Of a stretch of 64,000 nucleotides of DNA, positions 1 to 64,000 are shown piece by piece. Where the stretch lies: positions 150,412,001 through 150,476,000 of the forward strand of contig NC_043000.1 in assembly GCF_006345805.1 (NCBI RefSeq). The letters run 5' to 3'. This stretch comes from Octopus sinensis. Lineage: Eukaryota. The notes under the pieces are model-generated. The model had not been told where the DNA came from. It saw nothing but the letters and a program-made list of their open reading frames with translations, and did not search any database. Positions within the stretch are counted from its first letter, which is position 1. Each line of letters starts with the position of its first letter. The position numbers were made by a program, and so were the translations under genes.

Positions 1-646
1 CCGCACCCCTTCAGTCTTGCATTCTCATTATCATTCCTTCCCACACTATTTTCACAGATTAACTTCGTTTCTGTGCCGCCACCATCAGTTATCCATCCCT
101 CTCCTCTGTCGTACTTCATCTCAGCACCTTCTCCTATCTGTCATCGTGCCCCACTCACTTTAGCCACCCTCATGCACTCTTACATGTCCCTTCCCCACCA
201 CTCCTACACCTTGCACATCACCTCCCTACCATCTATCTGTTCTCTCTTCCACCCTAAGCTACCTCTGTTCCTCTCACCTTAACCCCTCTTTATATTGGTA
301 TTTTCTCATCAACTGCACCTCCACCTTTGTTCATCACTTGCTACATTCATGTCTACCACCATTTCCAACCATCTCCCCTCACATTCTTATGAAACTACTC
401 CCCGCCCTCCACCGCCAATCCACTGCATGTATTCTCTCTTATGCTTACCTTATACACGAGGGTTTGCTCTGGCAGCCCATTACTCTCTGTTCTTCTTTTC
501 AGCTACTCTTACCTAACCTTATAAAATGCAGGGCAGTCATGTATCTTCTTTAGAGCAAGATACCTGCACCTGTCCCTCTATCATAAACGTTAACATTTCA
601 GCACCTGGCATAAAGACACTGCTCCACTCTTAACTACTTCCCCCAT

Positions 647-874
647 TTAACCCTTTCGTTACCAACCCAGCTGAAACCGGCTCTGGATCTGAGTACAAAT
701 GTTTTGTTTTCATAAGTTTTGATTTAAAATCTTCCACCAAACCTTAGTCACAATTTATGTTCCTAACACTAGCTTAATGATAACTAAGTTATTTTACTAA
801 ATTCTTCATTATATTTAAAGTAATTGAAAGAAACACAGAGCATCTCAAAATAAATACAGTAAAAAAAGGGTTAA
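647..874. mobile_element. TTAA-flanked MITE family A (piggyBac-type ends)
   Basis: TTAA-CCCTTTCGTTAC...GTAA..AAAGGG-TTAA; copies at 16996-17217 and 61296-61732. Confidence 0.8.
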
Positions 875-1599
875 TCAAGGGACTTTCCTTTTCCCTTTTC
901 CTGCTCTTTCCCTGGTTCTCAAAGTACTTGGTGACCTCACCAGGTACACACTGGAAAATGGTTGGTGTTAGAAAGGGCATCCAATCATAGAAACCACGCC
1001 AAAGTTGATATTGGAACTCAATGCAACTCTGTGAATTATCAGAGCCAGTCAAACAACACAACCCATGCCAGCATGGAAAAACAGATGTTAAATGATGATG
1101 ATGATGATGATGATATAATGCAAATGGTTTCTCTCAAGCATCACTCAGGATGAGGGAGGGTGTGGACAGTAAAAAGCTATAATGCATATACCTACGACAC
1201 TTCATGTTAAGACAAGGACCCAAGCATCTGCAATTCAAATACATACAAGACTTAAACACTGAGAGACATTAATATCAAAAGCACATTGAGATACATAAGC
1301 AAACACACACACACATATACAGGCATATAGGTTTGAATAAGTAGAAAAGCAAGCAAGTGAATTTTGTTTACTTTCAACATAAACTGACATAAATTCTTCT
1401 GATTATTTCATATAATTGCATGATTAATGAATAACATTTGTTTTCATAGATCCCTCCCTTTGAATATTTAAACGATGATGATGATGATATATATTGGGTC
1501 ACCCCATAAATAATGCATTTTTTTTCAATTTCATGAACTAAAAGTTGGATGGGGACAGGATAAACTACATGCATCAACTTGCTATAAAGGCACGTAGTA

Positions 1600-2000
1600 A
1601 TTTTAACTTGTACTTATTCTTAGTGCAAATTTTGAAGAGTGCAGTTCGATTTCAACAGTTATATTTTCAAAGCTATAATGGAAGTGACAAAGGAGTACAT
1701 TCGGCATATTTTGCTTTATGAGTTCAATAAAGATAATACAATGGAAAGTGCAATGTCTTGGTCAGGGGTAGGCAACAAACAACTTTCTTTTGTCCCCAAC
1801 CAAGATTTTAAAGCCTACATCCTTTGGTACCCTTTCTCTGTAAGCAAGATAGCTTTGCTTGAATCTCCTCAACAAATGGTCTTGGAACCAAGTGGATTTT
1901 ATCAATATTGAAGAACTCTTTATCCTTGCAAAGCTCTGGCAGCAGATATGATGGAATCAATTTGATTGGAGTGAATCTTATTTGTAAACAAGATCAAAAT
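1600..2000 (+). pseudogene. Internally deleted mariner remnant
   Basis: MEVTKEYIRHILLYEFNK resembles a mariner HTH N-terminus. Confidence 0.55.
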
Positions 2001-2740
2001 ATGTGCATGGCCCCCAGGGCGACAAGCTGGCAGAAATGTTAGCACGCCGGGTGAAGTGCTAAGCGGTATTTCGTCTACCGTTACGTTCTGAGTTCAAATT
2101 CCGCCGAGGTCGACTTTGCCTTTCATCCTTTTTGGGTCAATAAATTAAGTACCAGTTACGCACTGGGGTCGCTATAATCGACTTAATCTGTTTGTCCTCT
2201 CTGTGTTTAGCCCCTTGTGGGTAGTAAAGAAAATGTAGCTAAATTTTGTAAAAGACTACAATTTGTAATTAACATATTTTGAATTTGCATCTATGAAATT
2301 TGTCTTCCCACTTAATTTAAAATCAGCTAGTATGAAATTATATGCATCTGCTTAATCAACACCAACTCTTCATTAATTAAGAATTTAGCTGCTACTGATT
2401 TTTGAAGGAGGAGGAGAAAGATAAAGTAGAGGGATAAAATAAAGATAAAGTATGTGACAAAGAGAGAAGATGGGTGGCAAAATGAAGGTAAAAATGATTT
2501 GATAATAAACAGGTAGTAAGAATGAGAAGATAAAAAAAAAAAGAAAAACAAATAGTGATAGAAAAAGTAAGACAGAAAGAGAAAGACTGGAAGTAGCAAA
2601 GCCTTCTATGAAGAGCAGGAAGAGTAAAACAAAGGTTCAGTACTGGGATGGCAGCAAGGAGTTGGTAATAGTCACATATAAAAGAATGAGTGGAAGGGGC
2701 AAATGGATATAGCAACATACTTTCTCAGATATATAATATC

Positions 2741-3246
2741 ATCATCATCGTTTAGCGTCCGCTTTCCATGCTAGCATGGGTTGGACAGTTCAACTGGGTT
2801 CTGGGAAGCCAGGAGGCTGCACCAGGCCCCAGTCTAATCTGGCAGTGTTTCTACAGCTGGATGCCCTTCCTAACACCAACCACTCCATGAGTGTAGTGGG
2901 TGCTTTTTACGTGCCACCGGCACAGGTACCAGACGAGGCTGGCAACGGTCACGATCGGATGGTCCTTTTTACGTGCCACTGGCACGGAGGCCAGTCGGGG
3001 CGGCACTGGCAACGACCACATTCGGATGGTTCTCTTACGTGCCACTGGCACTGGTATCACAACTACAATTTCCATTGATTTTCATCGATTTCGATTTCAA
3101 TTCCGATTTCACTTGCCTCAACAGGTCTTCACAAGTAGAGTTTTGTGTCCCAAGAAGGAAAGGTATGCATAAGTGGACTCGCTACATCCCAGGTAGAGGC
3201 CACAGGTTATGGTCTCACTTGACCTGCCGAGTCTTCTCACGCAATA
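2741..3246 (-). mobile_element. RTE LINE 3' end with (GAT)n tail
   Basis: Shares CTGGATGCCCTTCCTAAC core and 3' UTR with the 28266-28965 element. Confidence 0.85.
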
Positions 3247-3302
3247 AAAGGATAATATTCAAAAACACTAAATATATATATTTAGGTTAAAAATTTCCCC
3301 AA

Positions 3303-3348
3303 GACACCTGATGATGGTTGGAGGATGTATCAGCTGAAATGTTGTGTT
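3303..3348 (+). ncRNA. Minimal type I hammerhead ribozyme motif (Penelope-type), slightly degenerate
   Basis: GACAC-CTGATGA-T-GGTTG..CAGCT-GAAA-TG-TT-GTGTT: stem I, core, stem II and GAAA all present. Confidence 0.55.
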
Positions 3349-3391
3349 AACAACGAACAAGACGAGGACAAATATCCATCAAATGTAAATA

Positions 3392-3429
<38 letters not shown>

Positions 3430-3786
3430 AGAGAAAGCTGCTTATTAATTAGGTATGTAACAGTAACTAAAAGAATGCAACTAATAAAGGCTTGACCGTT
3501 TGGAAATTTTTTTTTATAAATTCATGTTCCAAGAAATTTCCTGTAATTTCGATTTCTGAAGTTTATTGAATACTTGAACTACAAGTTTTTCACACATTTA
3601 AATATTCGTTGCATTCACTGTGGAGTAGATTTTAATGAATAATAAACAATATTATTCATTTGCAACCGTCTCTCACTCTCCCTTGCCTCTATTTTCATTA
3701 ATGATAATTCAATATATATTCATTTCAATATTTTCAGTTCAAGTTTTAATTCGCTATTTGCAAAACCCACAGTTTATTCTATATAT

Positions 3787-4016
3787 ATTTCTTTATTGCT
3801 CACAAGGGGCTAAACATAGAGGGGACAAACAAGGACAGACAAAGGGATTAAGTCGATTACATCGACCCCAGTGCGAAACTGGTACTTTATTTATCGACCC
3901 CGAAAGGATGAAAGGCAAAGTTGACCTTGGCGGAATTTGAACTCACAACGTAGCGGCAGATAAAATACCACTAAGCATTTTGCCCGACGTGCTAACGATT
4001 CTGCCAGTTTGACGCC
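3787..4016 (-). mobile_element. Second tRNA-derived SINE family of about 230 bp (OK-like; name not verified) with 14-bp TSD
   Basis: TSD TTTATTCTATATAT at 3773-3786 and 4017-4030. Other copies: 2014-2228(+), 12142-12325(+), 23647-23860(-); degenerate 13205-13310, 20480-20650, 21862-21940. Confidence 0.8.
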
Positions 4017-4639
4017 TTTATTCTATATATGTAATGCAAAAGAAAAATTTATTGAATGAATGAATGCTATTAGACAAAATAGCTGTATAACTTTGAGGCT
4101 TATGATATTTACCAGTATATAATTTAAAAAAATAAATTAAGAAGTGACTTTGTATGGCTGTTTGGAACACTATAAGCCTTACAATAATAACTATGTGATT
4201 GCTGCTATTTCTAGCACGCTAAATGTATTTGAGTTACCTTGAAGTTTGTTTAAATTAGAGAATATTACAACTACGATAAATTACTGAAAGAAATATTTAC
4301 TAAGCAAGTGAGTTTTTTTTATAAATTGAAGTTTCCAGGAAAATTTACTCTCTGAACTTCCTTTTATTATTGAATATTTCAAGTTCACAAATTTAAGTAT
4401 TCAGTACAAGATAGTTTTTAATTAGCTTTTATAGGTTTTTTTTATAAATTCTTCTGTTAATATATATCAATAAAAAGGTAGTTTCAAAGGTCTGTTATTA
4501 TTTAATATCACAAATTTAAATATTTGTTGCCAAGCTTTAGGTTCACTGCAGAGTAGGTTTTAACATTTGATAGACAATATTATGTTCTGGTGAAATTTTC
4601 TGTTTTCATTTGCAACACAGTCTCTTACTCTCTCTCTCC

Positions 4640-5143
4640 TGCCACTTATGCATGTCTTTCCTCCCTTGGACACACAAAGACCTGTTGAGGCAAGCGAAGT
4701 TGATATCGAACCTCATCCGACGACAGGCACCCATGCCAACCCCCTTTGCTTGCGAAGACCTGTTGGGGCAAGTGAAATCGAAATCGAAATTGAACCAATC
4801 CTATGACTGGCACCCGGCAGATGCCAGGACCCCTGGACTGGTGGTACGTAAAAAGCACCATCCGAATCGTAGCCGAAGCCAGTGGTACGTAAAATGCACC
4901 AATCCGACCATGGCCGTTGCCAGCCTCGCCTGGCACCTGTGCGGGTGGCATGTAAAAAGCACCCACTACACTCACGGAGTGGTTGGCGTTATGAAGGGCA
5001 TCCAGCTGTAGAAACTATGCCAGATCAAGACTGGAGCCTGGTGCAGACTTCTGGCTTCCCAGATCCCCGGTCGAACCGTCCAACCCATGCTAGCATGGAG
5101 AACGGACGTTAAACAATGATGATGATGATGATGATGATGATAC
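4640..5143 (+). mobile_element. RTE LINE 3' end
   Basis: Same family, ends GGACGTTAAAC(AAT)(GAT)n. Confidence 0.85.
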
Positions 5144-5963
5144 TTAATATATTATTCATTGCAATTTTTTTATTTCAAGTTTTATTTCATTATTTCAGAT
5201 GAGGAAATCAGGTATTTTGTTGACTTAAATTCGCTGGGTAAATGTCCTCAGTTTATTGTTTATACATACTGGAAAAAAATTATATTGGACAAAACTTACC
5301 GAAGTTTCTAACTCATGTGACTTATTTCCTTTCCATCAATCTTAGAACTATCAAGTGAATTTGCTGCTATGGCTATTTGATACATTATAGATATTAAAAT
5401 ATCTCTATTTGATTGCTGCTGCTTTTTTGCACACTAAACATAGATGGACTACCTTGATGTTTGTTTAAAAAAGAGATTACGACTGTGATAAAATAACGAA
5501 AGCAATATTTAGTAAGCAAGTGAACACTATTGTACAAAGAACTGCTGGCAAATTTTTCTGCTTTTAAAAGGATTTTGGCCGATTGCCAGCCCCGTCTGGC
5601 ACCTGTGCCGGAGACATGTAAAAAGCACCCACTACACTCACGGAGTGGTTGGCGTTAGGAAGGGCATCCAGCCGTAGAAACACTGCCAGATCAGATGGGC
5701 CTGGTGCAGCCTTCTGGCTTCCCAGACCCCAGGTGAACCGTCCAACCCATGCCAGCATGGAAAACGGATGCTAAAGGATGATATATACTGTTCAGTATTT
5801 ACGTGCTGAAAAAAATATTTTTCTACCTGTTCTATCATAGGAATTATTAGAAATAGGAATCAAATGTGAAAATATCAAATGGCTAGCAGAAAACTGCCCG
5901 GAGTGCAGTCTTTCTGCTAGTGTATATATATATATATATATATAATATATATATCTATATAAT

Positions 5964-6021
<58 letters not shown>

Positions 6022-6041
6022 ATATATATATATATATAATG

Positions 6042-6086
<45 letters not shown>

Positions 6087-6181
6087 ATGTATATGTAATA
6101 TTAATATATATATATATATATATGTATATATATGAATATATATATGTATATGTATTATATATATATATATAATATATATGT

Positions 6182-6231
<50 letters not shown>

Positions 6232-6342
6232 TAATATATATATATATATATAATGTATATATATATATATAATATTATATATATATTATATAATATATAT
6301 ATATATATTAATATGTATATATATATATATATATATATATCT

Positions 6343-6539
6343 ATATAAAATATTATTAGAGACAAAACACTATTTTGCAAAACACACAGGAAAGACTTAA
6401 TCAATACTAAAATTTTAATAAATAGTCAAAAAAACTGCCAGCCCTCAGTTTTTTTGACTATTTATTAAATTTTATGTATTGATTAAGTCTTTCCTGTTGT
6501 TTTGCAAAATAGTGGTTTTGTCTCTAATAATATTTTATA
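6343..6539. repeat. Palindrome with arms of about 95 bp
   Basis: 6343-6438 is the reverse complement of 6446-6539, with few mismatches. Confidence 0.85.
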
Positions 6540-6643
6540 ATATTTTACTATAAAATTGGATTTAATCCTAAATCTGATTTTTTCCCTGTAAATTTGGATT
6601 TATTCCTAATATTTATTATTTATATATATATATATATAATATA

Positions 6644-6707
<64 letters not shown>

Positions 6708-6719
6708 TATATATATAGG

Positions 6720-7302
6720 TAGCTTTTCCTTCTTTGGTCAATAAACTTTACTTGCGAAGACCTGTTGGCAAGTGAAATCAAATCAAAATCATTTCGATGA
6801 CTGGCATCCGTGCTAGTGGGGTGCAAAGAGCACCATACGAGTGTGATCGTTGACAGAGAGGCTATTCGAGTATGATCGTTACCAGCGTCGCCTTACTGGC
6901 ACTTATGCCTGTGTTAGTAGGGTGCCAAGAACACCATCCGAGCATGATCGTTGTGATCGTTGCCAGAGCAGCCAACTGGCTTCCGTACCCGTGGTACGTA
7001 AAAGGGCACCATTCGAGCGTGATTGTTACCAATGTCGCTTCACTGGCACCTGTGCCTGTGGCACGTGTAAAAAGATTCGAGCGAGGTCATTGTCAGTACT
7101 GCCTGACTGGCCCCCATGCAGGTGGCATGTAAAAAGCACCCACTACACTCACGGAGTGGTTGGCGTTAGGAAGGGCATCCAGCTGTAGAAACTCTGCCAG
7201 ATCAAGACTGGAGCCTGGTGCAGCCATCTGGTTGCCAGCCCTCAGTCAAAACCGTCCAACCCATGCTAGCATGGAAAACGGACGTTAAATGATGATGATG
7301 AT
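6720..7302 (+). mobile_element. RTE LINE 3' end (variant subfamily)
   Basis: Same core and (GAT)n tail. Confidence 0.8.
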
Positions 7303-7338
7303 AGGTAATTAACTTGCTTATAAACTTGCTATACTTAC

Positions 7339-7393
7339 AGGATATGCTCTTTCTGTGACAAGCTCATGCAAACGGTCTTCATTTTTCTTGATG
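7339..7393 (-). CDS. MRPL45: MRPL45 coding exon 6 (D-IKKNEDRLHELVTERAYP)
   Basis: Acceptor TTCTTTTAACTAAG, donor CCT|GTAAGT, 55 nt, phase 2-0. Confidence 0.9.
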
Positions 7394-7525
7394 CTTAGTT
7401 AAAAGAAAGAAAATAAAACAAAATATTAGTACTGATATATATATATATATAGTATATATAGTATATATATATATATATATATTATATATATTATAAAATA
7501 TATATATATTATATATATATATATA

Positions 7526-7585
<60 letters not shown>

Positions 7586-7604
7586 TATATATAATATATA
7601 TATA

Positions 7605-7635
<31 letters not shown>

Positions 7636-7643
7636 GTAGTATA

Positions 7644-7677
<34 letters not shown>

Positions 7678-7908
7678 TATGGTAGATAGATATATATATA
7701 TATATATAGTATATAATATAGATATATATATATAGTATTATTATATATATTATATATATTATATATATATAATATATAATATATATATATATTATATATA
7801 TATATATATAATAATATATATAGATATATATATATATATAATATATATATATATATATAGATAGATATATATATATATATAGTATATATATATATATATT
7901 ATATATTA

Positions 7909-7961
<53 letters not shown>

Positions 7962-10900
7962 CTATTCTTATATATAGTATATATATATATATAAGATAGT
8001 ATATATATATATATATATAATATATATAGTCTATATATATATATAGTATATATATATATATAATATATAGTATAGTATATTATACATATACACTTGTGAA
8101 GACCTGTTGAGGCAAGTGTGTGACACTTGTGAAGACCTGTTGAGCAGAGGCAAGTGTGTGACACTTGTGGAGACCTGTTGAGGCAAGTGTGTGACCGCGC
8201 GTGACACTTGTGAGACCTGTTGAGCAAGTGAAATCAAACCAAATCAAAATAGAATGAACATCAATGAATTTGTATCTTTGTGGTTCCAGTACCGGTGGCA
8301 CACAAGAAAACCATCCGATCGTGGCCGTTCGCCAGCCACATCTGGCACCTGTGTCGGTGGCACATAAAGACACCATCCGAAGACCCGGCGAAGTAGACAG
8401 TCCACCTATGCATACCTCCCTTCTTGTGACACTTGTGAAGACCTGTTGAGGCAAGTGAAAATCAAAATCAAAATCAAACCAAATCAAAATAGATGAATAT
8501 CAATGGAATTTGTATCTTTGTGGTTCCAGTACCGGTGGCACACAAGAAAACCATCCGAACGTGGCCGTCGACTGGCCTCCATGCTGTGGGCACAACAAAC
8601 ACCATCTGATCGTGGCCGTTCGCCAGCCTCACCTGGCACCTGTGTCGGTGGCACATAAAAACACCATCCAAAGACCCTGCGACGTAGTCAGTCCACCTGT
8701 GCATACCTTCCCTCTTATGACACTTGTGAAGACCTGTTGAGGCAGAGGCAAGTGTGTGACACTTGTGAAGACCTGTTGAGGCAGAGGCAAGTGTGTGACA
8801 CTTGTGGAGACCTGTTGAGGCAAGTGTGTTGACACGCGTGACACTTGTGAAGACCTGTTGAGGCAAGTGAAATCAAACCAAATCAAAATAGATGAACATC
8901 AATGAATTTGTATCTTTGTGGTTCCAGTACCGGTGGCACACCAGAAAACCATCCGATCGTGGCCGTTCGCCAGCCACATCTGGCACCTGTGTCGGTGGCA
9001 CATAAGACACCATCCGAAGACCCGGCGAAGTAGACAGTCCACCTATGCATACCTCCCTTCTTGTGACACTTGTGAAGACCTGTTGAGGCAAGTGAAAATC
9101 AAATCAAATCAAATCAAAATCAAAACAAATCAAAATAGATGAACATAAATGGAATTGTATCTTTGTGGTACCATTCCGGTGGCACACAAGAAAATCATCC
9201 GAACGTGGCCGTAGCCAGTACCGCATAGACTGGCCTCCGTGCTTTGGGGACGTAACAAACACCATCCGATCGTGGCCGTCCGCCAGCCTCATCTGGCACC
9301 TGTGTCGGTGGCACATAAAACCCATCCGAGCGTTGCCGTCTGCCAGCCTCGTCTGGCACCTGTGTCGGTGGCACATAAAAACACATCCGAGCGTGGCCGT
9401 TCGCCAGCCTCGTCTGGCACCTGTGTCGGTGGCACATAAAATCACCCACTACACTCTCGGAGTGGTTGGCGTTAGGAAGGGCATCCAGCTGTAGAAACAC
9501 TGCCAGATCTGACTGGCCTGGTGCAGCCTTCGGGCTCCCCAGACCCCAGTTGAACCGTCCAACCCATGCTAGCATGGAAAACGGACGCTAAATGATGATG
9601 ATGATGATGATGATGATGATATATATATATATATATATATGTATGTATATGTATTTATAAAGTGAGATAGGGATTATGAGTGTAACCCACTATGGGATAT
9701 CAGTTATCCAATATACTGCTGGTGAAGTACCCAAAAGGCAAATACATAAATGCTTATGATTGCAATGCAATAAATTCATTTATTGTATTAGATGGGCGAA
9801 GGTAAAATGTTTTACCTCATATACACACATATATAAGTTTAAGTGAATATATTGATTTCTTTTCAATAGTAGCAGACATATTAAGCAGAACAATGCTTGG
9901 TTTGTGAAGGAGTTCTCATTTTGTATTATAGCACTGTCTATTTTATTTCCCAAAGTTTCTAATATTGCTTTTTCTGACTTTCAGGGAACCATTATCACAT
10001 ATTATCATATACTTTCCATTTTCAAAGTACACAAATACTAAACTTGAATAAAATGTTCAATAGTTTTTTTTTTCTTTTTATTTGCTTTCAATAAATGTTC
10101 ATTCAAGCATTATAATCTAAAATTTTCCAAAAGTATCCAAAGAAAATTACCAACAAGAGACCATACTTTTTAAATGAAAATCTAATGAATGTGGTTATTT
10201 AAAAAAAAAAAAAATATTAGCTACATCTTTTCTATATTTCTAAGAAATTCATGTAAAATACATTTTCAATGGTTTGGTTTTCATTTGTTCTCATGTACCA
10301 TGTATGTATACACACACACACACATACAGGGTGGAGCAGAGAGGATGGATGTTTTTGAAATGGCTATTGCTCAACAATTGTGGGAGGGATGTATGTCTGA
10401 CAGGTACCATTTGGTCTGTGATGTCTTAACATTTATTTTTCTTTTCAGATGAAACCATGGCGCTGTGGATGATAGAGCATTGTGTGTTTGCCTATGACAG
10501 TTACATGAAGAATAATGAGTCTGTCACAGCAGTTCAGAGTGAGTTTTGGTGTCACTTCAACATTCACCGACATCAGGCTGTTCCCACCTGTAACACAATC
10601 TTATATTAGGTGAATGCACTTTGTACACAAGGTACACTACTAATGAATAGGAGACCGATGGGGGCACCGTGAATGGTATGGACCCCGGAAAATGTGGAAT
10701 GCGTCAGACAAGCTTTGATACAGAGTCCAAACTGCTCTGCTTGGAAGCATTCCACTGAACCTGGCATCAGTAATCTATCAGCAAGGCATATTTTGCATGA
10801 AGACCTGTATTTCCACCCTTACAAACTGGTCATTGAGCAACAGTTGAAACCATGGGATTATGCACAGTGGCTTAACTTTGCATGTCAGATGGGAGCAATT

Positions 10901-13900
10901 TTTGAGACAAATGACAACCTCATTTTGTTAATGAGAGACGAAGCTCATTTTCATCTCAATGGCATGGTGAATCAACAGAACTGTCATTATTGGGCTCTTG
11001 ATAATCTGAGAGAACTGCACAGCCCATAGTGACGGTCTGGTGTGCTGTTGGAAAAGCTGCCATCATTGGACCTTACATTTTTGTAGACAATATTGGAAAT
11101 GCTGTTACTGTGAACTCTGAGTGTAACATTGAGATGATAAACAACTTGACGAAAATGAATGCCCATTCGACAAGTGTGGCTTCAGCAGGATGGAGCGACG
11201 GTCCACACAGCCAGGGCATCAATGGATGTTCTTCACCCTCTCTTCGGTGACCACCTCATTTCCGGGTTTACTGATATTCCTTCCCCCAAGGTCCCCCAAA
11301 GAAAGAATTACAAAGAAACTAAAGAAAATATAAAAAAACAACAACAAAAATCCAGGTTTGAATAAACAAGTTTCACTTACTCTTGTAATAGTGTCTGAGC
11401 TTCAACAACAATATCTTGTGCCTGTTGAGAAAAATCTTTTACATCAAATTCTTCCAAATATTTCTTGATTTTCCGTAAATCTAAAAACGATTTTCCTTTT
11501 TTCTCAAGTCCACTAAACCTTTGCTTTGCACCCTGAAATGAAAAATTCTACATATAGTAATGGTTTCAATCAAAAACAAATTGAACACTTCTAACCCTTT
11601 CATTTACCATATTTCTGATGAAAGAAACTGCCTTTTGTTTTAATTAATTTAGAAAATGAAAAATGGCAGGCATTGAAACAATGATGATTAAAGGAAAAGT
11701 CATTTCTCTAGAATCAAGAAGATTTGTTAATAACAATCAGAGATCACTAATCAATACAATCTTATTATTTTAATCTTAGACTGAAACTGATAAATTTGAA
11801 CAATTGGGTAAAATTGAATTTTCAGTTGAAAATAAATACAGCAGTACCTGATAACCAGAATTTTTGAAACAATTACATTTGACCTAATTTTTACACTGAT
11901 GATTGGAAAGTTATCACCATCAGAAATTTGCATGTCTTTCTCCACAGTGGCTGTGTGGTAAGTAGCTTGCTAACCAACCACATGGTTCCGGGTTCAGTCC
12001 CACTGCATGGCACCTTTGGCAAGTGTCTTCTGCTATAGCCCCGGGCCGACCAATGCCTTGTGAGTGGATTTGGTAGACGGAAACTGAAAGAAGCCTGTCG
12101 TATATATATGATTCCATAGGTGCAGGCACGACTGTATGATTAAAAGGCAGCGAGCTGGCAGAAACGTTAGCACGTTACGTTGTGAGTTCAAATTCCGCCG
12201 AGGTCGACTTTGCCTTTCATCCTTTCGGGGTCGATAAATTAAGTACCAGTTACGCACTGGGGTCGATGTAATCGACTTAATACCTATGTCTGTCCTTGTT
12301 TGTCCCCTTGTGGGTAATAAAGAAATATGTATGATTAAGAAGCTTGCTTTCCAACCATATCATTCCAGTTACAGTTCCACTGCATGATACCTTCATAGTT
12401 CCAAACCAACCAAAGCCTTGTGCGTAGATTTGGTAAAGGGAAACTGAAGAAGCCTGTCGTATTTGTAGTGACGTCATTTTCCAGTGTGCGCACACGCAAC
12501 GTCATTCTTCAGTGTGTGTGTGCGGAACGTCATTCTTCAGTGTGCGTGTGCGGGGCTGGAGCCTTCTGGAAAGGCCTAAGGAAGTTCTCTCATGCACATG
12601 CGCGAGAGACTGGGGAAGAAAATTCTATCGCGTTCCTTGTTAGCGTCGTTGACTTGAGACATGGCTATTGAAGAGAAAGGACGTATTAAACGTGTGATCA
12701 GCCATTCTCCTGTCCCAGACACTTAGAATTTGACCTGCTCTGTTGCTGCTGAATTTGTTGTAAGAATCTTACAAATGTTAAAATTCAGCCTTGCTATATC
12801 GAACCAAATGGATACCAATATATCAACATACTTCTTTTGTAAATAAGAAATAAAGAGAATATATATTTTTAAGGTTGCGTTCTTGTTCCTGACTGGTAGA
12901 TTCTGGAAATTAAAAGAAAGGAAATTGGTTGCACCCGAACAGTGTAAAGAATTAACCAGTTCCATTGCATATTTATGTATGTCTGTGGGAACGTGTGTAT
13001 GTGTGACTTGGTGTTGCCTTGTCTTGACATTGCATGATACATGTAAACGAGTGTCACCATCATATAGCGGTGTCCTTCATTTCCAATCTTCTGTAAAATA
13101 ACATGTCCGACCATTGAGTAAAATTACCTTACTTGGAAATAGGTGAGGGTTGGCAATAGGAAGGCCATCCAACCATAGAAAATCTGCTTCAACAAATTCT
13201 GTCCCCATAAGGATAAAAGGTAAAGTTGATCTTGGTGGGATCTGAACTCACAACGTAAAGAGTTGGAAGAAATACTGTAAAGCATTCTGGCCAACATGCT
13301 AATGATTGGAAATTGTATAGATTTCCTTTTTGAGTAAGCATTTCACATCTGAATGCTCATTTTAACATCAAACGATTGCCTAAAAAGCAAGCACATTATC
13401 TAAAAAGTATGGAAACAGTCTAAAAAGCAGTCTATTTTTCAGCTGGGCATGAGACAAGATGCATTGCTTTTAAGATAAGAGTATGATACCAGAACCTGTC
13501 TTAGAATTAATCAACTTTAAATCTCTCGGTATTAGACTATGTTACTAGTTCTGTCAGCTGTATCGATTTGATTACATTTGTAATAATATAACAGGAATTA
13601 TTCATTAGTCACTGTGTATGGATTTAGTACTTAAATTTATTGGCTTCCCAGATCCCCGGTCGAATCGTCCAACCCATGCTAGCATGGAGAACGGACGTTA
13701 AACGATGATGATGATGATGATTACACAGTTTTTAAAATTTTCCTTCAATATATGTAATATATATATCATCATCATTATTGTTTCAACATCTATTTTTCCA
13801 AGCTTGCATGGGCTGAACACAATTTGTTGAGGTGAATTTTTATAACCAGATGCCCTTCCAGTCACCAACCCTCAACTGCTTCAAGTAAGGTAATATTTCC

Positions 13901-16900
13901 CTCAAATCAGATTTGGAAATGACAGACACCACTTGCATGACAGTGACACTCATTTACAACTATCATTCATGTTAATACAAGGAGCCAGAATACACACCAC
14001 ACACCCACACACACACACACACAATATATATATATATATATGCATATGTATATATATATTATAATATAGATATATATATTACATATTTATATTATATACA
14101 TATGTATATATACATATTATATATAATATATATATAATATACTATGTATATATACATATGTATATATATATATATACATATATATATATACATATGTATA
14201 TATACATATGTATATATATATATATACATATATATATATGTATATATATATACATATATCTAAACCAGCTCACACACTCCTCTCCATACACTTTCTGCAA
14301 CTTTGTGTCGGCCTCTCAAACCTCATACATATATATATATATATATATATACATATATATGAGGTTTGAGAGGCCGACACAAAGTTGCAGAAAGTGTATG
14401 GAGAGGAGTGTGTGAGCTGGTTTAGATATTTCCAAGATGGCTGAAAAAATGTTGATATTGATGAACATTTTGGGAGACCCCCAACCAACAGAACTCAAAG
14501 AAACATCGCAGATGTGCATGCAACTGTGAGGGGAAATTGTTGAATCACCATCCGTGAGTTATCAGAGGATGTGTAGACTAGTTACAGTTCAGTTCAGTCC
14601 ATTATGACTAAGGATTTGGGTATGAGACGCACGACTGCCAAGTTTATGCCAAAACTGCTTTCAGCTGATCAAGAAGACAACCAGGTTTCAGTTGCACAAG
14701 ATCTCTTTGATTGTGTCGAGGATGAAAAGACTTTTTGAAAACTTTGCGTAGGCTTCTGAGTAGGTATCGCCAAGCTTTTGGCAAAATTTGATGCAGATTC
14801 TCTGCTCGACTTTCTCTGTGGTGCTCAATGCGACAACCACACATTACACATCTTCCTTCCAAGCATTGCCGTAAAAGGTGAAAGTGAGCTGGAAAGTTAA
14901 AACTTACTGCACATGCTCAGCAGAGTTCAAGGTCAATCTGTGCCAAGCGGCTTAACTTTGTGGGCTTTAGCTTCATTACTATGGCAACAGTCCAGATACT
15001 TATTGGATCAGACCACGTATCATCATCATCATCATCATCATTTAATGTCCATGTTGGCATCGGGATCTGATGTATCCAAGGACTTAATTAAGCTCCAATG
15101 ACTGCTTTGGCATGGTTTGTGTGGTTGGATGCCCTTTCTAATGCCAACTGCTTCGTAGTATGGACTGGGTGCTTTTTTTGAGCCACCTGCACTATATATT
15201 CTTTTACTTGTTTCAGTCATTTGACTGCGGCCATGCTGGAGCACCGCCTTTAATCGAGCAACTCGACCCCGGGACTTATTCTTTGTAAGCCCAGTACTTA
15301 TTCTATCGGTCTCTTTTGCCGAACCGCTAAGTAACAGGGACGTAAACACACCAGCATCGGTTGTCAAGCAATGCTAGGGGGACAAACACACTCACACAAA
15401 CACACACACGCATATATATATATACATATATACGACGGGCTTCTTTCAGTTTCCGTCTACCAAATCCACTCACAAGGCTTTGGTCGGCCCGAGGCTATAG
15501 TAGAAGACACTTGCCCAAGGTGCCACGCAGTGGGACTGAACCCGGAACCATGTGGTTGGTAAACAAGCTACTTACCACACAGCCACTCCTGTGCCTATAT
15601 ACATATATACATATATATCATATTTCAAATTTAGATTGTAATCCTTTTGTTATAGCTGATGGATTCATAGTAAAATTGTGACAGTAGTGGGCACAATCAT
15701 ATAATCTTTGGGTTTTTATATTCAATATTTTAATAGCATTCTTTGGTTTAATTGCACCTTCCTTTAATAAAAAAAAAAAGACGAGACAGACACATCAAAT
15801 AAGTTATATTTAGAAACATATTTTTGCCTTGAATCTTTTTTACCATTTATATTCTACAGGTATCCTATTTATGATATGGGTGATTAGATTGGCAGTATCA
15901 GATAAATAAAAAGCAGAGTCCAAGGTATCTAACAGTTGTCATGTAAGTTCTACTCTTAATGACAAGAGTGTAACTTGTAGTTTCAGAATAAATGGGAGAA
16001 TGTTTAGGGAAATGATAACCTTGCTAGCAACAAAAGATAAGCAATATATTATGTTGAATGACAAGCAAATAAAATGGAAAGTAGATATGGAGAAGCTGTA
16101 ATGACTGGAGAGAATTGATTTAGTTGAAGTTTACAAAATGAATATTTTTATTGCTGTAAAATGAAGGAATATAGCCTAGCAATTAAGGTGGTTGTGAAGG
16201 CACATGGCCTAGTGGTTGGGGCATTGCGTTCATGATCATAAGATCGGGGTTTCAATTCCTAGATCAGGTGGGGAGTAGTGCTTTTGAACAAAAACACTTC
16301 ATTTCATGTTGCTCAAATTCGTTCAGTTAAAAATGAGTTCCAACAATATCTGGAGAGTTAACCCTGGACGGACTGGCATTCCATTCAAGAGGATTGTGAT
16401 CTTGGTTACTACATACACCATGGAAATCAGGTTAATCTCCAGCCTCATGAGTTACTTTGGGCTCATGACAGACCTCAGTCTAATAAGTAAATAAAGGTAT
16501 ATTTTCAATTCTTTGTTAGCACCTCCATTCACAAAGTGATATTTTTTTTGTTATAAAGAAAAGAGAAATCTCGATTTACTATCAACACTCCCACCAACAA
16601 TTGAAAAAGTACTTTAACATCACTGAACTTAGACCATATTTAAAAAAATATATAATCAGGTGGTGTGACAATTCCATTGACACTGTTGGAGTGCACTGAA
16701 ATTCATATTAGAAGATTAGATCCTACATTGAAGATTCATGAAAAGCTCAAGAACAGAGTTGGATTGCTACCATCAAAAGTAAATTGAGGAATCTCCTTGT
16801 CTCATCAGCTCTACTTCTAAGCACAAAATTAGGCTAAGGCAGAAACCTAGATTTCATTCTTATATTTTGTAAGATCTACAACACGAGTAACACTAAGCCG

Positions 16901-19900
16901 ACTCTTATGTTGATAGTTCCAAAGAAGCTGTGGAGCTTCCGGAAAATGCAAGAGCTTCAGGTTATCTTCTTAACTGAAGAACTACCGAAGCATGCTTAAC
17001 CCTTTTGTTACCAACCCGGCTGAAACTGGCTCTGGCTCTGTTGTACAAATGTCTTGTTTTCTTCCACTAAAATCTTCCACCAAACCTTAGTCACAATTTA
17101 TGTTCCTAACACTAGCTGAATGATAACTAAGTTATTTTACTAATTTCTTTGTTATATTTAAAGTAATTGAAAGAAACACAGAACATCTCAAAATAAATAC
17201 AGTAATGAAAGGGTTAAGTCAATACCAATCACATAATTTTTCATTAGTACCAGAAGTGGCCGTCCCATCACCATTATTTGTAGTTGCCAACTCAGTGAAA
17301 GTTTTTTTACTAAATCTTTATTATTTTGTCAAGTCATCTGAGATATAGCAAGGTGAGATCCCATAAGGCAGAAAACATGCTTAAAAGTGTTACCATATTT
17401 GTCAGAAGTCAAACTCACACCTCACTCATGCCCCCCCCCCCCCCCCCCCCCGCCATTCAATTTTTAATTAATTTGAATATTGAAGTTGTTTCTTTTGTCT
17501 CTCTTGACATGAATTAATCAACAAATCTAATGAGTTCTCCTCAGATGTAATTTCAATTAATTAAATTCTTTTACAGTACTACATTAACCCTTTTACAGTA
17601 GATATATCCACTCAATTGTTAATTACTCTTAAATTCCAGAAAGCAGTTCTATATACCAATCTAGCTTATGTCAAGGAATGTTAGGTTTGAAACTGTTTTC
17701 TGTTGAGATATGTCAAGTTTACTGAGGCAATGTGACTTGCAGAAAAAGCCAATTATATTTTTTGGTAGATGCCAGCTTCGTCTGGTCTCTGTGCTGGTGG
17801 CACGTAAAAAGCACCATCCGATTGTGGCCGTTTGCCAGCCTCGTCTGGCACCTGTGCCGGTGACACGTAAAAAGCACCCACTACACTCACGGAATGGTTG
17901 GCGTAAGGAAGGGCATCCAGCTGTAGAAACACTGCCAGATCAAACTGGGCTTGGTGCAGCCTTCTGGCTTCCCAGACCCCAGTTGAACCGTCCAACCCAT
18001 GCTAGCATGGAAGACGGACGTTAAACGATGATGATGATGATGATTTCTAGAATAACCATGAAATTTAATTTCCAGTTAAAGGGTTATGTATGGTAGTTGT
18101 CACTTGAGAGAAATTAAGCTAAGGAAGACCTGAGAGGAAGTAAAGGGATACAAAAACACTGTTTACAAATGAGGGAAGATATGCTGTTGCATAACATTCA
18201 ACACAAAGAGTGATATTTAGCTACTATTGCCGTGGTAAGTAGCTTGTTTACCAACCACATGGTTCCGGGTTCAGTCCCACTGCGTGGCACCTTGGGCAAG
18301 TGTCTTCTACTATAGCCTCGGGCCGACCAAAGCCTTGTGAGTGGATTTGGTAGACGGAAACTGAAAGAAGCCTGTCGTATATATGTATATATATGTATAT
18401 GTGTGTGTGCGTGTATGTCTGTGTTCGTCCCCCTAGCATTGCTTGACAGCCGATGCTGGTGTGTTTACGTCCCCGTCACTTAGCGGTTCGGCAAAAGAGA
18501 CAGATAGAATAAGTACTGGGCTTACAAAGAATAAGTCCTGGGGTCGAGTTGCTCGATTAAAGGCGGTGCTCCAGCATGGCCGCAGTCAAACGACTGAAAC
18601 AAGTAAAAGAGTAACAAAAACGTACCAGATACTGACTAACATAGACAAAAAGAAAAAAAAAACTTTGTCAATTACCTCAGAAGAAATTAAAGTTGATACA
18701 CCATCACCTTCAGGAGGAACAAAACTTTCAAAAATTCCACCTGAAAAAAAGTAAAAAAATCTCTTTCTTAGATGTAAGAACTTTAATGCAAAGGAAAGCT
18801 GATGTAATGGCTTGTCTTTACATCAGCTTATTTCTGTTATCATCAATTTTTTTCAACAATTGGCACACGTATTGCTGTATGGTTAAGAAGCTTACTTCCC
18901 AACTATGCAGTTTTGGGTTCAGTCCCACTGCATGACATCTTGGGCGAGTGTCTTCTGTTATAGCTCCGTGATGACCAATACCTTGTGAGTGGATTTAGCG
19001 GATAGAAACTGTAAGAAACCCATTGCATAGGGTGAGATGACGATGTGTGAAATTGTTGCTGCTGCTATTACTATGACAACGATGAGACAACAATGATGGT
19101 AATGATGGCAGTAGAAGTAACATTTCATCAGGATTGAGAGATAATGGCAATGATGTAGATTAAAATATAATGGAAGCACTCTGTCGGTTACGACGATGAG
19201 GGTTCCGGTTGATCCGATCAACGGAACAGCCTGCATGTGAAATTAACGTGTAAGTGGCTGAGCACTCCACAGACACGTGTACCCTTAACGTAGTTCTCGG
19301 GGATATTCAGCGTGACACAGAGAGTGACAAGGCCGGCCCATTGAAATACAGGTACAACAGAAACAGGAAGTAAGAGTGAGAGAAAGTTGTGGTGAAAGAG
19401 TACAGCAGGGATCACCACTATCCCCTGCCGGAGCCTCGTAGAGCTTTAGATGTTTTTGATCAATAAACACTCACAACGCCCGGTCTGGGAATCGAAACCG
19501 CGATCTTACGACCGCGAGTCTGCTGCCCTAACCACTGGGCCATTGCGCCTCCACATTAAAATATAAACAATTGTTTTAAATGGAAATAATGTCTAAGAAT
19601 GTGAAGACTTAGTAATGAAATACAACCAATTATATATTGCGAAATACAAAATATAGTGAGATACAAATATGCATCTACCATCATGATCTGCTTCCCTTGC
19701 CAGCATGGGATGGATGGTTTGACATGGAACTGATCAGCTGGGAGCTGTCCAGACTCCAATTGTCTATTGTGACGTTTTCTACAGCTGGATGCCCCTCCTA
19801 ATGCCAACCACTCAACAGAGTGTGCTCGGGATGGTGGGAGAGGTTAAGTGCCACTGGCAAGGGTGTGTTTGCACAGCACCAGCACGGGTGCTTTTTATGT

Positions 19901-22900
19901 GGTACTGGCACCTGAAAGGACAAGCCTATATGTGTAAAAACATTAACAAGTAATCTAACCATATTAATACTCAGTGGAATAAAAATATAGTAAAATAAGT
20001 AGATAAGAGAAACAAAATCCAAGATGAATGACAGTGATAAATAGGTATGAATGTATTATCATTTAACATCCAGTTTTCAAGCTTGCATGGGTCAGACAGA
20101 ATTTATTGAGGCAGATTTTCTAATACCAGATGCTCTTCCACTCACCAACCCTCATGTGTTTCCAAGCAAGGTAATATTTTCCCATAGCTAAACATGTTTT
20201 ACACAGAGGGCTGCAAACAACCTCACTTGTCGGACAATGATGCTCATTTACAACCATCAGATAATGTCTAGACAAGGCAATGCACAAACACACACACAAA
20301 ACAGGTTTTTTCAGTTTTCATCTAACAAATCCACTCACAAGGCATTAGTCAGCCCAAGGCTATAGTAGAAAACATTTACCAAAGGTTCTGTGCAGTGGGA
20401 CTGAACCCAAGGCCCCATGGCTGGGAAGCAAGCGTCTTATCCACATAGTCACACTTGTGTAGTGAAGTTTAATATTGGTCCAGCAAGTCGATTACATAGA
20501 CCCTAGCATTCCACTGGTACTTATTTTATTGACTCCAAAAGGACAAAAAGCAAAGTCAACCCAGGCAGAACTTGAACTCAGAATGTAAAGATGGATGAAA
20601 TGTCGCTAAAGATTTTGCCCAGCAATCTAACGATTCTGTCAGTTCACCATCTTTGCGAAGTTTCATCTTAAATCTTTAGTAGGAAGGTTTCAAACGCAAT
20701 GGTTTGTGGACAACGCATAAAATGGAAAACTGAGTGCATGATGGATAAGAGACAAATATGGTGGGAAGTACCTAAAGAATTAATGTTAGTTAAGAAGTGG
20801 GAGATTATAGGAGTAGATGAGGTTAAGAGCTTTTGAAGTAGGTTATGTTACAGTGATCCTTTTTAGATGTATGGCCCTCATTACAGACAAAGCACATACT
20901 TAGAGCATTCTAGCTGTAATGGGTCATGAGATTGTTTGCAGTATGACTGATGAAAGATTCTGTTGAGGTTTTTTAAAACTTGTATATTTGCAATTTTGAA
21001 TTTCATATGCTTCAAATTTATAAGTTTTCATAATATAACATCACCAATTTTATATTTACCACAGGTGCCTATATTTGTTTCAAAATGCCCACCTTTGTAC
21101 TCCATCCAGCCACATCAATTCACCTTCCCTTTCATTATCCATTATATTCACCCCTCTCTTTCTCATCCATCACCCACTCTCATCATATTTAATCATCATC
21201 ATTTTCATGTCTACTTTTCTACTCTTACATAAGTCAGATGAATTGCACCGAGGCAGATTTTCTGCAGCCAAATGTTCATCATGTTGCCAACCCTCACCTG
21301 TTTACAAGCAAGGCAGCACATCTCCTAATTCTTTGAACAGCATAATGTCCAGACATGTTGGCATTAGAAAGAGCATCCAGCTGCAGAAATTCTGCCAGAT
21401 CAGATTGGAGCCTGGTGCAGCCATCTGGTTCGCTAGTCCTCAGTCAAATCGTCCAACCCATGCTAGCATGGAAAGCAGACATTAAATGATGATGATGATG
21501 ATTGAAATTGAATGGCACCATTTCTACAATAGTGACATTTGTTGACTACTATAGAGCAATGCTTAGACAAGGAGACACAGAACCATATATGCACAACACA
21601 CACACACACTTCTTTCAGTTTAGTAAATCTACTGACAAGGTTTTGGTTGGACTGGAGTTAAAGAAGCTTGTCTGAGGTGCCATGTAGTGGGACTGAACTC
21701 CTTAACCAAGCCCTTCCTTTAGATTGAGTTTCTCTCGTTAAATGGAATCAGTGATTTCAAAGTGAAATTACCACAAGAAGATTTACTTAATAGAAAATAT
21801 AACACCATATAGGCGCAGGAGTGGCTGTGTGGTAAGTAGCTTGTTTACCAACCACATGGTTGAACTCACAATGTAACGGCAGACGAAATACCGCAAAGTA
21901 TTTCGCCCGGCGTGCCAACGTTTCTGCCAGCTTGCCGCCTTTATCTTCCAGTTGGACTGTCTAACCCATGCCAGCATGGAAAATGGATGCTAAATGATGA
22001 TGATGATTCCCTCTGAAAAGATAATTTTTTCAGCATGAGGCCAGTCAATTAAATGGGCTCAATATTTAGGTTCATCATTAATAACTGTTCTTTAAATTCA
22101 AACACACATATCTTGGGCAAGTGTCTTCTGCTATAGCCCCGGGCCGACCAAAGCCTTGTGAGTGCATTTGGTAGACGGAAACTGAAAGAAGCCTGTCGTA
22201 TATATGTATATGTGTATGTGTGTGTGTTTGTGTGTCTGTGTTTGTCCCCCTAGCATTACTTGACAACCGATGCTGGTGTGTTTACGTCCCCGTTACTTAG
22301 CGGTTCGGCAAAAAGAGACCGATAGAATAAAGTACTGGGCTTACAAAAGAATAAGTCCCGGGGTCGAGTTGCCCGATTAAAAGCGGTGCTCCAGCATGGC
22401 CGCAGTCAAATGACTGAAACAAGTAAAAGAGTAATATTTTATGGTAATAATTTAAAAGTAATACCTATATTTCCTTTCACTTATTCCACCACATACACCT
22501 TGGTTGATTAGCAAAAAATATACTTTTATACAGCATGTAAACCACTACGAGGTAAAAAAAACAAACACTTTATTTAAGAAACTTAAAATCACTATGAAGA
22601 GAACAAATAATAAAAAAAATCACATGAGAAAGTAAACGAAGACCGACGTCATTGCCACCACCACCACCGTGACCACCACCACTACGACGACGACCGCCTA
22701 ACAATAAACAAACAAACAGCCGTCACCCACGCCCAGTAACCTAACCGACACTTCTACATCATCAAACAAACGTCATCACTGTCACTCCATCATTACCATA
22801 ACTACGAACAACACGTAACCACCGTTACCACCACCGCCACTATCATTTTACAATGATCTTTTTATTTTGTTTTTTCTAACTTCCTCCTTTTCTCTCACTC

Positions 22901-25900
22901 TTTCACTTTTCTCATGTCTTCTCTTACTATCACTCTCTTTCGTGAATGCTAATACTTCCTTGATTTCAACTACTTCTGCCTCTCTCTTACTCTCTCTCTC
23001 ACACATTCTGTCAGATAAATTTTCTCTTCCTTTTACTTATTCTCTTTATCATTTCTATTTTACTTCTAACTTTTATAACTCCTTCACTATCTTTTCCCAT
23101 TCACCATAATCAACACCACTGCTGCTGCTACTAAAACTGCCAAGTGTTTTCTCATTCTATTTGAGTTACTTCCCTTAGTGTGACACAAAAAAATAGATAG
23201 TTACGAATTTACAATTATATTGATATAAAAAAAAAAAAAATTCTTTTTATTGGCCACAAGGGTTACTATAAATAAAAGAAAACATTCAAGAACAACCCAA
23301 GACGATAAACAAAGGATTTTGCAAAAAAAATATAACAAGTAAAAACTCCCAATAGGAGGGAGGCGCTTTGAAGGTTACTCATGGAAAAAACCCATAAAAG
23401 ACACGGCTGTCTGGTCAACAGGGCGAGAGCCCTTTCTCCTTTTGTACATTTTTTTCTTTTACAAGTGTAATCTCAGAATTGGTCCATCCATACTGGCCAT
23501 TTTCCTGACATTCACCCACCTTTCACCAAATTTGCAAGAAGACAACACTTCCCTCTCTATTCTCACTTTCTTTTTCAGGTGGAGAGGCCTTGGCCAAAGA
23601 GGAAAGTGTCTAACTTTAGCCCTTTCAAATGGGTCCACTATACCTATTTCTTTATTACCCACAAGGGGCCAAAGAAGGACAGACATAGGTATTAAGTCGA
23701 TTACATCGACCCCAGTGCATAACTGGTACTTAATTTATCGACCCCGAAAGGATGAAAGGCAAAGTTGACCTCGGCGGAATTTGAACTCACAACGTAATGC
23801 AGACGAAATACTGCTAAGCATTTCGCCCAGCGTGTTAACGTTTCTGCCAGCTCGCCGCCTTATACCATCTCTTTTGTTACAGCCACCAGATGAATGAAAA
23901 TTGCCTTCCCCTCCTGGTTAAAGGAGGCAGGTGGGGCAATCCTCACTGTGGATTCAGTTGATAGCCGGATCTGTTCTATATGTGACAGCAGCTGTTTGAC
24001 ATAAACCCATAGGTCAGCAATACTCGGGCAATGGACGAGTGCGTGCAGAATGGTTTTGTTGCTCTGAGCACACCTGACAGACGGCTCTTCTGTGCCTGTA
24101 AAGTTTATCCTAAACAGACAACACCCCTCAGTAGCACTGCCAGACGAGGGTCTTCTGGTAGTTATCCATGGGCCCCAGCCTGAAAATTCTCCCAAATAGA
24201 CTGCTTAGTTGATCATCGTTGACGCCTAGAGTTTCCCCGAGAATGTCGTAGCACTTTTCTTCCACTAACCCTCTATAGAACGCTAGAGTGGAACTACTAC
24301 TGATCGTATTGCCTGCCTGGCAGAGGGCAGTGAGTGCTTGACAGCACTCGAGGTTCCAAGCACCCTTTCTCAGTCTACACTTGATCCAAGATTGCAGCTC
24401 AGTCAAAGAGACAAGTTATGGGAAGGCGAGTCTTACAAATGGCGACCACACCTGCTCACCGTCCAGGAAAAACTTGAGATGCCGTAACCAAAGCAATATA
24501 GACAGATCAAGATTTTTCAAACAAACTCAAAGAAATTTTACGGAGGACTGAGGAAGCTATTAAAAATAAAAGCTCCATCCAATATGAATGAAGTTAGGAA
24601 ATTTTGGAAGAACATTTGGAGTAACTCATGGTGACATTTATTTGTATTTTGCTTAGGAGCTCTGTCAAATCAACCTTTACCTAGTTTTGTTCAACATCTT
24701 TCATTGTCCCTGTTGATACAACCTGCTCCTCAAATTATTTGTTAATTACAATTACAGGAATATACTAGGCACCAACCAATGAAATGAGTGCATCATTATT
24801 GTCATCATCATCATCATCATTTAACGTCTGTTGTCTATGCTGGCATGGGTTAGACAGTTTAACTGGAGCTGATTAGCCAGAGAGGCTGCACCAGGTTCCA
24901 GTCTGATTTGGCATGGGTTCTACAGCTGGATGCCCTGCCTAACACCTACCACTTTACTGAGAAAGTCCCCAACTGGTTGATAGGCAGCACAATGTACCTC
25001 CTACCCCAACCCCCAGAAGAAGATAAAAAAAAACTGAAGATCTGTAGACCTATTACATGCTAGTAACCACAACTTAGAAAATTCTGACTTCAACACTTAT
25101 TGTAAGACCACTTTCCTTAAAGAAAACATCATTCCACAAGGAAACATTTTTTCACGCTGAGAGTTGCTGAAGCATGGAACAAACTGCCAGCATCAGTTGT
25201 TAGTTGTCAGAGCACTGCATCCTTCAAAACTTCCATGCTTTCTGAGATTCGCCAACACTACACCTGATTTTCTCCCCTCTATACACACGCAAGCATGTAT
25301 CTGACTCATACACTGTTCACTTCCCAGACATTTGTACATTACTGCATATACTCTATATGCACTTTCTGACAAGTTGTGGTGCACCTGAGCACTGTATACA
25401 ATAATTTTATTATTATTATATTATAAGAACAGAAAGGAGATAAATGGAACAGCTGATGATTAACAAAATAGAGGCATGGACAATGTCCCTTTTTAAACCG
25501 CAACAATAGAGTTGTGCAATCAAGCAAAATCAAAAATTGTGGAATTTTTCAAGGTGATTCTCTTTCACATCCCTTATTCTTGTATGGCACTTCCCACTTT
25601 CAACTAAACTAAATAACACAAAGTGCAGATAGGCGCAGGAGTGGTTGTGTGGTAAGTAGCTTGCTTACCAACCACATCGTTCCAGGTTCAGTCCCACTGC
25701 GTGGCACCTTGGGCAAGTGTCTTCTGCTATAGCCTCGGGCCGACCAAAGCCTTGTGAGTGGATTTGGTAGACGGAAACTGAAAGAAGCCTGTCGTATATA
25801 TGTATGTGTGTGTATGTTTGTGTGTCTGTGTTTGTCCCCCTAGCATTGCTTGACAACCGATGCTGGTGTGTTTATGTCCCCGTTACTTAGCGGTTCGGCA

Positions 25901-28900
25901 AAAGAGACCGATAGAATAAGTACTGGGCTTACAAAAGAATAAGTCCCGGGGTCGAGTTGCTCGATTAAAGGCGGTGCTCCAGCATGGCCGCAGTCAAATG
26001 ACTGAAACAAATAAAAGAGTAAAAAAAGAAGAGTATGTAAAAACCAGCTGATGATTAACAAAATAGAGGCATGGACAATGTCCCTTTTTAAACCGCAACA
26101 ATAGAGTTGTGCAATCAACCAAAACCAAAAATTGTGGAATTTTCCAAGGTGATTCTCTTTCACATCTCTTATTCTGTATGGCACTTCCCACTTGCAACTA
26201 AACTAAATAACACAAAGTGCAGATATAAAGTAACAAATAACAAGAGAAGCAAAATCCAATCATTTTTTTATGGACGACCCAAAACTATATTCAAAGAATG
26301 ATCAAGAATCGGAAGGACTTTTAACAACTGTAAAGCATGTTAGCAATGATGTAAGAATGGAATTTGAACTTGATAAGTACACAAAAGCAACTTTCAAGAG
26401 GGAAAAGTTCACTACAACATCATCCAACAAATCTGACCCAGACACCACTATCTAGATCTTGATGGCACTTATCTAAGTATAAATGATGGCAATGGAATCC
26501 AACATACTCAAATGAAGAGAAAGCTCTGGAAAGAATGTCACAGAAGAGCAAGGCTGGTCCTGAAAACCAGACCAAACTTAAAAGTCATCATAGTGCAAAA
26601 TGATGTCAATGTCATCATATATTTCTATATATAGTCTAAATTAATTTTATACCGTTTTATAGCTGTGAAATACTACCACTGAATTTGTTTATCTTTTGCC
26701 TATTATTTGTTTATCTTTTCATTTTATACATTTTCCAATTGTTATACTAGGTATAACAAGAACTTGTTATACCCGAGTATAACACGTACGTCCATGTAAC
26801 ATAACATATAACAACCCCCACCTCTGCATATAGAATTGTGGTTTGTATAATTGATGTAACCAATATTTCTATCTTTAAGCTCCCAAATAAATTTTGCTAA
26901 TAATGTATTATGTAACCTGGATCTGTTATTGAAAGAATGTATGCGATTACGCCATCTAGATTAAAATTTTGATACTGTGACACTGACATACTTTATTTGG
27001 TGTGTAAACAGAACATTTATATACTAAATTTGGTCAGTTGCACTTACTATTCAAAGGATATTTATATCAATCCCTACAGTTAAACACACTATCAGGTTTA
27101 CTAACCAGTGAAGAATTATTAGCAATATCATTACTAAAGTTATTCCTGGAGGAGAAGCAGAATAAATGGTAGTATCAAGGAGAATCAAACTGTGTTATTA
27201 ACAGAAGAGCTAGAGACAAAGTCCTGGGATAATTAGAATCACATATGTAATTGCTAATATTGTTTAATTTCTAACTACTAATAGTAGCTATATTATCAGA
27301 TAAAATAGGTGTGGCGAAGTACATAAATTTACTACATTCCCTCCTCTCTTTATCTCTTTGGAAATACCACTAATTCATTTCTAAGTGTGTGTAGTCATGT
27401 AGCTCCTCTACTACAAGAACATGGTCTACTTCAACCTCTCCCCCATCTATTAAGGACGTAGTGCCCCGCTCCTCCAGTTTTGTAGACTTGCAAGCTACGT
27501 AGTGACCTCAATAGTGCTGGTGGCACAAAGAAAGCACCCAGTGCCATAGTAAAGTGGTTGGAATTAGAAAGGGCATCCAACCAGAGAAGCCATCCTGAAG
27601 TAAACGTTGGTGCATAATGTCAGTCCTTGGACCCATTGGATTCTTGTCAAACTATTCAACCCATGCCAGAATAGAACATGGAAGTTAAATGATGATGATA
27701 TGTGTATGTATATATGTGTGTGCTTTCCTCAGTCAAACCTCCTCCACAACTAACCTTTCTAACACCCATTACTCTTCTAACTAAAGTACTATCTCCTTGA
27801 GCAGAACAACATATATTTCATCCTCTTTTATGCGACCAGTTATTCCTCTCCTCACAACCACTTCCCTTGTCAACCATCATCTCTTACCACTTTATTTCTC
27901 CACTGAATGCTCCTTTCCCCTGGACATCCTCTCATATCTTCCATCAATGCCCTTCCACCATTTTTGTCAGAGAATCTAAGGAGCGTGGCCGTTCGCCAAC
28001 CTCATCTGGCACCTGTGTCGGTGGCACATAAAAAAACACCATCCAAGCGTGGCCGTTCGCCAGCCTCGTCTGGCACCTGTGTCGGTGGCACATAAAAAAC
28101 ACCATCCGAGCGTGGCCGTTCGCCAGCCTCGTCTGGCACCTGTGTCGGTGGCACATAAAAAAACACCATCCGAGCGTGGCCGTTCGCCAGCCTCGTCTGG
28201 CACCTGTGTCAGTGGCACATAAAAAACACCATCCGAGCGTGGCCGTTCGCCAGCCTTGTCTGGCACCGGCACGGAGGCCAGTCGAAGCAGTGCTGGCAAC
28301 GGCCACGATTGGATGGTTCGCTTACTTGTCACCAGCACTGGTATCACAGCTGCAATTTCCATTGATGTTGATCGACTTCGATTTTGGTTCTGCTTTCTGA
28401 TATCTGATTTGATTTGATTTGATTTTGATTTTGATTTTGATTTTCACTTGCCTCAACGGGTCTTCACAAGTGGAGTTTTGTGTCCCAAGAAGGAAAGGTA
28501 TGTATAAGTCGACTGGCTACATACCAGGTAGAGGCCACGGGTTATAGTCTCACTAGTCTTGCCGGGTCTTCTCACGCACAGCATACTTCCATAGGTCTCG
28601 GTCTCTAGTCATTTCCTTAGTGAGACCTAAAGTTCGAAGGTCGTGCTTCACCACCTCGCCCCAGGTTTTCCTGGGTCTACCTCTTCCACAGGTTCCCTCA
28701 ACTGCTAGGGTGTGGCACTTTTGCACACAACTATCTTCAGCCATTCTCGTCACATGACCATACCAGTGCAAACGTCTCTCTTGCACACCACAACAGATGC
28801 TTCTTAGGTCCAACTTTTCTCTCAAGGTACTTACACTCTGTCAAGTATGAACACTGACATTATACATCCATCGGAGCATACTGGCTTCATTTCTTGCGAG

Positions 28901-29690
28901 CTTACGCATATCCTCAGCAGTCACAGCCCATGTTTCACTACCATGTAGCATGGCTGTTCGTACACACACACATATAAGCACTTACACACTCTCTCATCTA
29001 TATATATATATATATATCATCATCATCATCATCATCATCGTCGTCTAACGTCCGTTCTCCATGCTAGCATGGGTTGGACGGTTCGACCGGGGATCTGGGA
29101 AGCCAGAAGGCTGCACCAGGCTCCAGTCTTATCTGGCAGTGTTTCTACAGCTGGATGCCCTTCCTAACGCCAACCACTCCGTGAGTGTAGTGGGTGCTTT
29201 TTACGTGCCACCTGCACAGGTGCCAGGCGAGGCTGGCAACGGTCACGGTCGGATTGGTGTATTTTATGTGCCACCGGCACGGAAGCCAGACGAGGCGGTG
29301 CTGGCATCGGCTACGAGTCGGATGGTGCTTTTTACATACCACCAGACCAGGGATCCTGGCTGGTTCAATTCGATTTCGATTTCGCTTGCCCCAACATGTC
29401 TTCGCAAGCAAGGGGGTTGGCATGGGTGCCTGTTGTACGGTCAGATTGGTGTATTTTACGTGCCACCGGCACGGAAGCCAGCGGAGGCGGCACTGGCATC
29501 GGCCACGAGTCGGATAGTGCTTTTTACGTACCACCAGACCAGGGAACCTGGCTGGTTTGATTCGATTTCGCTTGCCCCAACATGTCTTCGCAAGCAAGGG
29601 GGTTGGCATGGGTGCCTGTCGTACGGTCAGATTGGTGTATTTTACGTGGCACGGAAGCCAGTGGAGGCGGCACTGGCATCGGCCACGAGT

Positions 29691-29742
<52 letters not shown>

Positions 29743-29748
29743 TACACA

Positions 29749-29789
<41 letters not shown>

Positions 29790-32700
29790 ATGTATGTATA
29801 CATATGTAGGTAGAGAGAGAGATGTAAAACAAGCTTTATTCATAATAGTTATAGGCCCCTTTAATGTGTTGATAAAACAAACCTCTTCTTTGTTGAGAAA
29901 TGCCAGAAATTTTTGCTAACAAAAGGGCTCATGTACAAAACTGTTAGTCAAAACATTTTATTACAGTAATGCTTTGCTTGGTCAAAAATCTGGTTGCACA
30001 CAAACAAACAGAAGTTGAATTTTAGTATTATAAAGATACACATGTACACTAACACACATACTTCTATATACACATACATACAGACATGCACACATACAAG
30101 AATCTTGTAGTCATCTTTTCCTCCACTTCTCAACAATAATGGTTCTTTGAGCAGTATCCCCACAGAGAAAACCTCCAATATGCAGCTCACATCGCATCTA
30201 ATCCCTTCCACTCCACTAGACTCCCTATCTTGTATACACACACACATCAAGTGCAGAAATACACTGTTTGCTTCAAACTAACATGGCCACCAGCCATGCA
30301 TTACATGTGCCCTGGGCTTTGCCTTTATACTCAGCAAACTGTCTATGGAGATACACTTTGAAATTTGGAAGCAAGCTTCAATATACCCCCATATACCATT
30401 CAAAGAAAGGCTACCCCTCTGATTCAATCAACTATTACCCTACTGTCCTAACTACTAACAAATTTAAAGATAATGGAGACAACCATTAATAATGATATTC
30501 TCCAACAACTTGAATTTCTCTCATTTCTCAATGACCAATAGTTCCTGCAGATTCAGACCCACTGGATATCTATTCTATTATGCCCCTCACTAGTGGGTTC
30601 TCACTTCAAGAGACCCAAATATTCTGCCTGTTTTAGGTTCAAGCAGGCCAGATCTGGTCTCTCACGCCTACCCTACAATGCCATTCTAAAAATAAACAAC
30701 CACGTCATTGAAATCTGAAAGCTACAAGGTAATGTATGATAAATTCAAAACAATCTGAATAAATAACCATTACATCTGACAGAGTAATCTGAATGCTAAA
30801 GGGTTAAAAAAGTTTGGTGAAAGCAATGTCATTGCCTTAGACATCAGCAAACCCTTTGACCATGTCTGCCATGCGAATCTCCAATCAAAACTCCTGCCCT
30901 AAAGCTCTCCCTTTCTCTTATTTCTTTACATCAATGACATACTTGCTGCCACATCAAACAATGCTCATTTTTATGCATGTGAATTGGCCATTCATTCCTC
31001 CTCAACTTCCCCAACCATTAAACATCCTCCTTTTTCATCATCCCATAAGAATTTCTTTGTTCTGTAGATGAGTTCTTTGCATGTCATTGAACTTCTTGAT
31101 CGGGACAAGTTTATTGCATATAGTTTTCATCATTGGCAATTTCATGTCATCATCTTTCATACAAAAGTTTATCTTAAACCTAGTTTATCTTAAACCTAGT
31201 TTATCTTAAACCTAGTTTATCTTAAACCTAGTTTATCTTAAACCTAGTTTATCTTAAACCTAGTTTATCTTAAACCTAGTTTATCTTAAACCTAGTTTAT
31301 CTTAAACCTAGTTTATCTTAAACCTAGTTTATCTTAAACCTAGTTTATCTTAAACTAGTTTATCTTAACCTAGTTTATCTTAAACCTAGTTTATCTTAAA
31401 CCTAGTTTATCTTAAACCTAGTTTATCTTAAACCTAGTTTATCTTAAACCTAGTTTATCTTAAAGGCTTCTTCCTCAATTGATTTCCATTGAGCCTTGTG
31501 GAAATTCAACTTGGACAGGGTTTGTATACTTTTGGTGAGGTGGTGGGTTACAAGTTAGCTTGGATCAAACATTGTTAATTTTAGAATGCTAAGATCAGAG
31601 AAGACTGTAGAAGTCATTTTCACTCTGTGGATGATGCAGACATTGTATCAGAAGCTGAGCTCCAATACATATCCTGCTTCCAGTTGAACAGTAGAGCGTT
31701 TGTTCCAAGAACTGCTGGAATGAAGCAGTGATTGGTTGTCTGCAATCTTGCTGTGATACTCATGTGAGAATGTGGTATACTCAGCCAACTCAGCTCAATC
31801 TAATTCCAGAATCTTTGGAATTGATGAAACTGCACTTACAAAAATCAACAGCTTAAACCACAGGAGACAGGTTGTTGCAATAACAGTGCCCAACAAAAAA
31901 CATAAGCTACAGTTAATCAGAAGTCATGGCTATGGTACTAATATCAATGGCTGTGGATGGAAGCACTCCGTCGTTACGACGACGAGGGTTCGGTTGATCC
32001 GAATCAATGGAACAGTCTGCTCGCAAAATTAACGTGCAAGTTGCTGAGCACTCCACAGACACGTGTACCCTTAACGTAGTTCTCGGGGATATTCAGCGTG
32101 ACACAGAGAGTGACAAGGCCGGCCCTTTGAAATACAGTACAACAGAACAGAAGTAAGAGTGAGAGAAAGTTGTGGTGAAGAGTACAGCAGGGGTCACCAC
32201 CATCCCCTGCCGGACCTCGTGGGGCTTTAGGTGTTTTTGCTCAATAAACACTCACAACGCCCGGTCTGGGAATTGAAACCCCGCGAGTTCGCTGCCCTAA
32301 CCACTGGCCATTGCACCTCCCATGGCTACATGGTCCAGCATGCTGATGCCAGCGTTTTCTTATGGTTTAATCAGAGCTGCATGGCTCAGTGGTTAGAGTA
32401 TTGAGCTCACAATCATGAGGTAGTGAGTTTGATTCCTGGACCGGGCTGTGCGATATGTTCTTGAGCAAGACACTTTGTTCCATGTTGCTCAAGTTCATTG
32501 AGCTGTAGAAATGAGTTGCAATGTCACTGGTACCAAGCTGTATCGGCCTTTGCCTTTTCCTTGGATAACATCGGTGGTGTGGAGAGAGGAGGCTGGTATG
32601 CATGGCCAACTGCTAGTCTTCCATAAACAGCCTTGTCTGGACTTGTGCTTCAGAGGTAACTTTCTAGGTGCAATCCCATGGTCATTCATGAGTGAAGGGG

Positions 32701-33700
32701 GTCTTGACCCTTTTACCCTTTTATCAGAGAAAGGAGGTCAAGACCTGTGACTTTTGGCAAGGCCCTCCAATATGAACTGGAAGAAAAGAGAGACAGCGAA
32801 AGAAACTCACTGGTTATCCCCAAACCAGAGACCTAGACTCAATGCTTGCAACAGAGTGAACTCTGCAAAAGGCACACGAGGACTAGACAACTGGGTTAAA
32901 CTAGGATGACAAATTAAGTCTATCCTCTAAGCTCTCTCAGCATCTTAGCAAGATCCACACAGTACAAAATCCTACTGCACTCTGTTTTTCAGTGCCGGTG
33001 GCACGTAAGAGAACCATCCGAACGTGGCCGTTGCCAGCGCCGCCCCGACTGGCCTCTGTGCCAGTGGCACGTAAAAAGCACCATCCAATCGTGGCCGTTT
33101 GCCAGCCTTGTCTGGCACCTGTGTAGGTGGCACATAAAAAGCACCTACTACACTCTCGGAGTGGTTGGTGTTAGGAAGGGCATCCAGCCGTAGAAACACT
33201 GCCAGATCAGACTGGGCCTGGTGCAGCCTTCTGGCTTCCCAGACCCCAGCTGAACCGTCCAACCCATGCTAGCATGGAAAACGGACGTTAAACGATGATG
33301 ATGATGAAAACAGACTCACAGAATAAAATCTGTCAAAACATCCTAAATGATTGTCTATCTGAAAATGCAGTGAACCAGACTTATCTCTCAGACTCAGCTT
33401 TTTATTCAAAGTGTCAGCTGAAACTTATTCACAGGGGCAACGTGCATTCTACAAGTTTTGAGAACTTTTTTTTAGGAAAGGCAGTTATAACCGTTCTAGA
33501 TTATTGTGTTTTTAGTATATCATTACTATACTAAAGGAGTGGCTCTGTGGTAAGTAGCTTGTTTACCAACCACATGGTTCCGGGTTCAGTCCCACTGCGT
33601 GGCACCTTGGGCAAGTGTCTTCTACTATAGCCTCAGGCCGACCAAAGCCTTGTGAGTGGATTTGGTAGACGGAAACTGAAAGAAGCCCGTCGTATATATG

Positions 33701-33733
<33 letters not shown>

Positions 33734-36700
33734 TTGTGTGTCTGTGTTTGTCCCCCTAGCATTGCTTGACAACCAATGTTGGTGTGTTTAGGTCCCTGTT
33801 ACTTAGCGGTTCGGCAAAAGATAGAATAAGTACTGGGCTTACAAAAGAATAAATCCCGGGGTCGAGTTGCTCAATTAAAGGCGGTGCTCCAGCATGGCTG
33901 CAGTCAAATGACTGAAACAAGTAAAAGAGTAAAGAGTATACATCTAATAAGCTGACCTGCCACCTTTTGTAATTCTAGATCGAAAGAGATGGCTGTAACA
34001 ACACTTTGAACACATCCTACTAAACACTGCTGTCACAGCTGACTGGTTTGCAGATGATGTGGAATGTGAAGACAGTTTGGAAGCTTGCTATGCAATAGAA
34101 TTTTGTGTTAAACTAGGCCAAAATGCAATACACTGGGTTCCCTCTGGCCAGACAATCAACAAAGAGTACTCTGTGGAGGTTTTGAGGGAATTCAAGAACA
34201 GACTTCATTGTAAAAGGTCAGAGTTCTTCCACTGAAGTCAGTGGCACCTGCACAATGTACCAGTCCACAATTCCATCCTGGTAGCCAATTACTGGATAGA
34301 GATCATCATCATCATCGTTTAGCATCCGCTTTCCATGCTGGCATGGGTTGGACGGTGCAACTGGGGTCTGGGAAGCCAGAAGGCTGCACAAGGCCCAGTT
34401 TGATCTGGCAATGTTTCTACGACTGGATGCCCTTCCTAACGCCAACCACTCCATGAGTGTAGTGGGTGCTTTTTACGTGCCAGACGGGTCTGGCAAACGG
34501 CCACGATTGGATGGTGCTTTTTACGTGCCACCGGCTCTCGCCCTCCCACCCTTCCACTACATGCTGTAACTTTTAATTGTTCCCCAAACTGAAGGAGAAT
34601 CTGAGGTTTTTGAAGAGATCAAGAAGATGAAGGAGGGTCCTGGAACTTTTACACTGGAGGACTTCCATAGAGCCTTCACAAAGTAGCAGGAGCACAACAA
34701 GTGCAATAGAGTCAGAGGGTCCTACTTGAAAGGGGATTAGAATCTTGTTCTTATTTGAAATTAATAAATGTCCTTGAAAAAGTCTCAAAACTTCTGGAAT
34801 GCTCATCATCATCGTTTAACATCCGTTTTCCGCGCTAGCACGGATTGGACGGTTTGACCGGGGTCTGGGAAGCCAGGGGCTGCACCAGGCTCCGGTCTGA
34901 TCTGGCAGTGTTTCTACAGCTGGATGCCCTTCCTAATGCCAACCACTCCGCAAGTGTAGTGGGTGCTTTTTATGTGCCACCGGCACAGGTGCCAGGGGAG
35001 TCTGGCATCGGCCATGTTCGGATGGTGCTTTTTATGTGCCAAAATGCAAACACTTGCATTAAATTAATGGACCCTCTATTGGTTTTGACAATGAATATTC
35101 CAGTTGTTGAATCAAATGAATAGCCAATTCATTTATTTAATGTGTAAGTGGGTGAGTATTCAGTAGACAATTCAGTTTTGTAAATGTGTAATTCACAGAT
35201 GCAATGAGTGACAAAGTAGCCCTTGGAATTACAGCTTCCACGTAGTTTCCATCAATTCAATTTCACTTGAAAGACATGGGTTGAATCAAGGTTATGGTAG
35301 AAGACATTTGCCCAAGATGCCACACAGTGAGATTGAACTCAGGACCTCTTGGCTGCGAAACAAACTTCATGGAAACCTGGCCATGCTTGCATCCATTAGA
35401 CCAAAGGTTCTCAATCTATTTTGGCCCTTGGAGTTACAAATGGCCCCCACTAGAAAATACTACTTATACACTACTTATTTTGGTATCAGCAGATAATGAT
35501 TAAAAAATAAAGGATGTCATTTTACAGATGTGCTTGTACATCATCATCATCATCGTTTAGTGTCCACTTTTCATGCTGGCATGGGTTGGATGGTGCAACT
35601 GGGGTCTGGGAAGCCAGAAGGCTGCACCAGGCCCAGTCTGATCTGGCAATGTTTCTACGGCTGGATGCCCTTCCTAACGCCAACCACTCCATGAGTGTAG
35701 TGGGTGCTTTTTACGTGCCACCGGCACAGGTGCCAGACGAGGCTGGCAAACGGCCACGGTCGGATGGTGCTTTTTACGTGTCACCGGCACGGAGGCCAGT
35801 CGGGGCGGCGCTGGCAACGGCCACGTTCGGATGGTTCTCTTATGTGCCACCGGCACTGGTATCACAGCTACAATTTCCATTCATGTTGATCGATTTTGAT
35901 TTTTGATTTTTGACTTTTTGATTTTCACTTGCCTCAACAGGTCTTCAGAAGTAGAGTTTTGTGTCCCAAGAAGGAAAGGTATGCATAAGTTTATAATTTC
36001 CAGATAATTTTTTTAAATACTTTAAATTCAAAATTGCATAAATATGTGTGCCAGAAACAGTAGTTAAAAATTAGGGAAATAGATTTTTGGGAGATTTCTT
36101 ATTATGACTGACTTTTATTCCATTGTTCTAATATCTTCTGAAACTTATACATATACATGTATAAATGCATACAGACACAGACAAATATATACACACACAT
36201 ACATTTTTACAGAGTGGAGGGTAGTATTCATTGTACTTGGATCTAGTTAGAGTCACAAAATCAGCCCCTTGATTTTACAGAGATGTAAAAATACGGCTAC
36301 TACTTGTTAATTTCAAATTAAACTTAACAAAGACAAGGGTCTTCCAGTGCCCCCTAGCAATCCCAAGTCTCTTAATGTCCCCCCAGTGCCCCTTTGCTCC
36401 AAAATGCCCCCCTCGAGCTCCAAATGGCCCCCATTGAGAACCTTTGCATTAAACCATAAAAATATTTACACACAATTGTGTACAGGCGCAGGAGTGGCTG
36501 TGTGGTAAGTAGCTTGTTTACCAACCACATGGTTCTGGGTTCAGTCCCACTGCGTGGCATCTTGGGCAAGTGTCTTCTACTATAGCCTCGGGCCGACCAA
36601 AGCCTTGTGAGTGGATTTGGTAGACGGAAACTGAAAGAAGCCCGTCGTATATATATATATATGTATGCGTGTGTGTGTTTGTGTGTCTGTGTTTGTCCTC

Positions 36701-37554
36701 CCAACATCGCTAGACAACCGATGCTGGTGTGTTTATGTCCCCGTTACTTAGCGGTTCGGCAAAAGAGACCGATAGAATAAGTACTGGGCTTACAAAAGAA
36801 TAAGTCCCGGGGTTGAGTTGCTCGATTAAAATGACTGAAACAAGTAAAAGAGAGTAAAGACAAGGGTCTTCCAGTGCCCCCTAGCACCCCCAAGTCTCTT
36901 AACGTCCCCCCAGTGCCCCTTTGCTCCAAAATGTCCCCCTCGAGCTCCAAATGGCCCCCATTGAGAACCTTTGCATTAAACCATAAAAATATTTACACAC
37001 AATTGTGTACTTATGTATATGTGTGCTTATATATATCACATATATACACACTCACACACACAGAGTTATACCCACACACAAGCACAAAAGTATATAAGTA
37101 AAAATGTTTGACAACATAAAATGACAATCTGCATCTTGTAGTTAATGCCTAAAGGCATAACATTTATCCTATTGATCGCTTGCTAATTCTCACTCTCTTT
37201 AAACTTTATAAACCTTAAACACATCAGAACATTACTGATGCGTCAGCAACAGCATCATGCTTTAGTAGAATAAGGTTAATCCATTGTGCTGGACAACTCC
37301 TTAACTGCATAAGCAGGCTGCAATCAAATCTTTTCTTTTGGAATGATACTCTCTTTACTCTCTTTTACTTGTTTCAGTCATTTGACTGCGGCCATGCTGG
37401 AGCACCGCCTTTAGTCGAGCAACTCGATCCCGGGACTTATTCTTTTTGTAAGCCCAGTACTTATTCTATCGGTCTCTTTTGCCGAACCGTTAAGTGACGG
37501 GGACGTAAACACACCAGCATCGGTTGTCAAGCAATGCTAGGGGGACAAACACAG

Positions 37555-37591
<37 letters not shown>

Positions 37592-40500
37592 CATATATAC
37601 TACAGGCTTCTTTCAGTTTCCGTCTACCAAATCCACTCACAAGGCATTGGTCGGCCCGGGGCTATAGCAGAAGACACTTGCCCAAGATGCCAAGCAGTGG
37701 GACTGAACCCGGAACCATGTGGTTGGTTAGCAAGCTACTTACCACACAGCCACTCCTGCGCCTTTGCAAAGAAAAATTTTGATAAAATAATAGTACTAAC
37801 CTGTACTGCTTATATTAATAGGTCGTTCCTCATGGGATCTAGGTGGGACTTTGCCTTCTTTTTTCATTTTCATCCGCAGTTCATCAGGTGACATTTTTTT
37901 TTCTCTTTGGTGTTTTTCAAAATCAGGTAAATCAATCTGTTCAACAAGAAAATCTTTGTCATTCTAGATAAACCTTTAACATAGCAAATTTATATTTCCT
38001 TAATAGCTTTATAAAACTAAGAAAATACAGCAGGAGTGGCTGTGTGGTAAGTAGCTTGCTTGGTTCCGGGTTCCGGGTTCAGTCCCACTGCGTGGCATCT
38101 TGGGCAAGTGTCTTCTGCTATAGCCCCGGGTCGACCAATGCCTTGTGAGTGGATTTGGTAGACGGAAACTGAAAGAAGCCTGTCGTATATATGTATATAT
38201 ATATATGTATGTGTGTGTGTGTTTGTGTGTCTGTGTTTGTCCCCCTAGCATTGCTTGACAACCGATGCTGGTGTGTTTACGTCCCCGTCACTTAGCGGTT
38301 CGGCAAAAGAGACCGATAGAATAAGTACTGGGCTTACAAAGAATAAGTCTCGGGGTTGATTTGTTCGACTAAAGGCGGTGCTCCAGCATGGCCGCAGTCA
38401 AATGACTGAAACAAGTGAAAGTAAGTAAAGTAATACAAAACTAAAATATGCCTTAAATAAACCTGGATGAAGTTTCAGAAACAAAACTGAAGAGGTTTTG
38501 GTTTTGCTAATTTATATAATCTTTCTGAATCTGCACAGAAAATGCTTAAAGATGGACAAAATTGTTTTTATTGTTGTTTATGCAAGCATTCTATGTTGCA
38601 ATATTCAATTATTATATATTTAGCAACTGTATGGAACAGTCATTGTAATACATTAATCTTTTAGCTTTAACCCTTTAGTGTTTAAACCGGCTATATCCGG
38701 CTCAAATATTCTACTCATTTTATGCTCAAACTGGCCAGAACCAGCATCTCACACCTACCCTGCAATGTCATTCTAAAAATAAACAATTACATCTTTCAAA
38801 TCTTGAAGCTACAAGATAATACCAGATTAATTTTTTAAAATGTAAATGAATAAAGATTACTTCTGACATATTAATTCGAACACTAAAGGGTTAAACTGTC
38901 CACAGCTAGCTCAAATATTCTATTTGTTTTATGTTAAAACTGACCAGATCTGGCATCTCGCACCTGTCCTACAATCTCATTCTAAAAATATACAATCACA
39001 TGATCAAAATCTCTAAGCTACAAAGATAATGCATGATTAATTCTAAAACTGTGTAAATAAATAAGCAAGGATTTAGAGTAACATAATTGAACATTGGACT
39101 TAACTTGCTATCATAATGTGAAAAGCACCATTCGAGCATGGCCATTGCCAGTGGCACCTGGCTGGCTCCTGTGTCAGCGGCATGTAAAAAGCACCATTCA
39201 AGCATTGTCAATGCCAGTGCTGCTTGACTGGCCCCCCTGCCAGTGGCCCATAAAAGGCACCCGCTACACTCTTGGACTGGTTGGTGTTAGGAGGGGCATC
39301 CAGCTCTTGAAACCTTGCCAGATCAGATTAGAGGCTGCTGCAGCTTCCTGGCTTGCCAGTCCTCAGTCAAACTGTCCAACCCATGCCAGCATGGAAAGCG
39401 GACATTAAATGATATTGATGACAATGAATAACAAACAAGGTATCAAAAGACAAATTGATGATCTGTTAACATGCCAAGAGAATTACTAATTGCAAAATAA
39501 TGTCGCCATATGTTAAGCATTAAGAACAATAATGTTTACAGATTATCAGAATTCCAGTTGTACTTAATTCATTTCAACGAGCAGAAAATAAACATATTGC
39601 CAACCTGAATTATTCTTAGAAATAGTTTTGCAAAGTGTCATATAATCTTAAAATTAGGATGAAGAGACACAATGACAATCAGAACAATGAGTATCACATA
39701 ATCAAAATCTATAATTTACAAAGATAATGCAATCTTATAATGAGTCCTTCTTAGGTTGATTTATAATTGGAAATAATGGACTGTCAAGAAAACTGGAAGC
39801 TATTTTAGAAATAAATATGCCACATATAGTACTACGTACTACATTCAATTTCTATAATATCGACCATAAAGTGAAAAAGAGAGCAATAGATAAAACATTG
39901 TAATAAACTAATGTTATTCTTTGATTTGAAGATTTTGTACATATTGTTTGTCTGGTCCACGTGCAGGTGGCACGTAAAAAGCACCATCCGATAGTGGCTG
40001 TTTGCTAGCCTCGCCTGGCACCTGTGCCGGTGGCATGTAAAAAGCACCCACTAGACTCACGGAGTGGTTGGCGTTAGGAAGGGCATCCAGCTGTAGAAAC
40101 ACTGCCAGATCAAACTGGGCCTGGTGCAGCCATCTGGCTTCCCAGACCCCAGTTGAACCATCCAACCCATGCCAGCATGGAAAGTGGACATTAACCTTTT
40201 AGCATTTAAACCGGCCATATCCGGCCAAAAGTATTCTGCCTGTTTTATGTTCAAACTGGCCATATCTGGTCTCTCACACCAACCCTACAATATCATTTTA
40301 AAAAATTAACAGCTACCTCGTCAAAATCTTATAGCTACAAAATAATGCATGATTAGCTCAAAACAGTATGGAGGAAAAAGCATTAATTTTAGCAGAATAA
40401 TGCGAACACTAAAGGGTTAAATGATGATGATGATGATGTTTTACCTTCAAAAATTTTCTTCTTCTTTCTTTTCGGAATTTTGGATTGTAATGTTTTGAAG

Positions 40501-43500
40501 TGGGATAAAACATTACTTGTTGCTTCATTAACATTGGCAGTTGAGGATGCTTCATTAACAAACATGGCATCTATAAATAAACAAATACATATTAATTTAA
40601 CAATTACTTTTGTGAACTAAAAAGAAACATGCAAACTTCTGCTTAAATATACTGTAGTGTATATGACATACAACTTTGTACTTTTGCCATGGAGTAAATA
40701 ACTATCCATTTTTGACTGACTCAAGAACATAGTAGAATAATTGAAGCGAATGAGTAGAATTAGGCTTAGCAAAAGAGAGCTTACAGAAATAGGTAGGAAA
40801 AAAAAAGCCATTCAAAAAACCTAAACTAATGCAACACTTTAAGAAGTTGCTGATTCAGGGACATCATTTGTGTTGAATTATTGTCAATTTTCAAGCTCCA
40901 AAGAGGCAACCATATTATGAAAAATTTTTCGGCCATGACCAACCTGTGTTTATTTTTCAAAAAGTTTGACCCAGATCACATTATCAAATTTGCCCTTTTG
41001 AAGATACAAGTTCATTCTGTGAGTTATTGTTTAGTCTTAGGTTAACCCTCATCAAAGTCATTCCAGGAAAGGATATTATATTATATAATCTTAGAAACAC
41101 CAAAAAGATTCAGGTCATCTTTTAGGAACATCTATGACTGTGTCAAATAATGATGTTTCCTCCCTTAACCCTTTAGTGTTCAAATTACTCTGTCAAATGT
41201 AAAACTTATTTATTCATATTGTTTTGAATTAATGATGTATTGTCTCATAACTTTGAGAGTTTGATGCTGTTATTGTCTATTTTTAGAATGGCATTGTAGG
41301 GTAGGTGTGAGAGGTTAGATCAGACCAGTTTGAACATAAAACATAAGAAATATCTCGGCCAGATATGGCCGGTTTAAACACCAGAGGGTTAAGAGAGTAG
41401 GGTATGATTTAAGGGTGATTTGGCTGCAGTTTCTAGCAAAGTGAGCCACCATGCAGAGGTACACTTGCTCTATTCTGTCCAAAACTTTTCTAATATATAA
41501 GCTAAAGATATTTCTCAATTCATATAGAGTATTGGATTATCTGCAGGTAACTTTAGAACAGAGGTCATCCACTACTAGTTCATTGTACTGATTTATAATG
41601 GTTTTCATCCCTACATGTACTCAGGTACCAAAATCACTGATATGTTTGCAGCTACATGATAGCATTGTGAACAGAGTTGAAATGATAACAAAAGTTTAGA
41701 GTAGCATTTAGGAGTGATTAAATTTGTGTAGGTGGTGTAAATGTCAAAACTAATTTATGATTATACGACGTAAGCATGAAATGTGAAAGGATATGAGATA
41801 TGAATTATCTAGCAAAAAGATGGGAATATGAAAACAGTAATTTGGATAAAAATGTTGAGTTGGTAGTTGATAGCTAACAAATTTAGGGTTTACATAAGCA
41901 AAGGAAGGCCATTGCTGAGATTCTTTGTATTATATCAAAATTAACTCTAAGAAATGACTTATTAAATTAGATCAAAATTAGTAGTGCTAACTTAAGCCCC
42001 CCACCTTTTAAAAAATTTTTTTCTAGCTCTCTCTCTCTTACTTGTTTCAGTCATTTGACTGTGGCCATGCTGGAGCACCGCCTTTAGTCGAGCAAATTGA
42101 CCCCGGGACTTATTCTTTGTAAGCCCAGTACTTATTCTATTGGTCTCTTTTGCTGAACTGCTTTATTTTAGCCATCAGTAAGGATTTCAAGATTGGATTC
42201 TGCAGACGGCTTCTGTACAAAAACATAGTCATGAAACAAAGACCTGCAAAAGTTTCAAAGGCCTAGGGACAATATTGTCACTTTCTTCTACCATACAAGT
42301 CAGTTTCACTATTTGCTTAATTTCTCAACATCGTCCTTATTCTTATATTTTGCAGACATTTTAAAAAATTCTTTTACATAACTTAAGACTGTCTGAAATT
42401 AATTCCTTCATATTAATTTTACCTTGGTTTTATATATTAATATTTGCTTTCAAACTTTTTTAAAGCAAATTTGAGTGGAAACTATTAACATACAAGCTTA
42501 GAACTAAAATTAAGAATTCATTTATTTTTATAATTACTTGGGAAAGCAATTTATATATTTTAATTTTTCTGAAAATGATGTCATCATCATTTAACGTTTG
42601 TTTCCCATTGTGGCATCAAGAAAAAAAATTTTATTCTAGAAAGTACACAAGAGGGTTTATGTTTAGATTCAGTTCTGTAGGGAGAGTACATGGGACTGGA
42701 AGAGATTTTATAAAATTGCTTTGAGAATTGTAAGAAAAAATTCAATCAACACTGATAACTGGTATGTCTAAATTTACATGAGATCATCATCATCGTTTAA
42801 CGTCCGCTTTCCATGCTAGCATGGGTTGGACGATTTTGACTGAGGGCTGGCTGCACCAGGCTCCAATCTTGATCTGGCAGTTTCTACAGCTGGATGCCCT
42901 TCCTAATGCCAACCACTCCGAGAGTGTAGTGGGTGCTTTTTGCGTGCCACCAATATTGGTAGTAAAAGTAATGTTGTATGTTTGTACCATTTCAAAGTAA
43001 TAGTGTTTTGATAAAATACTATTTTGTCCTTGCCTGTCTATTGTTTGAACCAGATATCTATAATGCATCCCTTTTGGTTTTTACATATTTGATGTGAAAC
43101 TACTTGTACCCGAGCCAACCAAAGATATGTGAGGATTTGGGAGAAGGAAACTGAAAGAAGCCTGTCGTATACATTCAAACATACATATATGTATTTATGT
43201 CTTCTTGTTTTGACATTGTGTGACAGTTGTAAATAAGTGCCACTGTTGTACAAGCATTTCCAAGATTTCGCGAACTCATGTCTGGCCATGGGGAAACATT
43301 ACATTGTTAGGAAACAGGCGAGGGTTGGCGACATGGGCATCCGGTCGTAGAAAATCTGCCTCAATAAACTCTGTCCAATATATGCAAGCATGGAAAAGTG
43401 GACGCTAAAACGACAACACACACACAAAGGTCATAAATTTGTGAAAGAAAAAGTGGAATGACAGGTTATGACAGTAATGTAATGAGCAAAGGTTTGTGCA

Positions 43501-45218
43501 TCAAGGCAGTGTGGATGCAGTTGATCAGGAGTTAGTAATTTTATGGAAATTAAGTTTGTGATAGTAGCAATACAAGCTCAGTGTGAATTGGAGAAATGTT
43601 AATGAATGTCCTCAATAATAAACGAGTATTTAAATGTTGTATATTGTGAAGAATAGGAACAAGTTTTGCAGGATATAATGCCTGTGGGCTTGGGATCTGG
43701 CACCTTCAGTTACTGCAAAAAAAGTAATATTAATTAATACTCTGCAGTTATGAGCAGACGACGATGTGGAATGAATGAATTTTGTAATTTTAAAATTAGA
43801 AAGACACGTAAAAATGATTAGTTTTTATTTACATTATTTCTTAATTCCTTTATAAGCGTGTCAATAAGTACAATTATTCAACGCCTTTAATTACAAACCA
43901 GCGTGAGGGCCTTTTGGCTTTTTACGTAGTATCTCACCTGTTACATATGTCAACTGAATCTTGCTCAAAACACCCACTAAATAATAAAGTAACCCCACAA
44001 AAAAGACCGGTCATAGATGGAAAGCCTTTGATCAGAGAGGGTCGCGCGATCAAGATTGAACCGGGTTGAATACATAAACTTTAAGCCTATTTTTTTAGTG
44101 TTATATTTGAAACCTATCTGGTGAATTTATACTGTAAAATAAAATGTAACTTTAATATGATTTTAATTCATTAAATCCTAAAAGTCATATGTTCAAGTTT
44201 TTATTTAGTAAATTATCTTTATGTCACAATTTGTTGAGTCATTTACTCATTGCTAACAAAACTGGAACATAGTCCAAATAATTAAATATTTCAGCAGAAG
44301 TACGAAGTATATGTATATCTAATTAATTTAATTAGGCAGTATAAAGTTCTAACGCATTGTATATAGTTTGCGTAGGATGAAATAAATACAATAACATGAA
44401 CTCGGAATAAAGACAAACTTTCAAGGTCACTTATCAATAGAATCAAATCGCTGTACTCATTAAAACATAACGATACATTTTGTAATATATCAAGAAATAA
44501 GTGTTTTCCTTTATTTTGATAATCTATGAAACTATTTCTATTGAATTTTCCCCTTTTACAATTTATTTCAACTGATTTTTTAATGATGCAGCATGGATTT
44601 TTGTCAGTGAACAGGTCGCGGATTTTAGCGACGAAAATATTTTGACAAATTAAACTTAAATGTTGAAGTGAATCGAACGGCTTTTGTGTGTTTCTTAAAT
44701 GGCTTACAAACACCTTCCACGCTGCAATTGATGTGATTTTTTAATGATTTTCGTTGAATATAAAAAAAAAAGATACACAGAGTAAATGATTTTACAGAGT
44801 AGATCCGTTTTATATTCAATGATAAGTTAACAAAATCGTGTGAAAGAAGTGAAATGTTATAAAATATATGCATCATGTGGTGTAATATATTAAGAAATAA
44901 GTGTTTTCCTTTATTTTGATAATCTATGAAACTATTTGTACTGAATTTTCCCCTTTTACAATTTATTTTTTAATGATTTTCGTTGAATATAAAACAAAAA
45001 GATACACAGAGTAAATGATTTTACAGAGTAGATCCGTTTTATATTCGATGATAATTAAACAAAATCGTATGAAAGAAGTTAAAAAAAGAAGTGAAACGGG
45101 CAAATCGCCGTCAAATGTTATAAAATATATGCATCATGTGGTGGTATCAGACCTTAGTTTGCCGGCAAACAACAAAGAGAAGCCTTGACGAAGTTGAGAA
45201 ACTTAACGAAGCTGCCAT
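7339..45218 (-). CDS. MRPL45: Mitochondrial ribosomal protein L45 (mL45), 5' part; join(45153-45218, 40445-40570, 37801-37936, 18676-18740, 11381-11532, 7339-7393); 200 codons, 3' exons not found in window
   Basis: Six GT-AG exons join in one frame (600 nt). The translation contains KHYNPKFRKERRRKFLK-IDLPDF, PPRSHEERPINISSTGGIFESFVPPEGDG, GAKQRF..EKKGKSF..LRKIK and DRLHELVTERAYP, matching mL45 motifs recalled from Drosophila and human. Confidence 0.9.
7430..8085. repeat. Long (TA)n microsatellite
   Basis: Other tracts at 5925-6345, 6620-6718, 14020-14360, 29695-29800, 45500-45540, 54895-54945. Confidence 0.95.
8085..9618 (+). mobile_element. Compound array of RTE 3' UTR segments ending in a single (GAT)n tail
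   Basis: Three or more tandem partial copies with internal 33-39 bp and about 60 bp subrepeats. Confidence 0.8.
10327..11290 (+). pseudogene. Degenerate Tc1/mariner transposase (DUF4817-type N-terminus, rosa-like)
   Basis: TA|CAGGGTG left end. From 10457 MALW..NNESVTAVQ.EF..HF; later DEAHFHLNG.VNQQNC.YW and WLQQDGAT.HTA. Stops and frameshifts; truncated. Confidence 0.8.
11381..11532 (-). CDS. MRPL45: MRPL45 coding exon 5 (GAKQRFSGLEKKGKSF...EAQTLLQ)
   Basis: Acceptor TTTTTCATTTCAG, donor AGA|GTAAGT, 152 nt, phase 0-2. Confidence 0.92.
14358..14900 (+). pseudogene. Mariner remnant
   Basis: TA|TGAGG end; KFMPKLLSADQ..N.VSVAQDLFD fragment. Confidence 0.6.
18676..18740 (-). CDS. MRPL45: MRPL45 coding exon 4 (G-GIFESFVPPEGDGVSTLISSE)
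   Basis: Acceptor CTTTTTTTCAG, donor GAG|GTAATT, 65 nt, hallmark VPPEGDG motif. Confidence 0.93.
19165..19553 (-). mobile_element. Third tRNA-derived SINE family of about 390 bp
   Basis: Minus-strand head GGCGCAATGGCCCAGTGGTTAGG..GGTTTCGATTCCC; near-identical copy at 31945-32322. Confidence 0.8.
20050..20460 (-). mobile_element. Older SINE with OR-like head and RTE-like (GAT)n tail
   Basis: Head resembles the OR-like SINE; tail resembles the RTE core. Related copies at about 13790-14000, 43090-43410 and 62050-62350. Confidence 0.55.
23860..24410 (-). pseudogene. L1/Tx1-like ORF2 C-terminal remnant
   Basis: RCAQSNKTILHALVHCPSIADLW, a degenerate C..C....ET..H....C zinc knuckle. Confidence 0.6.
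25632..26035 (+). mobile_element. tRNA-derived SINE of about 400 bp with CORE-like centre, internal (TA/TG)n and GAGTAAAA tail (octopus OR-like; name not verified)
   Basis: A box TGGTTGTGTGG, B box GGTTCAGTCCC. Other copies: 15200-15596(-), 18229-18614(+), 22111-22434(+), 33536-33937(+), 36484-36855(+), 37347-37763(-), 38029-38430(+), 48082-48462(+); fragments 11944-12112 and 42035-42163. Confidence 0.85.
26255..26585 (+). pseudogene. R4/Dong-like non-LTR RT fragment
   Basis: MDD.KLYSKND....LLTTVK..SND..MEF.LDK; a possibly related fragment lies at 24470-24625. Confidence 0.55.
28266..28965 (-). mobile_element. 5'-truncated RTE-clade LINE: end of RT ORF plus 3' UTR
   Basis: ORF 28553-28825 has RRLHWYGHVTRM..GRGRPRKTW..VKHDL..L..DRDLW, typical of an RTE ORF C-terminus. 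It continues into the same 3' UTR seen in many short copies. Confidence 0.88.
29018..29693 (-). mobile_element. RTE 3' end, variant subfamily with internal tandem duplication of about 185 bp
   Basis: (CAT)n at the left end; 29340-29525 is repeated at 29525-29693. Confidence 0.8.
30300..31030 (+). pseudogene. Highly degenerate LINE RT remnant interrupted by MITE B
   Basis: KKG..SD.INY.P and IALDISKPFDHV.H motifs. Confidence 0.55.
31166..31463. repeat. 16-bp minisatellite (AGTTTATCTTAAACCT), about 18 copies
   Basis: Near-perfect period of 16. Confidence 0.95.
32376..32722 (+). mobile_element. Fourth tRNA-headed SINE (degenerate)
   Basis: A box TGGCTCAGTGG, B-box-like GTTTGATTCC, then TTCTTGAGCAAGACACTT; related copy at about 16190-16490. 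Confidence 0.6.
33990..34800 (+). pseudogene. Internally deleted mariner remnant interrupted by an RTE tail
   Basis: FCVKLG, GQTINKEY.VEVL..F..RL, W.LHN.PVH, LFPKLKE.L, FTK.QE..NKC..V.GSY.EGD fragments. Confidence 0.7.
35539..35990 (-). mobile_element. RTE LINE 3' end
   Basis: Same family. Shorter copies lie at about 955-1116, 5578-5782, 13643-13722, 15020-15180, 17768-18044, 21345-21503, 24800-24955, 27490-27700, 32985-33305, 34303-34532, 34804-35040, 39115-39425, 39955-40437, 42784-42952, 49608-49752, 50222-50510, 51745-52083 and 58852-59042. Confidence 0.85.
36484..36855 (+). mobile_element. OR-like SINE flanked by a 155-bp direct repeat
   Basis: Same family as 25632; flanks 36329-36483 and 36856-37010. 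Confidence 0.85.
37801..37936 (-). CDS. MRPL45: MRPL45 coding exon 3 (IDLPDFEK...ERPINISST-G)
   Basis: Acceptor TTTTCTTGTTGAACAG, donor CAG|GTTAGT, 136 nt, phase 0-1. Confidence 0.9.
38667..38894. mobile_element. TTAA-flanked MITE family B of about 230 bp
   Basis: TIR TTAACCCTTTAGTGTT; copies at 40191-40420, 41165-41392, 61447-61676; partial 30610-30807 and 38895-39090. Confidence 0.8.
40445..40570 (-). CDS. MRPL45: MRPL45 coding exon 2 (MPCLLMK...KHYNPKFRKERRRKFLK)
   Basis: Acceptor TTTATTTATAG, donor AAG|GTAAAA, 126 nt, phase 0-0, conserved KH.NPKF motif. Confidence 0.88.
44597..44735. repeat. Dispersed repeat shared with 57673-57806, inside a TE-like block (44330-45140) with local duplications
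   Basis: About 135 bp near-identical at two loci; 44480-44580 is repeated at 44885-44965 and 44740-44880 at 44965-45140. Confidence 0.7.
45153..45218 (-). CDS. MRPL45: MRPL45 coding exon 1, MAASLSFSTSSRLLFVVCRQTK (mitochondrial presequence-like)
   Basis: ATG in strong context (CCAAGATGG). Ser/Arg-rich peptide with no acidic residues. Donor AAG|GTCTGA at 45152, phase 0, fits the next exon. Confidence 0.8.
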
Positions 45219-45299
45219 CTTGGTGAGTGTGTTTGTGTTTGAGTGTGAGTGTGAGACGAGGTTTGGTGGTGAAAGCGAGGCTCGCTCGAGAAGTTGGTG

Positions 45300-45351
45300 C
45301 GAGAATTGATTCAGTCAGATTCTGAGAGGAAAGGAGATAAGAAACTCTAAG
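45300..45351 (+). other. Putative non-coding first exon of BZW (start unknown)
   Basis: Consensus donor at 45352. Splicing to 47583 puts an in-frame TAA 7 codons upstream of the ATG and adds no uAUG. Confidence 0.55.
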
Positions 45352-45497
45352 GTGAGTGTCTTCACTTGAAACAAAAAAAAATTTATTTCTTCATTCATCT
45401 CTGGACCAAACAACCAACCACCAACACATACATATCAATTAGATGTTTATCTAAGCTAGATTATAATATAAATAAATCCAAAATCTGCTGCTCAACG

Positions 45498-45544
<47 letters not shown>

Positions 45545-47415
45545 CCATCCATCATCGCAGATAAAAAATAAATAATTTCCTGCCTGCTTTTTTTTACGTA
45601 AATCAGAAACGATTTCGTTCCGGCATTCGACAGACGGGAGGAAGCGAAACTCCTTTTTCCTCCTTTAAAAAAAACTCACCACATTTCTTTCAATATCTGC
45701 TGTTTTCTCTGCTAACAGACGAAGCAACAAACTCTACAGTAACCAGGTATTATCACCATTACCCTATTCCTATTAATTTTTATTTCAAACCATTATGTTT
45801 TTCCCATCCTTTTCCACACAAAATGCCAACCGAGTCTTGTCATTTTTTTCCTCTCTTTAGAAAGGGATTTCGACATTTCCCGTTCGTCCACTTTTGCCAG
45901 CCGCCATTTACTCTCGTTTTTCATAACGTACATACATATATATATTTTACCAGTATTTTTCCTCTGTAAATTTGTAAAAACCCGTACACTTAATTGCTTG
46001 AGAACTTTACCCATTTGCAATCTGTAGCTTCTTTGTCCAAATTTTTTTGCAGTTTCACTGGATTTTATGCCCGTTTTTATTCCGCACATTTCTGAGAGAG
46101 TTTACTCCGTAAATCTCCCTCTTTCTGTTTTATTCGATAGTCATTGAGCAAGAAAAAACATTAGACATTATTTCAAAGTAGGTATTTATCTTGTTTTCCC
46201 GTCAATTCCAGGCGAATCGAGAGTCTTTCTTCTCTCGTCTCTCCACTTTTACCCGAATGGCCGCCTGCTGCACTGCTACACTCTGCTGCTAGTTCGAGTA
46301 ATTTAATATCGCCTTTTATTCAGGCAATTATCTGACTAATTGAAGATAAATTTCTCTTCCTACCTGTGTCTCATTTCCTTTATTAATGTCTCACGGCTGC
46401 ACCAAGACCTTTACCTTTATCCTGAATGTTCTGCCATAAACATTTTTTTTCTCCTTCACTTTTTGACACAGTTCAGACCGGATGAGACGAGAGAAAGGAA
46501 GGAAGCACGCTGTTTGAGAGACAGAAAAAGACCATAAAAAAGAAGCTAAAACCGACATAATTCCTTTATTTTAAGATTATACTGTCACTCAGTCGTTGTC
46601 ATCTTAATCTTAAATCATCAGTCGAAGTGTATCGGACTGAAATATGTCATCATTTCTGGTTTTAGCTACAGAAATTGCTGCATTTTTGTAGAAGACTGGG
46701 TTCTGATAAATGATAAGTCAGCGTGTTACAAGTTGTCCATGAAGGAACAAATCATGGGCAATCATGAATCCCACTGGCAACAAAAAACCCACCCATTTAG
46801 ACAGACTTCAAGACTTTCCTCTGTATAGAAAGGACGATGATGATCTTCACTATTCTTTCCTGTTTTTTAATTGTCACAAACTAGAAAAGAAATATCTCAC
46901 ACACGATTTGTGCAATTTCCTCTTTTGCTGCAATGGGACATTTTATTTTTAAACTGACCTATATTCAAAGCCGAGAGAGTGTCTCGAGATAACAAAAATA
47001 AATACATAAAAACCACTTGCTTCGCTTGTTCATTGTTTATTATACTATATTATATACACACCAGAAATTTTGATCGTTTCATTGGTGTTTTTCCTTATAT
47101 ACGCCTTAATTTTTTTCATGTAACTCAGAAAGTATGTTCTAGTCCACACCTTGTTTCGGTTAACCTTTTGTATATTATTTCATATTTCATTGGCACAGAA
47201 GAAGCCCCAACATTTCAGCACCAAATAAACTTTAAATTTGTACATTAATCTTATTTTAGTTTTGGTTTTGATGTTAACTTGCGAAAGTTTTAGTTTAGTT
47301 TTTGTATTTCTTTGTCAGTTTCGCTTAAATTAGTCAATCACCCATTTTTCCCCTTACTCTACGATTCACAAGATTTTTAAATCCTTCAATTTCTGTGTTA
47401 CTTGCTACCCGAAAT

Positions 47416-47456
<41 letters not shown>

Positions 47457-47589
47457 TATTTGTTTCTTCTGTGTGATAAACATTTTGCATTGTTTTTATA
47501 AGCTTTTGTATCAACCACAGACTATATATATAGTCTGCCTAATGACTTACGTGATTACTAGTTTAAAATTATTTTATTGCAGCATTTTT

Positions 47590-47650
47590 ATGAGTCAGAA
47601 GGCCCCAAAACCCATATTGTCAGGCCAGCGGCTGAAGACTAGAAAGAGGG
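47590..47650 (+). CDS. BZW1/2: BZW coding exon 1 ([20 protein letters not shown])
   Basis: Acceptor at 47581-47582, 7-nt UTR, then ATG; donor GT at 47651. Confidence 0.93.
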
Positions 47651-50600
47651 GTAAAGTTTGATTTTGATTCTTAAAAATGTCTAATTGTCCTTATAATTGG
47701 TTTGGCTTCTTGATAATATCTGGAAACTAATTTCCAAGATTCTGCAAGTTTCGTCATATATTCTAAGTGCTATTTTATAATTTGCCCCCTTTTTTTTTTC
47801 CTTTGCTAGATGAAAAAGAAAAATACGATCCTTCATCGTTTCGTGATGCCATTATTTTAGGCCTGAATGAGTGTTCAAATGATTTAGAGCAGGTAAGAGT
47901 TGTATTGTTTTTTTTCTATTATTATTATTGAATCAGTCTCTATCCTTTGCTTTTTATACTTCGTTCTCTCAGAATTCTTTCACTTTGGCACCTTTTCTTG
48001 TTACTTTAGTGATTTGTTTAGACGAAAGGCTTGTAAATTATAACTCCAGTTGAAAGGATAATTTTCCATATTTTTGTGCATAGAGTGGCTGTGTTGGTAA
48101 GTAGCTTGTTTACCAACCACATGGTTTCGGGTTCAGTCCCACTGCGTGGCATCTTGGTCAAGTGTCTTCTGCTATAGCCTCGGGCCGACCAAAGCCTTGT
48201 GAGTGGATTTGGTAGACGGAAACTGAAAGAAGCCCGTCGTATATATGTATGTGTGTCTGTGTCTGTCCCCTCCCAACATCGATTGACAACCGATGCTGGT
48301 GTGTTTATGTCCCCGTTACTTAGCGGTTCGGCAAAAGAGACCGATAGAATAAGTACTGGGCTTACAAAAGAATAAGACCCGGGGTCGAGTTGCTCGATTA
48401 AAGGCGGTGCTCCAGCATGGCCGCAGTCAAATGACTGAAACAAGTAAAAGAGTAAAGAGAGATATTTGGAGTTGTTATATGCAGTTAAGTATATACACAC
48501 CATGATTATTATGTTTTAAAGTGAGGAACTTCTGTGTGACTTACTGTTACATTAACTTCTTGTTTGAGATCAAATATTCCTTTATTTCAGTTGGTCTGTA
48601 GTCGCTGATATGACTTTGTGGAGTATGTAATATTACTAGTGTTTATATACATCCTATGTCATTTGTCTAGCTATTTAAGACTGATAACTTTCAGTTGTAA
48701 GCTAATTGCCTTCAGAATAAATCTTGCAATAAATTATATATTTCACTAATCTAATAATCTTAATGGCACTTTTACCTTCATATGACATCCTAAATCTTTT
48801 TGAATTTTAGCAAGAAGAAACTCATTCCTATGCTAAATTAGAACTTACACTGATATAAATTCAGTTCTACGAAAGAATACTGAAATTCCACATACTTCAA
48901 TTTAACATTCAGAACTATGTGGTAAAGTGTAGTTACTTTTTTTTATAGACTGATAATATATATAGTAGTCATATATATTTACCACATAGTTCTGAATGTG
49001 GAATTTCAGTATTCTTTTGTAGAACTGAATTTATATCAGTGTAAGTTCTAATTTAGCATAGGAATGAGTTTCTTCTTGCTAAAATTCAAAAAGATATAAG
49101 ATGTCATATGAAGGTAAAAGTGCCATTAGGATTATTAGATTAGTCTATCTATTATCAGTCTATCAGACTTTACATTGATCAGTGGCCCGGTACAATAGTT
49201 GCAGTTCTGATGATTTAAACTGGTGACTGTGACCAATTGTATAGCACTTGGTATACTATGACTCATCAAAAGTTTTTGTTCTTGCCAATCAGTTTTCTGA
49301 TGTAAAGTTGGCTGCCCTATTGTTGCATAACAAGTTTCAGATATAATTATTATTGAGCTAATTACATAGAAAAATTATTTAATTGTAAATGTTTTCTTCA
49401 TAGGTTATTAAGTATCTTGATACTGCTGGTTCACGTCTTGATTACCGTCGTTATGCTGAGGTGCTGTTTGATATCTTATTTACTGGAGGACAATTAGGTA
49501 AGTTTGTTTTATATACTTTTTTTTTATTGAAATTTATCTTGGTGTAAACCTATTCATGATGCAGTATTATGTTGGTAGTGTTTATTTTTAAAAGATACAC
49601 TCGCGGAGTGGTTGGCGTTACGAAGGGCATCCAGCTGTAGAAACACTGCCAGATCAGACTGGAGCCTGGTGCAGCCCCTGGCTTCCCAGACCCCGATCGA
49701 ACCGTCCAACCCATGCTAGCGCGGAAAACGGACATTAAACGATGATGATGATAGTTGTAATTTTGTCATCAAATTGAAGAGTGGATCCCGATTATTGGAT
49801 ATCTATAAATAAACTACACTTTACCACATAGTTCTGAATGTTAAATTGAAGTATGTGGAATTTCAGTATTCTTTTGTAGAACTGAATTTGTATCAGTGTA
49901 AGTTCTAATTTAGCATAGGAATGAGTTTCTTCTTGCTAAAATTCAAAAAGATTTAGGATGTCATATGAAGGTAAAAGTGCCATTAAGATTATTAGATTAG
50001 TGAAATATATAATTTATTGCAGTAGCCATTAATTGACTGGTTTCAATTTGGCTGGATATTGTCTACATTAAGTGCTTCAGTTATATACCATGAATGGTAA
50101 TGAAAGTATGGTACTGTTGTGTGGTTGGGCTTCTTTAGACTGTAGTTATTCATTTGATTGGTGCAGCTGTAACCAATCCTTAATGGAAATTCCATGTGTC
50201 CCTTGTAAGCACATTTACAAACATCATCATCGTTTAACATCCGCTTTCTATGCTAGCATGGGTTGGACGGTTCAACTGGAGTCTGGGAAGCCCGAAGGCT
50301 GCACCAGGTCAGTCAGATCTGGCGGTGTTTCTACAGCTGGATGCCCTTCCTAACACCAACCACTCCGTGAGTGTAGTGGGTGCTTTTTATGTTCCACCGA
50401 CACAGGTGCCAGACGAGGCTGGCGAACAGCTACGCTCGGATGGTGTTTTTTACGTGCCACCTGCACGGAGGCCAGGCGAGGCTGGCATGGCCGCGATCGG
50501 ATGGTGTTTGTTACACTTTGCAATAAATATATTGACTACCTTATATAGCTATAGATTTTTTTTTTTTGCTTTATGTTCTGGAAGAAGAGTCAGTATCCAT

Positions 50601-53600
50601 GTTTTTAGCTCTCTGAATTTGAAATTAATGCTCTTAATTCTGCTTAAACTGTTTGCTGGCCAATACCTGCAGGAAAGACACGAGCTGGGAACTCATACGG
50701 GTCATTGTTCCAGGAAGGATGGATTGGGTACAGTCATTAGTGTCAGGGTGGTGGTAGTGGACAACAAAAAAAAGAATTGAGAGTGCTGGAGTGGAGATGG
50801 TATAAAATCATCCGTCACTGAAGAGCCAGAGGCCAGTGTAGGAGCAATGGAAAAAAGGCAAAGAGGAAACAGTTGCCTCTGCAGCAGAAACTGGAGTATA
50901 TGTCAGAGTGATTTTTATGCCAGTCAGTCAAGTGGCCTTCCTCTGGATAAGATTTAGGATGACTTTGGTTGCAGCTGCATCACTGACCTACATTTGGGAA
51001 CAATGCTACATTGTGAAAGTCATCTGAGTGTTATAGAACAGGTTTTTATGGAATTATCAAGAAAAGGCTCATATCATAGGCTAATTTTTTTCTGACGATT
51101 TTCCCCACAACCTCACCACTTGTTGCAGTCCCTTATCTTTGTGATGTTTAGCCTCTGCAGATCAGCCTTCACCACTACTTTCTTGGGCCTCCTTTGTATC
51201 AGTGCACTCTTCTCTCTTGTGCACAGTATCTAATTCCTTCCTCTTATATATAGTTTTCTTTTAGTCTATTTATGTTCCAACATTCATACACATGAATTTT
51301 ATGCATCCAATAAAGCATAACCCATTTCTTTTCAGTCTTTGCATTCAAAGCCCACATTTTGCTACTCTGTAATATTTAAACTTTGTATGAGGCTTTATGA
51401 ATAATACTATCTACCCATCACTTGGGGCAAGAATCCTTCAAAATAGCTCCATGAATGTTTTCCATCTCATTTTCCCAATTACTATGATTTGGGGAAGTTG
51501 TAATAATTTTGTCTAATCTTATACATAGTCAATGAGCCTGTACTGCTGTAGTTTGCAGGCTGGTGCAAGATTTATTTTGAAGGCAATTAGAAAGAATATA
51601 GAGCAAAGCAAATGAGGAAATGAAAGCAGTTTGGCTTCCAAAAAATGTTTTTATTTCTTCGTTTGCTTTGTGTTATCTTCTGTTAATGTAATAATTCTTA
51701 CATCAAGAGTATTCACTGATATTGTCATAATTTTTAAATATATAGAGGCCGATGCCAGCGCCGCCCCGACTGGCTTCTGTGCCGGTAGCACATAAAGAGC
51801 ACCATCCGAACGTGGCCGTTGCCAGCGCCGCCTTGGCTGGCTTCCGTGCCGGTGGCACGTTAAAAGCTCCAACCGATCGTGGCCGATGCCGGGCCCCCCT
51901 GGCACCTGTGCAGGTGGCACGTAAAAAGCACCCACTACACTCGCGGAGTGGTTGGCGTTAGGAAGGGCATCCAGCTGTAGAAACTCTGCCAGTTCAGACT
52001 GGAGCCTGGTGCAGCCCCTGGCTTCCCAGACCCCGGTTGAACTGTGCTAGCGCGGAAAATGGACGTTAAACGATGATGATGATAGAAAAAGAATATTTAA
52101 AATTTTCTCCAGTATTTAGAGGGATGTGATTTTTGCAGTATAGTGTTAATACTTCACCTTTTTGTAATCTTTACTTATTTTAACTCTGGCTATTAAAATG
52201 CTCTATCTATGATTATACTTAAAGCAGTTTCTCTAAATTTTTAGTTTCTTGATAAGGAATAACCCCATTGCTTTTCAGTGGAACTGGTTAATGTTGCTGT
52301 GAGCATTGAGGCTAAAAGTTGGCATATTTTTTTCAATGTTTGTCATATAACTCACACCCACACCACTGAAATAGTTACATATTGAAGGCTGCAATCAAGT
52401 TGTTTTATTAGTTCTCAATGTCGAAGACCTCACCCAGATCACTGATTATGGCCCATGGGTGGATGTTGTTTACCTTTACTTTGCTAAAGCTTTTGATTCT
52501 GTGTCACACAAAAGACTTATGGCAAAACTCTGCAATGGGTGTGAAAGATGATCTTTTTAACTGGTTGGTGTCCTTCATTCTCAGCCGAAAAGAGGTAGCG
52601 ACTGTTCTTGGTCCCCTTTTGTTTGTTGCATATTTTAATGACATTAGATGCTAACTTAAAGAATGCCACAGTCCTGAAATATACAGATGACACCACCAAA
52701 GTGTAACTTGATAAAAAGGGAAGATCCTGAACACTATAGATCTATCTTGCAATTGGACCTGGACACACTGCAGCAATGGTTCATGGACTGGTAACACAAG
52801 CTGGCTGTGGACAAATGTAGCATCATGCATTTTGGGAGGAAAAACCTAGCACCTACATACTCCCTCCACAATAATATCAAGAAGCCTTCTTGTGAATGTG
52901 ACCTGATCATTACTGACAAGTGATTTGCACTGGACAAAAGCACATCTCTAAAATTGTCAAGAAGACCGAGGGTGTCTTGGCATCACTTGGCAAGACTTTT
53001 GTCAGCTGTTCTCTAGCTATCTTTTTAAAGTTGTATATGACTATGGTGCGGCCACGCTTGGAATTTGCATCACCAGTCTGGAACCCCTATCTTGCTCAGT
53101 ACATTGTTCTGGAAACTATACAGAGATGTGCAACCAAGCAAATATCCTCCATCAGGCATCTACCATACTCTGGATGCCTTGCTTCCCTGGACATGGATAC
53201 ATTGAAGCTCCGACGTCTGTAACTGTCTTGGTAAAAACCTACAAAATTATTAACCATCATGCCAACAACCACCTTGAGCACCATTTTGAATTCCATGTGT
53301 TAAACATGTGTAGGCATGCTTGCAAAGTTAGAAAACAGCATAGCTCCCATGACTTTTGGAAACATTTTTTCACAGTCAGTTGCTAAAGCATGGAACAAAC
53401 TACCTGTATCAGTTGTTGGCTAATGAGACATTGCAGCCTGAAATTCGCCAACACTACACCTGATATCCACCCTCCATACACATGTCTCATACACTTCGCT
53501 TTCCTGACATTTGTACATAATTCTATATATTATGCGTGCACCTTTTGATAAGTTGTAGTGCACCTGAGCACCTATTGTCAGTATTTTAACCATCTAGTTT

Positions 53601-54901
53601 ATGATGAATATTTTACTTATAATATATTTTTTAATTACAATCCCACTCTCAAGGAGTGGAGGTGGGGGACAAGAAAATGGTATAATAGTTTTAAAACTTA
53701 GAAATTAGTAACAGGTGTCCAGTTTCTGATTGAATCTTATATACATTGGTATTAAGATAAAAAAAAAACTAACAAAATTTGCTCAGGTACGGTATGTGTT
53801 TGACATTGCAGTGTCTAGTCCTATTGCTGTTCAACAAAATGGCTGTTAAAAAAAAAACTTCCATCCCTGCCTTAATTGCAACAATTATATGGTTGAAATT
53901 TCATAATTCATTTTCATTGAATTATCTTTACTAAATTGAAATTACATTTCTCTTTTTAATGTTAAGCACCTGGTGGGTTAATTGTTCAAGACACTGATCC
54001 AACTAAACCCTCTCGAGCTGATATATGTGTCTTTACTGCCGAAAAGAATGTAGAAACATTAAAGGCATTTTATGAAGTAAGTTCCATTTTGTTCATTAAT
54101 GTTATGTTTCCAATCATTATTTGTGGTTAATCTTTTGAGACAGCGTGTACATTTTTTTTTTTCATAAGTATTTAGACAAATAAATTTCGATGCTTATTAA
54201 ATACCATTCATTGATTTTGTATTTAAATTTGTTTCAGGTGTTCTTCAAGCTAATTAGACGGTACAAGTACCTTGAAAGATCTTTTGAAGATGAGTTGCAA
54301 AAAGTAAGTTGACTAAATTTTACACTTTTTGTTTATTCAGTGTGTGTGTGTACCAGTATATCCCTTTGTATCTCTTGAGCTTTAATAAATCTATTTGCTG
54401 GTATTGTGCAGAGATTAAGGCCTTTGCAAGTACATAAGTCATTGATAAGCACTTTCCCATATTCTAATTTTATTAATTTGTTAAATGTCTTCAGTTTCAC
54501 TATCACAGCCACTGGAGCACTTATGCTTGTGACTTAACTAAAACTGAAATTGAAATATTTTCCCCCTCGTTTTTCTTATCTCTGAGAATTAGGAGAGACT
54601 ACTTTCAAATTTGTTCTTATCACTTGCTTTATTTTCTTTTTAATTATTAGCCACAAACCCCAACTTTCAAAACATAACTGGTTTCAGTTTCCATTATTTT
54701 CATCTGACCTCTGGGGAACTTATTGCATTTTCAACTTCTCTGATCCTTCTTAGCTTTAGTTAATGTTTATATATATATATAAACATTGGCCTGCTCGCTT
54801 AGCCAGCGGAGTGGCGTCATTTAAAGGCTAAAGCAATGCGAAGCGCATTGTGACCAGCGATGTATAGCAACATCTGATAGCCTGGTCGGAAAAAAAATAT
54901 A

Positions 54902-54960
<59 letters not shown>

Positions 54961-57900
54961 CCATTTAGTAATGCATGTTAATCTTGTATAAAATGTGAAA
55001 GAGTATTTTATTGACTTCAATTATTTTGCAGATTCTCATTTACCTCAAAGCTTACAGTGAGGAAGAGCGCTGTAAGTTGGCTATCATCACAGGGCTGTTC
55101 TTGGCAAATGGCCTGTGCTCAGCAAAAATTCTCTCAAGCCTCTTTGAACAACATGTTGTTAAAGAAGGTATGTTGAAATAATAAACTGAACCTATTTTGT
55201 GTGATTTATTTCATGAATTTCCATTTCTAATTTTCAATTTCAATAAGAATTAGCAATCACTTTATTTGATCAGTTTTATAAAGAATTCTGAAACTTTAGG
55301 GATATTTGAATAACTTTTTTTTTTTTAATTTAAGGTTTATCATTGGAATTTTCCACTATCATGTTCCGAACATGGTTGAATGAAAAAGATATTAATAGTG
55401 TGAGTGCCGCTATGAAACGTTCTCAAATTGAAAACCGCCTTTTGGTAAGTTTCCATTCAATCCATGCTTAAATGTTTATATAATGTCTCTTTTTACTTTA
55501 ATTTGTAAACTGATACTCATACTTTTTTTTCTTTTGTCCGTGCAGGAACTATTTCCAATAAATAAACGCAGTCAGGAGGCTTTTCTCAATCATTTCCAAG
55601 AAGCTGGTCTTGGACCAGTTGCTAATTTACAAGTTAGTTGTATTTCTATCATTTCACCTTTTGATCTTGAATTTTTGATTTGTTATATATTTAAAAATCG
55701 TTTTCTTTTTTTTTAAATGTTGACTTTATTTGAAAATCTCGATTCTCCATTTCTCTTTTTTTTTTTTTTTAAGCGTGTCCAACAATCAGCCGAAGTAAAG
55801 AAAGAGTTACAGAAGGACTTGACAAGAATGATCAATGATAATGAACCCATAAAAGAGGTATTGTTAAAAATTGCTTCATTTTAAAATGTTATAAATTCAT
55901 CATAGTTTAGGTATCTTAGTATTTTTAGTAATGATAATGAACCCATAAAAGAGGTATTGTTAAAAATTGCTTCATTTTAAAATGTTATAAATTCATCATA
56001 GTTTAGGTATCTTAGTATTTTTAGTAATGATAATGAACCCATAAAAGAGGTATTGTTAAAAATTGCTTCATTTTAAAATGTTATAAATTCATCATAGTTT
56101 AGGTATCTTAGTATTTTTAGTAATGATAATGAACCCATAAAAGAGGTATTGTTAAAATTGCTTCATTTTAAAATGTTATAAATTCATCATAGTTTAGGTA
56201 TCTTAGTATTTTTAGTAATGATAATGAACCCATAAAAGAGGTATTGTTAAAAATTGCTTCATTTTAAAATGTTATAAATTCATCATAGTTTAGGTATCTT
56301 TGTATTTTTAGTTTGTCTTACTTGTAAAGCAATTTCATCTATCAGAAATTCATTTGAATTGGTGGGTGGGGTGACCACTTCTGAGTTGGCCTTTTGCAAA
56401 CATAAAATGTTAGGTAGCAGTTTGACTTATAGCATAAGCATATAATATTTCACAAGTAAAGCTTTTGTGGACTTCCCTGCTCAGTAAAAGATGATGCCCA
56501 ATAAACTTGTCAATTTTAGAGAACATTTAATTTTAGAATAAAGGTTGCTTTTCAGTCTTATGGCAGTTATGTCAATAGCCCTTAATCTGATTTTAATTTT
56601 TTTTAATACCAAGTCAGATATTGTGCAGTATTGAAAAAATAATTCTGTAACAGCAGTTTATTATTGATGTGCAGATTGTCTAAATTCATGTAAATAAGTG
56701 TGCTGTTGAATTACATTTATTTCTCACTTCTTTTGGTTATATGCTATGTAGTTTCTTAACAATAAACTAAGAAACCTGTATATAAATTTGAGTTTAGTAA
56801 ACTTTTTTTCTTTTTGTGTGTATAACTTGGGAGGTAAATTTTTTTTCTTTTATCAACATAATAGAGGAAAATACTTACACAATTTGCTCGTGGCTTAACA
56901 TATATACATGCCTAGGCACAGCATAGCTGAATGGTTAAGTTTACTTCAAAATCATGATGGCCCCAGGCTCAATACCATTGTATAGCATTTTCCTTGTCCT
57001 CAGATTAACTCGTACTTTGTGAGTAAAATTGGGGTGGTAAAAACTATAGAAGCCATTTGGATGACATCTCACTTGATTCTGCCTTTAATATTACATTGAG
57101 TACGTGTTTCTGTGTAATGCTAATTCAATGAGTTGGTAACTGGGTAGAATAAAGAACTGAATTCTCACTATCAAAGCTGAAGAGATTGTGTGTGTATATA
57201 CATATTTTTTACAGAGGAAAGCATTACCTAAATAGGTTGGTTTTTTGCCAGATATACAGACAGGCATGAGAATAAATTTGTATGCTATAAATTTTTGTCT
57301 TTGAGAATTATGTCAGGTACAATAAACTTTAAGATTGTCATTAAATGCTTGATTAAATTTGAGAAAAATCGTTTTTTTTTTGCAGATAATTGCTCATTTA
57401 AAAGAATACATGGCTAAGCACAAGCTCTCTGATCATGAAATGGTTGTCTTGGTAAGTAGATTTCTCATTAAATTCCAAATTAGCATTTTAATTGAAAACT
57501 TATGTTCTTGATAACAGCTTTGTATGTCATTTCAATTTTTTCAAATGGATTAAGTATAGACTCTTTAACTCTTAAAAAAAATAAAGGTCTCATTTGGATA
57601 TATTTCTTGCTTATAGTCTGTATAAAATTGTGATGGTAACAGAAAAAGATATTGCACAAATACTTTTAAAGCTTTTTGTCAGTGAACAGGTCGCGGTCTT
57701 AAAGTGACGAAAATATTTTGACAAATTAAACTTAAATGTTGAAGTGAATCAAACGGCTTTTGTGTGTTTCTTAAATGGCTTATAAACACCTTCCACGCTG
57801 CAATTGTTTTCGTTTCAGCACACGATCTCAGATCAAATCACTTGCTATGCGAGTACATCTCCGTAATTTTAAAGCTTTATTTTATGGAAAATCTATTTTA

Positions 57901-59850
57901 AAGTTAAATGGTAAATATTCATAAATACTATGAATTGCCTAAAGCGTTTCTCTTACAATGCATTGGAAATGAGAGATAACAATGTTAGCATTGATTTTCC
58001 AAGAACATTGAGGGAGATCACTCTGATTTCTACAGTTGGTATATGTGGACAGTATTGGAATCATTTTCATTGGTTTGTAAGACTTTCTCTTGTGCTGCTA
58101 AATTGGTTTGTTCCAACAGTTGTCTGAACAAAACTGGGCAGTCTTTTAACTCAGTTTCTGTTTTTGTAGTATGGCTGATGTATTATTCTGACAGCTTCAG
58201 TATTCAGGAAACAACAAAAACTGGAGTTTATCTACAATAAATCCTTTGACATAGCCTCAAGACTGATTAAAAGTAGATTACAGACAACTAAACCAAATGG
58301 TTCTGTAATTGAGTGTCCTGAAAGGTCAGGTCCTATGCCAGAGTGAATTTTCTACTGCATCTGACATTGAGGTGTTTAATAAGGTTTTTCGTGCTTGTAT
58401 TCACCCTGTAGGATTGATGCCATTAACATTATTCACGAACTGTTGCAAGTTGATGGCTGCAGAAGAAATGTGGAGTGTGGGGAGACATTCCAGAGTTGGA
58501 AGCATTGGGTGGGGGTAGGGGATGGCAAGTGAGTCAGGAGTGCTGTGTGTTGCAATGGAACAAAACCTACTAGCTTTGAGAAGAGGCTGCCATAATAGCA
58601 CTTAAGTCAGACAAGACAGCAAGAGGTTGGAGTATATTTTCAAGTGACGTAGTGTCAAGTGGCTTTTATTTTTTTTTTTTATAGATGTAATCTGATGTTG
58701 TGCCATGAGTGCTTGTACAGCGTTAGTAGTTGCTTGATGGGAACTAATATATTTTCTAGCATTAAGATGTAGTCTTCACTATGTTGAGGATGTGTATTCA
58801 CCAGGAAAACTCACCTCAATAATGGTTATGTCTGGCATTTGAAGTGAAACATCATCATCATTTAGTGTCCGCTTTCCATGCTAGCATGGGTTGGACGGTT
58901 CAACTGGGGTCTGTGAAGCCAGAAGGCTGCACCAGGCCCAGTCTGATCTGACAGTGTTTCTACGGCTGGATGCCCTTTGTAACGCCAACCACTCCGTGAG
59001 TGTAGTGGGTGCTTTTTACGTGCCACCCGCACAGGAGCCAGACAGTTTTATATAAATTTGAAGTTGAGAATTTTGTTAGCAAATATGTTTCTAATGTATT
59101 AAGGGTTATTGAGGATTCACCTGTTGCAGATTTTAAGTCTATGAATGGGTTTCAAGATATTCTTTTTTTCATTAGGTTTGGAATACAGTAATGGGAACTG
59201 TTGAATGGAACAAAAAGGAAGAACTCGTAGCAGAGCAAGCTCTCAAGCATTTGCGTAATTACTGTCTTCTGTTTACTGCTGTAGCAAAAACTGAAAAATC
59301 GGAGCTCAACCTCATGGTGAGAATCCAAGAATACTGCTACGACAATATCAATTTTATGAAGGTGTTTCAAAAAATTATAATACTCTTTTATAAATGTAAG
59401 CATTTTCTTTTTACTCATATCATTGTTGTGAAAATTGTGAATTTTTTTGCTAATTCTTACTCTAATGCTTTCATGTGGGGAGAGGCCAACAAGTGCACTT
59501 ATGGGTTTCTTTCTGTAAAAAATGGCCTTTGGTGAGGGATGGGCACTGAATAAGATTTTGTTAGCAAGTGATTGTATAGACCGTTTGATTGATATACAAT
59601 TCAATTTTTATTTTTTCTTAAGCTGAGGTCCTGTCTGAAGATGTGGTCCTAAAGTGGTATCGTGATAGCCCTTCTTCAAAAGGAAAAGGTATCTTTGTTA
59701 GCCAAATGAAGAAATTTGTGGAATGGCTAAAGAGTGCTGAAGAAGGTAAAAGAAATTTTCTTTTGTCTATTTCAATTTAAATTCTCTTAAAAAAAAATTT
59801 TTTTCATATTTTATCTCTTGTTTTTAATTTCTCTTTCAGAATCTGATTAG
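47590..59850 (+). CDS. BZW1/2: Basic leucine zipper and W2 domain protein / eIF5-mimic protein (5MP, krasavietz-like); complete, 13 coding exons, 416 aa
   Basis: Exons 47590-47650, 47810-47892, 49404-49497, 53967-54076, 54238-54303, 55032-55167, 55335-55444, 55546-55632, 55774-55857, 57386-57451, 59176-59395, 59623-59745 and 59840-59850 total 1251 nt in one frame, all GT-AG. Motifs [41 protein letters not shown] and [14 protein letters not shown]. Likely co-ortholog of vertebrate BZW1 and BZW2. Confidence 0.96.
47810..47892 (+). CDS. BZW1/2: BZW coding exon 2 ([13 protein letters not shown]...LEQ)
   Basis: AG/GT flanks, 83 nt, in frame. Confidence 0.95.
48725..50021. repeat. Triple inverted-repeat system: A 48725-48934, B 48978-49144, C 49812-50021
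   Basis: C is the reverse complement of A over 210 bp with 2 differences by eye. B is a shorter reverse complement with a 15-nt deletion. Confidence 0.92.
49404..49497 (+). CDS. BZW1/2: BZW coding exon 3 ([31 protein letters not shown])
   Basis: AG/GT flanks, 94 nt. Confidence 0.95.
52420..53570 (+). pseudogene. CR1-clade LINE reverse transcriptase remnant with 3' UTR
   Basis: [59 protein letters not shown]. The 3' end is related to 25070-25410. Confidence 0.85.
53967..54076 (+). CDS. BZW1/2: BZW coding exon 4 (APGG...TLKAFYE)
   Basis: AG/GT flanks, 110 nt. Confidence 0.93.
54238..54303 (+). CDS. BZW1/2: BZW coding exon 5 ([22 protein letters not shown])
   Basis: AG/GT flanks, 66 nt. Confidence 0.95.
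55032..55167 (+). CDS. BZW1/2: BZW coding exon 6 (ILIYLKAY...QHVVKE)
   Basis: AG/GT flanks, 136 nt. Confidence 0.94.
55335..55444 (+). CDS. BZW1/2: BZW coding exon 7 (GLSLEF...[10 protein letters not shown]...NRLL)
   Basis: AG/GT flanks, 110 nt. Confidence 0.94.
55546..55632 (+). CDS. BZW1/2: BZW coding exon 8 ([10 protein letters not shown]...VANLQ)
   Basis: AG/GT flanks, 87 nt. Confidence 0.93.
55774..55857 (+). CDS. BZW1/2: BZW coding exon 9 ([14 protein letters not shown]...NEPIKE)
   Basis: AG/GT flanks, 84 nt. Its 3' end is the first unit of a 96-bp tandem repeat. Confidence 0.93.
55834..56312 (+). repeat. Five tandem copies of a 96-bp unit spanning the BZW exon 9/intron 9 junction
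   Basis: Units start at 55834, 55930, 56026, 56122 and 56217; nearly identical. Confidence 0.95.
57386..57451 (+). CDS. BZW1/2: BZW coding exon 10 ([22 protein letters not shown])
   Basis: AG/GT flanks, 66 nt. Confidence 0.9.
59176..59395 (+). CDS. BZW1/2: BZW coding exon 11 ([26 protein letters not shown]...LFYK), W2 domain
   Basis: AG/GT flanks, 220 nt; overlaps ORF-track 59191-59535. Confidence 0.97.
59623..59745 (+). CDS. BZW1/2: BZW coding exon 12 ([13 protein letters not shown]...[10 protein letters not shown]), aromatic/acidic boxes
   Basis: AG/GT flanks, 123 nt. Confidence 0.96.
59840..59850 (+). CDS. BZW1/2: BZW terminal coding exon (ESD-stop)
   Basis: Acceptor TTTCTCTTTCAG, then AA TCT GAT TAG. 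Confidence 0.85.
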
Positions 59851-61056
59851 TCTGGGACAGTTACCAAGTACTTATTGTTCAGCGACATGGTCCCTCTACT
59901 ATTAAAATTGTTAACAGACTGATACTGCCAAAGATTTTTACTTATTCCTACAGCATATAAAGCCCAGAAGAAATAACTATTTTGGATTTGGACTAATAGA
60001 TATTTGCGAAACTCCCAGAACCTTTTACACAGGTGTTGAGTTTTGCAATAAAAGTTATGAAATTGCCAACAAAGCTTTCACTTTGTCATTTCACTTACGT
60101 TTTCACAATTTACCATAAAAGTAATGTTTTAGTTTTTCATGTAAATTTTTTTTCAACTGCTTTTGTGACTGCATCCCTTCCCTCCTCTTGTCTATAATTT
60201 CACATTGAAATGATATCCTTTTTTTCCCCCCTTCTCCTAATGAGATACAGGAAGTGATTACATGCTGGAACACATTGATCTCTGGTTATCCAGATTGGTT
60301 TGGTAGCAACTTTTTAGAGGGATAAATGGTGGACATTTTTTAACTTGAAAAACAGTTTTTGTAAGTGACAGAACTTCTAATAAAAGTGTCTAATGGTAAA
60401 TGAATTTTCCAAACTTTTCTGTGTTTATCCCATTTATTTTTCATTCCTTACAAAAGTTTTCTTTTAACTTAGTAACTTGGAAATTCCTTTTCTAAACTTA
60501 ATATCTTTTGTCATTTTCAATAATTTCTCAGACTTTCAAACTTCTAGTTTTTTTTTTGTGCTTTTAATGGAATGATTGTTTTCATGCTAGTTAAAACTGG
60601 GACTTATTCCAACTTTTAAGCATGATGACTTAAAGAAGTAAAAAAAAATTTTTTTAAATGAACTGATACAATGGAAACAAATCAAAGTATTGAAATTAAA
60701 ATAAAACAAGCTTCGGTGACAATTTTTATTTATTACTGTACAGATTACAACTGCTTAATTTTTTTTTTTTTTTTTTTTTAAATTTCAAGCAATTTTTCTA
60801 GATGAGTTCTGAAAGTGTTTATTACAATTAGTTTTGGCAAAATATTTGATGTATTTTTGTCCCATTCTTTTCTGAAGATGAAACATGAGCTCGCATGCAT
60901 ATATGTATATAATATATAGGGATGGCTGGTTGGTTTGATATCTTATATAGAAAACAATGTTTCAATGGCTAAATATTTAGATCACTTAGCTGAAGAAAAA
61001 AAAAAAATAGATGCATTTGGCTACATAGCAGTTTTAGAAATTCAGGCTTTTCAGTT
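59851..61056. terminator. Convergent 3' UTRs of BZW and RSU1 with candidate poly(A) signals
   Basis: AATAAA on + at 60047, 60379, 60700; AATAAA on - at 60433, 60725, 60729, 60818. No recognisable TE in the interval. Confidence 0.5.
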
Positions 61057-61138
61057 TCACTTTTTGGAATATTTTTTGGGCCGATCTGTTTTCCGTTGGG
61101 CTGGTTCAGGCTTAGCTTCCATGTGACGACCATACAAA
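61057..61138 (-). CDS. RSU1: RSU1 terminal coding exon ([13 protein letters not shown]...YSKK-stop)
   Basis: Acceptor TTTTTATTCTTAG, TGA at 61059-61057. Confidence 0.92.
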
Positions 61139-63584
61139 CTAAGAATAAAAACAAGGAAATTTTTTTTGTAAAGCTTGAAAAGCTACTTAAATAGTGTTAG
61201 AATTGCTTTTTATTTGGTCTTATTTTGGAACAGAAATTGTAATTATATAACAAAGTAACGATTATAAATTATTGCATAGTAAATCTAAAAATGGCTTAAC
61301 CCTTTCATTACCAACTCGGCTCTGAGTACAAATGTCTTCATTTCATAAGTTTTGAATTAAAATCTTCCACCAAACCTTAGTCACAATTTATGTTCCTAAC
61401 ACTGGCTGAATGATAACCAAGTTATTTTACTAAATTATTTATTATATTAACCCTTTAGTGTTCAGATTACTCTGTTAAATGTAATACCTTTTCACTCAAA
61501 TTGTTTTGAATTAGTCATGCATTATCTTATAGCTTTTGAGGTTTCAATGATGTGATTGTTTATTTTTAGAATGTCAATGTAGGTTAGGAGTGAGAGGCTA
61601 GATATCGCCAGTTTGAATATAAAACATGTAGAATATATTGGGCCGGATTTGGCCGGTTTAAACACTAAAGGGTTAAAGTAATTGAAAGAAATACAGAATA
61701 TCTCAAAATAAATACAGTAACGAAAGGGTTAATAAAATTTTTGCTGCATTTCAAATTTGAAATTCACATGTTAAGTATTCTGCAGTTCTACAAAATTTGA
61801 ATTTTAAATAACAAAACTTTTTATCATAAAATTTATGATTGTGTACTTACTATCTGTATTTATCAGAGCGGATATATTCAAATACATGTGATACACCAAT
61901 CTGAAGCTGGTCACCAATCAGGGCTACCCATGGGTTATTTTCACACCGAAAAATTTGTTTTGTTCCATATAAATCAAGTTGACCTGTAAATTATTTTTTT
62001 AAATAGAATTCTCGTGAATATATAAACGATTCATTTTATATGGCTGTTTATAATCCTCACTCTTCCATGTTTGCATGAGTTGGATGGAGTTGAGCCAGGT
62101 TATTTAATGCCAAGCAAGGTGATATTTCATCATGCTCAGAGATTTGCAGAACATGGGAAATGAAGGGACATTGATTTACAACATTTAACACTGTCGGGAC
62201 AGAGACTCAAAAACATACACAAACAAGCCTCTCTTAGTTTCAGTCCACCATATCCACTCACGAGGCTTTAGTTGGCTTCGGGTTATAATAGACACCCAAA
62301 GTGCCATGCACTGGCACTGAACCCAGAACCATGTGGTTGGGAAGCAAACTACTGTACAGACATAAGTAACTGCAAATATGATTTAGACTTAGCTCAGTAG
62401 AAATGGGTGATAAAGTACCCTCTAGTACCTACATTCGCCTCCTTATGAGAGCTCAAAATCTCTTGTGGAAGCGCCATCCAACCAAAGTACAAATATATGG
62501 GAAACTACCACCTGTGTCATCTCTTGTGAAAGGTAAGAGTTCAGTTTGCTGGACATTGTTGTAGAGCTGGAAAAGAGGTAATTTCTACTCTTCTCCTCTG
62601 GAAGCCATCTACTCGCAACACCAGACCAGAGGACGCACACTCTCCTACCCTGATGTAATCTCCAGGGATACAGGCATCCAGCAACAGGACCTCCGTAATG
62701 CCATAATGGAACGTGAGGTCTGGCGTAGCATGGTAAATTCCATTGTCTCGACCACGGTCGAACAATGATGATGATGATGACCCTCTCTAGTGAGCTGTAT
62801 TTGCTGTGTTACTTCTCTGTAAATATTACTCATAAGATAGGTATGATGGGATCTATTGATGTTTTGTTACTCTTCAGTTCATGAAGTAGCAATATTTTGC
62901 AGAGTTTATCTGAATGTGAGCAAATGCTAGAAATAATTTCACCTTTTATTTAACTTAATTGATATTAATGCTAACTTTATCAATGTGTCAATGTTTAGCT
63001 GACTAAAAGCTATACATATTAGGAAACCAAATTCAAAGTCACAATGTATATACCTAATATGACAATCTTACCTAGTTCAGGTGGTAAAGTGCTCAGCCGA
63101 TTTCCTTGAATATATAATTCCCTTACGCGTTGAAGGCTGCCTATTTCTTTTGGAAGGGTATGAAGATCATTGTCTCTTAAAGACAACTAGAAAGAAAAAA
63201 AATGTTATTGTGTCATGTCAGTTCATAAGGTTCCAAATTTGTATTAAACTTTTAATATTTGACAATTTTAAAGTTCAATAGCTTGGATTTAAGGTATATT
63301 ATCTATGATTGCTGAATGATTATTTCAGATTTAAATAATCAGCATACATAATATAACCTATAACCTAACTATTGAACAGTTATTTTCATGTTAATGTTTT
63401 GAATAATAATTCATTATCTTAATGAAGATTTAACTAGTAATTGTATATCTACTTTGTGACGTAAAAGGTTTCTATAGGAAGTAGGATTTTGCCGTACTCA
63501 CAATTTGCAAATTTTGAAACTTTCCTATCTCAGGAGGAATAAGTGTAAAATCATTGTCGCCAAGATATAAGGCACGCAGTGTTT
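61057..63584 (-). CDS. RSU1: Ras suppressor protein 1 (LRR protein), 3' part; join(63502-63584, 63072-63186, 61851-61983, 61057-61138)
   Basis: In-frame GT-AG exons give [45 protein letters not shown]-..[27 protein letters not shown], close to human RSU1 as recalled. The 5' exons lie right of the window. Confidence 0.95.
61851..61983 (-). CDS. RSU1: RSU1 exon (GQLDLYG...ENNPWV...[10 protein letters not shown])
   Basis: Acceptor AATTTACAG, donor ATA|GTAAGT, 133 nt. Confidence 0.95.
62440..62780 (+). mobile_element. Second RTE-clade family, RT C-terminus and (GAT)n tail
   Basis: Degenerate [37 protein letters not shown] followed by (GAT)n. Confidence 0.7.
63072..63186 (-). CDS. RSU1: RSU1 exon ([16 protein letters not shown]...LPPEL)
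   Basis: Acceptor TTCTTTCTAG, donor TAG|GTAAGA, 115 nt. Confidence 0.95.
63502..63584 (-). CDS. RSU1: RSU1 exon ([28 protein letters not shown])
   Basis: Acceptor TATTTACAG, donor ATT|GTGAGT, 83 nt. Confidence 0.94.
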
Positions 63585-64000
63585 CTGTAAATACAAAGCA
63601 ACAGACAATATATGCACGGAGAAAAGAGAAGAAAATCGAGTAGTGTTGGTGGATTTAAAAAAATTTTTTTTTTATATTTAACCCTCTCAATGTTTGCAAT
63701 AGTTATAAATGAAAAATAATTAAGTTTAGAACTTTTCTAAACATCATCAAATGCTAAAAACTATTACCACTGTTAAAAGTAATGGCACGGAAACAATCTT
63801 TTAATCTATATTTTGCTGTTAATAGTTTCTCAGCTAACCCCAGACATTTGATGCAAGATGAGTTGCTCCAGAGAATCCATGTCCTTCATATTGATAATTC
63901 AGAATGCTAAATTAATCATTACAATGATTGTATTTTGCTCTGGTGGCTAATTAAACACTGAATATTACAATACAAATGAACCTATTTTGAATTGAGTTTA

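Follow-up and report, generated by a model that had tools for sequence, protein, structure and literature searches.

A three-arm inverted repeat brackets a BZW exon

The window, by which we mean the whole 64-kb stretch of Octopus sinensis DNA analysed here, contains on its + strand a gene for a BZW or eIF5-mimic protein (5MP). The window matches O. sinensis GCA_006345805.1 CM016862.1 at 100% identity. The coding region of the gene spans 47590-59850 and encodes 416 amino acids in 13 coding exons (47590-47650, 47810-47892, 49404-49497, 53967-54076, 54238-54303, 55032-55167, 55335-55444, 55546-55632, 55774-55857, 57386-57451, 59176-59395, 59623-59745 and 59840-59850). All exon borders are AG/GT, and all splice junctions agree with an O. 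bimaculoides transcript contig (L002). The spliced translation matches O. sinensis XP_029634513.1 without a difference and is 99% identical to O. bimaculoides eIF5-mimic protein 2 (E = 2.9e-268). Pfam domains HEAT_5MP1_2 and W2 (PF25504 and PF02020), together with similarity to annotated BZW proteins over the full length, identify the product as a member of the BZW/5MP family.

The 94-nt exon at 49404-49497 (+ strand), with two repeat arms on its upstream side and one on its downstream side, has strong consensus splice sites (tttcttcatag/G and TAG/gtaagt) and carries 0 substitutions between O. sinensis and O. vulgaris. An earlier note on this DNA counted it as exon 3; that number holds for the coding exons, but in the transcript it is exon 4, since a 5′UTR exon lies near 45640-45746. 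Skipping the exon joins 47892 to 53967 and, as the same note had read, produces CAC CTG GTG GGT TAA, a frameshifted protein ending in EQHLVG-stop.

The three arms all lie on the + strand: A at 48725-48939, B at 48978-49144 and C at 49807-50021. Arm A is a reverse-complement copy of C, and arm B is a direct copy of C 49820-50001 whose partner within A is 48745-48926. A repeat search recovered the A/C inverted pair (48725-48939 with 49807-50021) as 215 nt at 98% complementarity with 867 nt between, and the A/B pair as two blocks, one of 149 nt at 97% (48745-48893 with 48996-49144) and one of 35 nt at 89% (48892-48926 with 48978-49012). Checked base by base over 210 nt, the A:C pairing contains exactly two non-Watson-Crick positions, T48856/G49890 and G48871/T49875, and both become U-G or G-U wobbles in RNA from the + (sense) strand, as had been proposed. 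This sense-strand bias is not significant, given a 50% chance per transition and a count of 6/8 when pooled with O. vulgaris (P = 0.14). Relative to C, arm B has lost 15 nt between ATGT repeats and carries two substitutions of its own, which O. sinensis and O. vulgaris have in common. At its outer end, arm B stops about 20 nt short of the extent of A and C. Judged against the O. bimaculoides C region, the homology of arm A extends inward to about 48952 (TTTTATAGA).

Pairing of A with B and pairing of A with C draw on the same A arm and are mutually exclusive, and the exon lies between B and C, such that A:C pairing loops it out; both points of the proposed geometry hold, as does the statement that the arms have no further copies in the 64-kb window. 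On the upstream side, 464 nt separate the end of arm A from the 3′ splice site of the exon, and on the downstream side 309 nt separate its 5′ splice site from the start of arm C. Complementary sequence is thus present in both flanking introns near the splice sites, as is characteristic of loci at which inverted repeats direct circRNA formation or exon skipping. Long intronic inverted repeats are common here: the 64-kb window contains 36 inverted pairs that measure 100 nt or more and whose members lie no further than 6 kb apart.

The insertion is shared by O. sinensis and O. vulgaris

Arms A and B belong to a lineage-specific insertion of 447 nt in intron 2 (48704-49150, no strand assigned) that consists of a short piece X, arm A, a spacer, arm B and filler. 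In O. bimaculoides the left flank 48483-48704 corresponds to positions 10519-10736 of the orthologous locus (L001) and the right flank 49149-49597 to L001 10734-11201, leaving a clean empty site (L001 10736/10734) at which the joined flanks align to GTAAACT followed by ATTATCAGTCTATCAG. The one arm copy at this locus is C, which sits at its orthologous place (L001 11255-11470) with both flanks continuous and with 93-94% identity, the level of the surrounding intron; C is thus the ancestral single-copy donor in intron 3. The Argonauta locus has the same gene and exon, and no arm copy was found there, in introns that are not alignable. The O. vulgaris assembly GCA_951406725.2 carries the same A/B/C arrangement with its own species-specific substitutions. 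Across the 64-kb window and three 30-kb loci, A, B and C are the only arm copies found, and the same three constitute the set in the O. vulgaris locus.

The copies differ from one another by 1.0-3.3% and from O. bimaculoides C by 5-8%, and the duplication is therefore younger than the split from O. bimaculoides. We rejected loss in O. bimaculoides as an alternative to gain: A and B share 97-99% identity with the C arm of O. sinensis and only 92-94% with that of O. bimaculoides. At the level of sequence, these comparisons establish that the 447-nt insertion arose in an ancestor shared by O. sinensis and O. vulgaris, once the O. bimaculoides lineage had separated. The split between O. sinensis and O. 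vulgaris is put at about 2.5 Mya (PMC10700109). The ratio of sinensis-vulgaris to sinensis-bimaculoides intron divergence is about 1:3, at odds with the published 2.5 and 34 Mya, and we therefore restrict our claim to the relative order of events. Presence in O. sinensis and O. vulgaris only also departs from the distribution across related species expected of a conserved RNA structure.

Long-read assemblies do show palindromic artefacts, and a chimeric palindromic read could in principle have generated the whole arrangement. The O. vulgaris assembly, however, derives from another species, laboratory and read technology (ONT reads, versus PacBio for O. sinensis; PMC10700109), and it contains the same insertion with its own substitutions and a 21-nt duplication in the spacer. 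An assembly artefact, which the earlier note had raised against its own proposal, is excluded by this independent assembly, and we assign it a negligible probability.

Templated segments compose the insertion

The insertion can be read as a series of copied segments joined at microhomologies. Piece X (27 nt, 48702-48728, + strand) is the reverse complement of intron-3 sequence at 51564-51590 (+ strand), 1.5 kb downstream of C. It matches the reverse complement of this donor at 26/27 positions in the O. sinensis window and that of the O. bimaculoides locus (L001 12695-12721) at 27/27 (E = 1.8e-7), and in O. vulgaris piece and donor form an exact reverse-complement pair (L005 11122-11148 and 13994-14020). 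At its borders, piece X has the overlap CTA in common with the left flank and TGCA in common with arm A. Arm A follows as the reverse complement of C, with 208/210 identity to a donor that lies 660-1300 nt downstream in cis. The spacer of the A-B palindrome (48940-48977, + strand) is partly derived from the flank: 48945-48957 (ATAGACTGATAAT) is the reverse complement of the right flank 49151-49163, and a search for a template of the remaining 20 nt at 48958-48977 (ATATATAGTAGTCATATATA) found none in the window. The spacer duplication of O. vulgaris is an additional tandem one. At the right junction, direct reading of the + strand gives the filler CTATCT (49145-49150); AGTCTATC at 49142-49149 repeats the flank at 49157-49164, with AGT as the microhomology to the B end. 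Altogether, the junctions carry the microhomologies CTA, TGCA, ATAGA and AGT (3-5 nt). The insertion begins with piece X and finishes with CTATCT, and its two ends share only a 2-3 nt CT(A) ambiguity.

Junctions with 3-5 nt microhomologies are a signature of FoSTeS/MMBIR or template-switch mutation and not of a transposon. The locus combines them with the other features expected of such events, namely an empty site in the outgroup, a nearby donor in cis copied in inverted orientation, and discontinuous segments (X, A, the flank-derived 13-mer and B). We thus consider it likely, from the arrangement of the sequence, that the three arms derive from one complex local templated insertion, or from a few closely spaced ones, and represent neither a transposon nor a conserved RNA element. 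During replication or break repair, a nascent strand would have switched templates several times within about 3 kb, first copying 27 nt from 51564-51590 as the reverse complement (piece X), then using the intron-3 C region (arm A) and 13 nt of the right flank of the insertion site as further reverse-complement templates. Arm B would have followed as a direct-orientation copy of the C sequence, made on C itself or by fold-back on A, before the strand rejoined its original template. MMBIR has been described as a mechanism (PMC2621351), and template switching can create perfect hairpins in one event and imitate compensatory change (PMC8794818, PMC10710096).

The block resembles reported template-switch and FoSTeS/MMBIR insertions (PMC8794818, PMC10710096, PMC7954356, PMC2621351) in being a reverse-complement copy of nearby DNA assembled from several segments within a few kilobases, with 3-5 nt microhomology junctions and absence from the outgroup; as in those cases, the mechanism can produce seeming compensatory changes. 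Unlike the usual products of short-range template switching, which are short, its stems reach about 185-215 nt, and the event produced a three-way set in which a hairpin is joined by a remote partner on the other side of an exon.

A foldback or MITE-type transposon would offer a different origin, with A and B inserted as an element and C as another copy of its family. The A-B block does share with such elements a palindromic form, a short spacer and insertion as a unit, and octopus introns are repeat-rich. But O. bimaculoides has C at the orthologous position as single-copy intron sequence, the arms belong to no dispersed family seen in the 64-kb window or the three 30-kb loci, and the donor is identifiable in cis. 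The insertion moreover includes 27 nt taken from another site in the intron that holds C, as well as 13 nt derived from the sequence beside it, and it has neither transposon-type ends nor a terminal inverted repeat with a transposon-type target-site duplication. With C orthologous and unique, no further copies and templated junctions, we rejected a transposon origin, which we regard as highly improbable.

The arms drift at the rate of the surrounding introns

Substitutions between O. sinensis and O. vulgaris occur at 6/215 positions in A, 2/170 in B and 3/215 in C, and the introns diverge by 1.9-2.9%. Pooled, the arms (11/600, 1.8%) are indistinguishable from the rest of the introns (115/5333, 2.2%; Fisher P = 0.76). 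In O. vulgaris the A:C pairing has 7 non-Watson-Crick pairs, 5 wobbles and 2 A-C mismatches, all uncompensated; five changes occur in the O. vulgaris arm A alone. One pair, 48743/50003, has changed on both sides, being U-A in O. sinensis and C-G in O. vulgaris; the ancestral C copy has G at this position. This pattern would fit selection for pairing, and gene conversion or template-switch repair can explain the sequence equally well. Arms A and C of O. sinensis differ at 2 positions versus about 5 expected from the species divergence, a difference that is not significant (Poisson P = 0.12). Neither the covariation nor the lowered substitution rate of a selected structure is seen, with 1 double-sided change against 7 non-Watson-Crick pairs, in a comparison of two carrier species that has low power. 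The palindrome has been retained in both lineages since their split.

These patterns make it likely that the near-perfect A:C complementarity of O. sinensis reflects youth, perhaps together with one gene-conversion tract, and not selection for pairing. On sequence evidence, the arrangement is most likely selectively neutral or slightly deleterious. The comparative data thus favour a neutral recent rearrangement, the other outcome that the earlier note had set against its own proposal; they do not back the evolved structural switch that it had proposed, since the insertion is young, its arms change at the neutral intron rate and the O. vulgaris A:C pairing is decaying.

Predicted folds and candidate functions

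By prediction both alternative duplexes are extremely stable: the A and C duplex has an energy of −342 kcal/mol versus −262 kcal/mol for the A-spacer-B hairpin, and the minimum-free-energy fold of the region from 48690 pairs A with C. The predicted O. vulgaris A:C duplex reaches −327 kcal/mol, and the A-B hairpin is predicted in both species as a near-perfect stem of about 184 bp at −262 kcal/mol. In the A-B hairpin fold, arm A keeps 20 nt at its outer end and a 15-nt bulge unpaired. The transcript of the + strand is predicted to form a duplex of 100 bp or more, as ADAR substrates do. During transcription the A-B hairpin would form once B has been transcribed, ahead of A:C, and would be a strong ADAR substrate; because it would sequester A, normal linear splicing is probably favoured. 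A:C, the predicted thermodynamic ground state, could invade through the 20 free outer nucleotides and the 15-nt bulge of A, and with this route open some looping of exon 3 is possible. Such looping may yield a back-spliced 94-nt circle or a skipped, NMD-prone mRNA, each expected as a minor by-product. Formation of double-stranded RNA and ADAR editing are likely by-products of the arms, as modelled here; RNA editing in O. vulgaris is mostly intronic or in 3′UTRs (PMC9699675).

A regulatory switch at the arms is possible but unsupported. In its full form, an evolved kinetic RNA switch, A:B would retain the exon and A:C would loop it out to give a frameshifted NMD isoform or a circRNA, thereby tuning BZW/5MP dosage, possibly under ADAR or helicase control. 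Several observations are compatible with it: the mutually exclusive pairings and exon-looping geometry are real, skipping of exon 3 does produce a premature stop, and B leaves on A a 20-nt toehold and a 15-nt bulge that stay open to C. The double-sided change at pair 48743/50003 and retention of the arrangement in two species point the same way. In mammals, inverted repeats can pair inside one intron or across introns, and the contest between these two modes reportedly sets the efficiency of circularisation (Zhang et al. 2014; reviewed in PMC5814467); the arms at BZW offer the same kind of competition. We nevertheless judge such a switch very unlikely. O. bimaculoides and Argonauta both possess this gene with its exon, yet the insertion is absent from the former and was not detected in the latter; the arms change as fast as the introns, with 7 uncompensated pairs in O. 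vulgaris, and the splice sites of the exon are already consensus. At 94 nt the exon is also short for a single-exon circRNA. CircRNAs are moreover scarce in O. vulgaris, with 296 of high confidence across 18 tissues (PMC9699675); the supplements of Zolotarov et al. 2022 contain neither a circRNA list nor a BZW entry. A skipped isoform was found neither annotated nor assembled: an exact look-up of its 52-aa peptide in the protein collection returned no match, and O. vulgaris isoforms P0122 and P0123 differ at the C-terminus only and not at exon 3, all weak negatives. In a further version, one template-switching error, close in time to the separation of O. sinensis and O. vulgaris, would have built a three-arm RNA switch at a stroke, made of a quickly forming A:B hairpin with toeholds and a more stable A:C duplex that loops out the frameshifting exon. 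Gated by ADAR editing or helicases, it would now set BZW/5MP dosage in this clade through unproductive splicing or a circRNA; we consider this version very unlikely too.

The A-B hairpin might instead be functional in itself, as a new long-hairpin locus for endo-siRNAs or a miRNA-like RNA, or as an ADAR-recruiting element, born by inverted duplication of the gene's own intron. Drosophila hpRNA loci, which produce endo-siRNAs, are long hairpins derived from inverted duplication of other genomic sequence. Like them, A-B is a long near-perfect inverted duplication predicted to be transcribed as a hairpin, in this case with its stem of about 184 bp in both species; unlike them, it sits inside an intron and derives from intron sequence of its own host gene. 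New miRNA hairpins have been documented to arise by template switching (PMC10710096), and the hairpin tip (48900-49004) has sub-threshold Rfam matches to miRNA-precursor models. These matches lie far below the gathering threshold, however, at 29 bits versus 100, and the arm sequences are not among the entries listed in the O. vulgaris miRNA supplementary tables of Zolotarov et al. 2022 (a weak negative). The sole complementary target is an intron of BZW itself and the arms are unconstrained, and we consider a function of the hairpin very unlikely.

Relation to other systems

Beyond its origin by templated insertion, the locus resembles intronic inverted-repeat pairs, such as inverted Alu elements, that drive circularisation or skipping, in that its arms lie in both exon-flanking introns about 300-460 nt from the splice sites. 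As in competing intronic inverted repeats, a rival partner, B, lies in the same intron as A, and the long duplex would be an ADAR substrate. Like mammalian inverted-repeat pairs (PMC8516420), the BZW pair is evolutionarily young and lineage-specific. It differs from inverted Alu pairs in that its arms are copies of unique local intron sequence made by templated insertion and that the enclosed exon is just 94 nt, and from inverted-repeat circRNA and skipping systems in being known here from sequence and predicted folds.

The BZW locus offers a well-resolved case of how a complex templated insertion can create, in one step and free of transposons, long perfect RNA-pairing potential around an exon. 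Donor, empty site and junction microhomologies are all visible, and the sister species displays neutral decay. It also carries a caution, as wobble-only mismatches and near-perfect complementarity may merely signal youth. Comparison of O. sinensis and O. vulgaris (A, B and C) with O. bimaculoides (C only) constitutes a natural experiment, set in a heavily editing animal, on the effect of partner arms on ADAR hyper-editing, circularisation and skipping. If a switch did exist, it would represent a regulatory RNA structure born de novo from a replication error, and O. bimaculoides would be its natural control.

Two SINE-like repeats adjoin arm C, one just upstream (49596-49765, + strand), which O. 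vulgaris carries and O. bimaculoides lacks and which recurs many times in the loci compared, and an inverted one just downstream (50210-50515, − strand), also absent in O. bimaculoides. A search of these repeats against Rfam returned nothing. The two pair with each other over 66 nt at 92% and 76 nt at 84%.

Competing inverted repeats flank BZW exon 3

Modelling from a tblastn search with BZW as guide and hand-fitted splice sites defines a BZW (eIF5-mimic protein, 5MP) gene on the + strand with 13 coding exons and AG/GT borders throughout. The 416-aa product is identical to O. sinensis XP_029634513.1, shares 99% identity with O. bimaculoides eIF5-mimic protein 2 and contains HEAT_5MP and W2 domains. 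All junctions recur in an O. bimaculoides transcript contig (L002), which also reveals an extra 5′UTR exon near 45640-45746, so the 94-nt exon at 49404-49497 is coding exon 3 and the fourth exon of the transcript. When it is skipped, ...GAG CAG runs into CAC CTG GTG GGT TAA, and the spliced reading ...EQHLVG-stop bears out the early stop predicted in the earlier note.

A repeat search of the window identified arm A (48725-48939, intron 2) and arm C (49807-50021, intron 3) as 215-nt inverted repeats, 98% complementary and 867 nt apart. Across the 210 nt originally described, base-level comparison leaves exactly two non-Watson–Crick positions, T48856/G49890 and G48871/T49875, each a G-U wobble on the + strand. 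Arm B (48978-49144, intron 2) offers A a second, mutually exclusive partner through 149 nt at 97% and 35 nt at 89%; it repeats C in direct orientation, less 15 nt that are deleted and with an outer end about 20 nt shorter. No further copies of the arms were found in the 64-kb window. Chance is no concern for repeats this long, and every detail of the earlier description that could be checked proved correct. As DNA, B (48978-49144) and C (49820-50001) are direct repeats, and A and C inverted repeats, either side of exon 3; recombination among the arms would remove exon 3 or flip its orientation.

The A–B block is a recent insertion

The window matches O. sinensis GCA_006345805.1 CM016862.1 (L004) at 100% identity. 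We compared it with three orthologous loci, from O. bimaculoides (L001), Argonauta hians (L003) and O. vulgaris (L005), all with Tim44 upstream and an LRR gene downstream. Argonauta shares only exons with the window, and introns are collinear with O. bimaculoides at about 88-93% identity apart from discrete blocks. C occupies the orthologous intron-3 position in O. bimaculoides (L001 11255-11470) at 93-94% identity, equal to its flanks. The A–spacer–B block is missing from the orthologous site in the L001 alignment: window 48483-48704 corresponds to L001 10519-10736, window 49149-49597 resumes at L001 10734, and joining the O. sinensis flanks yields the O. bimaculoides site, ...GTAAACT followed directly by ATTATCAGTCTATCAG. 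A and B differ by 1-3% from O. sinensis C versus 5-8% from O. bimaculoides C; the block was therefore gained in the sinensis/vulgaris lineage, and loss in O. bimaculoides is ruled out.

O. vulgaris carries the same arrangement (A, L005 11145-11354; B, 11419-11585; C, 12253-12462), together with species-specific substitutions and a spacer enlarged by a 21-nt tandem duplication. Its assembly is independent and based on ONT reads, that of O. sinensis on PacBio reads (PMC10700109), which rules out the assembly artefact that the earlier note had considered. The survey of other octopods it proposed returned A, B and C in O. vulgaris and neither A nor B in O. bimaculoides. The divergence of O. sinensis from O. 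vulgaris is put at ~2.5 Mya and that of their clade from O. bimaculoides at ~34 Mya (PMC10700109); the insertion dates between these splits and, judged by divergence, probably arose shortly before the more recent one. As O. bimaculoides is without A and B, the insertion is chiefly of value as a clean natural experiment.

The inserted 447 nt (48704-49150) form a mosaic of sequence from close by. First comes a 27-nt piece, reverse-complementary to 51564-51590 in intron 3; it overlaps the left flank by CTA, matches the O. bimaculoides homologue of its donor at 27/27 and is exact in O. vulgaris. Arm A follows through a common TGCA, and then the 13-mer ATAGACTGATAAT, joined via ATAGA and reverse-complementary to the flank on the right of the insertion itself. 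Next come a 20-nt piece, for which no template was found in the window, arm B, and a terminal CTATCT, which combines with the end of B to duplicate the flank motif AGTCTATC at an AGT microhomology. Such a series of short templated segments, drawn from within ~3 kb, most of them inverted and linked by 3-5-nt microhomologies, is, on sequence comparison, the signature of replication template switching. FoSTeS/MMBIR models fit (PMC2621351), and template-switch mutations create perfect hairpins (PMC8794818, PMC10710096), the kind to which the A/B insertion probably belongs; a transposon origin does not fit this signature. B would have been copied either from C or through fold-back on A; A and B share two states against O. 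sinensis C (columns 109 and 124 of the alignment of arm copies). Adjoining the 27-nt donor, 51593-51681 forms a 40-nt imperfect hairpin (78% complementary, 9-nt loop) that might, speculatively, have stalled a fork and so bear on the template switch.

The arms evolve at the intron rate

Between O. sinensis and O. vulgaris, substitutions number 6/215 in A, 2/170 in B and 3/215 in C, and the arms together (11/600) do not differ in rate from the rest of introns 2 and 3 (115/5333; Fisher P = 0.76). The O. vulgaris A:C pairing contains seven non-Watson–Crick pairs, five wobbles and two A-C mismatches; five of the changes, all transitions, are confined to its arm A, and none is compensated. With both species pooled, sense-strand wobbles make up 6/8 independent differences (P = 0.14), so the wobble-only pattern of O. 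sinensis carries no weight. At pair 48743/50003, O. sinensis has U-A where O. vulgaris has C-G; the ancestral C copy carries G there, so a single lineage saw parallel changes in both arms. This single observation points the other way, towards selection for pairing, but is accounted for equally well by gene conversion between arms or by a template switch acting as a repair (PMC8794818). Columns 109, 124 and 237 are homoplasious among the arm copies, a hint of gene conversion.

The earlier note proposed that A, B and C form an evolved structural switch on BZW, acting through skipping and NMD, circRNA or editing. ViennaRNA gives -262 kcal/mol for the A–spacer–B hairpin in both species and -342 (O. 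sinensis) or -327 kcal/mol (O. vulgaris) for the A&C duplex, and in the minimum-free-energy structure for 48690-50060, A is paired with C and B folds alone. B is transcribed 38 nt after A and C >800 nt later, so A:B should form first; it leaves the outer 20 nt and a 15-nt bulge of A unpaired, and these could give C its toeholds. Physically, the makings of a switch are therefore in place. Against it, exon 3 has consensus splice sites and at 94 nt is short for a single-exon circle, and long inverted repeats are commonplace: the window holds 36 pairs of at least 100 nt within 6 kb, probably in introns of the neighbouring Tim44 gene and intergenic DNA. O. vulgaris has few circRNAs, attributed by the authors to ADAR activity (PMC9699675), and mammalian circRNA-promoting repeat pairs, inverted repeats flanking an exon like A and C, are mostly young by-products (PMC8516420). 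The proposed geometry and frameshift were right; an evolved switch is not supported, given a young insertion whose arms change at the intron rate. We read the feature from its sequence as a young, lineage-specific, templated palindromic insertion, and would expect its hairpin to be edited and any exon 3 skipping or circularisation to be minor.

Other repeats in and around BZW

A 96-bp tandem array (55834-56312; 5.0 copies, 99% identity) has a unit that starts with the final 24 nt of BZW coding exon 9 and the GT donor of that exon; it is a second structural mutation in BZW specific to the lineage. Its O. vulgaris counterpart has 4.0 copies (L005 18429-18812), and no tandem array was detected in the scanned O. 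bimaculoides region; splicing from a donor copy further downstream would run into a TAA in frame. SINE-like copies at 49596-49765 and 50210-50515, present in O. vulgaris and not in O. bimaculoides, lie in opposite orientation directly either side of C and pair over 66 nt at 92% and 76 nt at 84%; another at 51746-52090 pairs with 50210-50515 (114 nt at 87%). These copies add further competing intron-3 structures. Intron 2 also carries a repeat insertion (48085-48459) that O. bimaculoides lacks, with relatives upstream of BZW in O. sinensis and O. vulgaris. In intron 3, + strand ORF fragments at 52375-53400 look reverse-transcriptase-like by eye, suggesting a decayed LINE-type element; the segment aligns to O. 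bimaculoides and so is older than that split. Some of the 36 inverted pairs exceed A:C in length, among them 15197-15578/18232-18613 (382 nt, 96%) and 37445-37716/38069-38340 (272 nt, 97%), and 6001-8000 is very AT-rich (GC 0.22) with repeated ATATATAGTATATATATATA-type units.

Follow-up and report, generated by a model that had tools for sequence, protein, structure and literature searches.

A minisatellite that reiterates a splice donor in the BZW/5MP gene of Octopus sinensis, probably a tolerated repeat and not a regulatory device

The window (the whole stretch of 64,000 nucleotides of Octopus sinensis DNA that was analysed, with the locus taken from assembly GCA_006345805.1) contains a gene for BZW, or eIF5-mimic protein (5MP). 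The product of our hand-built gene model is identical to the O. sinensis proteins XP_029634513/4 and shares 99% identity with eIF5-mimic protein 2 of O. bimaculoides, and the exon boundaries of the model agree with an O. bimaculoides mRNA contig (L003). The gene is a BZW/5MP gene, with both the N-terminal 5MP HEAT domain (Pfam HEAT_5MP1_2, PF25504, residues 15-259, E=7.5e-96) and the C-terminal W2 domain (PF02020, residues 342-416, E=2.7e-21) present. The main features are the following (window positions; slashes mark splice junctions):

~45640-45746: 5'UTR exon of BZW/5MP, upstream of the coding part
47590..59850, + strand: coding part of the BZW/5MP gene, hand-built model, 13 coding exons, 416 aa
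55774..55857, + strand: ninth coding exon, 84 nt, phase 0 at both ends, donor GAG/GTATTG at 55857/55858
55834..56312, + strand: minisatellite with the first unit across the exon/intron boundary (Tandem Repeats Finder: period 96, 5.0 copies)
57386..57451, + strand: tenth coding exon, the sole acceptor open to all five donors

The initial annotation had called the host of the array exon 9. This is correct for the coding exons, but because of the upstream 5'UTR exon it is the tenth exon of the transcript; exon numbers below refer to coding exons. Exon 10 starts at 57386, directly preceded by tttttttttgcag, and the shortest real intron of the gene has 94 nt. By means of a poor AUG context, BZW autoregulates its translation, a mechanism that is deeply conserved (PMC5823381), and such a context is present in O. 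sinensis too (cauuuuuAUGa).

The 96-bp unit repeated five times, as originally described, is borne out by Tandem Repeats Finder (99% matches, 0% indels, score 944), and its content by the gene model. Each unit comprises the last 24 nt of exon 9 (in unit 1 positions 55834-55857, encoding NDNEPIKE) and the donor GAG/GTATTG, which leads into 71-72 nt of intron. Start positions are 55834, 55930, 56026, 56122 and 56217, with unit lengths of 96, 96, 96, 95 and 96 bp. Tandem duplication has indeed reiterated the splice donor, as the donor 9-mer of unit 1 is found unchanged in 5/5 units. Unit 4 has lost one A from an A5 run (A5>A4) and unit 5 carries a single A>T change (cttag>ctttg). For a stretch of 41 nt from the intronic part, the window has four exact matches, all within the array, against none in 100 shuffles, and the match is far above chance expectation. 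An origin of the unit from a dispersed repeat or transposon was considered and rejected, since the intronic part occurs in the window only in the array and is plain single-copy intron sequence in outgroups. At the duplication junction (C/A on the left, T/T on the right), no microhomology was seen by eye.

The array is a minisatellite with its first unit across an exon-intron boundary, which places it with the F7 VNTR and the amphioxus "mirages". Units in the published cases measure about 10-160 bp, a range that takes in the head-to-tail 96-bp units of both array-bearing octopus species (see below). The end of a real exon and its donor lie inside unit 1, according to protein identity and the orthologous mRNA. 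The architecture is already described, for human F7, IFI6, CBS, LMNB2 and PDGFA and for the amphioxus mirages, and in the published cases splicing proceeds only, or nearly only, from the most upstream donor (PMC1557585, PMC3087553).

The best studied relative is the VNTR in intron 7 (IVS7) of F7, with 37 bp in 5-9 copies. Its first monomer lies across the exon/intron boundary, which places 4-8 identical pseudo-donors behind the authentic donor; of all these identical sites, the one furthest upstream is alone in being used (PMC1557585). In F7 as in the octopus, the pseudo-donors share one acceptor; use of most pseudo-sites leads to a premature stop in F7, and a stop is predicted for the octopus. 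Copy number is polymorphic in F7, and the octopus has four pseudo-donors and a five versus four copy difference between sister species. The two arrays differ in unit length (37 bp versus 96 bp), in the number of exonic nucleotides per unit (4 versus 24) and in the host (human versus mollusc), and splicing has been tested for F7, whereas the octopus array is known here from sequence and annotation. Unlike the F7 unit, the octopus unit ends in a pyrimidine-run AG, so that mini-introns and pseudo-exons are formally possible.

In unit length, LMNB2 (100 bp, 10-15 copies) and PDGFA intron 4 (81 bp, 16-18 copies) come closer to the octopus array. In both, the exon/intron junction is copied within the intron, and only the authentic donor is used, according to the passages of PMC1557585 that cover them; as described there, these human genes have many more units. 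By analogy, we predict that the octopus array behaves as LMNB2 and PDGFA do, with use of the authentic donor only. The minisatellite of IFI6 (6-16) has a short unit, and short-unit insertions can stay in frame, whereas every octopus alternative product would be truncated. IFI6 and CBS intron 13 resemble the octopus in that donors are reiterated at the exon/intron border, and CBS differs from it by its short unit of 31 bp, to go by what PMC1557585 relates of the two genes.

Invertebrate relatives are the amphioxus mirages in Adh3 and the globin genes BflGb6 and BflGb9, minisatellite-like duplications across exon/intron boundaries with units of up to 150-160 bp and haplotype copy numbers of 6 versus 3 (PMC3087553). 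They show concerted evolution in the cluster without the boundary units, and leave regular splicing undisturbed (PMC3087553). In BflGb6, however, the acceptor side is duplicated; only in BflGb9 does the duplication lie, like that of the octopus, at an exon's 3' boundary (PMC3087553). A likeness also exists to the creation of introns or exons by internal tandem duplication (the Rogers model; Hellsten et al. 2011, PMC3265369; potato RdRp, PMC4974935), where the duplication likewise supplies splice signals. In Rogers-type cases the copy sits within an exon, and the original mRNA is recovered through the new intron (PMC3265369, PMC4974935), whereas in the octopus decoy signals are added in an existing intron and splicing from donor 1 would leave the mRNA as it was.

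The orthologous site in O. vulgaris (GCA_951406725.2, built from ONT, Illumina and Hi-C data of a separate specimen; PMC10700109) has four units of 96 bp with 100% identity and the same junction as in O. sinensis. A single copy with the same flanks is found in O. bimaculoides, in Argonauta hians and in a more distant octopod (WGS contigs). Copy number is therefore five in O. sinensis and four in O. vulgaris, with one assembly for each of these species, and one in the three outgroups, which marks the array as a lineage-specific minisatellite whose copy number varies between species. Taken with published split times of ~34 Mya and 2.5 Mya, the comparison shows that the duplication postdates the split from O. 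bimaculoides and predates the split between O. sinensis and O. vulgaris (~34 to 2.5 Mya). The single-copy state of the distant octopod came from a protein database query with exons 8-9 and the read-through tail, which led to one protein and to WGS contigs of this species. A query across the exon 9/10/11 junction in the protein database returned only a genomic exon-11 ORF of the same distant octopod(s), on contigs that end ~930 nt upstream of exon 11, short of intron 9.

Across the locus, O. sinensis and O. vulgaris have diverged by 1.7%. Against this background, substitutions among the units (0 and 1, versus ~6.9 expected, P=0.008) show concerted evolution or recent expansion of the array. The sole substitution sits in the terminal unit, and in mirages, too, edge units escape homogenisation (PMC3087553). 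In the BZW coding sequence, there are 2 differences in 1251 nt between the two species, where the rate of the introns would give 21. Purifying selection on the coding sequence is thus strong in both array-bearing species, and the gene has therefore been kept functional while carrying the array.

Units 2 to 5 bring with them four 25-nt pseudo-exons, as predicted from the sequence, each opening with an in-frame TAA, at the positions that the initial annotation had given:

55929..55953, + strand: predicted pseudo-exon 1, 25 nt, TAATGATAATGAACCCATAAAAGAG; pseudo-acceptor tatttttag/ upstream; pseudo-donor 2 at 55953/55954
56025..56049, + strand: predicted pseudo-exon 2; pseudo-donor 3 at 56049/56050
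56121..56145, + strand: predicted pseudo-exon 3; pseudo-donor 4 at 56145/56146; next mini-intron 70 nt
56216..56240, + strand: predicted pseudo-exon 4; pseudo-donor 5 at 56240/56241; its unit carries the cttag>ctttg change

The predicted mini-introns measure 70-71 nt, below the 94-nt minimum of the gene: the length of 71 nt that had been given for all of them is right for the first three, but the fourth has 70 nt because unit 4, one A short, has 95 bp. Inclusion of one to four pseudo-exons would place the TAA right after codon 277, and read-through past any donor would run into the stop that had been noted before (GTA TTG TTA AAA ATT GCT TCA TTT TAA). Any use of a pseudo-exon or a distal donor is thus predicted to end in a stop codon with loss of the W2 domain, and in every alternative product this stop would sit upstream of several exon junctions. 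The earlier statement that four of the five identical donors lead to premature termination therefore stands as a prediction, for everything except donor 1 joined to exon 10. Truncated products of 277 or 285 aa were not found among the best 120 database matches.

The splice sites of the pseudo-exons were scored with an approximate matrix that is not species-trained. By these scores, each pseudo-exon is flanked by a donor equal to the weak authentic donor and by the poorest acceptor-like site of the gene. The pseudo-acceptor has the lowest pyrimidine fraction (0.59), AGs upstream at -25, -20 and -11, and a T at +1. The authentic exon 9 donor is itself the weakest in the gene, with 5/9 consensus positions. 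The same ranking holds for all octopods examined (GTATTG, GTAATA, GTACAT; no G at +5). RNA structure that would mask the pseudo-donors was not detected, the sites not being set apart from others (z=0.5).

Functional poison micro-exons, as had been proposed, find no support in these features (weakest acceptors, a 25-nt exon, introns of 70-71 nt) or in the annotated products, which all use donor 1. A premature stop, which a poison exon needs, is predicted if a pseudo-exon is included; the conservation that typifies regulated poison exons is not seen, since the pseudo-exons occur in the O. sinensis / O. vulgaris pair and are absent from three other octopods. A literature search for BZW poison exons or cephalopod splice-site minisatellites returned nothing. 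The further thought that the array captures the birth of an exon has a history, since mirages have been put forward as a source from which new exons and introns could form (PMC3087553), but the 25-nt octopus unit is out of frame and begins with a stop.

All annotated O. sinensis and O. vulgaris BZW products read NDNEPIKE/IIAHLKEY, which corresponds to donor 1. This includes a 424-aa O. vulgaris isoform, which led us to the O. vulgaris genomic locus. The additional 8 aa of this isoform (8 aa = 24 nt) might have been an extra NDNEPIKE, an idea that was rejected, as the isoform instead retains the last intron. For the 416-aa O. vulgaris isoform there was no database record, and the exact O. sinensis protein was recorded solely in the NCBI assembly. 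The O. vulgaris annotation combines aligned Iso-Seq and RNA-seq data, aligned proteins and ab initio predictions (PMC10700109); this genome paper names the Iso-Seq projects PRJNA718058, PRJNA791920 and PRJNA547720 and the bulk RNA-seq set E-MTAB-3957. The O. sinensis gene models may be based on protein homology. From annotation, coding constraint and analogy, we infer that donor 1 is used. In the single-copy species O. bimaculoides, the weak exon 9 donor is spliced normally (mRNA L003).

Together, these data suggest that the array is a tolerated minisatellite, from which the most upstream donor is used to make the normal protein, and which is a neutral or slightly deleterious by-product and no regulatory device; we put the probability of this reading at roughly three in four. 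The array began with a single tandem duplication of 96 bp, joined bluntly (...TTTTTAGT/AATGAT...), and then expanded or contracted to five and four units. Unequal exchange, gene conversion or recent expansion may have kept the units nearly identical. Among five identical donors, the spliceosome would pick the one furthest upstream, which ends the 84-nt exon and directly adjoins its purine-rich unique part, yielding the normal 416-aa protein. The four downstream donors and the weak AGs that precede them would be silent or used at a low level, and the alternative products, with their early stop, are probably cleared by nonsense-mediated decay. The array is therefore best seen as a by-product of repeat instability that is tolerated.

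The upstream-donor scanning rule has been established in mammalian cells, not in molluscs, and PMC1557585 discusses classical experiments in which duplicated donors were set in competition, with results that disagree. Against an upstream-donor view, it can also be held that every other donor of the gene is stronger than the authentic one and that all five donors of the array are identical.

Could the array tune BZW dosage after all? Leaky decoy donors or poison pseudo-exons would feed transcripts with an early stop into degradation, so that more units would mean less BZW/5MP. Such a role would suit five identical, weak donors, alternative products that all stop early, and a copy number that differs between sister species. 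In the IFI6 and CBS minisatellites, the first two pseudo-donors are used, as PMC1557585 mentions, which makes some leakage plausible, and the title of a study in its reference list ties the 31-bp VNTR of CBS to reduced enzyme activity. However, the long-unit precedents described there, LMNB2 (100 bp) and PDGFA (81 bp), use the authentic donor only, no acceptor-like site in the gene is poorer than the pseudo-acceptors, and a 25-nt exon between 70-71-nt introns is unfavourable. As the array is missing from other octopods, it is not a conserved regulatory element, and modest mRNA losses would be expected to be buffered by translational autoregulation of BZW (PMC5823381). With annotated products all from donor 1, strong coding constraint and precedents in favour of the upstream donor, the proposal that copy number tunes BZW output is unsupported, and we consider it unlikely. 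The same goes, if anything slightly more so, for leaky donors that turn the VNTR into a heritable, fast-mutating dial on BZW/5MP, with pre-mRNA loss rising with unit number. If it were true, the level of BZW/5MP, which sets start-codon stringency, could differ between O. sinensis (five units) and O. vulgaris (four units) and among individuals, and the dial would interact with BZW's own translational autoregulation.

The extra donors might, conversely, be mildly beneficial, if U1 snRNP bound at the downstream weak donors aided exon definition or protected the 1.5-kb intron. Inclusion of an exon with a weak donor can be rescued by engineered U1 snRNAs directed to the intron just downstream of it; in all octopods examined, no donor of the gene is weaker than the authentic one, and both lineages have kept the array for at least ~2.5 My. 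Yet this is pure inference, and we regard it as very improbable: single-copy species splice the same weak donor normally, and the F7 study, in the part of PMC1557585 that concerns the neighbouring intron, found no autonomous regulatory element there. Hardly credible, finally, is a single true unit that was multiplied when long reads were mis-assembled or mis-polished. Assemblies are prone to errors in tandem repeats, the 1-bp loss in the A5 run of unit 4 resembles a typical long-read homopolymer error, and the amphioxus draft holds an aberrantly assembled mirage (PMC3087553). But the O. vulgaris assembly, from another specimen and with other technology, has the same unit, junction and position in four perfect copies, and a 480-bp array is readily spanned by single long reads. 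On the evidence of the two assemblies, the array is real and no artefact, with the exact count of five taken from one O. sinensis assembly.

At present, the array reveals no new BZW regulation. It does call for care in annotation, as aligners and gene predictors can put the exon 9/10 junction at any of the five equivalent donors if a read has fewer than 25 nt upstream of it. Reads from donor 1 would have the signature ...ATGATCAATGAT...GAG/ATAATTGC, for which more than 24 nt upstream of the junction are needed; a distal donor would give ...TTTTAGTAATGAT...GAG/ATAATTGC, and inclusion of a pseudo-exon ...AAAAGAG/TAATGATAATG. The array is apparently the first cephalopod example noted of a minisatellite that reiterates a splice donor, with a dated origin, a known single-copy ancestral condition and two states of copy number. 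It is chiefly of value as a natural test substrate, in which five identical weak donors lie 96 nt apart, share one acceptor and each have a weak AG before them, and which could be used to test whether the "most upstream donor wins" rule of mammalian F7 extends to a mollusc.

The array at 55834-56312 in the BZW/5MP gene is built from a 96-bp unit, AATGATAATGAACCCATAAAAGAG|GTATTG...GTATTTTTAGT, repeated head to tail five times; the first copy spans an exon/intron boundary. Direct reading of the window and Tandem Repeats Finder (period 96, 5.0 copies, 99% matches, score 944) both confirm the observation in the initial annotation that the unit, and with it the donor GAG|GTATTG, is present five times. 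The units start at 55834, 55930, 56026, 56122 and 56217; three of the five are identical, unit 4 has one A fewer in an A5 run, and unit 5 carries a single A>T substitution (cttag>ctttg). Within the window, a 41-nt intronic segment of the unit is confined to the array, and it was absent from all 100 window shuffles. Coordinates and reading-frame statements of the initial annotation hold throughout, except that the fourth mini-intron, between the predicted 25-nt pseudo-exons, measures 70 nt.

Probing with tblastn and placing the splice sites by hand resolves the host gene, on the + strand at 47590-59850, into 13 coding exons, which encode an uninterrupted protein of 416 aa with a 5MP HEAT domain (15-259) and a W2 domain (342-416). 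The protein is exactly O. sinensis XP_029634513/4, a record named BZW1, and shares 99% identity with eIF5-mimic protein 2 of O. bimaculoides. Window positions 45590-61850 agree in every base with CM016862.1:150457590-150473850 of GCA_006345805.1, which identifies the window as O. sinensis DNA. An O. bimaculoides mRNA contig gives identical exon boundaries on the window and an extra 5'UTR exon near 45640-45746, so that "exon 9" of the initial annotation is indeed the ninth coding exon, but the tenth exon of the transcript. The two exons that flank the intron with the array are:

55774-55857, + strand, ninth coding exon, phase 0 at both ends, donor GAG|GTATTG
57386 (start), + strand, next coding exon

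The array at the orthologous O. vulgaris locus (GCA_951406725.2) sits at the identical exon boundary and is made of four perfect 96-bp units, joined by the junction TTTTTAGT|AATGAT that O. sinensis also has. Since this independent assembly stems from a separate specimen and from ONT, Illumina and Hi-C data (PMC10700109), an assembly artefact is very unlikely and we take the array in O. sinensis to be real, with the exact count of five coming from one assembly. Copy number is variable between the sister species, five in O. sinensis versus four in O. vulgaris. All three outgroups, O. bimaculoides, Argonauta hians and a more distantly related octopod sampled as WGS contigs, have a single copy with homologous flanks, which places the duplication after the split from O. 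bimaculoides (~34 Mya) and before that between O. sinensis and O. vulgaris (~2.5 Mya; both dates are those that PMC10700109 cites). The contigs of the distant octopod (Logan contigs of SRR11869384, SRR11869385, SRR11869390, SRR11869391 and SRR11869394) have introns about 85-88% identical to those of O. sinensis and show a single-copy exon 9 boundary with the donor GAG|GTAATA. O. sinensis and O. vulgaris differ by 1.7% substitutions across the locus; had the units evolved independently since the split, ~6.9 substitutions would be expected in those portions of both arrays that are free of constraint, versus one observed, located in the terminal unit (P=0.008). This deficit bears the mark of either concerted evolution or a recent expansion, and a comparable homogenisation pattern has been described for other such minisatellites (PMC3087553).

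The architecture is already known. In intron 7 of human F7, a VNTR of five to nine 37-bp units has its first monomer across the exon 7/intron 7 boundary; every pseudo-donor is functional, yet selection falls on the most upstream one alone, and the authors read this choice as 5'-to-3' scanning (Borensztajn et al., 2006; PMC1557585). That article lists the same layout for four more human genes: IFI6/6-16 also uses two of its 25 pseudo-sites, the most proximal pair, in CBS intron 13 (15-20 repeats) two pseudo-sites are also used, and for LMNB2 (100 bp, 10-15 copies) and PDGFA (81 bp, 16-18 copies) it gives the authentic donor only (PMC1557585). Boundary-spanning minisatellites of amphioxus Adh3 and globin genes, named "mirages", differ in copy number among haplotypes, undergo concerted evolution with the edge units excluded, leave regular splicing intact, and have been suggested as a source from which new exons and introns could form (PMC3087553); that a single internal duplication can make an intron has been demonstrated experimentally (PMC3265369). 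Judging by its layout, the octopus array can be placed in this class. What sets it apart is the host taxon, the gene, and the AG-terminated pyrimidine run at the end of each unit, by which whole mini-intron/mini-exon modules, albeit poor ones, are repeated. We found no report of splice-site minisatellites in cephalopods or BZW genes.

The initial annotation proposed that the extra copies act as poison micro-exons whose number tunes BZW output. Inclusion of one to four pseudo-exons is predicted to place a TAA immediately past codon 277, and use of donors 2-5 with the upstream units kept to give a 285-aa product; both kinds of product would be without the W2 domain. Several exon junctions lie downstream of the predicted stop codons, and in so far as the EJC rule applies to octopus, transcripts of this kind would be expected to be NMD substrates. 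Donor 1, the authentic site, is the weakest of the 12 BZW donors (5/9 consensus positions, ~3.5 bits by an approximate matrix good for ranking only). The homologous donor is likewise weak in single-copy species (GTATTG, GTAATA, GTACAT), and in O. bimaculoides mRNA it is spliced normally. The pseudo-acceptor (...cttagtatttttag|T) is worse than all 12 real BZW acceptors: its pyrimidine fraction of 0.59 is the lowest in the gene, AGs lie at -25, -20 and -11 and a T at +1, whereas none of the real acceptors has an AG between -20 and -3 or a T at +1. With an AG competing at -11, the precise 25-nt limit of the pseudo-exon is uncertain. The mini-introns, at 70-71 nt, fall below the 94 nt of the gene's shortest real intron. 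A search for RNA structure setting the donor sites apart found none.

Every protein annotated in O. sinensis, O. vulgaris or O. bimaculoides has NDNEPIKE joined to IIAHLKEY; the O. vulgaris annotation drew on aligned Iso-Seq and RNA-seq data, aligned proteins and ab initio predictions (PMC10700109), and its isoform that retains the last intron also uses donor 1. We infer that BZW transcripts, by a large majority, use donor 1. Strong purifying selection has persisted on the gene throughout the presence of the array: O. sinensis and O. vulgaris differ at two of the 1251 coding nt, versus 21 expected at the intron rate. In BZW1/2, a deeply conserved poor AUG context gives translational autoregulation (PMC5823381). 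The octopus start context cauuuuuAUGa, with U at -3 (47578-47595), does not vary among four octopod genomes and two mRNA contigs, and matches this unfavourable context. Such feedback would buffer a modest loss of productive BZW mRNA; a leaky array could then be tolerated more readily, and a tuning role would be less needed. Tuning by poison micro-exons is possible, yet unsupported by our data, and by analogy with the known cases any such effect is unlikely to be large. The array is of value as a natural model for how a mollusc chooses among 5' splice sites, and as a warning for read alignment and annotation.

The O. vulgaris isoform with the retained 94-nt last intron (CAI9720679, 424 aa; equivalent to window 59746-59839) has the acidic tail ESD replaced by 11 other residues. 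Silent sites of BZW are much more conserved than introns (coding exons in 47590-59850 versus octopod sequences L002 and L004, the latter the O. vulgaris locus), with three synonymous differences between O. sinensis and O. bimaculoides in ~259 sites versus 14 expected at the 5.5% intron rate (P=0.0004); RNA editing or splicing enhancers, for example, could cause such constraint in cephalopods.

Both neighbours of BZW lie on the opposite strand, and the O. bimaculoides ortholog of the downstream one has leucine-rich repeat matches. A SINE-like element (...GGTGCTTTTTACGTGCCACC.GCACAG.AGCCAGAC...), whose 61-67 bp core is itself in tandem 2-4.5 times, is very abundant across the 64 kb in both orientations, one copy (58850-59040) falling within BZW intron 10. 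Very long (TA)n microsatellites, up to ~656 bp, bring GC down to 0.22 in the 6-8 kb bin.

~45590-46090, - strand, Tim44-domain protein gene, upstream neighbour (public annotation)
~61057-61850, - strand, 270-aa protein gene, downstream neighbour (public annotation)
9257-9445, 27981-28267, 29193-29343, 39121-39261, 50379-50514, 51747-51932, 58850-59040, copies of the SINE-like element
5923-6347, 7435-8090, 14024-14259, (TA)n microsatellites
31166-31464, 16-bp tandem repeat AGTTTATCTTAAACCT, 18.8 copies, 98% identity
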